DNA of 64,000 nucleotides, taken from the NCBI GenBank assembly GCA_038087875.1, contig CM075994.1, positions 6,636,001-6,700,000 of the forward strand, read 5' to 3'. Source of the DNA: Malacoraja senta. Taxonomy: Eukaryota. A program made the position numbers and the translations under genes. Under the pieces are notes generated by a model. It searched no databases. It worked only from the letters and a program-made list of their open reading frames with translations, and was not told where the DNA came from. Of this stretch, positions 1-64,000 are shown one piece after another; the first letter of the stretch is position 1, and each line of letters starts with the position of its first letter.

Positions 1-289
1 ACAGCCATAAACAGTGATTCTTTACTGCAAAAACTTCCATCCAATCCGACGTTGATATATTGTTTGGCTGCAGCTAAGGAGAGCTTGTCACCGCATTCAG
101 GCAAATGGCCAAATATATAGAAAACCAAATGGGACACTCCAACAGTTTATACCTGCTATTAGCCTCGTGTCCCCCTTTTCTCATTGAAATGGGTTGTTGT
201 GGAATTGGTCGATAAAATGGTTAGTTTTTTGACATGAGTCACTTTGTACTCACGAGCCGAAGGTTGTGGTTGATCATATAAACCTGGTT

Positions 290-1060
290 CAGCTCGTATC
301 TGTAATACCTAGACTAGCCTACTTGGGCCCAAGGACTTATTGGGGGAGGGGGGTCTGGTAAGGCCAAGGCAATGGGTTATCATTCTGGCATGGGTCATTT
401 TGTATTTCCTTGGCTGTGATTGATCATCTAAATCTCATTTTAGCTGGTACCTTTAATATCTAGGCAAGCCTAGATTGGCCCAAGGGTCCATTTAGGGGGT
501 CTGGTGGGCCCAATGCAGCAGATAATTGTGCTGTCAAAGGTCAATTTATGTTCCCCAAGCTGTGGTGGATCATTTAAGCTTGGTTTCAACTGGTACCCAC
601 AATATCTAGGCTAGCCAAGTTGGACAGCAGGGTCTAGGGTGTCCATTTTTGGGGTGTCTGGTACCTGTAGTGCAGCGGACTATTTGTCTGGCGTGACCCA
701 TTTTGTAGTCTGAATTCAGCTTGTTCATTTGGCATTATTTTTGAGTGGTACCTTGCTCATCTATATAGCCCATTTTTTAGGCCCTGTGTGGGGGATCTGG
801 CGGGCCTTTTGCAGCGGGAAAAATGTCTGCCGTTTGTGTTGTTGATATAGGCGTGGCAGTGAGCACACCATGGTAGTGGATTTAAGTGGTACCTCACTCA
901 TCTATTTAGCACCCATTTTTTGGCCCCTTGGGGGGGGGGGTCCCCCAGGTCTACACGCAGCGGGTGGTAACCGGCAGACTCCCAATTCCATTCATTTCAG
1001 GTGGCCCCACACTCCCATAATCAGACGTTGGTACCTAGTTCGCCTAAACCTAATGTCTCT
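290..1060. repeat. Degenerate tandem array, about 141-155 bp period, 5-6 units
   Basis: GGTACC anchor at 446, 592, 747, 888 and 1030 (CGTATC variant at 295), typically followed by ATCTA..(T)AGCC and GGGG(G)TCTGG motifs. Confidence 0.6.
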
Positions 1061-1169
1061 GGGCTGACGGTCTAAATGGTCTGTGGCTGGCGTATACTGT
1101 CATGAAACGAAATGATATGTTGGATGGTCAGTCTTTTACCCTAAGTAGGGGGATTGAGAATGTTGGGGT

Positions 1170-1415
1170 TTTGGTTTTAGGTGAAAGAGAAAAGATTTAA
1201 AACAAACATGAAGGACAACTTTGGTATTGGGTACATGGAACGAGCTGCCAGATGAGGTAGTTGAGTCGGGTACTGTAACAACATTTAAAAGATATTCAAA
1301 CAAATTTGTGGAGAGAAAAGTTTTAGAACTGTCTTGGCCAAATGCGGACAAGTGGAAATAGCGCAGATGGGGCGCCTTTGTTGGTATCTAACATGCCTTG
1401 CTGTATGACTCTATG
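1170..1415 (+). mobile_element. CR1 LINE 3' fragment
   Basis: TGGAACGAGCTGCCAGATGAGGTAGTTGAG (WNELPDEVVE) and tail CTGTATGACTCTATG. Confidence 0.6.
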
Positions 1416-1756
1416 AAGTCTGTCATTCTAAGTGGTGTTGCTGTCTGCTAGTTCTGGTGACCTGGTTCTATCCACTGAGGGTGAATGGACACATGAAATG
1501 GAATAGGTTGCAGGGAATTGTAGTGGGGAAATGGGAATGTTGTGTTTGTACATTACTTTCACATAATATTTCAGAATTATCAAGATGAGCACTTGAATTG
1601 CCAAGGTAATGAAAGCTATGAAATACATGTAAATGGGATTAGTGTAGATACGTACAGAGCCCAGCATGGACATGTTGGGTGGATTGCATATTTCTGTACG
1701 GCATATTTCACTAAAAAAATGACATAATATATTGATGCTCATCTTTCATCTGACAG

Positions 1757-1990
1757 GAAGCGTCACGCAACCTTCAGTCACTGATCACATCCCAGTTTTC
1801 TGAACTGCACCAGATTCTCACTGAGAAAGAGCAGCTCTTACTCGGTGATGTCCGGGAAGAAGAGGAGAAGATTGTAAAAACAATGGAGAAAAATCTTCAA
1901 GAGATACAAAATAATTTAAATTCCATTCAGGAGGAACTCTCAAAGTTACAGAAACAGACAGACCGCAAGGATGGCGTGATATTTCTAAAG
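1757..1990 (+). CDS. TRIM gene A (TRIM39/A33/NF7-like) coiled-coil exon, 234 nt, phase 0-0
   Basis: tgacag acceptor and gtgagg donor; open EASRNLQSLITSQFSELHQILTEKEQLL...MEKNLQEIQNNLNSIQEELSKLQKQTDRKDGVIFLK; typical 231/234-nt TRIM exon. Confidence 0.88.
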
Positions 1991-2389
1991 GTGAGGGGTT
2001 ACACTACAGTTGGTGAAGTGAAAGTGCTCAGTCACAAAATGGTGGGTTAAATTTCTGAAATAAATGCTGCATTTACCAGTAATTCAGTACTGGGTCAATG
2101 TTCTGTCTGTTCCATCTACTCACCACATCCGAAAATAATGCTCCAAATTCCAGGAATCCTCATGTATTTATCCCAATTCAACATAAATGTATCTGCAGTA
2201 TTGTCTTCAGGCCACCCTGCCACTTCCACGTTCTGTTTACTGCATTTCTTGTGGAATTTATTAAAGACCATCATACATTTCAGATTTATTTTTATTCTCC
2301 CCACAAGTAGAGATAATATTTCCAACCACCACCCATTTAAATCCGCTGCTGATCTTAAAAGGTTCCATCCCATTATCTCTGACATCTTA

Positions 2390-5300
2390 CAATAATAGAC
2401 AATAGTTGCAGCAGTAGGCCATTCGGCCCTTCAAACCAGTATCGCCATTCAATATGATCATGGCTGATCATCCGCAATCAGTACCCCGTTCCTGCCTTCT
2501 CGCCATATCCCCTGACTCCGCTATCTTTAAGAGCTCTATCTAACTCTCTCTTGAAAGCATCCAGAGAATTGGCCTCCACTGCCATCTGAGGCAAATAATT
2601 CCACAGCTTCACAACTCTCAGGGTGAAAATGTTTTTCCTCATCTCCGTTCTAAGTGGCCTTCCCCTTATTCTTAAACTGTGGCCCCTGGTTCTGGATTCC
2701 CCTAACATCGGGAACATGTTTCCTGCCTCCAGCGTGTCCAATCCTTTAATAATCTTATTTGTTTCAATAAGATCCCCCCTTATCCTTCTAAATTTCAGAG
2801 TATACACGTACAGCCGCTCCATTCTCTCAGCATATGACTGTCCCGCCATCCCGGGAATTACCTTTGTGAACCTATGCTGCACTTGCTCAATAGCAAGAAT
2901 ATCCTTCCTCAAATTTGGAGACCAAAACTGCACACAATACTCCAGGGGTGGTCTCACTTGGGCCCTGTACAACTGCAGAAGTACCTCTTTGTTTCTATAC
3001 TCAACTCCTCTTGTTATGAAGGCCAACATGGCATTAGCTTTCTTCACTGCCTGCTGTACCTGCATGCTTACTTTCAGTGACTGATGAATAAGGACCCCCA
3101 GATCACATTGTACTTCCCCTTTTCCCAACTTGCCACCATTCAGATAAAAATCTGCCTTCCTGTTTTTGCCACCAAAGTGGATAACCTCACATTTATCCAC
3201 ATTAAACTGCATCTGCCCACTCACCCAACCTGTCCAAATCACCCTGCATCCTCATAGCATCCTCCTCACAGTTCGCACTACCACCCAGCTTTGTGTCATC
3301 TGCAAATTTGCTAATGTTACTTTGAATCCTTTCATTTAAATCATTGATGTATATTGTAAATAGCTGCGGTCCCAGCACTGAGCCCTGCGGCACCCCTCTA
3401 GTCACTGCCTGCCATAATGAAAGGGACCTGTTCAACCCTATTCTTTGTTTCCTGTCTCCCAACCAATTTTCTATCCATGTCAGCACTCTACCCCCAATAC
3501 TATGTGCTCTAATCTTGCCCGCTAGTCTCCTATGTGGGACCTTATCAAATGCTTTCTAAAAGTCCAGGTAGACTTCATCTACTGGCTCTCCCTTGTCCAT
3601 TTTCCTAGTTACATCCTCAAAAAATTCCAGAAGATTCGTCAAGCATGATTTCCCTTTGGTAAATCCAAGCTGACTCGGACTGATCCTGTTACTGCTATTC
3701 AAATGTGCCGCTATTTCATCTTTTATAATTGACTCCAGCATCTTCCCCACCACCGATGTCAGGCTAACTGGTCTATAATTTCCTGTTTTCTCCCTCCCGC
3801 CATTCTTAAAAAGTGGGATAACATTTGTTACCGTCCAATCCACAGGAACTGATCTGGAATCTACAGAACATTGGAAAATGATCACCAATGCATCCACCAT
3901 TTCTGGAGCCACTTCCTTAAGTACCCTGGGTTGCAGATTTATCAGCCTTCAGTCCCATCAGTCTATCCAACACCATTTCCTGCCCAATGTGAATTTCCTT
4001 CTGTTCCTCCGTCACCCAAGGTCCTCAGGCCACTAGTACATCAGGGAGATTGTTTGTGCCTTCCTTAGTGAAGACGGATCCAAAGTACCTATTCAACTCG
4101 TCTGCCATTTCCTTGTTGCCCATTGCATTCTTGGCAGCTTACCTTCGTTCCTTATCTCCCCCCACCCCCCGTATCCCAATCCTCAGGCTTCCCGCTCATC
4201 TTTGCTATGTTATACTTCTCTTTTATTTTTATACTGTCCTTGGCTTTCCTTGTCAGCCATGGTCGCCTCTTACTCTCCTTGGAATCTTTCTTCCTCCTTG
4301 GAATGAACCTTCTGTATTATCCCCAGAAATACCTGCCATTATTGTTCCACTGTCATTCCTGCTAGGGTATCTTTCCAGTCAACTTGGGCCAGCTCCTCCC
4401 TCATGGCTCCATAGTCCCCTTTGTTCAACTGTAATACTGACAATTCTGATTCTCCCTTCTCACTCTCAAAATTTAGAATGAAACTTATCAAATCATGGTC
4501 ACTATCTCCCAATGGCTCCTTTACCTCGAGTTCCCTTATCAAATCCGGTTAGTTACACAATACTAAATTCAGAATTGCCTTCTCCCTGGAAACTCCACAA
4601 ACTCCCTTTCTTGGGGTCCAGCACCAACCTGATTTTCCCAGTCTACATGCATATTGAAATCTCCTATAACAACCGTAGCATTAACTTTGCGACATGCCAA
4701 TTTTAACTCTTGATTCATCTTGCAACCTATATCCTGGCTACTGTTTGGGAGCCTGTAGATAACTCCCATTAGGGTCTTTTTACCTTTACAATTCCTCAGT
4801 TCTATCCATACTGACTATACTGTACATCGCCTGATTCTATACCACTGCTCGCCAGCGACTGAATTTCATTCCTCACCAACAGAGCTACCCCACCCCCTTT
4901 GACCACCTGTCTGTCTTTGCGATAGGACGTATACCCTTACATATTCAGTTCCCAGCCCTGGTCCTCTTGCAGCCATGTCTCTGTAATTCCCACAACATCA
5001 TACTTATCAATTTCTAACTGAGCCTCAAGCTCATCCACTTTATTTCTTATACTTCGTGCATTCATATATAATACACTAGACTAAGTGGGACACGTTGGGT
5101 TCCATGTTCACATGGGAGTGACGGTCCGCCAATGCAATATTCCACCTCGCCACCAATTCCAATATTGGGGGGGGGGGGAGCTTTCTGGAGCGCTAGTTTG
5201 GGTACTGTGGGCCGAAGGGACAAGTTTCCAGAGGACTAGTATGGACATTGTGGGCCGAAGAGATTCTTGGGCTGGCAGCTCAGTCACTCAGGCCTGGTGG

Positions 5301-6330
5301 GCTGGCAGCTCAGTCACTCAGGCCTCGTAGGCTGGCAGCTCAGTCACTCCGGCCTGGTGGGCTGGCAGCTCAGTCACTCAGGGCGGGTGGGCTGGCAGCT
5401 CAGTCACTCAAGCTGGTGGGCTGGACTCTCAGGGCTGGTGGGCTCCAGTTCAGTTAGTCAGGGCTGGTGGCCTGGCAGATCAGTCACTCAGGGCTGGTGG
5501 GCTGGCAGTTCACTCACGGCTATTCCTTGAAATTCCATTTCAAGCAGAGTGCAGGCCACCAAATTCAATTTCACAGCATTTCAAGCAGAGTGCAGGCCAC
5601 CAAGTTCAACTTCATAGCATTTCAAGCAGAGTGCAGGCCACCAAATTCATTTTCATCGCATTTCAAGCAGAGTGCAGGTCACCAAGTTCAATTCCATAGC
5701 ATTTCAAGCATAGTGCAGGCTACCAACTGACTCACATCCAGGCATCCCGGGTTCCATAGTCCTGCCCCCCCCCCCCCCCGGAAGGGGCGTTACCTTCATC
5801 GTGGTGATTGACAGACGAGAGAACCAATCAGCTGACCTCAATTTTTAAAAAACATTCATAACTTTTTTATTTTTCATCAATCGTAAAAATCCTCGGGGCT
5901 GCCTCAGCGGAGGAGAACTGTGAGCAAGATGGCCAAAAACCATAGTGATATATGGTAGCATACTTTTTTAAATCAATATACAGCGCAGATAGGAATTGGT
6001 CAAGATGAGAATTTTAATTATATAGATTTAATCCAGTACTCCCCTCACCTTTCACATTGATTCCCATTTCACTTGGCCTTACTCTCCTATCCCATCCTTG
6101 GCGTTTTGCCCGGTTAATTCTGGTGTCTTAACTTTTCTTCTACTCTCTTTCCCTTATATCTCCATTTTGTCTCCTCCCTTCTCCAGATAAAATCTCACGA
6201 CCTGCCCGGTCATACTCGTAAGTTGCATACTCACAGTTATTTTCATCAACATTCCTAATGCTTTCCCCCTTGTTTGATATCTATGACAATATCCATTTTC
6301 TGTCTGAGTGACAGCAGCAAAGAGTTGGGA
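2390..6330 (-). mobile_element. Degenerate CR1 LINE (APE endonuclease + RT), interrupted by a Helitron at 5076-6026
   Basis: ORF pieces GVIYRLPN..IGDFN, GDSDH, GNYRPVSLTS, GVPQGSVLGP, FADD, LEYCVQFWSP; CR1 3' UTR with ATTGTCT-type tail; 5' limit approximate. Confidence 0.9.
5076..6026 (-). mobile_element. Non-autonomous Helitron with internal minisatellites
   Basis: Minus strand reads A|TCTATATAATT...imperfect GGAACCC-AAC-GTGTCCC hairpin...CTAG|T; no TSD; contains 30-bp (5270-5520) and about 38-bp (5538-5727) tandem units. Confidence 0.85.
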
Positions 6331-6437
6331 AATGTGAATTAGCAGAGGGTCTTTTGTAGCAATTTGGTGAAATACCCGCTGTCGGGATCATGACAATAGA
6401 CATCCATCTATTGAGATCTGTGTTTTATTTATTTCAG

Positions 6438-6460
6438 GAGGAAGCTGGTCGCAAGAGCAG
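6438..6460 (+). CDS. TRIM gene A 23-nt micro-exon (EEAGRKS-R)
   Basis: tttatttcag acceptor and gtagga donor; 23 nt, phase 0-2, canonical for TRIM-SPRY genes. Confidence 0.85.
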
Positions 6461-6558
6461 GTAGGACATGCTTTTGATTGAAACAATGTATGTTTTTATA
6501 GTACAGTTCAAAAAAACAGCTAATGCTCAGTTTCTAACCAGCTGTTAAATATTTGCAG

Positions 6559-6677
6559 GTTTAGTGATGAAACCAAACCAATGTTGGTGGTAAATGGCGC
6601 GTTGCCCATTGATAACTATGATCGCATCTTTTTCTATAATGTGGCATTGAGAGAAACATCTCATATCATCAAACGAG
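6559..6677 (+). CDS. TRIM gene A linker exon, 119 nt, phase 2-1
   Basis: atttgcag acceptor and gtaaaa donor; FSDETKPMLVVNGALPIDNYDRIFFYNVALRETSHIIKR; phases compatible with both neighbours. Confidence 0.82.
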
Positions 6678-6759
6678 GTAAAACTAATACCTTTTCCATT
6701 GTTCTTTTTTAAGATATCTTTATGCAATACTTATATGTGAGGATTAATGGCACTAATAG

Positions 6760-7790
6760 ACTCTGGGGAAAGCATCACAAAGACAAAGCAAAGATTGTTT
6801 GCACTTGAACAGATCCTTGTGCCTGGGAGAATGGGTTTACTGTGCTGGGTGAAATTGCATAGACTAGGCCTGTGTACTTGAAAGTTCAGGTGTATTAAAG
6901 GAGATCTCTGAAACACAAAGTCCTTACGGGACTCAGTGGGCTGGATGCAGGGAGGATGTTTCCCCTGTCTGAGGGGGTCTGGAGCCAGCGGAAACCCTCT
7001 CAGAATGTGGGCTGGACCATTTAGGACAGAGACAAGGGGACATTACTGCACGCAGAGACTGGGCAACCTTTGAAATTTCCTGCACTGGTGGCTGTGGATA
7101 ATCAGTCATTCAGTGCTTTTGGAACCAGAGAGCCATGGATTCTACATTACAGAGACAGGCCCTTTGGCCCATGGCGTCCATGTCCACCCTTTTTCCCAGC
7201 CACACAAAGCCCATTTTTCCACATTAAAACCGTATTAATCTGCACCTCGTTTGTTAAATTGCAATGCCTCTTAGATGTTGTGATTACATATGATTCCACC
7301 ACCTCCTCTGGTAAAATATTCCATATCTCAACCACTTTCTGTGTGTGAAGAAAACTCGGCACTCAGATCCACTTTAAAACTGCATCCTCTCGTGTTAAAA
7401 GTGCGCCCTCCAGTTTTCATATCGCTGTATGAACATAGGGTTCCGAAGATCTAGCCTCTATCCTGCTGCAGACTTTGATCTCCTTCCTCGCTATCCATAA
7501 CATTTCCCGTACTCGACAACTTACTAGACACACCTCCAACATTCACATCCAAGCCATGAAAACATAAAATAAACAGCAAAGGTTGCAGCATCGATCTCTG
7601 AGTCACCAGATTTCCAAGCAGAACAATCATCCTTCCACCGTTACCTTGTACCTCAAACCACCAAGCCAATTTTGGTACATTTAACCAGCTCGTTTGGATC
7701 CCACTTTCATTCGTTTTCTGGACCAGACTTACATGCGGAACTTTGTCAACTCCAACAGTGAAGTTCATATATTGGTTCACAATGAGATCA
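6760..7790. mobile_element. Old CR1 LINE fragments in both orientations
   Basis: + strand GGATGCAGGGAGGATGTTTCCCCTG; - strand WNILPEEVVE and DKVPH remnants. Confidence 0.55.
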
Positions 7791-8318
7791 GAGTGTTCTT
7801 GGTTGTACAGACGCATCAAATCCACCCTCCTCTAAAGAAAGCAAGTAAACAGTAGCAGATTGCCAGTCCAGTCCACTCCCATTCAGTATAATCACGGCAA
7901 CTCCACCCCACATCTCTACAACCCCTTTAACAACCCTTAATTACCACTCACATCCGTCTCTTCATCTTCCAATCTGCCTCTCCCTCGCCATCTACTGGCA
8001 AGATATTTGAATACCTGCCTTATTTCTCCATCTCCACTCGCAACCTCTCGTTCATCATCACTTTCCACATTTGTTATACCCCGTCCGCACGGACCATCCT
8101 CTCTCGTTCCCGATAACCCGCGAAATTCCCCCTCTCCATCACGGTGAAAAACAAAAAGACGTTTGATGTGGTTGGAGGTGAAACCCCGGGCAAGGTTTCA
8201 GTTGTCCGCCCGCCTGTGTCTGAGGCCGAGCGGCTTCTCCCCCGATCCCGGGGCCGCGCTGCCCGAGTCTCCCCCCCCTACCCCCGGGGTCTCTCTGATT
8301 CTCTGCTTCTCCCCCCAG

Positions 8319-8981
8319 TCTCAGTCACCCTGGATGTGGAAACAGCGCATCCGAGGCTCGAGGTGTCCGAGGATCGGAAGTGGGTCAGATGTACCGGGAT
8401 CGAGAGGAGTCTCCCTGACACCGGGAAGAGGTTTACAGGCAGTACGTGTGTGCTGGGATCGGAGGGATTCACATCGGCGAGAAATTACTGGAGGTGGAGA
8501 TGGCGGGGAGTTGTGGCTGGGGTCTGGGAGTTGCCGCAGAGTCTGTAGAGAGGAAAGGAGAGGACGACCTGACCCCGGAGACTGGAGTCTGGAGCATCGG
8601 GCGGTGGGATGATGAGTTTGATGCACTCACCTCCCCTCTATCCCCTCTCCCTGCCCGTCCATCCCCGGGAGGGTGGGTGTTTATCTCAGTTACGAGTCCG
8701 GGACAGTTTCATTTTACGACGCGGACACCAAGTCTCATCTCCACACCTTCACTGGGAATAAATTCACGGAGAAACTTTATCCTTACTTCTGGACTTGGGA
8801 TGAAGAATCTGAGTGGCTGAGAATCTGCTCCGGTTCCGCTTTCGGGTGTAAAAGAGTTGGGTCCCGGACCGGCGTCAGGAGCGGGGCTGAGTGGCTGTGG
8901 GGCAGAAACCCGGTGGACACAGCTCGGCGCTGCACGGGGTCCCATTTAATCCCCAAATTCCGCGTGATAAAACCCCAGTGA
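8319..8981 (+). pseudogene. TRIM gene A terminal PRY/SPRY (B30.2) exon with two -1 frameshifts
   Basis: ctccccccag acceptor; VSVTLDVETAHPRLEVSED..RF..CVLGSEGFTS..YW / EVE..WGLGVA..GVWSI / [26 protein letters not shown] split across three frames at 8490-8491 and 8659-8660. Confidence 0.85.
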
Positions 8982-8988
8982 GCGCGGA

Positions 8989-9031
8989 AATAAAACCAGG
9001 GGGAATGTAAATGTAGGAAGAGTGAAATAAA
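8989..9031 (+). terminator. Candidate polyadenylation signals of TRIM gene A
   Basis: AATAAA at 8989-8994 and 9026-9031, directly after the SPRY exon. Confidence 0.5.
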
Positions 9032-9822
9032 CAGCAACTGAAATCAGAGCTGTCGATCCGTTCATTTTAACGCGTCCGTCAATGCAACAGAAATACTTTT
9101 GTGAAAATATAGGAGAATTGCACATAAGGTCATCGGGTCAAAGGGCGTGACGCACAATGCCACTCAATCCATCTGGAGGACATGGCAGCTTCCGGCATAC
9201 ACTGTTAATACATGAATCGCATACTTACCTGTTAAAATCCGCTGAAATGGTCAATTTATGCGCTGTAAATAATTGTGGAGGGTGACTGAGCGCTCTGAAC
9301 CAAATGCTCTCGTATCTTTGCTCTGAACCCAAGCACCAAAGTGTAAGCGGCTGAAGGAGCGCATCCCTCGGGACAGCCCCCACTCTCCCCCTGGGGTCAG
9401 CGCCATGACAATCTGGACCCTCCGCCCACCCAGTCACTGACCCCCATGGCCCCACCGACCACCGCCCCCTCCGACCACCCGGCAACGTCCCCGTCAGCTG
9501 CAGCAGAGTTGGGACAGACTGGTCCCTCCGTCCACCCAGATTCACTGACCGCACTGCATCGGCATCCCGGCCTCCTCCTCGACCACTACTCCCCCCCCCC
9601 CCGGACCACCTACCACCCCCCCCCCCCCCACCTGACCACACAGCAACGTCTCCGTCAGCTGCAGCAGAGTTGGGGACAATCTGGTCCCTCCGTCCACCTA
9701 GAGTCCACTGACCGCGCTGCACCGGTACCCACACCCGCCTCCTCCCCCTGACCTCCCCCTCCTACCTCCAGCCCCGACCGCGGCGATAGACAGCCCGGGG
9801 TCCGCGAGTGCGGAACCAGTCA

Positions 9823-10572
9823 AGAGGCTGTCCCACGGCGGCGACCTAATCTGCGAGTTCAGAAGAGTGTCTTCGACCTTCAAGCTTGAGGGCAGTCGCC
9901 TGGAAATTGTCGAGCTGGATCGACCGTCAGCGATGAAGCCGCAAGCTGGATCGACCGACCGTACATGCACAACGCACACAAACACGTCGCAAAGGCTGGG
10001 GTCAGGGAAAGTGGGGGAGCGCTGTCTGTAATTCACACCTGCGATGAAGAGGAAGGTAATAGATGGCTGCACAGTGTCTGGTAAGTCCTTTAGAGAGCGC
10101 GGGCGGGGGGGGGGGGGGGGAGAGAACGGGAGAGAAGGGGAGAAGGAGTGGAGACACTTTTAAGAAGTCAGACAACTTATAATAAAGTTTAGCGGGCATT
10201 TAACCAAACGGTCAGTTTTCCTTGGTCCTGAAAACTCCAATGAGCCAATCATAATGCCCAGTCAGCTAAGGAGATTGCCTACGGCTGCCCTCGACTGTCT
10301 GTAAATACGTAACAACCCCACTCCACTGCACTATGAGTCAAAAAGAACCATGCCGACCAAATTTTACTCGCGGAAAATTTTTCAACCTGCTGAAAAATTT
10401 TCCGCAGCTTAGCTGAGGCCACGAGTATTCGGGAACTTCCCTTGTGCATGAAGGAGAGTTCCAGTGACCTCATAGAACCTCCTAGGACCACGTGTCGACC
10501 ATGCTGCGAGTTTGAGTCGAGGGCAAACTCTTCCAAACTCACAGATTAGGTCGCCGCAGTGGGACAGCCCCT
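9823..10572. mobile_element. PIF/Harbinger-type MITE
   Basis: TIR AGAGGCTGTCCCAC.GCGGCGACCTAATCTG / CAGATTAGGTCGCCGCAGTGGGACAGCCCCT; 3-bp TSD TCA at 9820-9822 and 10573-10575. Confidence 0.85.
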
Positions 10573-10627
10573 TCAGCGTGGAGACAGAAGACAGGCCCAT
10601 TACACTGGAAGCCATGGTCAGTGCTTA

Positions 10628-12562
10628 AGCGACCTAATAGGACCAGCACTTGGGCGACCTAATCTGTGAGTTTAGAAGAGTTTGCCCTCGACCTTCAAAC
10701 TCACAGCATGGTCAACAAGTGGTCCTAGGAGGTCCTATGAAGTCGCTGGATCTCTCGTTCATGCTCGATGGAAGTTCCCGAATAATCGCGTCCTCAGCTA
10801 GGTCGCGGAAAAATTTTCAGCATGTTGAAACATTTTCCGCGGGTAAAATTTGGTTGGCATGGTTCTTTTTAACGCGTAGTGCAGTGGAGTGGGGTCGCTA
10901 CTTAGTTACAGGCAGTCAAGGGCAGCTGTAGGTAATCTTCGCTGACTGGGCATTTTGATTGGCTCATTGGAGTTTTCAGGACCAAGGAAAACACCCGGTA
11001 ACTTAAATGCTCGCTAACTTTATTATCTATATTACTGAAAGTCTGATCTTGCCGACTTCCTGTTGTTCTGTATATTGATTTAGAAAAAACGCTGCCACTT
11101 ACGGCTGTGATTTTTGGCCATCTTGAGTAAGGACAAGAGGATTTTTCCCATCGATGAAAAATAAAAGAGTTATTAGTGTTTAAAAAATGTTGAGATTCTC
11201 TCTCCTGAAGGCCACGCCCCTTCTGGAGGACTATAAAACCCGGAAGTGTTGAGTGCCTCAGTCAGTCTCTGCAAGATGGGGCGAGAGGGTCACGTCTCTC
11301 AGTCTGAGCTGTGAATAACACTGAACACATGTCTACTAAACTGAGTGGTTTTACTGACCTGTCAGTGCCCTTAATGTGGTTTGAAAATATAGTTTGGAAA
11401 TGCTAAAGCTGTGTTGCCTTTGGTTTGGAAATGCTAAAGCTGTGTTGGCTTTGGTTTGGAAAAGCTAACGCTGTGTTGCCTTTGGTTTGGAAATTCTAAA
11501 GCTGTGTTGCCTAAGTAAAGTTGCCTTGCTAAATTAAAGTTGCCTTGCCTAATTAAAGTTGCCTTGCCTTCTATATAATTAAAGGTCTAATCTTGACCAC
11601 TTCTCTTTTGCGCTTTATATTGATTTTATAAAAAACGCTACCACGTACGGCTGTGATTTTTGGCCATCTTACTCAGTCCCCCTCCGCTCATCAGGTGCCG
11701 AGGAATTTTCCCATCGATGAAAAATAAAGAGTTATTAGTGTTAAAAAAATGTTGGGATTCTCTCTCCTGTCAATCACGCCATGAAGGCCACGCCCCTTCT
11801 GGTGGGAGGGACTATAAAAACCCAGAAGTGTGTGGTAGCTCAGTCTCTGCAAGATGGAGGAGGGAGAGGTCACGACTCGCTGTCTTTAGTGGCCTTGCAC
11901 CCTGCTTGAAATGGTATGAAACTGCACTTGAATTTGGTGGCCTTGCACCCTGCTTGAAATGGAATTTCAAGGAATAGCCATGAGTCAACTGCCAGCCCAC
12001 CAGCCGTGAGTGAGTGAGCTGCCAGCACATCAGGCTTGAGTGACTGAGCCGCCAGCCCAAGATTCCATTTGGCCCACAATATCCATACTAGCCCTCTGGA
12101 AACCAGTCCCTTCAGCCCACAACACCCATACTAGCGCTCCAGAAAGCCCCCCTCTACCCCAACTGGACACCAATATTGGAATTGGTGGAGAGGTGGAATA
12201 TTGCGTTGGGGGACCAGCCCTCCCATGTGATGCTGGGACCCAACGGGTCCCACTTGGTCTAGTACTTCTTAAAAGTGTCTCCACTCCTTCTCTCCCCCTC
12301 CTCTAAAGGACTTGCCGTAACGTAACTGTGTAGCCGTTTTACCTTCCTCTTCATCGCGGATGTGAATTTCAGACATGGCTCCCCCGCTTTCCCTGGCCCC
12401 CGCTTTTGCGATGTGTTTGTCTGTATGTGTGTGCGGTCCAGCTCGCGGTTTCAACGCTGACGGTCGATCCAGATCGAAGCTTTCCAGGCGACCGCCCTCG
12501 AGCTTGAAGGTCGAAGACACACTTCTTAACTCGCAGATTATGTTGCCCAAGTGGGACAGCCC
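10628..12562. mobile_element. Second copy of the same Harbinger MITE, inverted and split by a Helitron
   Basis: TTA TSD at 10625-10627 and 12563-12565; body is the reverse complement of 9823-10572 on both sides of 11026-12262; left TIR rearranged. Confidence 0.8.
11026..12262 (+). mobile_element. Non-autonomous Helitron with a duplicated 5' module
   Basis: A|TCTATATTAC...TGGGACCC-AAC-GGGTCCCA hairpin...CTAG|T; second TCTATATAATT 5' end at 11570; 30-bp and 19-bp minisatellites at 11390-11570. Confidence 0.9.
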
Positions 12563-12829
12563 TTACCTGCAGTTCACCGTGTACTCCAGATGGCGTTGCG
12601 TGGCAACAGTACGGGTCACGGATCGTGACCTCGACTGCCGTGCAACCTCCCGATAAAGATTGAAACAATCTCCCTTCCCGCGGGTTCAGCAGCAGCCGTG
12701 GGCGGTGGGTCCTGAGCTGCAGGCTCCCCCCGGGTCCTAAAGTCTGCGTGTTTGCAAGCATTTGATCTCCACACAACAGATTCGTTTACTTCGGAACGGA
12801 TGTTTGGAAGAATGGGTGTTCAAACCGAA

Positions 12830-13110
12830 TTCCCGGTTCCAGGTGGGAGCCCGTTGTGCTCAGGCTCTGCCTGTCTCTCTGTAGGATACGTAGAACATTC
12901 CTTGTTTCAGTCGCCGCCAGACCCCTCCCTCACCTCTCTCTCGGGTACATCATGTCTGTATCTGTGCTGCTTCCTGCTCTCGTTCACCGCTTTAACGCTT
13001 CATCTCCCTCACTGCCAGTTTCCAAACCAGCTCCCACTTTCCTCTGTTCGAGCCCCGACTCTTCCCTTCGCTTTCCCGCCGTCTCTGTCAACGATTCATG
13101 AAACCGAGAG
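12830..13110 (+). mobile_element. Decayed Penelope-like RT remnant
   Basis: ACLSVGYVEHSLFQS resembles ACLFVGYVEQSWFEA at about 31325. Confidence 0.55.
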
Positions 13111-14425
13111 ACCAAAGTTCATTCCAAGCCTGCGGACGCCTTCGGCTAATTTGTCTATCCACTAGCCCTGTGTAAATTCTGTAAGGGGTATGTTCTTTTT
13201 TACGCACGATTTAAAATACAAGAAGCCAATCGTCCATCAAGCCTGAGGATCACGAGTCGATACGTAAAATATCCATGTCCCCCCACAGATGCTGCCTGAC
13301 CCGAAGAATCATCCGGCAATTAGTTTTTTTGTTCACGATTCCTGGTTCTTGTGTCTCAACTCTGTGCCGCCACTCACTGTATTCCCATCCACCCCCACTG
13401 CCTACACTCATTTCTCGCACTCGTACCACCACCTCCCCTCACCCTACCCTGTGCCCCCATCCCTCCACCCCCACACTAACCTACGCTGGGGTCACATCAA
13501 GCAGCCAATTGACCGAGATCCCCTCTCGCCTTCGGGAAGTGACAAGAAACCGGAGCACCCGCGGGAAAAGCACGTGGGGACGGGTTGAATGAACAAAGTC
13601 CACACAGGCAGAACCCACGTCGTTGGATCTCGCTGCCTGGCGGCTGGTGTAATCACTGGAACACCGCCAGCCACAGCAGCGTTTGTGATGGGGCAGTGCA
13701 GTGAATTTATCGACTAAATAAGATGCACGCCTCCCAGATAAGTCGTTATCGATTTATATTCCAGATATGTTACTTTCTTTGCGGAATTCCAAAAGTCTCT
13801 GCGCGTGAGGCCACCATCAGTACTAGGCGGCCCTCCGGATCATGGACAACACGGGGGACGAACACAAACACCGGAGGGGTGTGAAACCCCCCGGCCGACT
13901 CAACCCACCCCCTCGCACCCGCAGCAATCACCACCCGGCCCCACCTGCAACGGTGTCTCCAGTCCCAAACTGGTTTAGGTTTATTATTTTCACGTGTACA
14001 AAGGTTTTGGTTTGCATACTATCCGTCAAATTAGATAACACCAAAGATAAATACAATCGTCAAACTAAAGTACAATAGATAGGGGAAGGGACAGTTACAA
14101 TGTGCAGCATATAGTTCTCACCATTGCAGCGTCATAACCCGCTAACATTTATACAATGTCTTTGCATCTGTTTTCGGAGACCACAGAGTGCTTTACCTGC
14201 GCAAATCACATTGAAGTGCAGCCAGTAATGGCAACGGGAATCCAGAACCTCGTCAATGAAGGCTCAGAGTACAAATCAGGACATAGTCACAAACAGCTAG
14301 AGTAACTCAGCGGGACAGACAGCATCTCTGCACAGAAGGAGTGGGTGACGTATAGGGTCGAGACCATTCTTCAGACTGAGAGTCAGGGGGAAGGGAAGCG
14401 GGAGATATAGACGGTGATAGACGAG

Positions 14426-14891
14426 ATTGAACCCTGGGATGGCGGGACTGTCATATGAGAGAAAGATTGAAAAGACTAGGCTTGTATTCACGGGAGTTTA
14501 GAAGGATGAGGGGGGGTCTTATAGAAACATATAAAATTATAAAAGGACTGGACAAGCTAGATGCAGGAAAACTGTTCCCAATGTTGGGCGGAGTTTAGAA
14601 CCAGGGGCCACAGTCTTAGAATAAAGGGGAGGCCATTTAAGACTGAGGTGAGAAACAACTTTTTCACCCAGACAGTTGTGAATTTGTGGAATTCTCTGCA
14701 CTGAGGGCAGTGGAGGCCAAGTCACTGGATTGATTTAAGGGAGAGTTAGATAGAGCTCTAGAGACTAGTGAAATCAAGGGATATGGGGAAAAGGCAGGCC
14801 ACGGGTTATTGATTGGGGACGATCACAATGAATGGCGGTGCTGGCTCGAAGGGCCAAATGCCCTCCTACTGCGCCTATTTTCTATGTTTCT
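14426..14891 (+). mobile_element. CR1 LINE 3' fragment
   Basis: PGMAGLSY..GLDKLDAG..FFTQ..WNSL; CR1 3' UTR and CTATGTTT tail. Confidence 0.85.
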
Positions 14892-15435
14892 ACGATATGA
14901 AGAGGTACAGAAAAAAATGAGTGAAAGATTCCGAAAGAAGGGTCTCAACCCCGAAACGTCAGCCATTCCTTCTCTCCAGAGTATCTGTCTGACCTGGTGA
15001 GATACTCCAGCATTTTGCGACCATCTTCGATTTTAAACCAGCATCTGCTGTTCCTTCCTACATCATCAGGAGGTTCCGTTGAATCTGTATAAAACACAGG
15101 TTTGGACCTAACTGGTGCATTCAAGTCTATTTCTGGTCACCAAACTTAATGAATGAAGCGAGGGTCATCGGGAGGGCGCAGGAGATATTCACTGGAATGG
15201 TTTCAAGGATGAGGAGATTCGGGTCGAGGGTGAGGCCGGGGAAGCGGGTGCAGGTTTCTCTGTGGAGAAAGGCATTTGAAAGCTTTCACAGAGGGTTCAA
15301 ACTCGAGTCCGGTGTGAGGAGAGGGGATGTGGGAACGGGTATGGGGGCGGGGGAGTCTTTCCCATCTGTGCGAGGTTCAAATGGGCATAGATTTGAGAGA
15401 GAGAGAGAGAAGCAACAAGGGGATATGCCTCGGAA

Positions 15436-15645
15436 TGTAGGAAGGAATTGCAGATGCTGGTTTAAACCGAAGATAGACACAAAATGCTGGAGTAACTCAG
15501 CGGGACAGGCAGCATCTCTGGAGAGAAGGAAATGGGTGACGTTTCGGGCCGAGAAGAAGGGTCTTGACCCGAAGCGTTACCCATTCCTTCACTCCCCAGA
15601 AACTATCTTCGGTTTAAACCAGCATCTGCCAGTTCATTCCTACAC
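15436..15645. repeat. Head-to-head inverted Penelope terminal-repeat pair (about 210-bp palindrome)
   Basis: TGTAGGAAGGAATTGCAGATGCTGGTTTAAACCGAAGATAG ... CTATCTTCGGTTTAAACCAGCATCTGCCAGTTCATTCCTACA. Confidence 0.75.
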
Positions 15646-16039
15646 AATAGATTTAACTTAGTTTAGTTTAGAGATAAAGCATGGAAACAGGCCTTTATGC
15701 AGAAATACACATTCAGAAAACAAGTTCATCTTAGTGCAAGTGGTGGTCCCTAGTATTCCCTTGGCATGGTAGGACTTGGATTGTGCAAGTTGGTTCAAGA
15801 GCCTGATGGTTGCAGGAAAGTACCTTTAAATATGGAGAAATGTGATGCAGATGCTGGAATCTTGAGCAAAAATCGGTGCTGAAGGAACTTAGCGGGTCAG
15901 ACAGCATTTGTGGAGTGAATGAGCGCAAGAAGGATCCATTTCCCTCCCGAGATACTGCCTGACCCAGCGATTTCCTCCGGTACTTTTTGTTAAAACATTT
16001 AGTTCTAGCTGCTTCTCCTTAAGGTTGCATTGCAACGCT

Positions 16040-16310
16040 TGCTGCGCCAGAGACCCCGTTTCGATCCCGACTATGGATGCTGTCTGTACGGAGTGTGTAC
16101 GTTTTCCCCGAGACCGCGTGGGTTTTCTCCGAGATCTTCGGTTTATTCCCACTCTCCAAAAGACGTACAGGTTGGTAGGTTAATTGGCTTCTGTATACGT
16201 GTAAATTGTCCCTGGTGTGTGTGGGATAGTGCACGTGCGTGGATCGCTGGTCGGTGCGGACTCGGTGGGACGAAGGGCCTGTTTCCGCACTGTATCTCTA
16301 AAAATAAAAC
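16040..16310 (+). mobile_element. tRNA-derived V-SINE/HE1-like SINE, 5' truncated
   Basis: B-box-like GTTTCGATCCC, central GTACGTTTTCCCCG..GGGTTTTCTCC, tail GAAGGGCCTGTTTCC..CTGTATCTCTAAA. Confidence 0.8.
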
Positions 16311-16396
16311 TCAGCCTCTCCAATCTAAACTTGTAGCTGCATTTTCCATTTTAGGCAAAGATTATTGAACTGGCGTCTAAAACCATGAGAGGAATA

Positions 16397-17619
16397 GGAG
16401 GGTTGCACGGCAGTCGGGTCACGACCCATGACCCGTACTGTTGCCACGCTGCGCCAACTGGAGTACACGCGATGAACTGCAGGTAAGCACTGACCATTGT
16501 TTCCAGCGCAGTGGCCCGTTAAAACCCACCGAAATTGTCAATTTTTGCGCTGTAAATAATTATGGAAATCGGTATAAGCGTGAGAGACATTTATCCCTAC
16601 TTCAGAATTCCAAATGTGAGGAGAAATGACGGTTGATAGAAGCGAGAGCTGAAGGGACAACAACAGCCAGAGTGCTTGGCGAACATTGGCCGTTTGCTCA
16701 CTGCATTTCATCAACTAAGGCATTATTGTGTTTTTTCTTGATTACTTTGGCATCTAAAAAGTTTCAGAAGTGATAAATCTGGCCTTAAAATGTTAAAATC
16801 GCCCCTGGTTCTCAAGCGGTGTTTTGCATACAAAAAGAAAACTACCCTGAAGCAAAATTTATCATTAAAAAAAAAATCGCAAACATACGTGGGTTTTGAA
16901 TTACATTTTACTCAGATGCAAACAAGGAATGGCATAATTGTTAGCTGTTAATTGGACGTAATCAACGTCAGCAAATTGACAATATCCTATTGAAAGGGAG
17001 TGGGTGTTTAAGCTGTCAGGACATTTTTATTATTTGCCAAAATATACATCTCAATAGCATAATGAATAGAAACTTACTTTTCCACACACCACTCGTAAGT
17101 CTGGAGATTTTTTAAATGATAAATTTAGCTTCAGACGCGTTTTCCTGTGCATGTAAAAACCCACTTCAAAACCATGGCGATTTTTAATTTTACAGCCAGA
17201 TTTATCACTTCTGAGACTTTTTAGATACCAAAGGAATCAAGAAAAAACACAAATAATGCCTTACTGTTTATGAAATGCAGTGAGCAAAGCGATAATTCCC
17301 AATATTTTCAATCGCGATATCTGCATGGACAATGTTCGCCAAGCACTTTAGCTGTTGTTGTCCCTTCAGATCTCGCTTCTGTTTACCTTCATTTCGCTTC
17401 ACTTTTGGAATTCTGAAGTTGGGTACATGTCTCTCACGCTTACACCGACTTCACAATTTTTTACAGCGCAAAAATCACCATTTGGCGGGTTTTAACAGGT
17501 AGGAATGTACGCGTTTCTTGTATTAACAACATATACCGGAAGCTGCGATGTCCTCCAGATGGATTGAGCGGCTCCGTGCGTCAAGCCCTATGACCCGGTG
17601 ACCTTACGTGCAACCCCCC
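16397..17619 (+). mobile_element. Non-autonomous DNA transposon with short TIRs and about 300-bp subterminal inverted repeats
   Basis: TA|GGAGGGTTGCACG...CGTGCAACCCCCC|TA; 16515-16810 mirrors 17170-17495. Confidence 0.8.
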
Positions 17620-18151
17620 TATAGATAGGGTGAATACACAGAGTCGTCTACCCAGTGTAGGGGAATGGAGAACCGGAGGACATAGGTATTAAAGCTGAAA
17701 GTTGAATGATTTAATAGGAACCGGGAGGGGCAACGTTTCCCACAGAGGGTGTCAGGTACAAGATGAGCAGGGGAGGTAGCTGGGGCAGGTGCTATAACAT
17801 AGTTTAGAACCATTTGGACAGGTACATGGATCGGAACATTTAGAAGGATATAGGCCAAATATGGGCATATTGGGCTAGCTTAGATGGGACATCTTGGGCA
17901 GCACGGACAAGTTGGGCTGAAGGACACTATTTCCTTCTTGTATGACCCGTTAGTAATTGCAGCGAATTGTGGACGCAGCCCAGGCCGTCTCACAACCGAC
18001 CTCCCTTCCATTGATTCCAACCACACACCACGCTGCCTCGGCAAGACCAGCAACATAGTCAAGGAGGAGTTACTCCTGTCCACACCCTCTTCCCCTCTCT
18101 CCTATCAGGCAAAAGGTATAGAAGTGTGAAACGCACACCTCCAGATTCAGT

Positions 18152-18368
18152 GTTTAAGAAAGAACTGCAGATGCTGGAAAAATCGAAGGTAGACAAAAAT
18201 GCTGGAGAAACTCAGCGGGTGAGGCAGCATCTATGGAGCGAAGGAATACGCGACGTTTCGGTTCCAGACCCTTCTCAGACTGGTCTCGACCCGAAACGTC
18301 GCATATTCCTTCGCTCCATAGATGCTGCCTCACCCGCTGAGTTTCTCCAGCATTTTTGTCTACCTCCA
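18152..18368. repeat. Head-to-head inverted Penelope terminal-repeat pair
   Basis: GGTAGACAAAAATGCTGGAGAAACTCAGCGGGTGAGGCAGCATCTATGGAGCGAAGGAATA and its reverse complement at 18304-18364. Confidence 0.8.
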
Positions 18369-18688
18369 GATTCAGGAACAGTTTCTTCCCAGCTGTTATC
18401 AGGCAACTGGATCATCCTATCACAACCAGAGAGCAGTGCTGAACTACGATCTACCTCTTGATGTCCCTCGGTCTATCCTTGACCGGACTTTACCTTATCC
18501 TGTATCTATACACTATAAATGGATTGATTGTAATCATGTATTGTCTTTCTGCTGACTCGAGAGCACGCAACAACAAAAAACTTTTCACTGTAGCTCGGTA
18601 CACGTGACAATAAACTAAAGTGAAACTGAACTGAACTCTCTGATACTGTTCTTATGCACCAGCAATCAATAGGTTGGCAACTGAAATA

Positions 18689-18826
18689 TGAATGAATGAA
18701 TGAATGAATGAATGAATGAATGAATGAATGGATGAATGAATGAATGAATGAATGAATGAATGAATGAATGAATGAATGGATGAATGAATGAATGAATGGA
18801 TGAATGAAAGAATGAATGAATGAATG
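18689..18826. repeat. (GAAT)n microsatellite
   Basis: Direct reading. Confidence 0.97.
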
Positions 18827-18829
18827 ATG

Positions 18830-20200
18830 GCATTTAATAATGGCATGGTTACCAAGCTCTCCGATCTGGGTCTCTGCGCATCCCTCTGCAATTGGATCCT
18901 CGACTTCCTCATTCACAGACCACAACTGTCCGTATTGGTGGAAAAGTCTCGCCCTCAATATCAGCACGGGAGCACATCAAGGCTGCGTGCTCAGCCCCCT
19001 GCTGTACTCACTCTATATTCATGACTGCGTAGCCGGACTAGTGCGAACTCATCAGCAAGTTTGCCGACGACACCACTGTTGTGGGACTTATCAGAGTATA
19101 GAAGTGAGATGGACCGATTGACCAAATAACCATATAACCATATAACAATTACAGCACGGAAAACAGGCCATCTCGGCTCTTCTAGTCCGTGCCGAACACT
19201 TACTCTCACCTAGTCCCATCTACCTGCACTCAGACCATAACCCTCCATTCCTTCCCGTCCATATACCTATCCAATTATTTTTTAAATGATAAAACGAACC
19301 TGCCTTCACCACTTCCACTGGAAGCTCATTCCACACAGCTACCACCCACTGAGTAAAGAAGTTCCCCCTCATGTTGCCCCTAAACTTTTGTCCCTTAGTG
19401 CCAGCACAATAACCTGGCTCTCATCACCAGCAAAACAAGGAACTGATTGTGGACTTCGGAAGGGGTAGGATGGGGACACATGTTCCCGTTTATATCAACG
19501 GGTGGATGGTGGAAAGGGTCAAGAACTTCAAATTTCTGGGCATGCATATTTCCGAAGATCTCTCCTGGTCCCAGAACAATGATGCAATCATAAAGAAAGC
19601 ACATCAGTGCCTCTACTTCCTGAGAAGATTACGGCGAGTCGGTTTGTCAAGGAGGACTCTCTTCGAACTTCTACAGGTGCACAGTAGAGAGCATGCTGAC
19701 CCGTTGCATTGTGGCTTGGTTCGGCAACGAGCGCCAGGAGCGGAAAAGGAGCAAAAAGTTGTAAACACTGCCAGTCCATCATCATCCCTACCATCGAGGG
19801 GATCTATCGCAGGCGCTGCCTCAAAAAGGCTGCCAGCAACATCAAGGACCCACACCATCCTGGCCACAGACTCATCTCTCCGCTGCCATCAGTTAGAAGG
19901 TGCAGGAGCCTGAAATCTGCAACATCCAGGGTCAGGAACAGCTTCCCCACAGCCATCAGAATATTTAAACACAACTTCAAACAAACTATGAACTATAACA
20001 GCCTATTGCACTTTATCTGTGTATTTATGTGTGTATATATATATTCTATGGTATATGGTCACACTGATCTGATCTGATCTGTATTTATGCCTAAAAATAT
20101 TCTGTCATGCGCAGCACGCAAGAATTTCATTGTCCTATCTGGGACATATGACAATAAACTCTCTTGACTTGACTTGACTTGACTTGACTTGACTTGACTT
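18830..20200 (+). mobile_element. Rex1/Babar-like LINE 3' part, interrupted by a CR1 3' end (19126-19393, minus strand)
   Basis: GAHQGCVLSPLLYSLY.HDC, FADDTTVVG, VERVKNFKFLG, KAHQCLYFLRRLR; (CTTGA)n tail. Confidence 0.82.
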
Positions 20201-20960
20201 GAATGAATGAATAAGTTTATTGGCCAAGTATTCACATTCAAGGAATTTGCCTTGATGCTCCGCCCGCAGTGACAACATGCCATACAGTGACAGTTAGGAA
20301 TGATACATAAAACATTAAGTATTAATAATAAAACATTATTGATTAAACTTGTGCATTAAATAAAATACCAGGCTACAGATTTTTGGCTGTTGAGTAGAGC
20401 AACTACTCGTGGATAATAACTGTTTTTATGTCTGGCTATGGCAGCTTTGACAGTCCGGAGACGCCTTCCAGAGGGAAGTGATTCAAAGAGTTTGTGGCCA
20501 GTGTGAGAGGGGTCAGAGAAGATCTTACCCGCTCGCTTCCTGGCCCTTGCAGAGTAAGTTCGTCAATGGAGGGAAGGTTGCAGCCAATAACCTTCTCAGC
20601 TGATCGGACGATTTGCTGCAGCCTCCACGTATCGTGCTTGGTGGCTGAGCCAAACCAGACCATGATGGAGAAGGTGAGGACAGACTCTACGATGGCAGTA
20701 TAAAATTGGACCATCATTACCCGTGGTAGATTGTGCTTCCTCAGCTGCCGCAGGAAGTACATCCTCTTGTTGTGCCTTTTGACTGCGGAGCCGATGGTAG
20801 TCCCCCCACTTAAAGTTCCTTGGAGATGATGGTTCCCAGGAACTTAAAATACTCACAGATGTGAATGTGGTGTTGTTGATGGTGAGTGGAGTGGGAGGGG
20901 ATTCTCTCCGAAAGTCTACAAGCAATTCCACTGTCTTAAGAGCATTGAGTTCCAGGTTTT
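20200..20960 (-). mobile_element. Rex1/Babar-like LINE 3' fragment, second family
   Basis: NLELNALKTVEL.VDFR, MYFLRQLRKHNLP, VESVLTFSIMVWFG; (ATTC)n tail. Confidence 0.8.
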
Positions 20961-21299
20961 TGCGATATTGATCTCTCTTCGGGTTATAAGCCACTAAGAG
21001 TCTCAAGCCGTGTACTTTTTACAGCCGCCACAATCATCTTCATCTCAGCTAATCTTTTGCTACATGTATTGCAAGAGGGCAAGGTCAGCCAGGTCCGTAC
21101 CTTTGAATATTTGTTCTTCGTCCAATTCCAGTTAATAATCTGTAACCCCCCCCCCCTTCTCTCTCTCTATTCCCTCTGCCTCACCAGTTTGTGCAGCCCA
21201 TTGCTGCAACTATCCCACCCCATCCCTTTTCCCTTCAACAATTTGACCGTGGATTGAATGCGCCATGAATTAATTGGTGAAACTGTGCATGTGCGAGAG

Positions 21300-21632
21300 G
21301 CTTGGTTAGAGTGGACGTGGAGAGGATGTTTCCACTGATGGGAGAATCTAGGACTAGAGGTCATAGCCTCAGAATTAAACAACGATGAGGAGGAATTTCT
21401 TATTCAGACGGTGGTGAATCTGTGGAATTCTTTGCCACAGAAGGCTGTGGAGGCCGTCAATGGAATATTTTCTATGGCAGAGGGAAATAGATTCTTGATT
21501 AGTACAGGTGTCAGGGGTTATGGGGAGAAGGTAGGATAATTAGCTTAAGAGGGGAGATATACTGCAGATCAGCCAGGTATATCTGACTTGATGGGACGAA
21601 TGGCCTAATTCTGCTCCGATCACTTATGACCT
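21300..21632 (+). mobile_element. CR1 LINE 3' fragment
   Basis: GTGGACGTGGAGAGGATGTTTCCAC..GTGAATCTGTGGAATTCTTTGCCACAG..GGTTATGGGGAGAAGG. Confidence 0.75.
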
Positions 21633-22020
21633 TGTGGGAGGCCAAAGATGACGGTTTCTGCGGGGATTATAGGGCTGATAGAAACAATAGGCAGGCAGGG
21701 ACTAGACTGGGGTGGGACATAAAAGTAATTTTAAAACACACCAAAGAAACGCTGTCCCATTAGCGAGGCGAGCTGCAGATAGTTCTACTCGTGTGGTTTG
21801 GACCCTGGCTGCAGATGCTGTCGCATCCGAGCATCCACTGCAGATCCAGACCACACGTAGCGTGAACCAAAATACGCGTGAGTGATCAGATAAATAGGTG
21901 GGACTGGAACAAGTACATCGTATTTAACGGGAGCCGTCACTCCAGCACCTTGTGCCTATCTTTGGATTCAACCAGCATCTGCAGTTCTTAGCTTCACATC
22001 ACGCTGCGGCAGAACTTTAC

Positions 22021-22037
22021 CTTTTCACCCTATAATA
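22021..22037 (-). CDS. Candidate 17-nt micro-exon of TRIM gene B (YYRVK-R/S)
   Basis: Minus strand cttcattcttcag|TATTATAGGGTGAAAAG|gtaaag; phase 0-2 as expected after the coiled-coil exon; lies across the assembly gap. Confidence 0.35.
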
Positions 22038-22397
22038 CTGAAGAATGAAGCACGAGAGACGCTAACACGTCGCACGAGAAGACTTTGAATTGACAGTACA
22101 ACGCAGAGAATGGCTGTAATTAATTGATTTTACTGTATAAATCACAAATAAATTACACGCCAAAGCAGGGGATAGAAAATTAGTTATTAGTCTGAAGTTT
22201 ACATTCAGTTGAAGCGAACTTCTCATGTCAATAAAGGTTTGGGTCTGAAAACCATTGGTGTATTGTCAGTGAATGCAGTGAGTTGGTATTATAGCCTCCC
22301 TCCTCTCCTCCACAAACCCCTCCTCACTCCCCTCACCTCCTCCCTCTCCCCATCCTCCCCTCTTCTCCCCTCCCTTCTCCCACCAACCAACCACCTC

Positions 22398-22597
22398 NNN
22401 NNNNNNNNNNNNNNNNNNNNNNNNNNNNNNNNNNNNNNNNNNNNNNNNNNNNNNNNNNNNNNNNNNNNNNNNNNNNNNNNNNNNNNNNNNNNNNNNNNNN
22501 NNNNNNNNNNNNNNNNNNNNNNNNNNNNNNNNNNNNNNNNNNNNNNNNNNNNNNNNNNNNNNNNNNNNNNNNNNNNNNNNNNNNNNNNNNNNNNNNN
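22398..22597. other. Assembly gap (200 N, probably placeholder size)
   Basis: Run of exactly 200 N. Confidence 0.99.
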
Positions 22598-22820
22598 TAA
22601 CTGAACTGAACTGAACTTAACTTAACTTAACTAAACTAAAGATAGACACAAAAAGCTGGAGTAACTCAGCGGGTCAGACAGCATCTCTGGAGAAAACGAA
22701 TAGGTAACTTTTCCGTCGAGACCCTTAACTTCGCCTGGGTCATCGAACCTGCCGCTGAAAGCGCTGGTGAGGGCAGCAACTCTACCGCCGTGCCGCCGCC
22801 GTAAGTGGCTCTGGTCTCAC

Positions 22821-23054
22821 CTTGAGGAGCCTGTCGCGGTCCTTGGCGTTGATGAGAGAGCGGATCTCCGCGATCAGCTTCTCGATTGAGTTGCTTCTCT
22901 TGGCCAGCAGCCTGAGGTTGGCCTCCAGGGTCTGCACCACCCCCTGGGACTCGTGGCCCAGCCGCTCCCGCAGGTCGCTCTCCTGCTCCCGCAGGAACTG
23001 GTGCATGGTGTCGAACTGCCCCTCAATGCTCTCCCGGAGACTGTCCGCCAACTC
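22821..23054 (-). CDS. TRIM gene B exon 3, coiled coil, 234 nt, phase 0-0
   Basis: tctctcatgaccag acceptor and gtgaga donor; ELADSLRESIEGQFDTMHQFLREQESDLRERL...INAKDRDRLLK. Confidence 0.88.
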
Positions 23055-23123
23055 CTGGTCATGAGAGAGACCGCGGGGTGAGCGGGTGAAGGGGTGACTC
23101 AGATAGAACTATCCGTCCTGTCT

Positions 23124-24720
<1,597 letters not shown>

Positions 24721-25446
24721 ACACATCGCGTGTTGATGCTCGCTGTCCGCTATTGCTTCCAACACCAGGTGGCGGCGGCGAGCAGCCTTTGAATCCGTGG
24801 GCCGAGGGCAGGTGTCCCAGTCGCACCGCAGGCTGAGGTCGGGGGTTCGATTCCCAACGTCGGTCAAAGCTATCAGCGGGCAGGGGGTCCAGTCTTGACA
24901 CTGACCCTCAAATCCCAGCTGAGGGCAGGGCTCCCTCTCGCAGTGGCTGCGGTGTAGAGATCGGGGGCGGGGGGGAGGGGGGGGTCGTAGGGAAGTGTTG
25001 GCTGGTATTCAGTGTAGAGATTCAGTAGGACGGGTGGGTGGGATTCAGTGTAGAGTGGAGGCGGGAACTGTGGGTGGGATTCAGTATGACACAGTGCTGG
25101 CTGGGGGGGGAAGTGGTTGGGTGGGGCTGAGTGTGGGAAAGAGCAGGGGGGGGTGGGATGGAATTTAGATCCAGTGGGATTGTTGGATGTGTTTCGGTGC
25201 AGAGGGGAGGGGGGAAAGCGTATGTGAGATTCAGTGTGGGACAGAGCCGGGAGGGGGATTCCATGTGGGACGGGTGGGTGGCAAAGAGAGTGGAAGGGAG
25301 GTGGGTAGGTGGGATTCAGTGATGGGTTCTTGGGGATAGGAGGGTGGGATTTGTGTCGGGCAGAGCGGGGGGAAGGGTGGGTGGGATCTGGTGCAAAGAT
25401 CAGTGGGATGGGTGGCTGGGATTGGTGTAGGAATTTTAGAAACATT

Positions 25447-26600
25447 CTAGACCAAATGGGACCCGTTGGGCCCCGTCCCACAATGCGGGGAGGGGGGCGT
25501 CACACGGGAGGGCTGGTCACCGAACGCAATATTCCACCACTCACCCATAGCCCCCAACTACGCGGGCGCGGCTGACGGGCTCCCATTGTGACATAACCCC
25601 CCCCCCCCACACACACACACACACACACTAACTCCACCCCCCACACACACGCACACACTACCCCCCCACACACTACCCCCCCCCCACACACACACACACA
25701 CACACTAACTCCACCCCCCACACACACGCACACACTATCCCCCCACACACTACCCCCCCCCACACACAATACCCCCCCATACACACTAACTCCCCCCACC
25801 CACACACACACTACCCCCCCCACACACACACTAACCCCCCCCCCCCACACACACACACACTAACCCCCCCCCCACACACATACACACACACTACTCCCCC
25901 ACACACACTAACCCCCCCCACACACACACACTACCCCCCCCACACACACACACACACTACCCCCCCCCACACACACTACCCCCCCCACACACACACACAT
26001 TACCCCCCCACACACACACTACACTACCCCCGCCCACACACACACACTACCCCCGCCCACACACACAAACACACACTACCCCCCCCCCCCACACACACAC
26101 ACTACCCCCGCCCACACACACACTACCCCCCCCCCACACACACACACACACTACCCCCCGCCCACACACACACACTACCCCCCCCCCCCACACACACACA
26201 CACACTACCCCCGCCCACACACACACACACTACCCCCCACACACACTAACCCCATATCTGTCTCTCTCTATCTCTATATGTCTCTCCTTTTCCTTACCAT
26301 CAGTCAATCCCTCCCTCATCTCTTCCATTTCGCACTCCCCCTCCCCATCCCCCACACACAAACTAACCCCCCCTCCCCACACACTAATCCCCCCACACAC
26401 TAACCCCACACACACTAAGCCCCCCATGCACACTAACCCCTCCCCCCAACACACACACACACACTAACCCCCCCCCACACACACTAAGCCCCCCATGCAC
26501 ACTAACCCCCCCCCCCACACACACACACTACCCCCCCCAACACACACACACACAAACCCCTCCCATCAGTCTACCCAACCATCTACTGCCTAATATGAAT
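25447..26600 (-). mobile_element. Probable Helitron 3' end followed by a C/CA-rich minisatellite (25596-26560)
   Basis: CTAGACCAAATGGGACCCGTTGGGCCCC matches the reverse-complemented Helitron 3' hairpin end, and CAATATTCCACC is also shared; 5' end uncertain. Confidence 0.55.
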
Positions 26601-27150
26601 TGTCTTCAGTTCCTTCATCACATTAGATCTTCTGGCCACTAGTACATCAGGGAGATTGTTTGTGTCTTCCTTAGCTTAAGAATAAGGGGTAGGCCATTTA
26701 GAACGGGCTGAGGAAAAACTTTTTCACCCAGAGAGTTGTGAATCTGTGGAATTCTCTGCCTCAGAAGGCGGTGGAGGCCAATTCTCTGGATGCTTTCAAG
26801 AGAGAGTTAAATAGAGCTCTTAAAGATAGTGGAGTCAGGGGATATGGGGAGAAGGCAGGAACGGGGTACTGATTGTGGATGATCAGCCATGATCGCAGTG
26901 AATGGCGGTGCTGGCTCGAAGGGCTGAATGGCCTACTCCTGCACCTATTGCCTATTGTCTATTGTTCCCCCTCAAAACTTCACAACTCCAGCGAGCAGAG
27001 GCCCAGTGCTGTCAAGCGCTCATCATATGTTAACCCACTCATTCCTGGGATCATTCTTGTAAACCTTCTCTGGAGCCAGCACATCCTTCCTCAGATATGG
27101 TCCCAAATTTGCTCATAGTACTCCAAACGTAGCCTGACCAGCGCCTTATG
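26600..27150. mobile_element. CR1 3' fragment (+, 26674-26965) inside older CR1 pieces (-)
   Basis: LRIRGRPF..FFTQRVVNLWNSLP..GYGEKAGTGY, 3' UTR and CTATTGT tail. Confidence 0.8.
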
Positions 27151-27260
27151 GAGCCTCTAGGATTCGGTATAAGGATCATTCGGATGGATAGGTGGGATTT
27201 GTAGTGGGACAGAGAGTGGGCTTTACTGTGGGACAGTTGTATGAGATGTTGGTCATCAGG

Positions 27261-27288
27261 CTGAAGAAGGGTTTCGGCCCGAAACGTT
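27261..27288 (+). ncRNA. Minimal hammerhead ribozyme-like core in a Penelope repeat
   Basis: CTGAAGA-AGGGTTTCGGCCC-GAAACGTT: CUGANGA and GAAA boxes around a stem II. Confidence 0.5.
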
Positions 27289-27356
27289 GCCTATTTCCTT
27301 CGCTCCATAGATGCTGCTGCACCCGCTGAGTTTCTCAGGTACTTTTGTCTACCTAC

Positions 27357-27915
27357 ATTCAGAGTATTGTATTCAGTTCTGAGCACCAAGTTATAGGAAA
27401 CATGTTGTCAAGCTTGAAAGCGTTCAGAGAACATTTACAAGGATATTGCCAGGACTAGAGGGTCTGAGCTATAGGGAGAGGTTGAATCAGCTGGGTCTCT
27501 ATTCGGAGTGCAGGAGGATGAGGGGGTGGTCTTATAGAGGTGAATAAAATCATGAGAGGAATAAATCGGGTAGATGCACAGAATCTGGGGGAGGGGGGGG
27601 GGAGGGGGGGGATCGAGGGACCAGATGACATTGTTCAAGCTGAAGAGGAAAATATTTAATAGGGATCTGAGGGTTAACCTTTTCACACAAAGGGCGCTGG
27701 GTGTATGGAATGAGCTGCCAGAGGAGGTAGTTGAGGCTGGGACGATCCCAAATGTTTAAGAAACAGTTAGACAGGTACATGGACATGGGTTGGACAGGTT
27801 TGGAAGGATATGGACCAAGCACAGGCATGTGGGACTGGTGTAGCTGGGACATTTTGGCCGGTGTGGGCAATTTGGGCTGAAGGGCCTGTTCCCACACTGT
27901 ATCACTCTATGACTA
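27357..27915 (+). mobile_element. CR1 LINE 3' fragment whose tail is shared with the SINEs
   Basis: EYCIQF..LERVQR..WNELPEEVVEAG; tail GAAGGGCCTGTT..CTGTATCACTCTATGAC. Confidence 0.82.
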
Positions 27916-28211
27916 TAATAATGACAGAGATCAGGGGGGTGGGGGTGTGTAGGTGGGGTTCGGTGTAGAGATCGTAGGCATGGGCAAGTGGCATCCAATG
28001 TAGTGAGCGAGGGGTAGGATGGGCGTTTTCCGTGTGGGACAGAGCTGGGGGGGGGGGTGCCATCCATTGGAGAGAGCGGTGGGTCGGGTGGTAGGACCCA
28101 GTGAGATCATTGGACACATGGGCGATGGGGAAGGGGTGGGTCCGAGGGTGGGAAGGGGTTCCTGAGCTCAGTCGCTCTCATCGGCCCCAACGCAAGGGGT
28201 ACAGGGCTCAC

Positions 28212-28307
28212 CACCGTCTGGGAGGTCCTAGACTCCTGGCTGGTCTCTGCCTCTCTGTACTCCTCCAGTCTCTTCTCCAGGAACGCCGCCGAGTTCTCCA
28301 GCTTCTC
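28212..28307 (-). CDS. TRIM gene B exon 2, 96 nt, phase 0-0
   Basis: gtgttcccccaag acceptor and gtgagc donor; EKLENSAAFLEKRLEEYREAETSQESRTSQTV; 96 nt is the canonical TRIM exon-2 size. Confidence 0.85.
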
Positions 28308-28392
28308 CTTGGGGGAACACACAGGGGTGGGTAAGTCACGGTACACTGTGGGGCGGGGGGGGCCCCAGAAACTAGGAACAAATTAGCGGGAG

Positions 28393-28772
28393 GGGCGGCA
28401 CGGTGGCGCAGCGGTAGAGTTGAGACAGGTACTGAAATAACATTTAGCGGTAGAGTTTAGCAGATACTGTAACAACAGCGGTAGAGTTGCTGCCTCACAG
28501 CGCCAGAGACCCGGGTTTGATTCTGACCATGGGTGCTGTCTGTACGGAGTTTGTACGCTCTCCCCGTGACCGCGTGGGTTTTCTCCGGGAGCTCCGGTTT
28601 CCTCCCACACTCCAAAGACATACAGGGTGGTTGGTTAATTGGCTTCTGTAAATTGCAAATTCTCCCTAGTGTGTAGGATAATGCTCGTGTACGGGGTGAT
28701 CACTGGTCGGCGAGGACTCGGTGGGCCAAAGAGCCACTTTCCGTGCTGTATCTCTGAAGTCTAAAGTCTAAC
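28393..28772 (+). mobile_element. Full-length tRNA-derived V-SINE/HE1-like SINE
   Basis: A box GGTGGCGCAGCGGTAG (AGCGGTAGAGTT locally triplicated), B box GGTTTGATTC, conserved core and tail. Confidence 0.85.
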
Positions 28773-28844
28773 TACCAACTGTGGCAGCTTGGTCCATATA
28801 CCTCCCACCGTTTGTGCAAAGAAAGAGGGCCCAGCTTGCCTAAA

Positions 28845-29345
28845 GAAACATAGAAAATAGGTGCAGGAGTAGGCCATTCGACCCTTCGAGCCAGCACCGC
28901 CATTCAATATGATCATGGCTGATCATCCACAATCAGTACCCCATGCTGACCAACATGCCCCATCTACTTAAATCCGCCCTGCCCATGTTTGGCCCATATC
29001 CCTCTAAATCTTCTCTGTCCATTTACCTGTTCAAATGTCTTTTAAATGTTGTTACAGTACCTTCCTCAACTACCTCCTCTGGTAGCTCATTCCATACACC
29101 CACCTCTCTCTGTGTGAAAAGGTTGCCCGTCAATTTCCTATTAAATCTTTCCCCGCTCACCCTAAACCTGATCTCTGGGTAAAGGTACATTCACCCTATC
29201 TATTCATCTCATGATCTTGTACACCTCTACAAGATCACCCATCATCCTCCTGCGTTCCGAGGAATAAAGTCCCAGCCTGCTCAACCTCCCCCTATAGCTC
29301 AGACCTTCTAGTCCTAGCAACATCCTCGTAAATCTTCTCTCTTCC
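28845..29345 (-). mobile_element. Two CR1 3' fragments
   Basis: CR1 UTR GGAGTAGGCCATTCG and reverse-strand WNELPEEVVE. Confidence 0.75.
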
Positions 29346-29745
29346 TACCTGAAACGTTCTTAGACTTTATAGAGATACAGCGTGGAACCAGGCCCTTCGG
29401 CCCACCGAGTCCATGCCGACCATCAATCAGCCCCTAGACCAACGCTTCTGTACAGCAGGGACAACTTTTTAAACAATTTCTCAAAGCCAATTAATCTACA
29501 AACCTGCGTAGGAATGAACTGCAGATGCTGGTATACATGCTGGTAATTCAGCGGGGTCAGGCAACATCTCTGGAGAATTGGAATTGGTGACGTTTCGGGT
29601 CGAGATCCAAACCTGCACGTGTTTGGAGTGTGGGAGGAAACCGGAGCTTGCGCTTTGAGGCAGCAACTCTACCGCTGCGCCACCACCGTGCCACCCAGGC
29701 AACACCCCAGATGAATCTCCCATGCACACTCTCCAGTACTTCTCA

Positions 29746-30053
29746 GTTTAGTTTAGTTTAGAGATACAGCCCAGAAACAGGCCCTTCGGCCCACCGAGTC
29801 CGCGCTGACTAGCGATCATTAACACTATCCTACACACACTAGGGGCAATTTACACATACACCAAGCCAATTAACCTACATACCTGTATGTCACACCAGCA
29901 TGGGAGGAAACTGAAGATCTCAGAGAAAACCCCACGTGGTCACGGGGAGAACGTGCAAACACTGCACAGACAGCACCCATAGTCTGGATCGACCCGGTTC
30001 ACCGGCGCTGCAAGCTATGTAATGCAGCAATTCTACCGCTGAACCACCATGCA
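29746..30053 (-). mobile_element. V-SINE/HE1-like SINE
   Basis: Reverse complement of the 28393 family, with (TTTAG)n tail. Confidence 0.8.
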
Positions 30054-30121
30054 GTCTATGAGCCGTGAGCTCTTGAGTTTAAGTTGGTCTGAACCGCACC
30101 AGTAACTGGGTTAAATTTAGT

Positions 30122-31595
30122 TTGTGTGGGAAAGAACTGCAGATGCTGGTTTAAACTGAAGATAGACACAAAAAGCTGGTGTAACTTAGCGGGACAGGCA
30201 GCATCTCTGGAGAGAAGAAATGGGTGACGTTTCGGGTCGAGGCCCTTCTTCAGACTGGTCAGGGATAAGGGAAACGAGAGATATAGGCGATGATGTAGAG
30301 AGATAAAGAGCAATGAATGAAAGATACGCAAAAGGTAACAATGGTAAAGGAAACAGGCCATTGTTAGCTGTTAGACAAAAATGCTGGAGAAACTCAGCGG
30401 GTGAGGCAGCATCTATGGAGCGAAAGAATAGGCGACGTTTCAGGTCGAGACCCTTCTTCAGACTGATGTGGAGGTGGGGGGCGGGAAGAAGAAAGGAAGT
30501 GGTGGAGACTGTAGGCTGTGGCAGAACTGGGAAGGGAAAGGGAAGGAGGGAGAAAGCAAGGACTACCTGAAATTGGAGGTCAATGTTCATACCGTTGGGG
30601 TGTAAACTACCCAAGCAAAATATGAGGTGCTGCTCCTCCAATTTGTGGTGGGACTCACTCTGGCCATGGAGGAGGCCCAGGACAGAAAGGTCGGATTCGG
30701 AATGGGAGGGGGAGTTGAAGTGCTGGGCCACCGGGAGATCTGGTTGGTTAGTATGAACCGAGCGGAGGTGTTGGGTGAAGCGATCGCCAAGCCTGTGCTT
30801 GGTCTCACCGATGTAGAGCAGCTGACACCTAGAGCAGCAGATACAATAGATGAGGTTGGAGGAGATGCAGGTGAACCTCTGCCTCACCTGGAAAGACTGC
30901 TTGGGTCAAGGAGGGGGAGGTAAAGCAACAAGTGTAGCATTTCCTGCGGTTGCAAGGGAAAGTACCAGGGGAGGGGGTGATTTGGGTGGGAAGGGACGAA
31001 TTGACCAGGGAGTTACGGAGGGAGCGGTCTCTGCGGCAAGCCGAAAGGGGAGGAGATGGGAAGATGTGACCAGTGGTGGGATCCCGTTGGAGGTGGCGAA
31101 AATGTCGGAGGATTATCTGTTGTATGTGACGACTGGTGGGGTGGAAGTGAGAGAGGAGACCCTGGTGAGAGCCTCATCTATAGTCGAAGAGGGGATTGGG
31201 AGTTGGGAGATAGAGTCCTTAATGCAGCGGAGCTGGTCCTTACCATCAACAACTTTTCCTTTAATTCCTCCCATTTCCTCCAAATCCAAGGCCTAGCTAT
31301 GGGCACGCGCATGCGCCCCAGCTATGCCTGCCTCTTTGTAGGGTATGTCGAACAATCCTGGTTCGAGGCTTATCGTGGCTCTATCCCCAAATTCTACCTC
31401 CACTGCATTGACGACTGCATTGGTGCTACCTCCTGCACCCATGTAGGACTCACTGACTTCATCCATTTCACCATTAACTTCCATCCGGCACTCAAATTCA
31501 CCTGGACCATTTCCGACATCTCCCTACCGTTTCTAGACCTCACTATCTCCATCGCAGGTAACAGACTACTGACCGACACCTCCTATCATCCCACT
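30122..31595 (-). mobile_element. Penelope-like (Neptune-type) retroelement: tandem terminal repeats, GIY-YIG endonuclease on -, inverted RT piece on + (about 31225-31595)
   Basis: FTCISSNLIYCICCSRC..LYIGET...HFNSPSH..EEQHLIF.LGSL.PNGMN; Cys-rich linker FPCNRRKCYTC; RT LTINNFSF..QIQGLAMGT..YACLF..IDD. Confidence 0.88.
30226..30461 (-). ncRNA. Tandem pair of minimal hammerhead ribozyme cores (30226-30253 and 30434-30461)
   Basis: CTGAAGA-AGGGCCTCGACCC-GAAACGTC and CTGAAGA-AGGGTCTCGACCT-GAAACGTC, 208 nt apart. Confidence 0.6.
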
Positions 31596-31701
31596 ATGAT
31601 TATCAGTGGGAGATACGGGAACCCTGTGTGAGTTTGAAAGGGCCCATATCCCCCCCTGCCCCAATGTTTCTAGCTTGCGACAGTGTCTATGCTTCAGTAC
31701 C

Positions 31702-32027
31702 AGCGGCACAGCGGATAGAGCCGCTGCCTCACAGCGCCAGAGCCCCGGGTTCGATCCTGACCTCGGGAGTTTTATGTCTGTGTGTGTGGAATTCGCACGT
31801 TCTCCCTGTGACGGCATGGGTTTCTTTCGGGTGCTCCAGTTTCCTCCCACATCCTGAAGAAAGATGTGTGTGGTTTGGGGTTTAATTGGCCCTCTGTAAA
31901 TTACCTCCTAGTGTGTGGGGAATGGATGAGAAAGTGGAATAACATAGAACTAGTGTGAACTGGTGATCGACATTGGACTCGGTGTGGGCCGAAGGGCCTG
32001 TTTCCATGCTGTATTTCTCCAACTAAA
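31702..32027 (+). mobile_element. V-SINE-like SINE
   Basis: GGTTCGATCC B box, conserved core, GGGCCGAAGGGCCTGTTTCC tail. Confidence 0.8.
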
Positions 32028-32103
32028 ACTTTTCCACTACTGATGAGACTCAATGGTCTGTAGTTCCCTGTTTCCATGCTGTATCTATGCACTAAACTAA
32101 ACA

Positions 32104-33060
32104 GCGGCACGGCTGCGCAGCGGTAGAGTTGCTGCCTCACAACGGCAGAGACCCGAGTTCAATCCTGACCACGGGTGCTGTCTGTACGGAGTTTGTACGT
32201 TCTCCCCGTGACCTGCATGGGTTTGCTCCGGGAGCTCCAGTTTCCTCCCACACTCCAAAGATGTACAGCTTGGCTAATTGGCTTGTTAACATTGTAAATT
32301 GTCCCCAGTGTGTGTAGGATAGTGTTAATGTGCGGGGATAGGAGCAGGGAGGTTCTACTGCAGTTGTACAGGGTCTTGGTGAGACCACACCTGGAGTATT
32401 GCGTACAGTTTTGGTCTCCAAATCTGAGGAAGGACATTATAGCCACAGAGGGAGTGCAGAGAAGGTTCACCAGACTGATTCCTGGGATGTCAGGACTTTC
32501 ATATGAAGAAAGACTGGATAGACTTGGCTTATACTCGCTAGAATTTAGAAGATTGAGAGGGGATCTTATAGAAACGTACAAAATTCTTATGGGGTTGGAC
32601 AGGCTAGATGCAGGAAGATTGTTCCCGATGTTGGGGAAGTCCAGGACAAGGGGTCACAGCTTAAGGATAAGGGGGAAATCCTTTAAGACCGAGATGAGGA
32701 AAAACTTTTTCACACAGAGAGTGGTGAATCTCTGGAACTGTCTGCCACAGAGGGTAGTTGAGTCCAGTTCATTGCCTATATTTAAAAGGGAGTTAGATGT
32801 GGCCCTTGTGGCTAAGGGGGTCAGGGGGTATGGAGAGAAGGCAGGTACGGGATACTGAGTTGGATGATCAGCCATGATCATATTGAATGGCGGTGCAGGC
32901 TCGAAGGGCCGAATGGCCTACTCCTGCACCTATTTTCTATGTATCTATGTATCTATGATTGCTGGTCGGCATGGACTATGTGGGCTGAAGGGCCTGTTTT
33001 CAAGCTGTATCTCTTATGTAAACTAAACTAAACTATACTATATTAAACTAAACTGAACCA
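32104..33060 (+). mobile_element. SINE split by a young CR1 3' fragment (32340-32957)
   Basis: SINE head and core run to 32340 and the SINE tail resumes at 32957; the insert encodes open SREVLLQLYRVLVRPHLEYCVQFWSP...GYGEKAGTGY. Confidence 0.88.
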
Positions 33061-35614
33061 AATAAAGATAAACACAAAGTGCTGAAATAACAGCCGGTCA
33101 AGTAGCATCTCTGGAGAAAAAGGTTGGGCGGCGTTTTGGGTTGGGACCCTTCTTCGGACTGAAATAGAGTCTTACAATTTTCAGTCTTCCTGACCCGCTG
33201 AGTTACTCCAGCACTTTGTGTCCTTGTTTGTTATAAACAATACGATACGGTGCGATACGATATGATAGAACTTTATTTGTCCCAGGAGGGAAACTGATCT
33301 GCCAACAGTCATAAAAACACAAGATACACGAAACACAAAATACGTGAAATATGAAATTAAAGTGACGAGTGGAAAGGCTTGGGAGATGTGCAAAGATTTG
33401 GGAGGGGGAGGGGCGGTGGGGACAGAAAAGAAGGATCTCCTGTGATGTTCTGTCCTGCATCTTGGTGGAACCAGTCTGTTGCTGAAGATGCTTCTCAGGT
33501 TGACCAGTGTGTAATGGAACGGGGTGCGCTAGATTAGATTGTCCAAGATCGACAGGATGGGTGTACAGTCCACAAACACATTCGCAGTTCTTTGTTTCTA
33601 AACTAAACCAGGGTACTGAGCTGGGGGAGCAAATTGCATTGGGATGTTCCAAATGAGTATAAAGAGATGCATATCTCTGTCCCCACAGTCCACAGTGCAG
33701 AGAGGAAGTGGTCGGTGTTAACATCTCTCTCGGTGGCGGTTTCCTCCAACGCTCCAAAGACCTATAGGTTTGTAGATTAATTGGCCCCTTGCAAATTGTC
33801 CCCAGTGTGTGTAAGATAGTGCTAGTGATGGGGTGATGGCTGCTCACCGCGGACTCCATGAGCTGAAGGGACTGTTACACGCTCTATCTCAAAGCTAAAT
33901 AAAACTAGCGGCTGAGAAAGTCTGAAGAGTTTTTTTGCACAGTTATTGTCTTGTATATATTTTTAGCCCGCACAAAGTTTATTTTGGGAAATTCGATTCT
34001 CTGAACAGGAACCCACCTGTCATTATGAAATAACAGTAGAACAGGGTATGAGAGTTCTAGTGCAGAGGTGGGGGGGATCTATCGCAAGGTAAGTAAGTAA
34101 GTAAGTAAGTAAGTTTATTGGCCAAGTATTCACATACAAGGAATTTGTCTTGGTGCTCCGCCCACAAGTAACAACATGACATACGGTGACAGTTACGAAT
34201 GACTCAGAAAACAATAAATATTAATAATAATAAAACATTCATGATAAAACACCATTGATCAAGCATGTGAACCAACAAAATACCAGATCAAAGGGAGGCT
34301 ACAGATTTTTGGCTGCTGAGTAGAGCAACTACTCGTGGATAAAAACTGTTTTTATGTCCGGCTGTGGCAGCTTTGACAATCGCCTTCCAGAGGGAAGTGA
34401 TTCAAAGGCTGGGGGGTCCAACATTGCTGCAGCTGCCTGCCTAGATCTACCTGATATCACGGTTACCGGGCACTTTAACTCCCCTTCCCATTCCCACACT
34501 GAAACTTACAGAATAATGAAAGGCATAGATAGAGTGGATGTGGAAAGGATGTTTCCAGTGGTGGGATAGTCTAGGACCAGAGGTGAGGAGGAACTTATTT
34601 AGTCAGAGAGTAGTTAATCAGTGGAACACATTGCCACAGAGGGTTGTAGAGGCCAAGAGAGTGGATATTTTTACGGCAGAGGTAGACAATTTCTTGATGA
34701 GTACGGGTGTCAAGGGTTATGGGGAAAGGCAGGAAAATGGGATTAGGAGATCAGCCATGATTGAATGGCGGAGTAGACTCGATGGGCCGAATGGCCTAAT
34801 TCTATCATTCCAATAACTTGTGAACTTGTGAACTTGTGACCAGTGTGTCACCAGAGAGGATGCTGCCTGTCCCACTGAGTTACTCCAGCATTTTGTGCCT
34901 ATCTCTGCTTCAGCAGACATGCAGCACATCAACCGTGCAGCGGCAGTGGATCTGCACCCGAGTCCTGTTTCCAGAAATAGGGAACTTTGAGTAAGTGAAC
35001 TGCCACATTATTCTGGCCATCTACAGTTCAACAACACAATTCACTGCTCAAGAATACAGCTGTAAAAGATCTTAACGTCAGCAACAGTGTGTGTTAGTTA
35101 ATGTGTTGAGAACAAAACTAGAGCATACAGCAGTATAGCACAGTATAGTGCTGCCTGCATGGGTTTCCTCCAGAATCGGTTTCCTCCCATTCCTCCAAAG
35201 ACGTACAGGTTTGTAGGTTCATTGGCTTGGTAGAAATGTAAAAATTGTCCCTAGCGTGTGCAGGATCGTGTTAGTGCGTGGGGATCGCTGGTCGGCGCGG
35301 ACTCGGTGGGCCACAGGGCCTGTTTCCTCGCTGTATCTCTAAACTAAATAAACTAAACTCAGCGGGTCCGGCTGCATCTCTGGAGAACACGGACAGGTGA
35401 CGTTTCGGGGCGGGACTCTTCTTCAGACTGGTCAGGGGGAGCAGCAGTGAGAGAGGGTCACAGAGCTCCAGTGGGAGAGGGCAGGAGAACTTCTTCAAAC
35501 TTGGCATACCCTGAGGAGATTTTGCGTTGGAGCAGTGAAAATGGAGACCCAAGGAAGTGCAGATGTTGATTTACCAAAAAAAAGAAAAAAAAGCGCTGGA
35601 GTAACTCAGCGGGT

Positions 35615-38200
35615 CATAGAAACAGAGAAACATAGAAAATGGATGCAGGAGCAGGCCATTTGGCCCTTCGAACCAGCACCGCCATTCAATATGATCATGG
35701 CTGATCATCCAAAATCAGTACTCCGTTCCAGCTTTTTCCCCAAAATCCTTTGATTCCCTAAGAGCTAAATCTAACTCTCTTCAAAACATCCAGTGAATTG
35801 GCCTCCACTGCCTTCTGTGGCCGAGAATTCCACAGATTCACAACTCACTGTGTGAAAAGGTTTTTCCTCATCTCAGTCTTAAATGGCCTATCCCTTATTC
35901 TTAAACTGTGCTCCCTGGTTCTGGACTCCCCCAACACCGGGAACATATTTCCTGCATCTACCCTATCCAAACCTCTAAGAATTTTATATTGTTCCATAAG
36001 ATACCCTCTCATCCTTCTAAATTCCAGCGAATACAAGCCCAGTCGACCCATTCTTTCATTATATGTCAGCCCCGCCACCCCGGGAATTAACGTTGTGAAC
36101 CTACACTGCACTCTCTCAATAGCAATAATGTCTTTACTCAAATTAGGAGACCAAAATTGCACACAATACTCCAGGTGTGGTCTCACCTGGGCCCTGTACA
36201 ACTGCAATAGGACCTCCTTGCTCCTAAACTCAAATCCTCTTGCAATGAAGGCCAAACATGCCATTAGCTTTCTTTACTGCCTGCTGTACTTGCATGCTTA
36301 CTGATGTACAAGCACACCCAGGTCTTGTTGCATTTCCCCTTCTCCTAATTTGACACCATTCAGATAATAATCTGCTTTCCTGTTCTTGCCACCAAAGTGG
36401 ATAACTTCACACTTATCCACATTATACTGCATCAGCCATGCTTCTGCCCACTCACCCAGCCTATCCAAGTCACACTGCAGTCTCAGAGAATCCCCCTCGA
36501 AGCTCACACTGCCACCCAGCTTTGTGTCATCCGCAAATTTAGAGATGTTACATTTAATTCCCTCGTCTAAATCGTTAATATATATTGTAAACATCTGGAG
36601 TCCCAGCACCGAACCTTGCGGCACCCCACTAGTCAATGCCTGCCATTCTGAAAAGGACCCATTAATTCCTACTCTCTGCTTCCTGTCTGCCAACCAGTTC
36701 TCTATCCATGTCAATACCCTACCCCCGATACCAGGTGTTCTAATTTTGCACACTAATCTCTTGTGTGGGACCTTGTCAAAGGCTTTTTGAAAGTACAGAT
36801 ACACCACATCCATTGGCTCTCCCTTATCCATTCTACTTGTTACATCCTCAAAAAATTCCCAAAGATTATTCACGCATGATTTCCCCTTCATAAATCCATG
36901 CTGACTTTGACCGATCCCATCACGGCTTTCCAAATGCGCTGCTATAAAACCTTTAATAATTGACTCCAGCATCTTCCCCACTACTGATTTAAGGCAAACT
37001 GGTCTGTAATTCCCTGTTATCTCTCTCTCTCCTTTCTTAAAAAGTGGAGTTACATTGGCTACCCTCCAGTCCACAGGAACTGATCCAAAGTCGAGAGAAT
37101 TTTGGAAAATGATCACCGATGCATCCACGATTTCTCGGGCCACCTCCTTGAGTAATCTGGATGCAGACCATCAGACCCTGGGGATTTATCTGCTTTCAAG
37201 TCCCAACAGTTTAGCTAACACCATTTTCTGACTAATGTGGATTCCCTTCAGTTCTTCCCTGCCACTAGATCCTCGGTCCCCTAGTATTTCTGGGAGATTG
37301 TTTGTGTCTTCCTTAGTGAAGACAGAACCAAAGTACTCGTTTAACTGTTCTGCCATTTCCTTGTTTCCCATTATAAATTCACCTGTCTCTGACTGTAAGG
37401 ACCTACATTCATCTTCACCAATATAATCTTTTCCTTTTAACATACCTAAAGTTACTTTTACAGTCAGTTTTTATATTCCATGCAAGATTTCTCACATGCT
37501 TTTTTCCCCCCTCTTATTTAACACACTTGTCCTCCTCTGTTGAGTTCTAAATTTCTCGCAGTCCTCTGGTTTGCCGCTTCTTCTGGCCAATTTATATGCC
37601 TCTTCCTTGGATTTAACACTATCCTTGACTTCCCTCGTCAACCACGGTTGAGCCGCCTTCCCAGTTTTATTTTTTTTGCCAGACAGGGATGAAACATTTC
37701 TGGAGTTCATCCATGCGGCCTTTAAATCTTTACCATTGCCTGTCCACTGTCAACCCTTTAAGTATAATTTGCCAGTCTATCCTAGCCAATTCCTGTCTCA
37801 TACCTTCAAAGTCTCCTTTATTCAAGTTCAGGGTCCCAGTCTCTGAATTAACCGTGTCACTCTCCATCCTAATGCAGAATTCCACCATATTATGGTCACT
37901 TGCAGAACATATTATGTTCACTTGCACAAGATCGCTAACTAATCCTTCCTCATTACACAATAGCCACTCTAGGATGGCCTGCCCTCTAGTCAGTTCCTCT
38001 ACACATTGGTTTAAAAACCCATCCGTATACATTCCAGGAAATCCTCCTCCTCAGCACTGTTACCAATTTGGTTGGCCCAATCTATATGTAGATTAAAGTC
38101 ACCCATGATAACCGCTGTACCTTTGCTACACGCATCCCTAATTTCCTGCTTGATGCTATCCCCAACCTCCCTACTGCTGTTTGGTGGTCTGTGTACAACA
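35615..38200 (-). mobile_element. 5'-truncated CR1 LINE (endonuclease C-half, RT, 3' UTR) with frameshifts
   Basis: MGDFNLHIDW, SDHNMVEF, GNYRPV, AFDKVPH, GVPQGSVLG, FADD, LEYCVQFWSP; (CATAGAAA)n tail. Confidence 0.93.
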
Positions 38201-38235
38201 TACCTGTTTGGTGGTCTGATCGAAAAACAATGACG

Positions 38236-38640
38236 TAAAATGCTGGAGTAACTCAGCGGGTCAGGCAGCATCTCTGGAGAATATGGATTGGGCGGCGTTT
38301 CGAGTCGGGACCCTCCTCCAGTCTGAAAAAGAGTCTCGACCCGAGAGATATACAGTAGATGACGATGTAGAGAGATAAAGAACAAAGAATGAAAGGTATG
38401 CAAAAAAGTAATGATGATAAAGGAAACAGGCCATTGTCCGCTGTTTGCTGGGTGAAAACGAGAAGGTGGTGTGAATTGGGTGGGGGAGGGATAGAGAGAG
38501 AGGGAATACCGGGGCTGCCTGAAGTTATAGAAATTAATATTAATACCACTGGGGTGTAAGCTGTCGAAGCGAAATATGAGATGCTGTTCCTCCAATTTAC
38601 ATTTAGACTCACACTGACAATGGAGGAGACATAGGACAGA
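38236..38640 (-). mobile_element. Penelope 3' fragment (GIY-YIG C-terminus plus terminal repeat)
   Basis: EEQHLIFRFDSLHPSGINI; repeat homologous to 30170-30370. Confidence 0.75.
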
Positions 38641-39199
38641 AGTGTGACAAGTGGAAAGGACAGGGGAAGTGCAAGGATTGGGTGGGGGGGGGGGGAGAGG
38701 AGAGTCAGTCTCAGTCTACACCATGACAGAAAGGGGAGGAGTTGTACAGTTTGATAGCGACAGGGAGGAAGCATCTCCTGTGGTGTTCTGTGCTGCATCT
38801 TGGTGGAACCAGTCTGTTGCTGAAGGTGCTCCTCAGGTTGACGAGTGTGTCATGGAGGGGGTGAGCTGTATTGTCCAGGATGCTCCGCAGTTTGAGGAGC
38901 ATCCTCCCCTCCAAGACCACCTCTTGGATCCACTACCTGCAACCTCTGGCAACCACCTTCAACTAGCATCGCAACCGGCTTCTACTAAAAAATTACCGAT
39001 TTTTAAAACGGCAACCTATTTTTAGTCGCGGCCGTTTTTGAATTTTTTGAAATAATCGCCGGAACATAGAAGAAGCGGAAACCACTTTCGACCATTAGGG
39101 AGACTGACAAAAACCTCCGGGAACCGCACGGAAACCTTGGGTGGGGCGCAAGGTCTCCAGAGGTTTCCGTTCAGGTTTCCTAAGTGGGACAGGGGCATT

Positions 39200-39410
39200 A
39201 GAATCTAGGAATCTAGGGCTCTTGGACTCTGGGAATCTAGGACTATAGGAATCTAGGAATCTAGGACTCTGGGACTGGTACTCTAGGAATCTATAACTCT
39301 AGGATTAAGACTCTAGGATACTAGGACTCTAGGACTAGGACTCCGGGACTAGGAATCTCAGAATCTAGCACTCTGGGACTTTAGGAATCTAGGAATTAAG
39401 ACTCTAGGAC
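39200..39410. repeat. 8-bp tandem repeat CT(A/G)GGA(C/A)T next to a Harbinger-MITE end
   Basis: Direct reading; GTGGGACAGGGGC TIR at 39184-39197. Confidence 0.85.
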
Positions 39411-40259
39411 ATAACAAAATAAACCGATACCACTGCAAATCGAAACAGGAGTACGCCACTCGCCCCCTCGAACCAATCCCGCCATTGATCGTGACTGATC
39501 TGCCCCAGGCCTCATCTCATCTTCGGTGCCATTTCCCCAAACTCTCAGTTCCCTCATCTTTCAAATATAGATCTACTTCCTGTAAAATGCACACATGGAG
39601 CTGACTGCCACAAGCCGCCATGCCATAAAATTACAATGGTTCACTGTCCTCTGTAAGTCATTCCTTTGTTTAGTTTACTTTAGTTTACTTTAACTTACCT
39701 TAGCTTAACTTAGTTTAGCTTATCTGAGAGTGGTTTAACTTAGTTTAGCTTAGTTTAGTTTAGTTTGGTTTAGTTTAGTTCACTTTATATATATCTCTTG
39801 TTTCCCTTTCCCCTGACTCTAGTCTGGAAAAGGGTCTTGACCCGAAACGTCACCCATTCCTTCCTCAAGAGATGCTGCCTGTCCCGCTGAGTTACTCCAG
39901 CATTTTGTGTCTATATTAATTCCGTTCAGTTCATTTCAGTTTAGTTTATTGTCACCTCACGTGTACCGAGTTACAGTGTAAAGCTCTTTTGTTGCGTGCT
40001 AACCAGTCAGCGGAAAGACTATACTATAAGATCCCCTCTCATCCTTCTAAATTCCAGTGAATACAAGCCCAGTCATTCCATTCTTTCATTATATGACAGT
40101 CCCGCCATCCCGGGAATTAACCTCGTGAACCTACGCTGCACTTCCTCAATAGCAAGAATGTTCTAAATCCTTCTTGGGACTGCTTCCCACACCTCTCTAT
40201 CCTTTCTTAAACAAGGAGACCAGACCTGTACAGACTACCCCAGAAGTGGCCACACCTAC

Positions 40260-41054
40260 CCCTCTACATCGGGGACCTGGGATGGAGGGTACTGCACCGT
40301 GGAGTCCCGTGCAACCTGTTTATCTCCCGGTCCACAGACTCGACAGCCGCCTGCCAGTTTTGCGGGCTAGAACAGTCTGTGTTCCAAGATCTACACAAAA
40401 TGCTGGAGTGACTCAGCGGGACAGGCAGCATCACTGGAGAGAAGGAATGGGTGACGTTTCAGACTCATGTTTAAAGAAGGGTCTCGACCTGAAAGGTCGC
40501 CCATTTCTTCTCTCCAGAGATGCTGCCTGATTTAAACCAGCATCTTCTGTTCCTTTCTACAGAGTCTGTGTTCCACGTGTATATGGAGTGTGTGAGGTTG
40601 CAGCCCCTGTTCCAATATCTAAAGGGGCTGCTCCTTGCCCTCTGGCTGCACTTCACACCCACCATCCTCATCGTTGGACACCCTGTGCGTAGGGGAGAGG
40701 GTAGAGGGCTGAAGATGTCCTGGTTGCGTTGCTCCTGGGCCTGGCCAAGCTGGCCATCCGCCAGGCGGAAGAGGACTCAACACGAGTCGACTGCCTACCC
40801 CTTTTCCGGGGTTATGTCCGTGCCCGGGTAGCACTAGAGAGGGACTACGCGCTGTCCACGGGCACCCTGGGAGATTACTGGGACCGCTGGGCACCGCGGG
40901 GGGTGGAATGCATCCTTAATAAGGATGGGGAAATAGTAATTTAAAGGAAATTTGTTTTATACTTGTATCATGGTGGTGGGTTTTGTTTTGAATAATTCAG
41001 TATTGTACATATTATAGTAAATATTTGAATAAATCATTTTTGATTAACAAAAAA
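40260..41054 (+). mobile_element. Tx1/L1-like LINE 3' end (zf-RVT) with an internal Penelope palindrome (40393-40562)
   Basis: PLYIGDLGWRVLH, ESVFHVYMECVRLQPLFQYLKG, LLLGLAKLAI; AATAAA and A-rich tail. Confidence 0.8.
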
Positions 41055-41991
41055 GGAGTGGCCTCACCAACACCCTGCACAGCCCTCACAGGTCACGGGG
41101 AGAAGGTACAAACACCGTACAGACAGCACCCGGGGTCAGGATCGAACCCCGGTCTCTGTCGCTGTAAGGCAGCAACTCTACCACTGCGCCCATAGTTGAA
41201 GTTAGAGTGTAGTGTTCAAGAGCCTGATGGTTGTCGGGAAGAAGCTAATCTTGAACCTGGTGGTCACAGTTCTCATGTTCCTGTACCTTATTGCCGATGA
41301 TCTTATAGAGGTGTACAAAATCATGAGAGGAATAGATCGGGTAGATACACAGAGTCTATTGCCCAGAGTAAGGGAATCGAGGACCGGAGGACATAGGTTC
41401 AAGGTGAAGGGGAAAAGATTTAATAGGAATCTGAGGGGTGACTTTTTCACACAAAGGGTAGTGGGTGTATGGAACAAGCTGACAGAGGAGGTAGTTGAGG
41501 CTGTGAGTTAAGAAGGTAGAGGAGCTTGAAATCTGGAACATCCAGGTTCAGGAACAGGCTCTTCCCCACAACCATTCGGCTATTAAACATGACATCAAAC
41601 AAGCTCTGAACAATAACAGTCCATTATTACTATTGCACTTTATCTGTTTATTTATTGTGTATATATTTGGTCTATGGTCAAGAGACACACTGAACTTTTA
41701 TCTCCTGTTCTGTATTATGTTTAAATATTCTGTTGTGCTGCAATAAGCAAGAATTTCATTGTCCTATCTGGGACACATGACAATAAAACTCTCTTGAATC
41801 TTGACTTGACTCTTGACTATCCCATCGTTTAAGAAACAACTAGACAGGGACATAGATAGGACAGGCTTGGAGGGATATGGACCAAGCGCAGGCAAGTAGG
41901 TCTAGTGTAGCTGGACATGTTGGCTGGTGTGGGCAAGTTGGGCCGGTGGGCCTGTTTCCAGACTGTATCACTCTTTGACTCCATTAATCTA

Positions 41992-42127
<136 letters not shown>

Positions 42128-42217
42128 CACCTGAGGTGAGGACCAAACCCAGGTTCGCAGCGACTACCAGTGCCGTCCAAGTTACGAGATTTGAGGGGGG
42201 TAGGGGGTGGTTCGTAC

Positions 42218-42616
42218 CTGGCAGAGGGCAAAGGCTTCCTCTGTGGGGATCAGCGAGTTCCTGCCCTCCGATCCTAGCGCCAGGCAGCTGGGGCAGACCA
42301 GGGTGAGATCCTTCGGGCAGAAGAGCATTGGCAGGTCCCAGTGGGACGGGCACCGTCCCATGCCGTCCACGGGGCTGGGACCCAAGTTCAACAAGCCCAG
42401 GCTGGTCACCAAGGTGGCGAGGAGCTGGTTAGTCTTCAGCTCCCTCCTGGGGAACCCCTGGCAGCACTGCGGGCATGCAACGGTGCCCTTCTCTCCGCCC
42501 CACCGCCCCAAGATGCACGCCCTGCAGAAGTTGTGGCCGCAGTCCAGCGTGACGGGCTCTGAGTAGATGTGGGCGCAGATGGTGCAGCGGAGATTCTGCC
42601 CCAAGCTCTCAGCCAT
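42218..42616 (-). CDS. TRIM gene B exon 1: C3HC4 RING plus degenerate B-box, 133 aa
   Basis: agaATGG start; CTIC..EPVTLDCGHNFCRACI..W..CPQC RING; CPSH..LFCPKD..VCPSC B-box; CAG|gtacga donor, phase 0. Confidence 0.92.
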
Positions 42617-42939
42617 TCTTTCCTCTCTCCTCCCCGTCTCTCACTCTCTCTGTGCTGCTCAAAGACAACCACCCTCCACTCTGCACGCAGGCCACCACGG
42701 TATTTTTAGACACTGTACACTTCCTGCTTTCACTATGACTCCGCTGAGGGTGGTCAGTGTCACAAGGCAAGATGAAATGTGTCTCAACCAATGAGTCCTT
42801 CATTGAAGCTAGACACAAGAAGCTGGAGTAACTCAGCCCCTTCAGACCATACAGGCTGCAGGTCGGGGAGTAATGTACACAATTGGCATGGGGGGGAGGG
42901 TGGAATGCATCCTTAGTCAGAGGGTGGTGAATCTTTAAT

Positions 42940-43237
42940 TTGGTTTAGTTTAGAGATACAGTGCGGAAACAGGGCCTTCGGCCCACCGAGTCCGCACCGA
43001 CCAGCGATCCCCTCACATTAACACAATCCTGCACACACTAGGGACAATTGTTACATTTACACCAAGCCAATTAACCTACAAACCTGTACGTCTTTGGAGT
43101 GTGGGAGGAAACCGAAGATCTCGGAGAAAAATGTACAAACTCCGTACAGACAGCACCCGTAGTCGGGATCGAATCCGAGTCTCTGGCGCTGCAAGCGCTG
43201 TAAGGCAGCAACTCTACCGCTGCACCACCGTGGCCAC
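42940..43237 (-). mobile_element. Full-length V-SINE/HE1-like SINE
   Basis: Reverse-strand GGCCACGGTGGTGCAGCGGTAGAG head, core and (TAAAC)n tail. Confidence 0.85.
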
Positions 43238-43734
43238 CCACATCTGTGGAATAATTTGCCACAGAAGGCTGTGGAGGCCAAGTCAATAGGCAGAGATAGA
43301 TAGATTCTTGATTAGTACGGGTGTCAGAGGTTATGGGGAGAAGGCAAGAGAATGGAGTTGGGAGGGAGAGATAGTTCAGCCATGATTGAATGGCAGAGTA
43401 GACTTTTGATGGGCCGAATGGCGTAGTTCTACTCCTATTCCTTATGACATTGTGGGGAAATAGTTGTTTAATGGTATATTTGATATTGAAGACTACTTGT
43501 TTGACGCATTATGGTGGTGTGTTTTGTTTTGAATTATTTTGTTTCGTACATGTCATGGTAAATTGTTGAACACATTATTTTTGGTTGAATAAATAAATAA
43601 ATAAATATATATTTTAAAACAAAACAAACAAACAAACAAACAAAAAACAGAACAAGGTCCCGACTAGGAAAGGCTCCCTCTACACTATCCCGTCATACAC
43701 TCCCAGGGCATGTGTTAGTCCCGGTAATGGGCAT

Positions 43735-44420
43735 CAGACGACACACTATGCGGGAGTTGCCTGGCTTTTACTGCGATTTGCACAGAGTTAGGAATTTGGC
43801 CACCTTCAGCCAGGACGCTGCTCCTCCAGGGGAGGGGGGTGTTGTAGCTGCGAGAGTGGCCGGTCCTCACCATGTCACGGTGGGTATCGAGGAGCGGCGC
43901 GTACGTGGAACGATTCCGGCCGGGCTTACCCCTGCTCAGTCGGAATTGCTCATAGGACCCAAGGCCCAGGTCCTTTACTGAGAGCCGGCCCCGCGCAACA
44001 TGAGCCGCCTTTCCGAGATGCCCAGCGTGCTGTTCCGTGATGCGGAGAGACGTTTACTATACAGGTTGTTCCTGCACACTCTACACTTCCTTACCCTCGT
44101 CTTCCGTCCGGATACGCCTTGGCGGTCCGTGTTACCACCTGACGGCGGGAGCGGTCCCCAGTGGAGGTCTCTCTATGAGGGAGTCCTCCCCCTTTACATT
44201 GGGGACCTGGGATGGACAGTGTTGCACAAAGTCATGGTGTGTAACAGATATTTAAATCAGTTCACGGACTCGCCGGCCGGCTGTCACTTCTGCGGCGAGG
44301 AAGAGGCCTTGTTCCATATGTACATGGAGTGTGAGAGGCTGCAGCCCCTGTTCGAGTATCTGAAGTGGCTGCTCCTCAAGTTTTGGCTCCACTTTAGTCC
44401 GACGCTGCTGATTTTTGGGC
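43735..44420 (+). mobile_element. Tx1/L1-like ORF2 C-terminal fragment
   Basis: LPGFYCDL..W..LY..PLYIGDLGW..C.FCGEEE..FH.YMEC; direct paralog of 49560-50250. Confidence 0.8.
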
Positions 44421-45159
44421 ACACCACGACTCTGTGCAACACTCTCCACCCCAGGTCCCCGATGTAAAGGGGAGGACTCGCTTATAGAGAGACCTCCACT
44501 GGGGACCGCTCCCGCCGTCAGGTGGTGACACAGTCCGCCAAGGCGTGTCCGGACGGAAGACGAGGGTGAGGAAGTGTAGAGTGTGCAGGAACAAGCTGTA
44601 TAGTAAACGTCTCTTCACGTCACGGAACAGCACGCTGGGCATCTCAGAAGGGTGGCTCATGTTGCGCGGGGCCGGCTCTCGGTAAAGGACCTGGGCCTTG
44701 GGTCCTATGAGCAATTCCGACTGAGCGGGGGTAAGCCCGGCCGGAATCGTTCCACATACGCGCCTCTCCTCGATACCCACCGTGACATGGTGAGGACCGG
44801 CCACTCTCTCAGCTACAACACCCCCCTCCCCCTGAGGAGCAGTGTCCTGGCTGAAGGTGGCCAAATTCCTAACTCTGAGCAAATCGCAGTAAAAGCCAGG
44901 CAACTCCCGCATAGTGTGTCGACTGACACGTGCCCTTTTTTTTCCTTTTTACAAATACTTTTTATTCAGTAAACAAAAACAAACATACATAGTATTTACA
45001 CGATCAAGAGCTGCCTACATTGGCAGTTTAACCATATAACAATTACAGCACGGAAACAGGCCATCTCGGCCCTTCTAGTCCGTGCCGAACACTTATTCTC
45101 CCCTAGTCTCCCCTGGCTGCACTCAGACCATAACCCTCCATTCCTTTCCCGTCCATATA

Positions 45160-46763
45160 CAGTGGCTTGCAAAAGTTTTCATACCCCTTGAACTTTTCCA
45201 CATTTTGTTACGTTACAACCACAAACATAAATGTATTTTATTGGGATTTTATGTGATAGACCAACACAAAGTGGTGCATAATTGTGAAGTGGAAGGAAAA
45301 TAATACATGGTTTTCAAATAAAAAAATAAAAAAAACTGAAAAGTGTCGCGTGCAAAGGTATTCAGCCCCCCTGAGTCAATCCTTTGTAGAACCACCTTTC
45401 GCTGCAATTACAGCTGCAAGTCTTTTGGGGTATGTCTCTACCAGCTTTGCACATCTAGAGACTGAAATTTTTGCCCATTCTTCTTTGCAAAATAGCTCAA
45501 GCTCAGTCAGATTGGATGGAGAGCGTCTGTGAACAGCAATTTTCAAGTCTTGCCAGAGATTCTCAATTGGATTTAGGTCTGGACTTTGACTGGGCCATTC
45601 TAACACATGAATATGCTTTGATCTAAACCATTCCATTGTAGCTCTGGCTGTATGTTTAGGGTCGTTGTCCTGCTGGAAGGTGAACCTCTGCCCCAGTCTC
45701 AAGTCTTTTGCAGACTCTAACAGGTTTTCTTCCAAGATTGCCCTGTATTTGGCTCCATCCATCTTCCCATCAACTCTGACCAGCTTCCCTGCCCCTGCTG
45801 AAGAAAAACATCCCCACGGCATGATGCTGCCACCACCATGTTTCACAGTGGGGATGGTGTGTTCAGGGTGATGTGCAGTGTTAGGTTTCCGCCACACATA
45901 GCGTTTTGCATTTAGGCCAAAAACTTACATTTTGGTCTCATCTGACCAGAGCACCTTCCTCCACATGTTTGCTGTGTCCCCCACATGGCTTGTGGCAAAC
46001 TGCAAACGGGACATCTTATGGCTTTTTTTCAACAATGGCTTTCTTCTTGCCACTCTTCCATAAAGGCCCGATTTGTGGAGTGCACGACTAATAGTTGTCC
46101 TGTGGACAGATTCTCCCACCTGAGCTGTGGATCTCTGCAGCTCCTCCAGAGTTACCATGGGCCTCTTGGCTGCTTCTCTGATCAATGCTCTCCTTGCCTG
46201 GCCTGTCAGTTTAGGTGGACGGCCATGTCTTGGTAGGTTTGCAGTTGTGCCATACTCTTTCCATTTTCAGATGATGGATTGAACAGTGCTCTGTGAGATG
46301 TTGAAAGCTTGGGATATTTTTTTATAACCTAACCCTGCTTTAAACTTCTCCACAACTTTATCCCTGACCTGTCTGGTGTGTTCCTTGGGCTTCATGATGC
46401 TGTTTGTTCACTAATGTTCTCTAACAAACCTCTGAGGCCTTCACAGAACAGCTGTATTTATACTGAGATTAGATTATACACAAGTGGACTCTATTTACTA
46501 ATTAGGTGACTTCTGAAGGCAATTGGTTGCACTGGATTTTATTTAGGGGTATCAGAGTAAAGGGGGCTGAATACTTTTGCACGCAACACTTTTCAGTTTT
46601 TTATTTGTAAAAAAATTTGAAAACCATGTATCACTTCACAATTATGCACCACTTTGTGTTGGTCTATCACATAAAATCCCAATAAAATACATTTACGTTT
46701 GTGGTTGTAACGTGACAAAATGTGGAAAAGTTCAAGGGGTATGAATACTTTTGCAAGCCACTG
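45160..46763 (-). mobile_element. Tc1 (IR/DR, Passport-like) DNA transposon, copy 1
   Basis: TA|CAGTGGCTTGCAAAAG...CTTTTGCAAGCCACTG|TA; TIRs about 200 bp with an internal direct repeat. Confidence 0.96.
45376..46395 (-). pseudogene. DD34E transposase, 339 codons, two in-frame stops
   Basis: [29 protein letters not shown] at codon 43 and TAA at codon 157. Confidence 0.95.
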
Positions 46764-46860
46764 TACCTATCCAATCTATTTTTAAATGATAAAATCAAAC
46801 CTGCCTCCACCACTGCCACTGGAAGCTCATTCTGCACAGCTACCACTCTCTGAGTTTACA

Positions 46861-47630
46861 AACAAACAGTCATCAAATTCTATATATCTGCAACTTTATC
46901 AATAATACACTCGACCTCCCGTGGCGACCAGCGTTCATGGACGGCCTCCAGAGTCCCCGTGGACACCGCATGTTCCCTCTCCAGGGACACGTGGGCAGGA
47001 GTAGACCCCTCCTCCCCCTCACTCCCAACCCCCCCCCCCCCCCCTCTGTACGGGTGCGCAAATATCAGGCGCTTGGGGCTAAAATGCAGCCAAAACTTGA
47101 GGAGCATCCCCTTCAGATAGTCGAACAGGGGCACTACTGGGACTAACACTTTTTTTTTTAACACAAATATTTATTCCAAAAAACAAAATCAACATATAAA
47201 GTAGTATAGCATTCATATCAAAAGCTGCCTACATCGGCAGTTTACAAACAAGGCAAAAATTCAACTTAAAATCCCGCCATCCTTATCTATAATACAATCG
47301 ACCTCCCTCGGCAACCAGCGTTCACGGAAGGCCTCCAGCGTCCCCGTGGACACCGCGTGATCCATCTCCAGGGACACGCGGGCACGGACGTAACCCCGGA
47401 AAAGGGGCAGGCAGCCGACCCCTGTGCGGCCGTCGACTGCCCGCTGCCTGGACCCGCGAATGGCAATCTTGGCCAGGCCTAGGAGCAGACCGACAGGGAG
47501 ACCCCCTCCCTCCCTCCCTCCCGACCCTCCCCCCTCTGGAGGCCGTCCATGAACGCTGGTCGCCACGGGAGGTCGAGTGTATTATTGATAAAGTTGCAGA
47601 TATATAGAATTTGATGACTGTTTGTTTGTA
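46861..47630. mobile_element. Stacked Tx1/L1-like 3' ends forming the duplication spacer and inner arm ends
   Basis: Minus-strand PLFDYLKG.LLKFWLHFSP and LLLGLAKIAIRGSRQRA; poly-T at 47150-47159. Confidence 0.75.
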
Positions 47631-47723
47631 AACTCAGAGAGTGGTAGCTGTGTAGAATGAGCTTCCAGTGGCAGTGGTGGAGGCAGGTTTGATTTTATCA
47701 TTTAAAAATAGATTTGATAGGTA

Positions 47724-49326
47724 CAGTGGCTTGCAAAAGTATTCATACCCCTTGAACTTTTCCACATTTTGTCACGTTACAACCACAAACGTAAATGTAT
47801 TTTATTGGGATTTTATGTGATAGACCAACACAAAGTGGTGCATAATTGTGAAGTGATACATGGTTTTCAAATTTTTTTACAAATAAAAAACTGAAAAGTG
47901 TCGCGTGCAAAAGTATTCAGCCCCCTTTACTCTGATACCCCTAAATAAAATCCAGTGCAACCAATTGCCTTCAGAAGTCACCTAATTAGTAAATAGAGTC
48001 CACTTGTGTATAATCTAATCTCAGTATAAATACAGCTGTTCTGTGAAGGCCTCAGAGGTTTGTTAGAGTACATTAGTGAACAAACAGCATCATGAAGCCC
48101 AAGGAACACACCAGACAGGTCAGGGATAAAGTTGTGGAGAAGTTTAAAGCAGGGTTAGGTTATAAAAAAATATCCCAAGCTTTCAACATCTCACAGAGCA
48201 CTGTTCAATCCATCATCTGAAAATGGAAAGAGTATGGCACAACTGCAAACCTACCAAGACATGGCCGTCCACCTAAACTGACAGGCCAGGCAAGGAGAGC
48301 ATTGATCAGAGAAGCAGCCAAGAGGCCCATGGTAACTCTGGAGGAGCTGCAGAGATCCACAGCTCAGGTGGGAGAATCTGTCCACAGGACAACTATTAGT
48401 CGTGCACTCCACAAATCGGGCCTTTATGGAAGAGTGGCAAGAAGAAAGCCATTGTTGAAAAAAAGCCATAAGATGTCCCGTTTGCAGTTTGCCACAAGCC
48501 ATGTGGGGGACACAGCAAACATGTGGAGGAAGGTGCTCTGGTCAGATGAGACCAAAATTTAAGTTTTTGGCCTAAATGCAAAACGCTATGTGTGGCGGAA
48601 ACCTAACACTGCACATCACCCTGAACACACCATCCCCACTGTGAAACATGGTGGTGGCAGCATCATGCTGTGGGGATGCTTTTCTTCAGCAGGGACAGGG
48701 AAGCTGGTCAGAGTTGATGGGAAGATGGATGGAGCCAAATACAGGGCATTCTTGGAAGAAAACCTGTTAGAGTCTTCAAAAGACTTGAGCATGGGGCAGA
48801 GGTTCACCTTCCAGCAGGACAACGACCCTAAACATACAGCCAGAGCTACAATGGAATGGTTTAGATCAAAGCATATTCATGTGTTAGAATGGCCCAGTCA
48901 AAGTCCAGACCTAAATCCAATTGAGAATCTCTGGCAAGACTTGAAAATTGCTGTTCACAGACGCTCTCCATCCAATCTGACTGAGCTTGAGCTATTTTGC
49001 AAAGAAGAATGGGCAAAAATTTCAGTCTCTAGATGTGCAAAGCTGGTAGAGACATACCCCAAAAGACTTGCAGCTGTAATTGCAGCGAAAGGTGGTTCTA
49101 CAAAGGATTGACTCAGGGGGGCTGAATACCTTTGCACGCGACACTTTTCAGTTTTTTTTTTTTTAAATTTGAAAACCATGTATTATTTTCCTTCCACTTC
49201 ACAATTATGCACCACTTTGTGTTGGTCTATCACATAAAATCCCAATAAAATACATTTATGTTTGTGGTTGTAACGTGACAAAATGTGGAAAGGTTCAAGG
49301 GGTATGAAAACTTTTGCAAGCCACTG
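47724..49326 (+). mobile_element. Tc1 (IR/DR, Passport-like) DNA transposon, copy 2
   Basis: TA|CAGTGGCTTGC...GCAAGCCACTG|TA; same flanks as copy 1. Confidence 0.96.
48092..49111 (+). pseudogene. DD34E transposase, 339 codons, two in-frame stops
   Basis: MKPKEHTRQVRDKVVEK...; stops at 48218-48220 and 48560-48562; no frameshift; 34 residues between the second D and the E. Confidence 0.95.
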
Positions 49327-49555
49327 TATATGGACGGGAAAGGAATGGAGGGTTATGGTCTGAGTGCAGCTAGGGGAGACTAGGGGAGAATAAGTGTTCG
49401 GCACGGACTAGAAGGGCCGAGATGGCTTGTTTCCGTGCTGTAATTGTTATATGGTTAAACTGCCAATGTAGGCAGCTCTTGATCGTGTAAATACTATGTA
49501 TGTTTGTTTTCGTTTACTGAATAAAAAGTATTTGTAAAAAGGAAAAAAAAAGGGC

Positions 49556-50850
49556 ACGTGTCAGTCGACACACTATGCGGGAGTTGCCCTGGCTTTTACT
49601 GCGATTTGCTCAGAGTTAGGAATTTGGCCACCTTCAGCCAGGACACTGCTCCTCAGGGGGAGGGGGGTGTTGTAGCTGAGAGAGTGGCCGGTCCTCACCA
49701 TGTCACGGTGGGTATCGAGGAGAGGCGCGTATGTGGAACGATTCCGGCCGGGCTTACCCCTGCTCAGTCGGAATTGCTCATAGGACCCAAGGCCCGGGTC
49801 CTTTACCGAGAGCCGGCCCCGTGCAACATGAGCCACCCTTCCGAGATGCCCAGCGTGCCGTTCCGTGACGTGAAGAGACGTTTACTATACAGCTTGTTCC
49901 TGCACACTCTACACTTCCTCACCCTCGTCTTCCGTCCGGACACGCCTTGGCGGTCTGTGTCACCACCTGACGGCGGGAGGGGTCCCCAGTGGAGGTCTCT
50001 CTATAAGCGAGTCCTCCCCCTTTACATCGGGGACCTGGGGTGGAGAGTGTTGCACAGAGTCGTGGTGTGTAACAGATATTTAAATCAGTTCACGGACTCG
50101 CCGGCCGCCTGTAACTTCTGCGGCGAGGGATAGACCGTGTTCCACGTGTATATGGAGTGTGAGAGGTTGCAGCCCCTGTACCAGTATCTGAAGGGGCTGC
50201 TCCTCAAGTTCTGGCTGCATTTTAGTCCCACGATCCTGGTATTTGGGCACAAGGCAGGGAGGGGGGAGGGTCAATCAGGGGGGGGGGAGGGATCTCCCCG
50301 TTGGTCTGCTCCTGGGCCTGGGGGCCTGGCCAAGATGGCGATTCGCGGGTCCAGGCAGCGGGCGGTCGATGGTGACAACAGAGCCGGCTGCCTGACCTCC
50401 TCCGGGCCTATGTCCAGGCTCGCTTGTTCCTGGAGAGGGAACACGGGGTGTCCACGGGGACTCTGGAAGCCTTCCATGAATGCTGGTCGCCGGGGCGGGT
50501 CGAGAGCATTGTGGATGAAGGTGCCATTACTGTATTAGAATGATTGCCTGATGCAATGTGACTATTGAATGTTTTTGTACCTTCTGGTACACCGCAATAT
50601 GCAATAGTGTCCTTGGAAGGGGAAAAAAAAAGGGCAGGGACTGGAAAGGGCCGATTGGGAGGGTGGGATCTCCCTGTCGGTCAGCTCCTGGGCCTGGCAT
50701 AGATGGCCATCCACGAGTCCAGGCAGCGAGTAGTCGATGGTCACATGATAATGATCGCCTGATGTAATGTGAAAGTCTTTGTACCTTCTAATACTCTGTA
50801 AATTGCAATTACTGAATAAATAAAGTCTTTGTTAAGAAGTGGAAAAAAAA
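49556..50850 (+). mobile_element. Tandem Tx1/L1-like 3' fragments with A tails
   Basis: zf-RVT CNFCG..FHVYMEC; A runs at about 50622 and 50843. Confidence 0.8.
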
Positions 50851-51126
50851 AGCATTCATGGGAGCAGGAAAGCATTCTGGGACCGACGGGCACTGCAGTG
50901 AATTGACTGCAAGCTGGATCAGTGCAGTAACGTGGGGACTTATTGATGTTTAGTCCTTTGAAATTCTGTGATCATTTAATGCTTTGAAAGATTGACGGCT
51001 TTCGTGTCAGAGGTTGATGATTTGGCTGGGCGTTAAGTTGAGAAAATAATTGCATTTGCTTCAACTTTGCTGAAAGAGAGGAAGGGGACAGTTTCCTCTT
51101 CCTCTTTTGAACATCTGCCCGTCCCT

Positions 51127-51316
51127 GGGGGGGGGGAGGAGAGAGAGAGAGGTGGTGGAGAGAAAGAGGGGAGAGAGGGAGGGAGAGGGAGGGGGAGAGA
51201 GAGGGAGAGGGGGAGGGGGAGGGGAGTGGCGGGAGAGGGAGAGGGAGAGGGAGAGGGAGAGGGAGAGGGGGAGGGGAGGGGGAGGGGGAGGGAGATGGAG
51301 AGAGAGGGGGAGAGAC
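51127..51316. repeat. Polypurine (GGGAGA/GGGGA)n tract
   Basis: About 190 nt, almost exclusively G/A. Confidence 0.95.
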
Positions 51317-51448
51317 AGCGCCATTCGGCCCATTGATGCAGCACCGCCATTCAATATGATCATGGCTGATCATCTAAAATCAGTACCCCGTTCCTGCTTT
51401 TTTCCTATATTCCTTGATTCCTTTAGCCCTAAGGGCTAAAAGGGTCAA

Positions 51449-51885
<437 letters not shown>

Positions 51886-53216
51886 CACAGTTATATCGGG
51901 CTCTCATATCTTCTTCCTGCTGGCAGGAGTGAAATGAGGAAGTCACGATGCAGCTCTTTAGGACTTTGGTTCAGGCATAATTTGGAGTATTGCATGCAAT
52001 TCTGGTCACCCCATTACAGGAAGGATGTGGAGTCTTTGGAGAGGGTGCAGAGGTGGTTTACCAAAAGCCCTGCTAGGATCAGAGAGTATTAGCTACAGGG
52101 AGAGGTTGAACAGACTTAGATTTTATAAATTCAAAGGTTATAGGAACAGATTAGGCCATTCGACCCATCAATTAGGCCATTCGACCCATCCGACTCCACC
52201 ATTCAATCATGGCTGATCTATCTCTACCTCCTAAGGGAATATCACGAGGCAACTGCTTGGCTAAAGGACTTTGCATTCGCTAAATAAAATAAGGGAATAT
52301 GTACAGAATATATATAGATGGAATATAGTGTAGCAGTTAGGCTGTGGGCCGAGCATCAAAAATGTGTCTAGAAATCAACTTTTGTGACCCATGTCTCGGA
52401 ACTACATGAAATTTTGCACAGATTTAGATAAAATATAATTGAGAAGGAAGTCATAACTCATCAGTGCCAAACGTTGCACATTAATTAATTAAAATCATTA
52501 GAAAATGAGATCGAAAAAGTAAGCGCCATCTAGTGTCCTATTTCCGTATTGCAGTCTCTTTAAACCATATATTATTATACCATCTAGATATATATATGAC
52601 TTGTCAATATGACTGTAATCATATATAATTATGTATAATTATATTATATAAAAATATAATTAATATAATTGTGTGGTTTTATTTGAATGAGACTGCTGCA
52701 GAGGTCCGGCTCTTGAACCAGCCTAAATGATGGGTGAGTGCAGTTCCTGTGGGTTCCTCCGTTTACTGAACCCCCACTGACTGCCAGTATGCAGAGTGGG
52801 GGTCACAGCCATCGTGGGACTGGGGCAGTACCAGGCTGGGGGAAGGCTAAGGCAGGAAAATGCCTAACCCTAACTCGCTCCCCTTCCAGAGCTGCCCAAG
52901 GCTGGAGCTGGAGCCGCTTTGGGACCGGCTGCAGGCTCCCTACGTGTGGCCCACCAGAGGCCCGGCCCGACGCTCACCAACCCGGCAGCCCAACGCTCAC
53001 CAACCCGGCAGCCCAACGCTCACCAACCCGGCAGCCCGACGCCCATCAACCCGGCAGAGGCCCGGCCCAACTCTCACCACCCACTGGCAGCCCAATGGCC
53101 CGTCAACCCGACCAATCCTCCACAGCATCCATCAGCCTACCGACAAGCCCGACTGATTGACTGACTGACTGACCCTAACCCTAGCTGCACATTTGTTATT
53201 TATCATTTTTAATTAA

Positions 53217-53536
53217 AACCCCCTGTCCCACGGTACGAGTTCATTCCAAGAGCTCTCCCGAGTTTGCCCTGATTCGAACTCGGAGATTTACGGTAATGGC
53301 CACTCGTCGGTACTCGGGGCTCTCGTGGACATTTTTCATCATGTTGAAAAATCTTCATGAGTCTTCCCATGCTTACCTGCCGTTAGCGAGTCTTCCCGAG
53401 TACCTACCGTTAGCGCAAAGAGACGTCCCTGAGCTCTGACGTACCCGCTATGTTAATTCTCCGTGCTTACCATGAGTTTGATTTTTTAAAACTCGGGAGA
53501 GCTCTTGGAATGAACGTGCACCGTGGGACAGGGCTA
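53217..53536. mobile_element. PIF/Harbinger-type MITE
   Basis: CCCTGTCCCACGGT.C..GTTCATTCCAAGAGCTCTCCCGAG and its reverse complement at the right end; TAA flanks. Confidence 0.82.
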
Positions 53537-53790
53537 TAACAGTTCACATTATAACTTTATCAAGATAAATAAATCGAGAAACAAAATGATCAGCAAGGTG
53601 AGCATTACCTTTATTCCTTGGAAACCTTATTATTGTTTTGATGTAATGAGGAGGCCGCCATGATCCCAGGGTCCTCGCTGCCTAGCGACCATAAAACAAA
53701 GCGCGGGATTGGTCAATTTGCATCCGACCTCAATGTCACACGTGCATTGATTGGGCAATTACTACTCAGAAAATTTGAGGTTTTTCCTCA

Positions 53791-55040
53791 TCTATATTAC
53801 TTAAATTCTGATCTTGACCACTTCCTGTTGTTCTGTATATTGATTTTAGAAAAAACGGCATCTTACTCAGAGTCCCCTTCCGCTGCGCAGGACAAAAGGA
53901 TTTTTCCCATCTATGAAAAATAAAAGAGTTATTAGTGTTTTAAAAAAGTTGAGATGCTCTCTTCTGAAGGCCACACCCCTTCCGGAAGGACTATAAAACC
54001 CAGAAGTGTTGAGTGCCTCAGTCAGTCTCTGCAAGATGGGGGAGCGAGAGGGTCACGTGCCTCAGTCTGAGCTGTGAATAACACTGATCACATGTCTACT
54101 AAACTGTGAGTAGTTTTACTAACTTGTCAGTGCCCTTAATGTGGTTTGAAAATATAGTTTCGAAATGCTAAAGCTGTGTTGCTTTTGGTTTGGAAATGCT
54201 AAAGCTGTGTTGCCTTTGGTTTGGAAATGCTAAAGCTGTATTGCCCTTAGTTTGGAAATGCTAAAGCTGTGTTGCCTAATTAAAGTTGCCTTGCCTATTA
54301 AAGTTGCTTAATTAAAGTTGCCTTGCCTAATTGAAGTTGCCTTGCCTACTATATAATTAAAATCTAATCTTGACCACTTCCTGTTTGCGCTTCATATTGA
54401 TTTTAGAAAAAAAACGCTACCACGTACGGCTGTGATTTTTGGCCATCTTACTCAGAGTCCCCCTCCGCTCATCAGGCGCCGTGGATTTTCCCATCGATGA
54501 AAATTAAAAGGGTTATAGTGTTAAAAAAATGTTGAGATTCTTCCTCCTGTCAATCATGCCATGAAGGCCACGCCCCTTCTGGTGGGAGGGGGGAGGGACT
54601 ATAAAACCCAGAAGTGTGGGCGTGGCTCAGTCTCTGCTAGATGAAGGAGGGAGATCACGACTCGCTGACTCTAGTGGCCTTGCACCCTGCTTGAAATGTT
54701 ATGAAACTGCACTTGAATTTGGTGGCCTTGCAACCTGCTTGAAATGCAATTTCAAGGAATAGTCGTGAGTCAACTGCCAGCCCACCAGCTGTGAGTGAGT
54801 GAGCTGCCAGCACAGCAGGCTTGAGTGACTGAGCCGCCAGCCCAAGAATCCATTCGGCCCACAATGTCCATACTAGCCCTCTGAAAACCAGGCCCTTCAG
54901 CCCACAACACCCATACTACCGCTCCAGAAAGCCCCCCGCACTGGCCACCAATATTGGAATTGGTGGAGAGGTGGAAAATTGCGTTGGGGGAACAGCCCTC
55001 CCGTGTGATGCTGGGACCCAACGGGTCCCACTTAGTCTAG
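53791..55040 (+). mobile_element. Non-autonomous Helitron, same double-5' subfamily as 11026-12262
   Basis: A|TCTATATTAC...TGGGACCCAACGGGTCCCA...CTAG|T. Confidence 0.9.
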
Positions 55041-55189
55041 TATTTCTTAAAAATGTGTAGATTTTGGTCTTGACGAGTTTCAGGTATGATTTATATAATA
55101 TATTTTACACAATATGTTAAAAATTTAGGTAGTTCCGTGAGTTGGGTCACGAACCTGAACGAAAAAGCTCCTCGGCCCACAGCCTAAGT

Positions 55190-56396
55190 GTGCCGTCATT
55201 CAATTTGGTAGTAAGATAAAAGTTAGACTATTTTCTAAATGGGGATGGAATCCAGAAATCAGAGATGCAAAGGGACTTGGGAGTACTGGTGCAGGATTCA
55301 CAAAAAGTTAATCTACGAGACGAATCGGTAGTAAAAAAAGCAAACTCAATACTAGCATTTATTTCAAGAGGGCTTGTATACAAAAACAGGGATGTAATGC
55401 TGAGGCTTTATAAGGCATCTCTCAGGCCACATTTAGAATATTGTGAGCAATTCTGGGCCCCATATCTGAGGAAGGATGTGCTGGCTCTGGAGAGGGTCCA
55501 GAGGATATTTACAAGAATGATCCAGGAATTAGTAGGTTAACCTAAGAATTTAGGAGATTGAGAGGGGATCTTATAGAAACTTACAAAATTCTTAAGGGGT
55601 TGGACAGGCTGGATGCAGGAAGATTGCTCCCGATGTTGGGGAAGTCCAGGACAAGGGGTCACAGCTTAAGGATAAGGGGGAAATCCTTTAAAACCGAGAT
55701 GAGAAGAACTTTTTTCACACAGAGAGTGGTGAATCTCTGGAACTCTCTGCCACAGAGGGTAGTCGAGGCCAGTTCATTGGCTATATTTAAGAGGGAGCTA
55801 GATGTGGCCCTTGTGGCTAAAGGGATCAGAGGGTATGGAGAGAAGGCAGGTATGGGATACTGAGTTGGATGATCAGCCATGATCATATTGAATGGCGGTG
55901 CAGGCTCGAAGGGCCGAATGGCCTACTCCTGCACCTAATTCCTATGTTTCTATGTTTCTATGAGCGTTTGTCGGCACTGGGCCTGTACTCACTGGAGTTT
56001 AGCAGAATGAGGGGGACCTCATTGAAACATACAGAATAGTGAAAGGCTTGGATAGAGTGGATGTGGGGAGGATGTTTCAAATAGTGGGAGAGTCTAGGAC
56101 CAGAGTTCACAGCCTCAGAATTAAAGGACGTTCTTTTAGGAAGAAGGAGATGAAGAGAAATTTCTTTAGTGGTGGTGAATCTGTGGAATTCTTTGCCACA
56201 GAAATCTGTGGCGGCCGTCAGTTGATATTTATAAGGCAGAGATAGATAGATTCTTGATTAGTACAGGTGTCAGAGGTTATGGGGAGAGGGCAGGAGAATG
56301 GGGTTAGGAGGGAGAGATAGAACAGCCATGATTGAATGGCTGAGTAGACTTGATAGGCCGAATGGCTTAATTCCACTCCTATTCCTTATGACCTTA
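55190..56396 (+). mobile_element. CR1 3' fragment with a second CR1 3' end (55545-55960) nested inside
   Basis: QRDLGVLV..LEYCEQFWAP..LERVQR, then RGDLIETYK..GYGEKAGMGY plus tail, then the host resumes with GLYSLEF. Confidence 0.85.
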
Positions 56397-57370
56397 TCAG
56401 ATATGTAAAGTTTTTTTTACACAGAAGGTGATGGGTGCCTGGAACACATTGCTGGTGGTGGAGGCAGATACGATAGTGGTGTTTAAGAAGCTTTTAGATA
56501 GGCACATGGATATGCATGGAATGGAGCGATATGGACCACGTGCAGGCAGAGGGGATTAATTTAACTTGGTTTCCTGTTCAGCAAGGACACTTGATTGTAA
56601 TCAAGTCTAGTCTTCCCACTGACCGGTTAGCACAAAACAAAAAAAACCTCGGTACATGTGACAATAAACTAAACTAAACTAAAACACAGTGGGATTTTGG
56701 GGTTGTTCCTGTACTGTACTGTTCTATGTAGGAAGGAACTGCAGATTCTGCTTATACTGAAGATAGACACAAAATAATGGAGTAACTCAGCGGGACAGGC
56801 AGCATCTCTGGAGAGAAGGAATGGGTGACGTTTCGAGTCGAGACCCTTCTTCAGATTAAAAGTCACAGGAAAGGGAAACGGAAGTGTCAAGAGTCAAGAA
56901 TGTTTTATTGTCATATGTCCCGGATGGGACAATGAAATTCTTACTTGCTGCAGCACAACAGAATATGTGAATATGTAAACATGGTATATAACGGGGGAAG
57001 AGAAAAAAAAAGAAAAAGTTCAATAAATAACAAATATAACGCAATAATAATATAGTCTTTTGCAGTTCAGAGCTCAGAGCTTATTTGTTGTTGTGTTTAA
57101 TAGCATAATGGCTGTAGGAAAGAAGCTGTTCCTGAACCTGGACGTTACAGTTTTCAGGCTCCTGTACCTTCTTCCTGATGGCAATGGTGAAATGAGTGTG
57201 TGTGGCCAAGATGGTGTGGGTCCTTGATGATTTTGGCTGCCTTTTTGAGGCTGCCTTTTTGTGTCATTTTACATGGTGTCACAGTGGTAGACTCGCGTCT
57301 CCTGTTTATCGTTTTTTCTTTTTATTCTTTGCTTTCTCCCAGTTGTTCACGTCTCCCCCCCGTTTTCATT

Positions 57371-58285
57371 ATGTCCAATTCCTGTCGTCGACCCGACATA
57401 TTGGTCTTTGACACGGACATTGTCCACCGCTGGACTGTGTTCCAGCGCGACTTTGAACATTACACACCCATCGCTCAACCTAATGCCACCCCTGCTGTGC
57501 AGGCTCACCTGCTGCTCAACCTCGCTGGCCCGGAGGCCATGGATCACTATGCTTCATTCGACTTCGCCCCCGGAGAAGACCGTCGGGACCCGGTATGTCT
57601 CATGGCTAAATTCACTGCCCTCTGTGATATCCCTACCAATAACATTATTGAACGCTTTAAATTCTTCCAGAGGCGGCAGAATCCCGGCGAGCATATTGAC
57701 GCTTTTATTGCCTCTTTGCGTCATATGGCTCGGCGCTGTCGCCTTGAAACAATCTCCACGGACGAATTGATCAGGGATGTCCTGGTCAATGGTCTCCTGA
57801 ACGCTAAGCTGCGTGACGAGCTCCTTATGAAACCTGATTTGACACTAAGGGAGGCTATGCATTCCGCTCGTATGGCCTCTGCTGTTAGCTCCGTGTCTCA
57901 ACCGGTGTCCCAGGACATTAACTTTACCGGTGCAGCTGGCCGCCGGCGAAACGCTGGTCCGCCATGACGAAACCCCGCCGCAATGCCCGCTAAGGTCACC
58001 CCACACCGTTGCCCCAATTGTAATTTTTCTTTCCACCAATTCAACGTTTGCCCCGCGCAGGGTAAGGCTTGTGATTCCTGTGGCAAACGGAACCATTTTT
58101 CGGCGGCTTGTCGGTCCCGTAATAAGCCGGTCCCTGCTCCAAGGAGGAATTTAAACAACCTTGCAGACCCTGATAGCGCGCTTGGTTATCACTACCAGTC
58201 GGACTTTGATAGGAGCTCCTCCCATGGTGATTCAACGGTGTTTTTGCTTTTGGGTGCACCTGCTACGATAACAGATCCCTCTGCA
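57371..58285 (+). pseudogene. Gypsy gag with two Zn knuckles and one in-frame stop (57965-57967)
   Basis: ERFKFFQRRQNPGE..LIRDVLVNG; CPNC...H....C and CDSCGKRNHFSAAC. Confidence 0.85.
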
Positions 58286-58286
58286 G

Positions 58287-59774
58287 ATGATGCTGCAGCT
58301 CCAGCATTTCACGTTCCGGATTGTGTACCGCAAGGGCAAAGATATGTTTGTGGCTGACACATTGTCCCGTGCGCCGCTCCCTTCAGTTGCCCGCCACCCG
58401 TATGAATCCTCTGACCTGATGGTACTGAATGTTAACATTGTTCCATCCCAGCAGATGCAGTCCCTGGTCAAACACACTGCTGATGATCCTGCCCTGCAAC
58501 AACTTGCAGACGTTATCCGCCGTGGTTGGCCTAACCGACGCTCTTCCCTGCCGGCTGGTGCCGTGCCGTACTTCCTGGTTCATGATGAACTAGTGCTACA
58601 CGACGGCGTGGTGGTGAAGGGTCACAAGGTCGTGGTGCCGGCCGCTCTGCGGGATCACTATTTTCAAACTGCACACAATGGCCACCCCGGGCTGGACGCC
58701 ACTTTGTCCCAGGCCCAGAGCCAATTCTACTGGCCAGGCATGGCTCAGGACATCCGTGACAGGGTCTCCGTTTGCGCTGCCTGTGACAGTCTCCTGCCTC
58801 ATCAGCAGCGCCAGCCCCTCCTGCAGCAGCCGGCCCCCGAGCTACCGTGGATGTATGTTGCCACGGACCTTTTCGAATGGCGTGGCAAGCATGTCCTGGT
58901 CCTGGTGGACTCATACTCCAGTTGGTTTAAGGTGGATCAGCTGCCTTCCATCACCTCTGCCGCCGTCATCGGGAAGCTTCGCCACCACTTTTGCACCTTC
59001 GGACCCCCGGTGACCCTCCAATCGGACAACGGCAGCCAGTTCTCCGGCGCCGAGTTCCGTGCCTTCGCTGCCCGTTGGAACTTTCGTCACATCACCAGCA
59101 GCCCTGAGTATCCGCAGAGCAACGGCCTTGCGGAACGTGCTGTCCGCAGTGCCAAGGAGCTGCTGGAACACTGCCGCCTTTCACATTCCGACTTCTACCT
59201 TGCCCTCCTCAACCTCCGCAACATTTCCCAACGCCTCATGTCCTGCACCACTAGACCACCTCTCCCTGTCTCGCAACAGTCCCTCAAACCCTCGGTCCAG
59301 AACCCTGCTGCTGTCACAGAGCGCACCATCGAGAAGAAAGCCATCCAGAAGCGCTCCTTTGACAAGTCGGCCCGGCCGCTTCCTTGCCTGTTCCCGGGCC
59401 AGGTGGTTCGGATGCAGTCCCCCTCCGGGCACTACAGGCTGGCCGTAGTGGTTGGTAATGCCGGCTCTCCCCGGTCATACCTCGTCGACTATGAGGGCGC
59501 TATCTACCGTCGGTCACGCCAGCACCTCCTGCTCGCCAACGAGCCTCCTCCGCCTCCCGCGGACCCGTTTCAGCCACCTATCGCTTCCATTCTGCCCGAG
59601 GCTCTGCCAGCCCCTGTCACTCCTCGCATGTCGCGGAAACTGCCCTCCCAGCTCTCTATGCCCACGCTCACAAGCCTCTTTCCCCTGCCTTGCCTGCCAG
59701 CGTGCCGTTTCACCTCGCTGTTCTCCTCCGTCTCCGGTTCGTTCCCCGCCCGGCTCTCCCACCTCTTTCCCTGA
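58287..59774 (+). CDS. Gypsy pol remnant: RNase H C-terminus plus HHCC and DD35E integrase
   Basis: YRKGKDMFVADTLSR, AHNGHPG..CAAC, ATDLF, SDNGSQF, PQSNGLAER; 35 residues from D to E. Confidence 0.88.
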   Translation: MMLQLQHFTFRIVYRKGKDMFVADTLSRAPLPSVARHPYESSDLMVLNVNIVPSQQMQSLVKHTADDPALQQLADVIRRGWPNRRSSLPAGAVPYFLVHDELVLHDGVVVKGHKVVVPAALRDHYFQTAHNGHPGLDATLSQAQSQFYWPGMAQDIRDRVSVCAACDSLLPHQQRQPLLQQPAPELPWMYVATDLFEWRGKHVLVLVDSYSSWFKVDQLPSITSAAVIGKLRHHFCTFGPPVTLQSDNGSQFSGAEFRAFAARWNFRHITSSPEYPQSNGLAERAVRSAKELLEHCRLSHSDFYLALLNLRNISQRLMSCTTRPPLPVSQQSLKPSVQNPAAVTERTIEKKAIQKRSFDKSARPLPCLFPGQVVRMQSPSGHYRLAVVVGNAGSPRSYLVDYEGAIYRRSRQHLLLANEPPPPPADPFQPPIASILPEALPAPVTPRMSRKLPSQLSMPTLTSLFPLPCLPACRFTSLFSSVSGSFPARLSHLFP

Positions 59775-60310
59775 CTCTGTCCCTTCTGCTCCTGCGGTTG
59801 AGGGGGAATGCGGTTTGCGCACCCGCTCTGGCCGGTTGGTCAAGCCGCCTGTCCGTTACGGGGAGCTCGCTTAGCTGTGCTATGACACGATTAACTGTTC
59901 CCAGCGCGGTTTGTAATCCTAGCGTATGAGCCGTGGTCGCTCTGTGTATTGCCATGTTTTTGTTTCCAAGAGGAGGGATGTAGATCAGTGCATGTTCCTT
60001 TAACTTAGTGACCTCACCACTACTAACCACTCCCCATTGTCTCTCGTATAATTGTAAGGTCCCCACCTCCAGCTCGCTCTCTAGCTCCAGTGATGACCAC
60101 GGACAGCTATTGCATAGTGTGTGTTAGTGATTATAATAAACCATCAGTAAAAGACTCTGTGTAGGAACCAAGTCATTTTACAGCGACTATGATAGATCCC
60201 TTCGATGGTGGGGAGGTCAGTGCCGGTGATGGACTGGGCAGTGGTCACAACTTTTTGTAGTCTTTTTCGCTCCTGGACGTTCAAGACAGTGATATAGAGA
60301 GATATAGAAC

Positions 60311-63300
60311 TGTCAAGCCTTCTAATGTTTTTGTGCAGATTCCCCGCTTGAAAGGGATCTGATTCATCCACCCCGAAATGATGAACTGGATTTCACTCAA
60401 TGACCAAACCACTTCTTTTCCATTTTTTTTTCTCCTTTTATTTTGGCAGATTCAGCAATTAATTGACAGTTTCACTTGATTTATTGCTTCAGCCATTACT
60501 TTGAAGGCATTTGGATGTTGTAGGTCTTAAGGTATTTAACAGTTTAGTCTTTTAGCAGGTGAAAAACTGGCTTCCAATCGGGTGCTGTAGATAATCAGTC
60601 CTGCATGCCTTCGCTGGCGATCGCGGCAGTTTTTAGGACAGTCTCTTAGATTATACTGTTCAAGTTTTTAGCCGCAAGTCAACTTCCATCTTTTCTCGCT
60701 TCCGGTGCTGTGTGCCCTTTTTTAAAGCCCCGGGCGGAACTTGGCTTATCTCCGCTTCTCTGTTCACGGTCGGGCTGACTCTGCTCCCGACCGGGCTTTC
60801 TCTGCTTTCTCCCCCCACCGGGTTGACTGTTCCCAGTTGGGCTGAAGACTCAGCCTCTTGTCGGTGGCTTTTCTGGACCTGTCCGTGGCCTTCACGGTAC
60901 TAGGCCCCCACCCGATGTCTGTGGCTGCTGCTTGAGCTTGGCAGTGGGCTTCACAGCCCTGGATACATTCCAGGTAAGGTGACACCGTGCTTGGTGACCC
61001 TTACTGCCCCTACTTGATTTCCTAGCTCTTCCCTGAGCTATTGCTTCCCGTTCCTACCTTTTTCCTTTTTGGCGCCAATTCAAAACCATTTGGCTTGGTG
61101 CTGTTCCACTTGTTTCCAAATACTACTTCTATTTTTAACTTTTGTTTTCGATTTTTCTTGCTGGCCTTGTTCTTATCTTCGTTCTTTTATCCTCGTCGCC
61201 AATTGTTGTGTATTCGGATGCTTTGAACAGTCTTGAATAAAGGCTCGGACACAGGAGGAATCATACAAGCTTCTTTACTACAGGACGCCACCTTGTCTTT
61301 TTTGCTCCTGCGTACTTGCCCCAGACATCACAAGACACCAATTACTTATCCTAATTATCCCATACCTAACACTCCTCCCCCTTTAACTTGGAGCCCGGTA
61401 ACACCAATTATATTACATACATAATACTCCTCCCCCTTTAACTTGGAGGCAGGTAATACCTTTCATTACAGTTTGACTTGACACCTCCCACTCAATCTTC
61501 CAATGGAACCACTTGGGAGATCGACGCTTTAAAGTCAAACTTTGAAGTCTAGGTTTGAACTTGGTCTCCTGATGCATTGCTGTCTTGTTCTTCTACTGGA
61601 AGCAAGACAACCAGCCGCCTAACATCCCTGTGAACAATCGTGGCTTGGATCCTCTCCTTCCCCTGAGTGGAATGCCTTGCCCTTCCTTTCAAAGCCTTTG
61701 TCAGAGGAATGGAGTAACTTTGAAAGATCCGTACATTAACGTCTCTCACGATGCCTTTGCAGTCTGGATTGGAGCTGACGACTCTGCCCAGCTTGAATTG
61801 CCCCCTCAGTGCATTTGGTCACTTAACTAGACAATGTCTCCGGCAGTGACATTTCTCTGAGTGGTGTGCCACTTGCTCCTTATAAACAAGTTAGGACCGG
61901 CGAGTTGGCTCCAGCTCTTGCAAAACTTGTTCACCTCTGACTGCATTGTTCTAAGTCTTTTGTAGGGGTAGCTGGAAAAGTCAAAAGTCTTGATGTCTCC
62001 GCACTGAGATGCTCGGCCAAGCAGAAGAGTATTTGGTGTGATGTACTGAACGCAGTCTTCCCGGCTTTGTATTCTGGCGTCGATCGGACGTTCATTTGAC
62101 AGGTTGGCTGCCATGTAAAGAGCTGTCTGAAACTCACTATAACTGAGTGACGATTCTTTTCCAAAACTTTGGAGCGCTCTCTTCACAACACGCACAGCAG
62201 CTTCCGCAGCGCCATTTCTGTGTGGAGAATCAGCAGGATGGATTTTCCACATCCACTCTGTTCCATTTTTAGCTGCGTTCTCCTCCAAAGCTGCTCTGTC
62301 CAGGTTGTCCAAAAATCTATATAGTTCCTCTAAGACTGGTTTTGTGCCAATAAAATTGGTGCCTGGATCTGACCAGATCTTCTTGGGGTGCCCACGGATT
62401 GCTGTGAATCTTTGATAAGCCATCAGAAACCCTTCACTTGATAAGGTGTTGACTAACTCTGTGTGGATGGCTCTGCTGGCCATACAGCAGAAGACAACTC
62501 CCCAGACTTTGAGTTTTACCCTCTTCTTGACGTCATCGTGTACGTGGTAGGGTCCAAAGAGGTCTACTGTTGTATACTCAAAAGGAGCAGCAGGTTCAGT
62601 TCTTTCAGGCGGCAGAACTCATTATTTGTTGACATTTCTTTGCCTTTGCTTTCTTGCAGATTATGCAGTGATCAACGACTTTTTGAGCAATTCTCCTTCC
62701 TTTTATGACCCAAGCCTTTCCTCTCATTTTAAGCAAGGTCCCAGCCACTCGGTCATGACTCTCCCTGTGAGCCTCCCGAGCTAGCAGCATGGACACCCAG
62801 GCATCAACGGGCAGGATGGGAACAGCACCTTTATCTTCTTCAAAGCTCTGCACTCTGCCACACAAACCATCAGCCCAGAATCTTGGTCTTTATAGGCTAC
62901 CAGTCGATCTGTTGTGGTGCTTGGGAAAGTTGTGTCCAATTGCGCAGCACAAAACATGTCTTTTAGAGCATTTTCTCGTTCTCTTACTGTAATGACTCCT
63001 GTCAAAGAGATGGCCTCCCACTTTGGATAGTTTAGGGCTTTTTCCCTGCCAAGAAACCTCTTCGCTGCTCTCCAAATCCATGCGACTGTCTTGATCAGTC
63101 GAGTTAGAATGCTGAGCCGCTTGACATCAACAAGGTTCTGAATAGCTGACCCTGCAGGTGGTCTCTTTGGGTTTGTGGGTTCCGGTTCTTGTTTCTCTAC
63201 TTTGGCTCTTGATAGTGCTGCAACAAAAGCTTTCTTCTGTAACTTTTCGATGTTCTCTCTGGCAGTGGCAGCCAGTTCCTTAGCTGATTTTATTGGCCAC

Positions 63301-64000
63301 TCACTCACAGGCAACACCAGAAACTTCGGTCCATTTTGCCACTCCGAATACTGATCAAGGTCTTGAGGGCTGGCACCTCTGGTGATTACATCAGCGATGT
63401 TTTGTGGGCCAGGAATCCACCGCCAGTCCTGAATGTTGGTGCTTGTTTGAATCTCTCCAATCCGATTGGCGAAGAATGTCTGAAATCCGTAGCTTTCTCG
63501 CTGTATTGCACCAAGGATTGTTTGGCTATCCACAAGATGATACCACTTCTCCACTTGAATTCGACTGTGTAGCTCGAAATACTTCCTCAAGCGTGAGGCG
63601 AACACTGCTCCGCACATCTCTGCTTTAACAGCGTCTCCTCTGTGGTCCAAGGGAGTTAACTTGGCCTTGGATTCCACAAGTCTGACAATTGGGCCATGGT
63701 CTGAATCCCATCTCGGGTACATCACCGCCCCGTAGGTGTGCTCACTTCCGTCAGAAAAGGTGATCCCCAAGGGTTCAGTTGCGGAGCAAGAGGGAGTCAG
63801 TACCCTGACGAACTTGACTTTTCCAAGTTGTACATACTCTTCAAAGAGCTTAATTGCATCCTCCCTGAGTCCATATGAGAATGCCATGTCCCATGTGTCT
63901 CTGACCGAACAACTTCCCTCTTTTGCTTCTTGGAAAGCTCTGCGTACTAGAATCGCCCCCTTTTGCTTAACAGGAGCCACTATGCCGATGGGGTCATATA
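60311..64000 (-). mobile_element. BEL/Pao LTR retrotransposon 3' half (runs off the window) with 1173-bp 3' LTR at 60311-61483
   Basis: Minus-strand PPT GAGTGGGAGG followed by TGTCAAG...CTTGACA LTR termini; pol lies upstream. Confidence 0.88.
61549..64000 (-). pseudogene. BEL/Pao pol (RNase H, integrase, C-terminal domain), frameshifted
   Basis: FSDGS...YGAV, SKAKLTP, DSQ, FFANRIGEI, NIADVITRG, H...H/C..C, DLFGP, WSDPGTNF, NGAAEA.V, SKW..GDIV; frame breaks near 62865, 62625 and 61827. Confidence 0.9.

What the first reader, a model, noticed from the sequence alone, without database searches (positions are those of the whole stretch)
30226..30461. Dispersed and tandem minimal hammerhead ribozyme cores in Penelope repeats (possible retrozyme-like circular RNA unit)
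Seen: intact CUGANGA-stem II-GAAACGU(C/U) cores at 27261(+), 30226(-), 30434(-), 35399(-) and 56827(-), plus mutated copies near 14350, 14935, 33130 and 39823. Established: Penelope-like elements carry minimal type I hammerheads with a palindromic helix III that cleave as dimers. Inference: the tandem pair 208 nt apart is sense to the gene B intron 1 pre-mRNA, so it could cleave the host transcript or release an approximately 208-nt monomer that circularises. Helix I is only 2-3 bp, so activity is uncertain.
Basis: partly seen in the sequence, partly recalled or inferred. Interest (0 to 1): 0.7.

Follow-up and report, generated by a model that had tools for sequence, protein, structure and literature searches.

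The report
Decayed Penelope hammerhead pair in intron
Two tiny hammerhead RNA motifs of an already published kind sit 208 bases apart in an intron of a skate-like fish gene because the ends of two different subfamilies of a broken Penelope jumping gene are joined there; both are damaged and predicted not to cut, so this is likely an ordinary fossil rather than a circular-RNA unit.

Summary
The five hammerhead cores are real, at the stated cut-site coordinates, and match the published minimal hammerheads of Penelope-like elements. The pair (C17 at 30434 and 30226, minus strand) ends a decayed, 5'-inverted Neptune-type element (RT piece, CX4CX2C linker, GIY-YIG) in intron 1 of a TRIM gene, in sense orientation. 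It is not a repeated unit: only 95 of 208 nt are shared (84%). The upstream copy is a subfamily-A end lacking its ~38-nt tail, joined at 30371/30370 to the 3' UTR and tailed end of subfamily B. In related animals' runs, family reads leave the locus at this junction. Each copy has a helix II defect that the family majority lacks (G10.1-U11.1 in A, C-A mismatch in B), helix I is 2 bp, and the dimer fold is predicted 23-28 kcal/mol above the minimum-energy fold. Core bases decay as fast as neighbours (11/110 vs 47/410, p=0.74). The would-be circle is poorly self-paired (z=-0.6), unlike retrozyme circRNAs. Best reading: a Penelope partial-tandem insertion made from two templates, now likely inert. 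No RNA of this locus was tested. New member of a known kind; low interest.

The parts
31230..31600 (+). Inverted 5' piece of the Penelope-like element: RT core fragment (YIDD motif decayed), opposite in orientation to the rest
   Evidence: Open frame on +; aligns to residues 201-299 of RT+GIY-YIG protein P0010, E=1e-16
30832..31229 (-). Sense body: RT-EN linker with CX4CX2C zinc-finger-like motif (Neptune type); stops, frameshifts and a missing stretch
   Evidence: P0010 residues 394-464, E=2e-10
30561..30902 (-). GIY-YIG endonuclease remnant with two cysteines between the GIY-like and YIG motifs
   Evidence: Pfam PF01541 E=1.6e-4, 22.4 bits against cut-off 22.6; best relatives Leucoraja erinacea 78% and Hypanus sabinus 65%
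30432..30463 (-). Minimal hammerhead A (C3 30461, C17 30434): helix I U-G/G-C, helix II with G10.1-U11.1, palindrome ACGU
   Evidence: about 75% of family reads carry C11.1
30371..30433 (-). Subfamily-A sequence after the cut site, ending without the ~38-nt tail
   Evidence: 97% identical to copies 18251 and 18301; tail scoring; loose ends at 30372 are the A tail
30258..30370 (-). Spacer: 3' UTR piece of subfamily B, 5'-truncated at the junction
   Evidence: 81% match to 38443-38342, where it follows an EN remnant with no hammerhead A in between
30224..30255 (-). Minimal hammerhead B (C3 30253, C17 30226): helix I U-A/G-C, helix II 3 bp with C-A mismatch, palindrome ACGU
   Evidence: about 91% of family reads carry U10.4
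30123..30225 (-). Subfamily-B sequence after the cut site, with the tail; 3' end of the whole insertion near 30123
   Evidence: loose ends with diverse flanks at 30123
28308..42217 (-). Intron 1 of gene B (TRIM): exon 1 42616-42218 RING and weak B-box, exon 2 28307-28212, exon 3 23054-22821 coiled coil
   Evidence: GT-AG ends, exons of 399, 96 and 234 nt in frame; expression not tested
27259..27290 (+). Dispersed core, A-like subfamily, GUU triplet, 1.1:2.1 pair broken; antisense in intron 2 of gene B
35397..35428 (-). Dispersed core, helix II broken at two pairs; sense in intron 1
56825..56856 (-). Dispersed core, subfamily B, tailed, helix I reduced to 1 bp
38237..38680 (-). Second element with EN remnant, same spacer and a single broken hammerhead: shows the normal subfamily-B layout

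Best explanation
The pair is the 3' end of a decayed Neptune-type Penelope-like insertion in which a tail-less subfamily-A end is joined to a short, tailed subfamily-B end, likely made in one insertion event by the reverse transcriptase copying two RNA templates in turn, and both hammerheads are predicted not to cut. Shown: element anatomy, the two subfamilies, the junction at 30371/30370, the missing tail on A, the helix II defects. Inferred: cDNA synthesis began at the tailed end of a B RNA, stopped after about 250 nt, went on with an A RNA from its inner (tail-less) start site for about 860 nt, and ended with an inverted RT piece; the 208-nt spacing is just where the first copy was truncated. 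In the active parent element the motif likely acted weakly, as a dimer or with help from the element's protein. Here the intron is likely spliced out with the motifs folded in a non-catalytic hairpin.
For: Anatomy matches the published PLE insertion unit: partial tandem, adjacent inverted 5'-truncated copy, 30-40-bp tail at one end only (PMC8557442 passages; PMC3846280 passages); in an anole PLE the tail lies between two RT start sites (PMC11167929). Window 3' ends are bimodal, 7 of 20 tailed. A and B share 95 nt at 84% while A is 97% identical to 18251/18301. The spacer follows EN without core A at 38.3-38.4 kb. No B remnant lies upstream of the element and no target duplication was found. 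In RNA run X22 depth is about 180 reads in the spacer bin 30340-30364 against about 5970 in 30390-30414, and 1742 reads leave at 30372 into the A tail; of reads covering 30371, 64 of 70 carry the B-family letter, as do 93-96% of contig depth in three DNA runs. Family majority has C11.1 (2635 of 3523 reads) and U10.4 (4205 of 4613), so both defects are departures from the family. Dimer fold is 22.6-27.6 kcal/mol above the MFE in three contexts, helix II probability 0.03 or less; core purines pair downstream with P 0.96-0.99. Core mismatches 11/110 against 47/410 downstream, p=0.74; 17/154 against 78/574 with all 14 copies, p=0.50. Published min-HHRs cut weakly even as dimers (PMC4209133), and 8 of 9 Xenopus dimer elements did not cut (bioRxiv 10.64898/2026.07.22.740005).
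Against: The order of events is not shown; a nested insertion with loss of B's upstream part gives the same sequence. 5 of the 24 contig pieces listed straddle a similar junction in two other organisms (24-41 letters a side, none with 31 on both sides, depth 22-85), so such joins recur. All 11 core bases are intact in both copies and both keep GUC. Folding models ignore tertiary contacts and proteins; the anole PLE hammerhead cut only when protein was added, and a single G10.1-C11.1 pair can suffice for helix II in designed ribozymes (PMC544870 passages), which bears on B. The conservation test has 10-14 copies and the comparison region was the search query. No run holds half the words of the locus, so family reads come from related organisms and the locus's own RNA was not seen.
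Confidence: 0.62

Rival explanations
1. Two separate events: a subfamily-A copy landed at or inside an older subfamily-B copy, B's upstream part being absent or deleted. The functional verdict is the same (inert fossil).
Against: No B-type sequence upstream of 31600 and no target duplication; A would have to land exactly at B's truncated edge or delete its upstream part; tail on the downstream copy only fits the partial-tandem pattern.
Confidence: 0.25
2. The pair cuts weakly or only with help from Penelope protein or host chaperones, nicking intron 1 of the TRIM pre-mRNA now and then, without a stable circle.
For: Both cores and both ACGU palindromes are intact and 208 nt apart in cis; protein-assisted cleavage is shown for an anole PLE hammerhead; 8 of 12 copies in intron 1 are sense, so there is no sign of purging.
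Against: Cross helix I pairs are 2 bp with an A-U or G-U pair, weaker than every 2-bp case in the published list, which are G-C/G-C; G10.1-U11.1 in A; 23-28 kcal/mol penalty; no place where many molecules start or end in family RNA reads (poly(A) library, 6% of the run, another organism, so weak).
Confidence: 0.08
3. One reading: a retrozyme-like unit whose two hammerheads release a 208-nt monomer that circularises.
For: Size is within the 170-400 nt range of animal retrozymes, GC 46%; animal retrozymes are proposed to arise from PLE pLTRs and were found in one cartilaginous fish.
Against: Not a repeated unit; junction rare among family reads; circle folds at -26.4 kcal/mol, 41% paired, z=-0.61 against 200 shuffles, whereas retrozyme circRNAs are described as highly self-paired and the tested ones carry canonical-type hammerheads; double cleavage needs both damaged cores.
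Confidence: 0.04

Closest known systems
[quoted passage not shown]
   Same: CUGANGA plus one unpaired base, G10.1-C11.1 in the family majority, GAAA, palindromic 15.2-16.2, NUH, U-rich flank, position just after the GIY-YIG ORF, very high copy number, mostly single truncated copies, close pairs on opposite strands.
   Different: Helix I is 2 bp with an A-U or G-U pair (most listed motifs 3-6 bp; the 2-bp ones are G-C/G-C); helix II 4 bp; no cartilaginous fish among the 56 listed motifs.
Neptune-clade EN+ Penelope-like elements and their partial-tandem insertion unit (PMC8557442, PMC3846280, PMC11167929)
   Same: RT then C-terminal GIY-YIG with cysteines between GIY and YIG, CX4CX2C linker, 5' truncation, inverted 5' piece, tail on one copy only.
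   Different: The two tandem parts come from different subfamilies and the short copy is downstream; the element is dead (stops, frameshifts, deletion). Clade placed by motif, no tree.
Non-LTR retrozymes of animals (PMC7229834; bioRxiv 10.64898/2026.07.22.740005)
   Same: Two type I hammerheads about 200 nt apart on one strand, PLE origin, GC under 50%.
   Different: No repeated monomer, no array, attached to coding remnants, damaged minimal rather than canonical ribozymes, weakly paired circle, no RNA evidence.

Membership tests
min-HHR of metazoan PLEs | Core CUGANGA ... GAAA ... UH in type I order | tested here: met
min-HHR of metazoan PLEs | Unpaired base between A9 and 10.1; palindromic 15.2-16.2 with no helix III | tested here: met
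   A after A9; ACGU in both copies
min-HHR of metazoan PLEs | G10.1-C11.1 pair and a helix II | tested here: met
   Met by the family majority and by B at 10.1; copy A itself has G-U
min-HHR of metazoan PLEs | Helix I closing the motif | tested here: inconclusive
   2 bp only; the sole variation is U-A versus U-G at 2.1:1.1, one-sided
min-HHR of metazoan PLEs | Location in a PLE terminal repeat after the RT-EN ORF | tested here: met
min-HHR of metazoan PLEs | Self-cleavage as a dimer | not testable with these tools
   Only folding predictions, which disfavour it
Neptune-clade PLE | RT followed by C-terminal GIY-YIG with cysteines between GIY and YIG | tested here: met
   GIY-YIG score 22.4 is just under the Pfam cut-off 22.6
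Neptune-clade PLE | Extra CX2-5CxxC motif in the RT-EN linker (shared with Nematis) | tested here: met
   CX4CX2C at about 30930-30960 minus; motif definition
Neptune-clade PLE | RT phylogeny inside Neptune | not tested
   No named reference set at hand; Neptune versus Nematis rests on motif and recalled host range
Non-LTR retrozyme | Tandem repeat of a monomer with a hammerhead in each unit | tested here: not met
   95 of 208 nt shared; no TRF array
Non-LTR retrozyme | Unit amplified in the genome | tested here: inconclusive
   Own genome not held; in related organisms the junction is a small share of family depth and no listed piece fully bridges it
Non-LTR retrozyme | Highly self-paired circular monomer | tested here: not met
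   z=-0.61, 41% paired
Non-LTR retrozyme | Abundant circular and linear monomer RNA in tissue | not testable with these tools
   No RNA run of the locus; solitary copies mimic a back-joint because A and B are homologous

The most novel reading that the evidence does not exclude
The skate-like Neptune hammerhead is a protein-switched ribozyme: both subfamilies keep a pyrimidine tract right after the cut site that is predicted to lock the core and helix II 5' strand in an off hairpin (P above 0.8 in 5 of 9 copies), and the element's RT-EN would open it. Then very many sense intronic copies, and hetero-dimers such as this A/B pair, could cut host pre-mRNAs or shed short RNAs whenever Penelope protein is made, and the junction here would be a direct record of RT jumping between subfamily RNAs at the tail-less start site.
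Probability: 0.08. Interest if true: 0.6.

Novelty: new member of a known kind. Interest (0 to 1): 0.13.

Why it matters
As it stands, little: minimal hammerheads at Penelope ends are published, abundant and mostly inert, and this pair is an accident of insertion. It is of some use as a worked example that two hammerheads about 200 nt apart need not be a retrozyme, and as a natural two-template junction bearing on the unsolved PLE insertion mechanism. If the motif proved to be switched on by Penelope protein, it would tie transposon activity to cleavage of host introns in cartilaginous fish and speak to the open question of what PLE hammerheads do.

Tried and rejected
Rfam scan at E up to 5: no hammerhead family among 8 matches, expected for a motif without helix III. 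Own genome: none held, so no genome-wide counts. Pattern scans of viral contigs and metagenome contigs: 0 matches each. Sequencing runs: 22 listed, no RNA holder listed, none with half the words; no evidence either way on expression. Read starts or ends at the cut sites: none in X22, weak test. Back-joint for a circle: not among the 15 joints shown of 1649; not decisive, since solitary copies mimic it. First conservation count came from an alignment that opened almost no gaps and overstated mismatches; redone with pairwise alignments, same conclusion; 10 of the 24 hits were left out because they lack the core region in the same orientation or are weak, one inverted partner (15579) was added by hand, and a second count left out 4 more. 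One search printed H17 positions 12 nt off; the fold constraints used the right offset. Target-site duplication search: best 7-mer, not at the ends. Search for a PRY/SPRY exon of gene B in the window: none. Literature: no paper holding Penelope, Neptune, shark and hammerhead ribozyme together (0 papers); one for Penelope, skate, cartilaginous fish, transposable, seen as a listing only. Earlier findings near this place or by sequence: none.

Full report
Observation. All are members of one dense repeat: 24 hits with the post-cut part as query, about 3 of them weak. Rfam finds no hammerhead. The motif fits the published consensus for minimal hammerheads of Penelope-like elements: core, one extra base after A9, helix II, GAAA, palindromic ACGU, NUH (PMC4209133, main text parts 1-2 of 4 and supplement parts 1-2 of 3).

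Host context. The endonuclease remnant's closest named relatives are from Leucoraja erinacea (78%) and Hypanus sabinus (65%), so the host is skate-like. Gene B is a minus-strand TRIM: exon 1 42616-42218 (RING, weak B-box), exon 2 28307-28212, exon 3 23054-22821 (coiled coil), all in frame with GT-AG ends. The pair is sense in intron 1 (13.9 kb). Of 12 family copies in that intron 8 are sense and 4 antisense. Expression of gene B was not tested.

The element. On the minus strand: an inverted RT piece (31230-31600, read on plus), then in sense the linker with CX4CX2C, a GIY-YIG domain, a pyrimidine-rich UTR, hammerhead A, 113 nt of spacer, hammerhead B and a tail ending near 30123. The RT and linker pieces align in order to one RT plus GIY-YIG protein that was found with the endonuclease piece. 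Stops, frameshifts and a missing stretch show it is dead. The linker motif points to Neptune (or Nematis) by the definition in PMC8557442 (12 of 20 passages); no tree was built.

The pair is a chimera, not a repeat. A and B share 95 nt at 84%; TRF calls nothing there. A's post-cut part is 97% identical to copies 18251 and 18301, B's is 88-94% identical to 15536, 56826, 39852, 40452 and 22705. A stops where the family's optional tail of about 38 nt begins; 7 of 20 window copies have the tail and 13 do not. The spacer recurs at 38443-38342 straight after an endonuclease remnant, with no hammerhead A, so it is subfamily B's own 3' UTR. Public runs of related organisms agree (none holds half the words of the locus). 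At 85% likeness the hammerhead parts are far deeper than the spacer: in RNA run X22 about 5970 reads in bin 30390-30414 against about 180 in 30340-30364; 1742 reads leave at 30372 into the A tail; 95% of laid reads run on into unlike sequence. Of X22 reads covering 30371, 64 of 70 show the B-family letter, as do 93-96% of contig depth in three DNA runs. Against a strict one-off: 5 of 24 listed contig pieces straddle a similar junction in two organisms, at depth 22-85, none with 31 letters on both sides. Such joins seem to recur at low frequency, as partial tandems would.

How it arose. Published PLE insertions are partial tandems with an adjacent inverted truncated copy and a 30-40-bp tail at one end, and in an anole PLE the tail lies between two RT start sites (PMC11167929, parts 1-2 of 4). 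The simplest reading, which is inference, is one event with two templates: a tailed B end copied for about 250 nt, then an A RNA from its tail-less start for about 860 nt, then an inversion. No B remnant lies upstream and no target duplication was found. A nested insertion with loss of B's upstream part cannot be excluded.

Can it cut? Helix I is 2 bp in cis and across the dimer (U-A or U-G, plus G-C). In the published list of 56 motifs most have 3-6 bp and the 2-bp cases are G-C/G-C. A has G10.1-U11.1 and B a C-A mismatch at 10.4:11.4; the family majority has C11.1 (2635 of 3523 reads) and U10.4 (4205 of 4613), so these are likely decay. Forcing the dimer costs 22.6-27.6 kcal/mol in three sequence contexts, and helix II has probability 0.03 or less; the core purines instead pair with the tract just after the cut site (P 0.96-0.99). 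Core bases are no better kept than neighbours: 11/110 against 47/410, p=0.74, in 10 copies; 17/154 against 78/574, p=0.50, in 14. That shows no selection after insertion but says nothing against function in the parent element. Published min-HHRs show no monomer activity and low dimer activity; 1 of 9 Xenopus dimers cut (bioRxiv 10.64898/2026.07.22.740005, parts 1-3 of 5); the anole motif cut only with protein and was not needed for insertion in vitro. In favour of residual activity: all 11 core bases and GUC are intact in both copies, and a single G10.1-C11.1 pair supports designed ribozymes with long arms (PMC544870 passages). Family RNA reads show about equal strands over the hammerhead part and no pile-up of ends, a weak test in a poly(A) library of another organism.

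Retrozyme test. Animal retrozymes are tandem monomers of about 170-400 nt giving abundant, highly self-paired circRNAs (PMC7229834, parts 2-3 of 6). The 208-nt piece fits in size and GC (46%) but folds as a circle at -26.4 kcal/mol, 41% paired, z=-0.61, and is not repeated. It fails two defining features; two others are untested or inconclusive.

Novelty. The class is published. No cartilaginous fish is in the 2014 list, one is covered in the 2026 preprint whose supplements I could not read, and a search for Penelope, Neptune, shark and hammerhead ribozyme together gave 0 papers. Eight unreviewed notes of this scan report the same kind of motif in shark-like genomes; they are leads, not support. 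Verdict: new member of a known kind, likely inert, interest 0.13. The boldest reading left open is a protein-switched ribozyme with a built-in off hairpin (5 of 9 copies), probability about 0.08.

Noticed in passing
window 15536/15579, 18251/18301, 33129/33162, 38292-38344, 40452/40499: Five head-to-head inverted pairs of the hammerhead end; in four the switch point lies in or just beside the core and helix II, which fits the palindromic inverted junctions described for Penelope.
   Followed up: partly
window 30214-30253 and 30422-30461 (minus), also 14346, 27289, 56826: The pyrimidine tract just after the cut site is predicted to pair with the core purines and helix II 5' strand in both subfamilies (5 of 9 copies P above 0.8): a possible off conformer.
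   Followed up: partly
window 8324-8822 (+): The PRY-SPRY exon of TRIM gene A lies in three frames (two frameshifts): pseudogene or assembly indels.
   Followed up: no
window 12500-22800 (-): No PRY/SPRY exon for gene B was found downstream of exon 3; its B-box is weak (E=0.017). A 200-N gap lies at 22398-22597.
   Followed up: partly
window 27261-27290 (+) and reads at 30426-30428: A third abundant variant with UUCG loop, U-G at 10.4:11.4 and GUU triplet (1350 loose-end reads in X22); all changes keep pairing but are one-sided.
   Followed up: partly
window 45260-46270 and 48220-49320: Two near-identical Tc1-like transposase remnants in opposite orientation, between two copies of another repeat; family name recalled from the translated motifs.
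   Followed up: no
window 57968-59771 (+) and 61552-63998 (-): Long ORFs that look like Gypsy-type (500 aa) and BEL/Pao-type (405 and 263 aa) LTR retrotransposon remnants; labels recalled, not tested.
   Followed up: no

What the first reader, a model, noticed from the sequence alone, without database searches (positions are those of the whole stretch)
44420..50069. 5.6-kb quasi-palindrome made by inverted duplication, not by two Tc1 insertions
Seen: both Tc1 copies sit in the same TA of the same CR1 tail (empty-site form GTCCATATACCTATCC at about 19257). They share both nonsense codons and an 11-bp deletion in the 5' TIR, yet differ at 7 residues in the tracked ORFs. Breakpoints lie in Tx1 sequence with microhomology (CAC at about 44420, CTCTG at 47534). 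A more diverged direct copy at 43735-44420 gives a direct-inverted-direct layout. Replication template switching is inferred. The structure starts 1.8 kb upstream of the TRIM B ATG and could give hairpin dsRNA, spacer inversion or instability.
Basis: partly seen in the sequence, partly recalled or inferred. Interest (0 to 1): 0.7.

Follow-up and report, generated by a model that had tools for sequence, protein, structure and literature searches.

The report
Small inversion with duplicated transposon flank
Two 2.5-kb near-mirror copies of the same stack of broken transposons sit 580 bases apart in a skate-like fish genome; they were likely made by one ordinary DNA-repair accident that flipped the middle piece and copied its neighbour, a known kind of rearrangement with no sign of a function.

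Summary
Arms 44420-46953 and 47534-50069 are 98.8% identical (26 substitutions, 4 indels) around a 580-bp spacer. Both Tc1 copies share one TA site, an 11-bp TIR deletion and the codon-157 stop (0 of 18 other copies): one insertion, later duplicated. The spacer is itself inverted. Undoing that restores a continuous Tx1-like LINE across both junctions (22 and 20 of 22 family loci, against 0 of 22 as assembled) and turns its two 11-bp target-site copies back into direct repeats. So X-S'-A-Y became X-A'-S-A-Y, with 3- and 5-nt microhomology and about 6 nt lost. This is a kilobase-scale '1-3-4-2' template-switch product (INVdup), likely from a break repaired by two strand switches; staggered-break end joining fits too. 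The 'direct-inverted-direct' third copy is an older, separate Tx1 (about 5.8% diverged), so this is no triplication. Substitution-rich, CpG-biased, evenly split arm divergence argues against misassembly, but no read spanning a junction was seen. Hairpin RNA, arm conversion and instability are unsupported or untested. Known class; low interest.

The parts
43712..44422 (+). X: 5' part of 5'-truncated Tx1-like LINE copy a (ORF2 C-terminal region), cut at the break point
   Evidence: family ORF2 resembles Tx1 clusters (atlas 0.98; RVT_1, zf-RVT)
43712..43722 (+). Left copy of the 11-bp target-site duplication of Tx1 copy a
   Evidence: pattern occurs exactly twice in the window, 0.05 expected
44420..44422 (.). 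Junction 1 (X to inverted arm), 3-nt microhomology CAC
44420..46953 (-). Left arm A' (inverted copy)
45160..46763 (-). Left Tc1 (DD34E-type transposase with stops at codons 43 and 157; TA at 45158-59 and 46764-65)
46954..47533 (-). Spacer S, single copy, inverted relative to the inferred ancestor: 3' part and A tail of Tx1 copy a, then 5' part of Tx1 copy b
47139..47149 (-). Right copy of the 11-bp target-site duplication of Tx1 copy a, beside the poly(T) at 47150-47159, now in inverted orientation
47534..47538 (.). Junction 2 (inverted spacer to right arm), 5-nt microhomology CTCTG
47534..50069 (+).
47724..49326 (+). Right Tc1 (transposase 48092-49111, same two stops; TA at 47722-23 and 49327-28)
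49552..50630 (+). Tx1 copy c; runs through the outer end of the right arm (50069) without a break; its first ~570 bp share rare alleles with X (older copy or conversion event)
42218..42616 (-). Neighbour, not part of the structure: TRIM B coding exon 1 (RING), ATG at 42616

Best explanation
The two arms and the inverted spacer are the likely product of one germ-line repair event in which DNA synthesis would have left a break or stalled fork inside a Tx1 fragment, switched strand 3.1 kb ahead, copied back to that point and rejoined the original strand. Shown: the arms, one shared Tc1 insertion, two new junctions with 3- and 5-nt microhomology, and an inverted spacer. Inferred: the ancestral order X-S'-A-Y (from family copies and a target-site duplication, no outgroup locus seen); loss of about 6 nt at the X|S' point; switch order 1-3-4-2. 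Inferred and not testable here: that the back-copy stopped because the template ended at a break there (point 3 lies about 6 nt from point 1), microhomology-mediated break-induced replication as the pathway. The Tc1 and the LINE tail are passengers; the structure is most likely neutral.
For: Undoing the inversion gives family alignments across junction 1 in 22 of 22 loci and junction 2 in 20 of 22; as assembled 0 of 22 cross either, while the other two arm ends are crossed in 20 and 22 of 22. An 11-mer that occurs twice in the window flanks Tx1 copy a as a direct repeat only in the undone order. Family text fixes the 6-nt loss and the CAGAG/CTCTG overlap. Arm Tc1s form a clade 100/99 among 20 copies, share 8 substitutions, a stop and an 11-bp deletion found in 0 of 18 others, and each has 6 private substitutions outside the T tract. 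Differences are 26 substitutions to 4 homopolymer indels; 8 are CpG transitions, 5 of 7 in the Tx1 part. The Tx1|tail join is found only in the two arms among 40 scored places. Type 1-3-4-2 makes exactly an inverted repeat with an inverted spacer (PMC5453318).
Against: No read or contig bridging junction 1 or 2 was among the 26 records listed (408,308 not shown), so the assembly is unverified. No outgroup or second haplotype of the locus was available (one search finds the TRIM exon once). The reverse-copied piece is 3.1 kb, far beyond the short range for which the four-point model was built. Microhomology of 3 and 5 nt is also made by end joining, so the pathway is not fixed. The assembly has what looks like a haplotype duplicate 184 kb upstream.
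Confidence: 0.6

Rival explanations
1. Staggered or multiple breaks and end joining: a near-blunt break at X|S' and a staggered pair of nicks (or breaks in two sister chromatids) around A; the middle piece flips and A is filled in on both sides. Same product, no strand switch.
For: Ranz et al. describe inversions with inverted duplications at breakpoints, including a one-sided case (PMC1885836, passages incl. Figs 2, S3, S5B legends). It explains the near-reciprocal X|S' point directly.
Against: Needs 2.5 kb of unwinding or three breaks within 3.1 kb; both junctions carry microhomology and no inserted bases. The authors name the unwinding length as a difficulty.
Confidence: 0.27
2. Misassembly: fold-back chimera or two haplotypes joined in inverted orientation.
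For: No junction-bridging record seen. A 13.8-kb + 3-kb 99.6% direct duplicate beside an N gap lies 184 kb upstream, so this assembly probably holds false duplications.
Against: A fold-back of one molecule gives identical or indel-ridden arms; here 26 substitutions, CpG-biased, split 6 and 6 between the Tc1 copies. That likely haplotype pair has 31 substitutions in 13.8 kb, at most 10 in any 2535 bp, against 26 here (one comparator, its haplotype status unproven). Two new junctions with 3-5 nt overlap are needed; no N gap lies within 21 kb.
Confidence: 0.07
3. Inverted triplication (DUP-TRP/INV-DUP or ODIRA-like), as the 'direct-inverted-direct' wording suggests: X, A' and A are three products of one event.
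For: X (43734-44423) matches 49561-50251 at 92.5%, the best of 40 scored genomic copies, others <=85% over the full length; both start within about 20 nt of each other.
Against: X is 5.7-5.9% from both arms, the arms 1.4% from each other over the same stretch. The shared rare alleles run to 44259, past the arm's end at 44241, and stop by about 44300; beyond that X and the spacer belong to one Tx1 subfamily and Y to another. X has its own target-site duplication. No long inverted repeat marks a junction.
Confidence: 0.03
4. Two independent Tc1 insertions, or transposase-driven alternative transposition.
For: The Tc1 family is young and abundant (40 of 40 scored places at 97-100%, 1902 first-look candidates).
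Against: Identical flanks over 190 and 740 bp, shared private lesions, sister position on the tree. No junction lies at a Tc1 end (nearest 190 bp away).
Confidence: 0.01

Closest known systems
Four-point template switch, type 1-3-4-2 (Loytynoja and Goldman 2017, PMC5453318; passages, sections 6 and 10 read)
   Same: [quoted passage not shown]
   Different: Their events are short-range; here the reverse-copied piece is 3.1 kb and the ancestor is inferred from transposon families, not from an aligned relative.
INVdup / dupINV complex structural variant (Collins et al. 2017, PMC5338099; passages read)
   Same: An inversion with a duplication at one breakpoint, two new junctions.
   Different: Smaller than their roughly 5-kb resolution; old (1% divergence) and in a cartilaginous fish; read support not shown here.
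Inversion with inverted duplication by staggered breaks (Ranz et al. 2007, PMC1885836; passages read)
   Same: Inverted duplicate of breakpoint sequence, no pre-existing inverted repeat needed, one-sided case described.
   Different: There the inversions are large; here the unduplicated inverted piece (580 bp) is shorter than the duplicate (2.5 kb), so the product is a spaced palindrome.
Mu killer of maize (PMC3440606; search listing and start of abstract only)
   Same: Inverted duplication that contains transposase and TIR sequence of a multi-copy DNA transposon, near a host gene.
   Different: Mu killer has proposed read-through hairpin RNA and shown silencing; here there is no expression evidence, and poly(A) signals lie on both strands.
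DUP-TRP/INV-DUP (PMC11293582; abstract and outline read)
   Same: Superficial direct-inverted-direct layout of the Tx1 part.
   Different: No triplicated segment of one age and no kilobase inverted repeat at a switch point; not a member.

Membership tests
Four-point template switch type 1-3-4-2 | One reverse-complement fragment between two switch events; inverted repeat with inverted spacer | tested here: met
Four-point template switch type 1-3-4-2 | Short range (tens to hundreds of bases, one fork) | tested here: not met
   reverse fragment 580 + 2536 bp; so it works like this type but lies outside the scale surveyed
Four-point template switch type 1-3-4-2 | Ancestral allele seen in a relative | not testable with these tools
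   no related eukaryote genome is served
INVdup / dupINV | Inversion with a duplication at one breakpoint, two novel junctions | tested here: met
INVdup / dupINV | Read support for both junctions and doubled depth on the duplicate | tested here: inconclusive
   contigs only, repeats flood the tables, no listed record bridges a junction
Staggered-break inversion | Inverted duplicate at a breakpoint without pre-existing inverted repeat | tested here: met
   3- and 5-nt overlaps only; no unusual hairpin at the four arm ends (z from -0.81 to 1.50)
Staggered-break inversion | Formed by nicks, fill-in and end joining, not by strand switching | not testable with these tools
   both routes give the same sequence
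DUP-TRP/INV-DUP | Three copies of one age, middle one inverted | tested here: not met
   third copy 5.7-5.9% diverged against 1.4%, own target-site duplication
DUP-TRP/INV-DUP | A switch point inside a pre-existing long inverted repeat | tested here: not met
   the undone allele has no inverted repeat other than the Tc1 TIRs (self-comparison)
Concerted palindrome (arm-to-arm conversion) | Homogenised tracts between arms | tested here: inconclusive
   27 difference events: longest gap 490 bp p=0.08, tightest six in 121 bp p=0.13; no signal, low power
Mu-killer-like hairpin silencer | Inverted duplication of transposon sequence | tested here: met
Mu-killer-like hairpin silencer | Read-through transcript across both arms and derived small RNAs | not tested
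   the RNA runs offered held only small shares and none was laid; poly(A) hexamers on both strands
Tc1/mariner, Tc1 type | TA duplication, about 200-bp TIRs, HTH and DDE domains, D-34-E spacing | tested here: met
   (spacing counted by eye)
Tx1 clade LINE | RT with zinc-binding C-terminus, 5' truncation, A tail, target-site duplication | tested here: met
Tx1 clade LINE | RT phylogeny places it in the Tx1 clade | not tested
   only an atlas name (0.98) supports the label

The most novel reading that the evidence does not exclude
The spaced palindrome lies in a transcribed region (an upstream TRIM B intron or a divergent promoter transcript) and yields a 2.5-kb hairpin RNA whose small RNAs silence a young, abundant Tc1 family: a vertebrate counterpart of maize Mu killer, made by host repair and not by the transposase, and kept for that reason.
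Probability: 0.04. Interest if true: 0.6.

Novelty: new member of a known kind. Interest (0 to 1): 0.2.

Why it matters
Modestly. It is a clean, fully resolvable example of a kilobase-scale inversion with inverted duplication in a cartilaginous fish, where nested transposons preserve the ancestral order, both microhomologies and the 6-nt scar. It warns that two facing Tc1 copies can be one insertion, and that a spaced 2.5-kb palindrome can last long enough to reach 1% divergence without visible homogenisation. It would matter more only if RNA data showed a hairpin transcript silencing the Tc1 family.

Tried and rejected
Public runs: 24 listed, best share 0.50; four laid on 43000-47800. Three were flooded by family contigs, one held almost nothing. 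No listed record bridged a junction, but most were not shown, so this is neither support nor refutation. In run X1 one 149-base contig on arm Tx1 sequence had depth 56 against 15 and 20 for two single-copy pieces; this fits two or three collapsed copies but contig depth is no copy number and X1 may be the source sample or another species, so I do not count it. Haplotig search with TRIM exon 1: one hit only. Conversion between X and the adjacent left arm: at 7 sites where the arms differ, X sides with the left arm 4 times and the right 3 times, no signal. Hairpins at arm ends: none beyond shuffles. G-quadruplex trigger: the X|S' point abuts a G-rich motif, but one of three breakpoints would be that close with probability 0.06-0.13, post hoc. 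Retrotransposon twin priming or 3' transduction: rejected, the copied piece ends in mid-ORF without an A tail and the original orientation of the spacer is gone. One conserved Tx1 target for the whole family: not seen in 27 distinct tails. Rfam: four NRON matches far below the gathering score, chance. Earlier scan notes: none for this genome; one loosely similar archaeal note that did not change my reading. No search was aimed at this locus in print; I make no claim that it is undescribed.

Full report
Observation. A self-comparison of the window finds the inverted pair 44420-46953 / 47534-50069 at 98.8% over 2537 columns, and a direct match 43734-44423 / 49561-50251 at 92.5%. The arms differ by 26 substitutions and 4 single-base indels, all four in homopolymer runs. 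The host is skate-like: the neighbouring TRIM exon is 95% identical to a little-skate protein. In 464 kb centred on the window this is the only inverted pair over 1 kb with a gap under 10 kb.

One Tc1, not two. Each arm holds a Tc1 with TA flanks, HTH and DDE_3 domains. Of 120 matches in the genome I fetched the best 20 loci, two being the arms. The other 18 all have different flanks. Against their majority, the arms share 15 substitutions and an 11-bp deletion; 8 of the substitutions (one in a poorly aligned T tract), including the codon-157 stop, and the deletion are in 0 of 18 others. The codon-43 stop is in 6 of 18 and proves nothing. Each arm has 6 private substitutions outside the T tract. 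The arms are sisters at 100/99 support on a tree whose other forks are unresolved and whose bootstrap had not fully settled. The 18 copies are those closest to the query, not a random sample. The empty site is at 19257 and the 7 residue differences are as reported.

The ancestral order. Two of the four arm ends run on smoothly into Tx1-like sequence (46953 into the spacer, 50069 into Y); the other two (44420, 47534) are breaks. Family loci cross the smooth ends in 20 and 22 of 22 cases and the breaks in 0 of 22. If the left arm is removed and the spacer reversed, they cross the two new joins in 22 and 20 of 22. Family text at the first join reads GGGCAC-CCGGTA-CAGAG-GGGGG; X ends in GGGCAC and the reversed spacer with its 5-nt overlap starts at CAGAG, so about 6 nt were lost and the overlaps are CAC and CTCTG. 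Independently, an 11-mer occurs exactly twice in the window (0.05 expected): on + at 43712, the 5' end of X, and on - at 47139, next to the poly(T) in the spacer. It is the target-site duplication of one Tx1 copy and is direct only in the undone order. So X-S'-A-Y became X-A'-S-A-Y. This is inferred from families, not seen in a relative.

The third copy. X is the best genomic match to the Tx1 part of the arms among 40 scored places, but it is 5.7-5.9% from both arms against 1.4% between them. It shares 23 rare alleles with copy c from 43772 to 44259, past the end of the left-arm homology at 44241, and none from 44301 on, where X and the spacer follow one subfamily and Y another (27 family rows). 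I read this as an older conversion or local copy between two neighbouring direct Tx1 insertions. The site is a stack of four head-to-tail, 5'-truncated copies; a second, 10-nt flank repeat (43706, 49552, and its arm copy at 44926; 0.35 expected) brackets copies a and b.

Mechanism. In the four-point notation the order is 1-3-4-2, which creates an inverted repeat with an inverted spacer and made up 23% of 794 short human-chimp events (PMC5453318, sections 6 and 10 read; PMC7954356 passages). In structural-variant terms it is an INVdup/dupINV (PMC5338099 passages). The reverse copy ends about 6 nt from where synthesis left, 3.1 kb after it began. A free switch has no reason to end there; a template that ends at a break does. 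I therefore favour a break or collapsed fork repaired by two microhomology-guided strand switches; a break-based model has been proposed for much smaller microinversions (PMC8755829 passages). Staggered breaks with end joining give the same product (PMC1885836 passages) and cannot be excluded. No junction is at a Tc1 end, so the transposase is not implicated.

Real or misassembled. For real: substitution-dominated, CpG-biased (8 of 26), evenly split divergence; two junctions with only 3-5 nt overlap; no gap within 21 kb; a probable haplotype duplicate 184 kb upstream is 4-5 times less diverged (31 substitutions in 13.8 kb, at most 10 per 2535 bp). Against certainty: that duplicate shows the assembly is not free of such artefacts, and the one read-level test gave no listed record across a junction. 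I put misassembly at about 7%.

Age and function. About 0.5% per arm. With the epaulette-shark rate of 7x10^-10 per base per generation (PMC10587355, abstract) this would be millions of generations; the rate is from another species and CpG sites run faster, so this is only an order of magnitude. Differences are not significantly clustered (p 0.08 and 0.13), so arm conversion is not shown. Spacing and divergence lower the instability of inverted repeats outside long single-stranded regions (PMC10164571, abstract). The two Tc1 copies point away from each other, so their own transcripts would not cover both arms. Seven AATAAA lie on + between the TRIM start and the right arm, and three on - between the right arm's outer end and the start of the left Tc1 (47801, 47170, 46600), so a hairpin RNA needs an intron or strong read-through. 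TRIM B has three open coding exons (42616-42218, 28310-28212, 23066-22824) and then runs into an N gap; its own PRY/SPRY exon was not found among 92 scored matches. Nothing ties the structure to TRIM B except 1.8 kb of distance. The nearest functional precedent would be maize Mu killer (listing only). Supplements of the cited papers were not opened; the supplementary figure of all four-point types in PMC5453318 could refine the type assignment.

Verdict. A real-looking, well-resolved, old inversion with a one-sided inverted duplication: a new member of a known kind, interest 0.2.

Noticed in passing
window 43706-50860: Four head-to-tail 5'-truncated Tx1-like copies stacked at one site, each starting right after the previous A tail with short flank repeats; 3 of 27 distinct family tails elsewhere (L023, L026, L071) are followed by sequence resembling the same short repeat unit seen at 43670-43715. 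Suggests subfamily-specific targeting of a common repeat (resemblance judged by eye).
   Followed up: partly
window 43734-44300 and 49561-50128: Older conversion or local copy between two direct Tx1 copies of different subfamilies: 23 rare shared alleles, then an abrupt fall from about 94% to 84% identity.
   Followed up: yes
window 22398-22597: 200-N gap right after TRIM B coding exon 3; the gene's 3' exons (PRY/SPRY) were not found in the assembly.
   Followed up: partly
G000:C18 about 6436001-6476600 (L097-L101): 13.8-kb and 3-kb direct duplicates at 99.6% next to an N gap, probably a false haplotype duplication.
   Followed up: partly
window 8117-8817 (+): PRY and SPRY of another TRIM fall in different frames, so the last exon looks frameshifted; it belongs to a cluster of at least seven related RING exons within 105 kb upstream of the window.
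   Followed up: partly
window 10179-11026: Single 850-bp self-complementary element (82.5% to its own reverse complement), likely an old MITE-like repeat.
   Followed up: no
window 57191-59929: LTR-element remains with a 500-codon open frame carrying Integrase_H2C2 and rve domains; 60309-61483 has a 98% direct copy about 7.4 kb downstream.
   Followed up: no
window 47500-47533: The break point abuts a G-rich, G-quadruplex-capable tract of the Tx1 ORF; chance level 0.06-0.13.
   Followed up: yes
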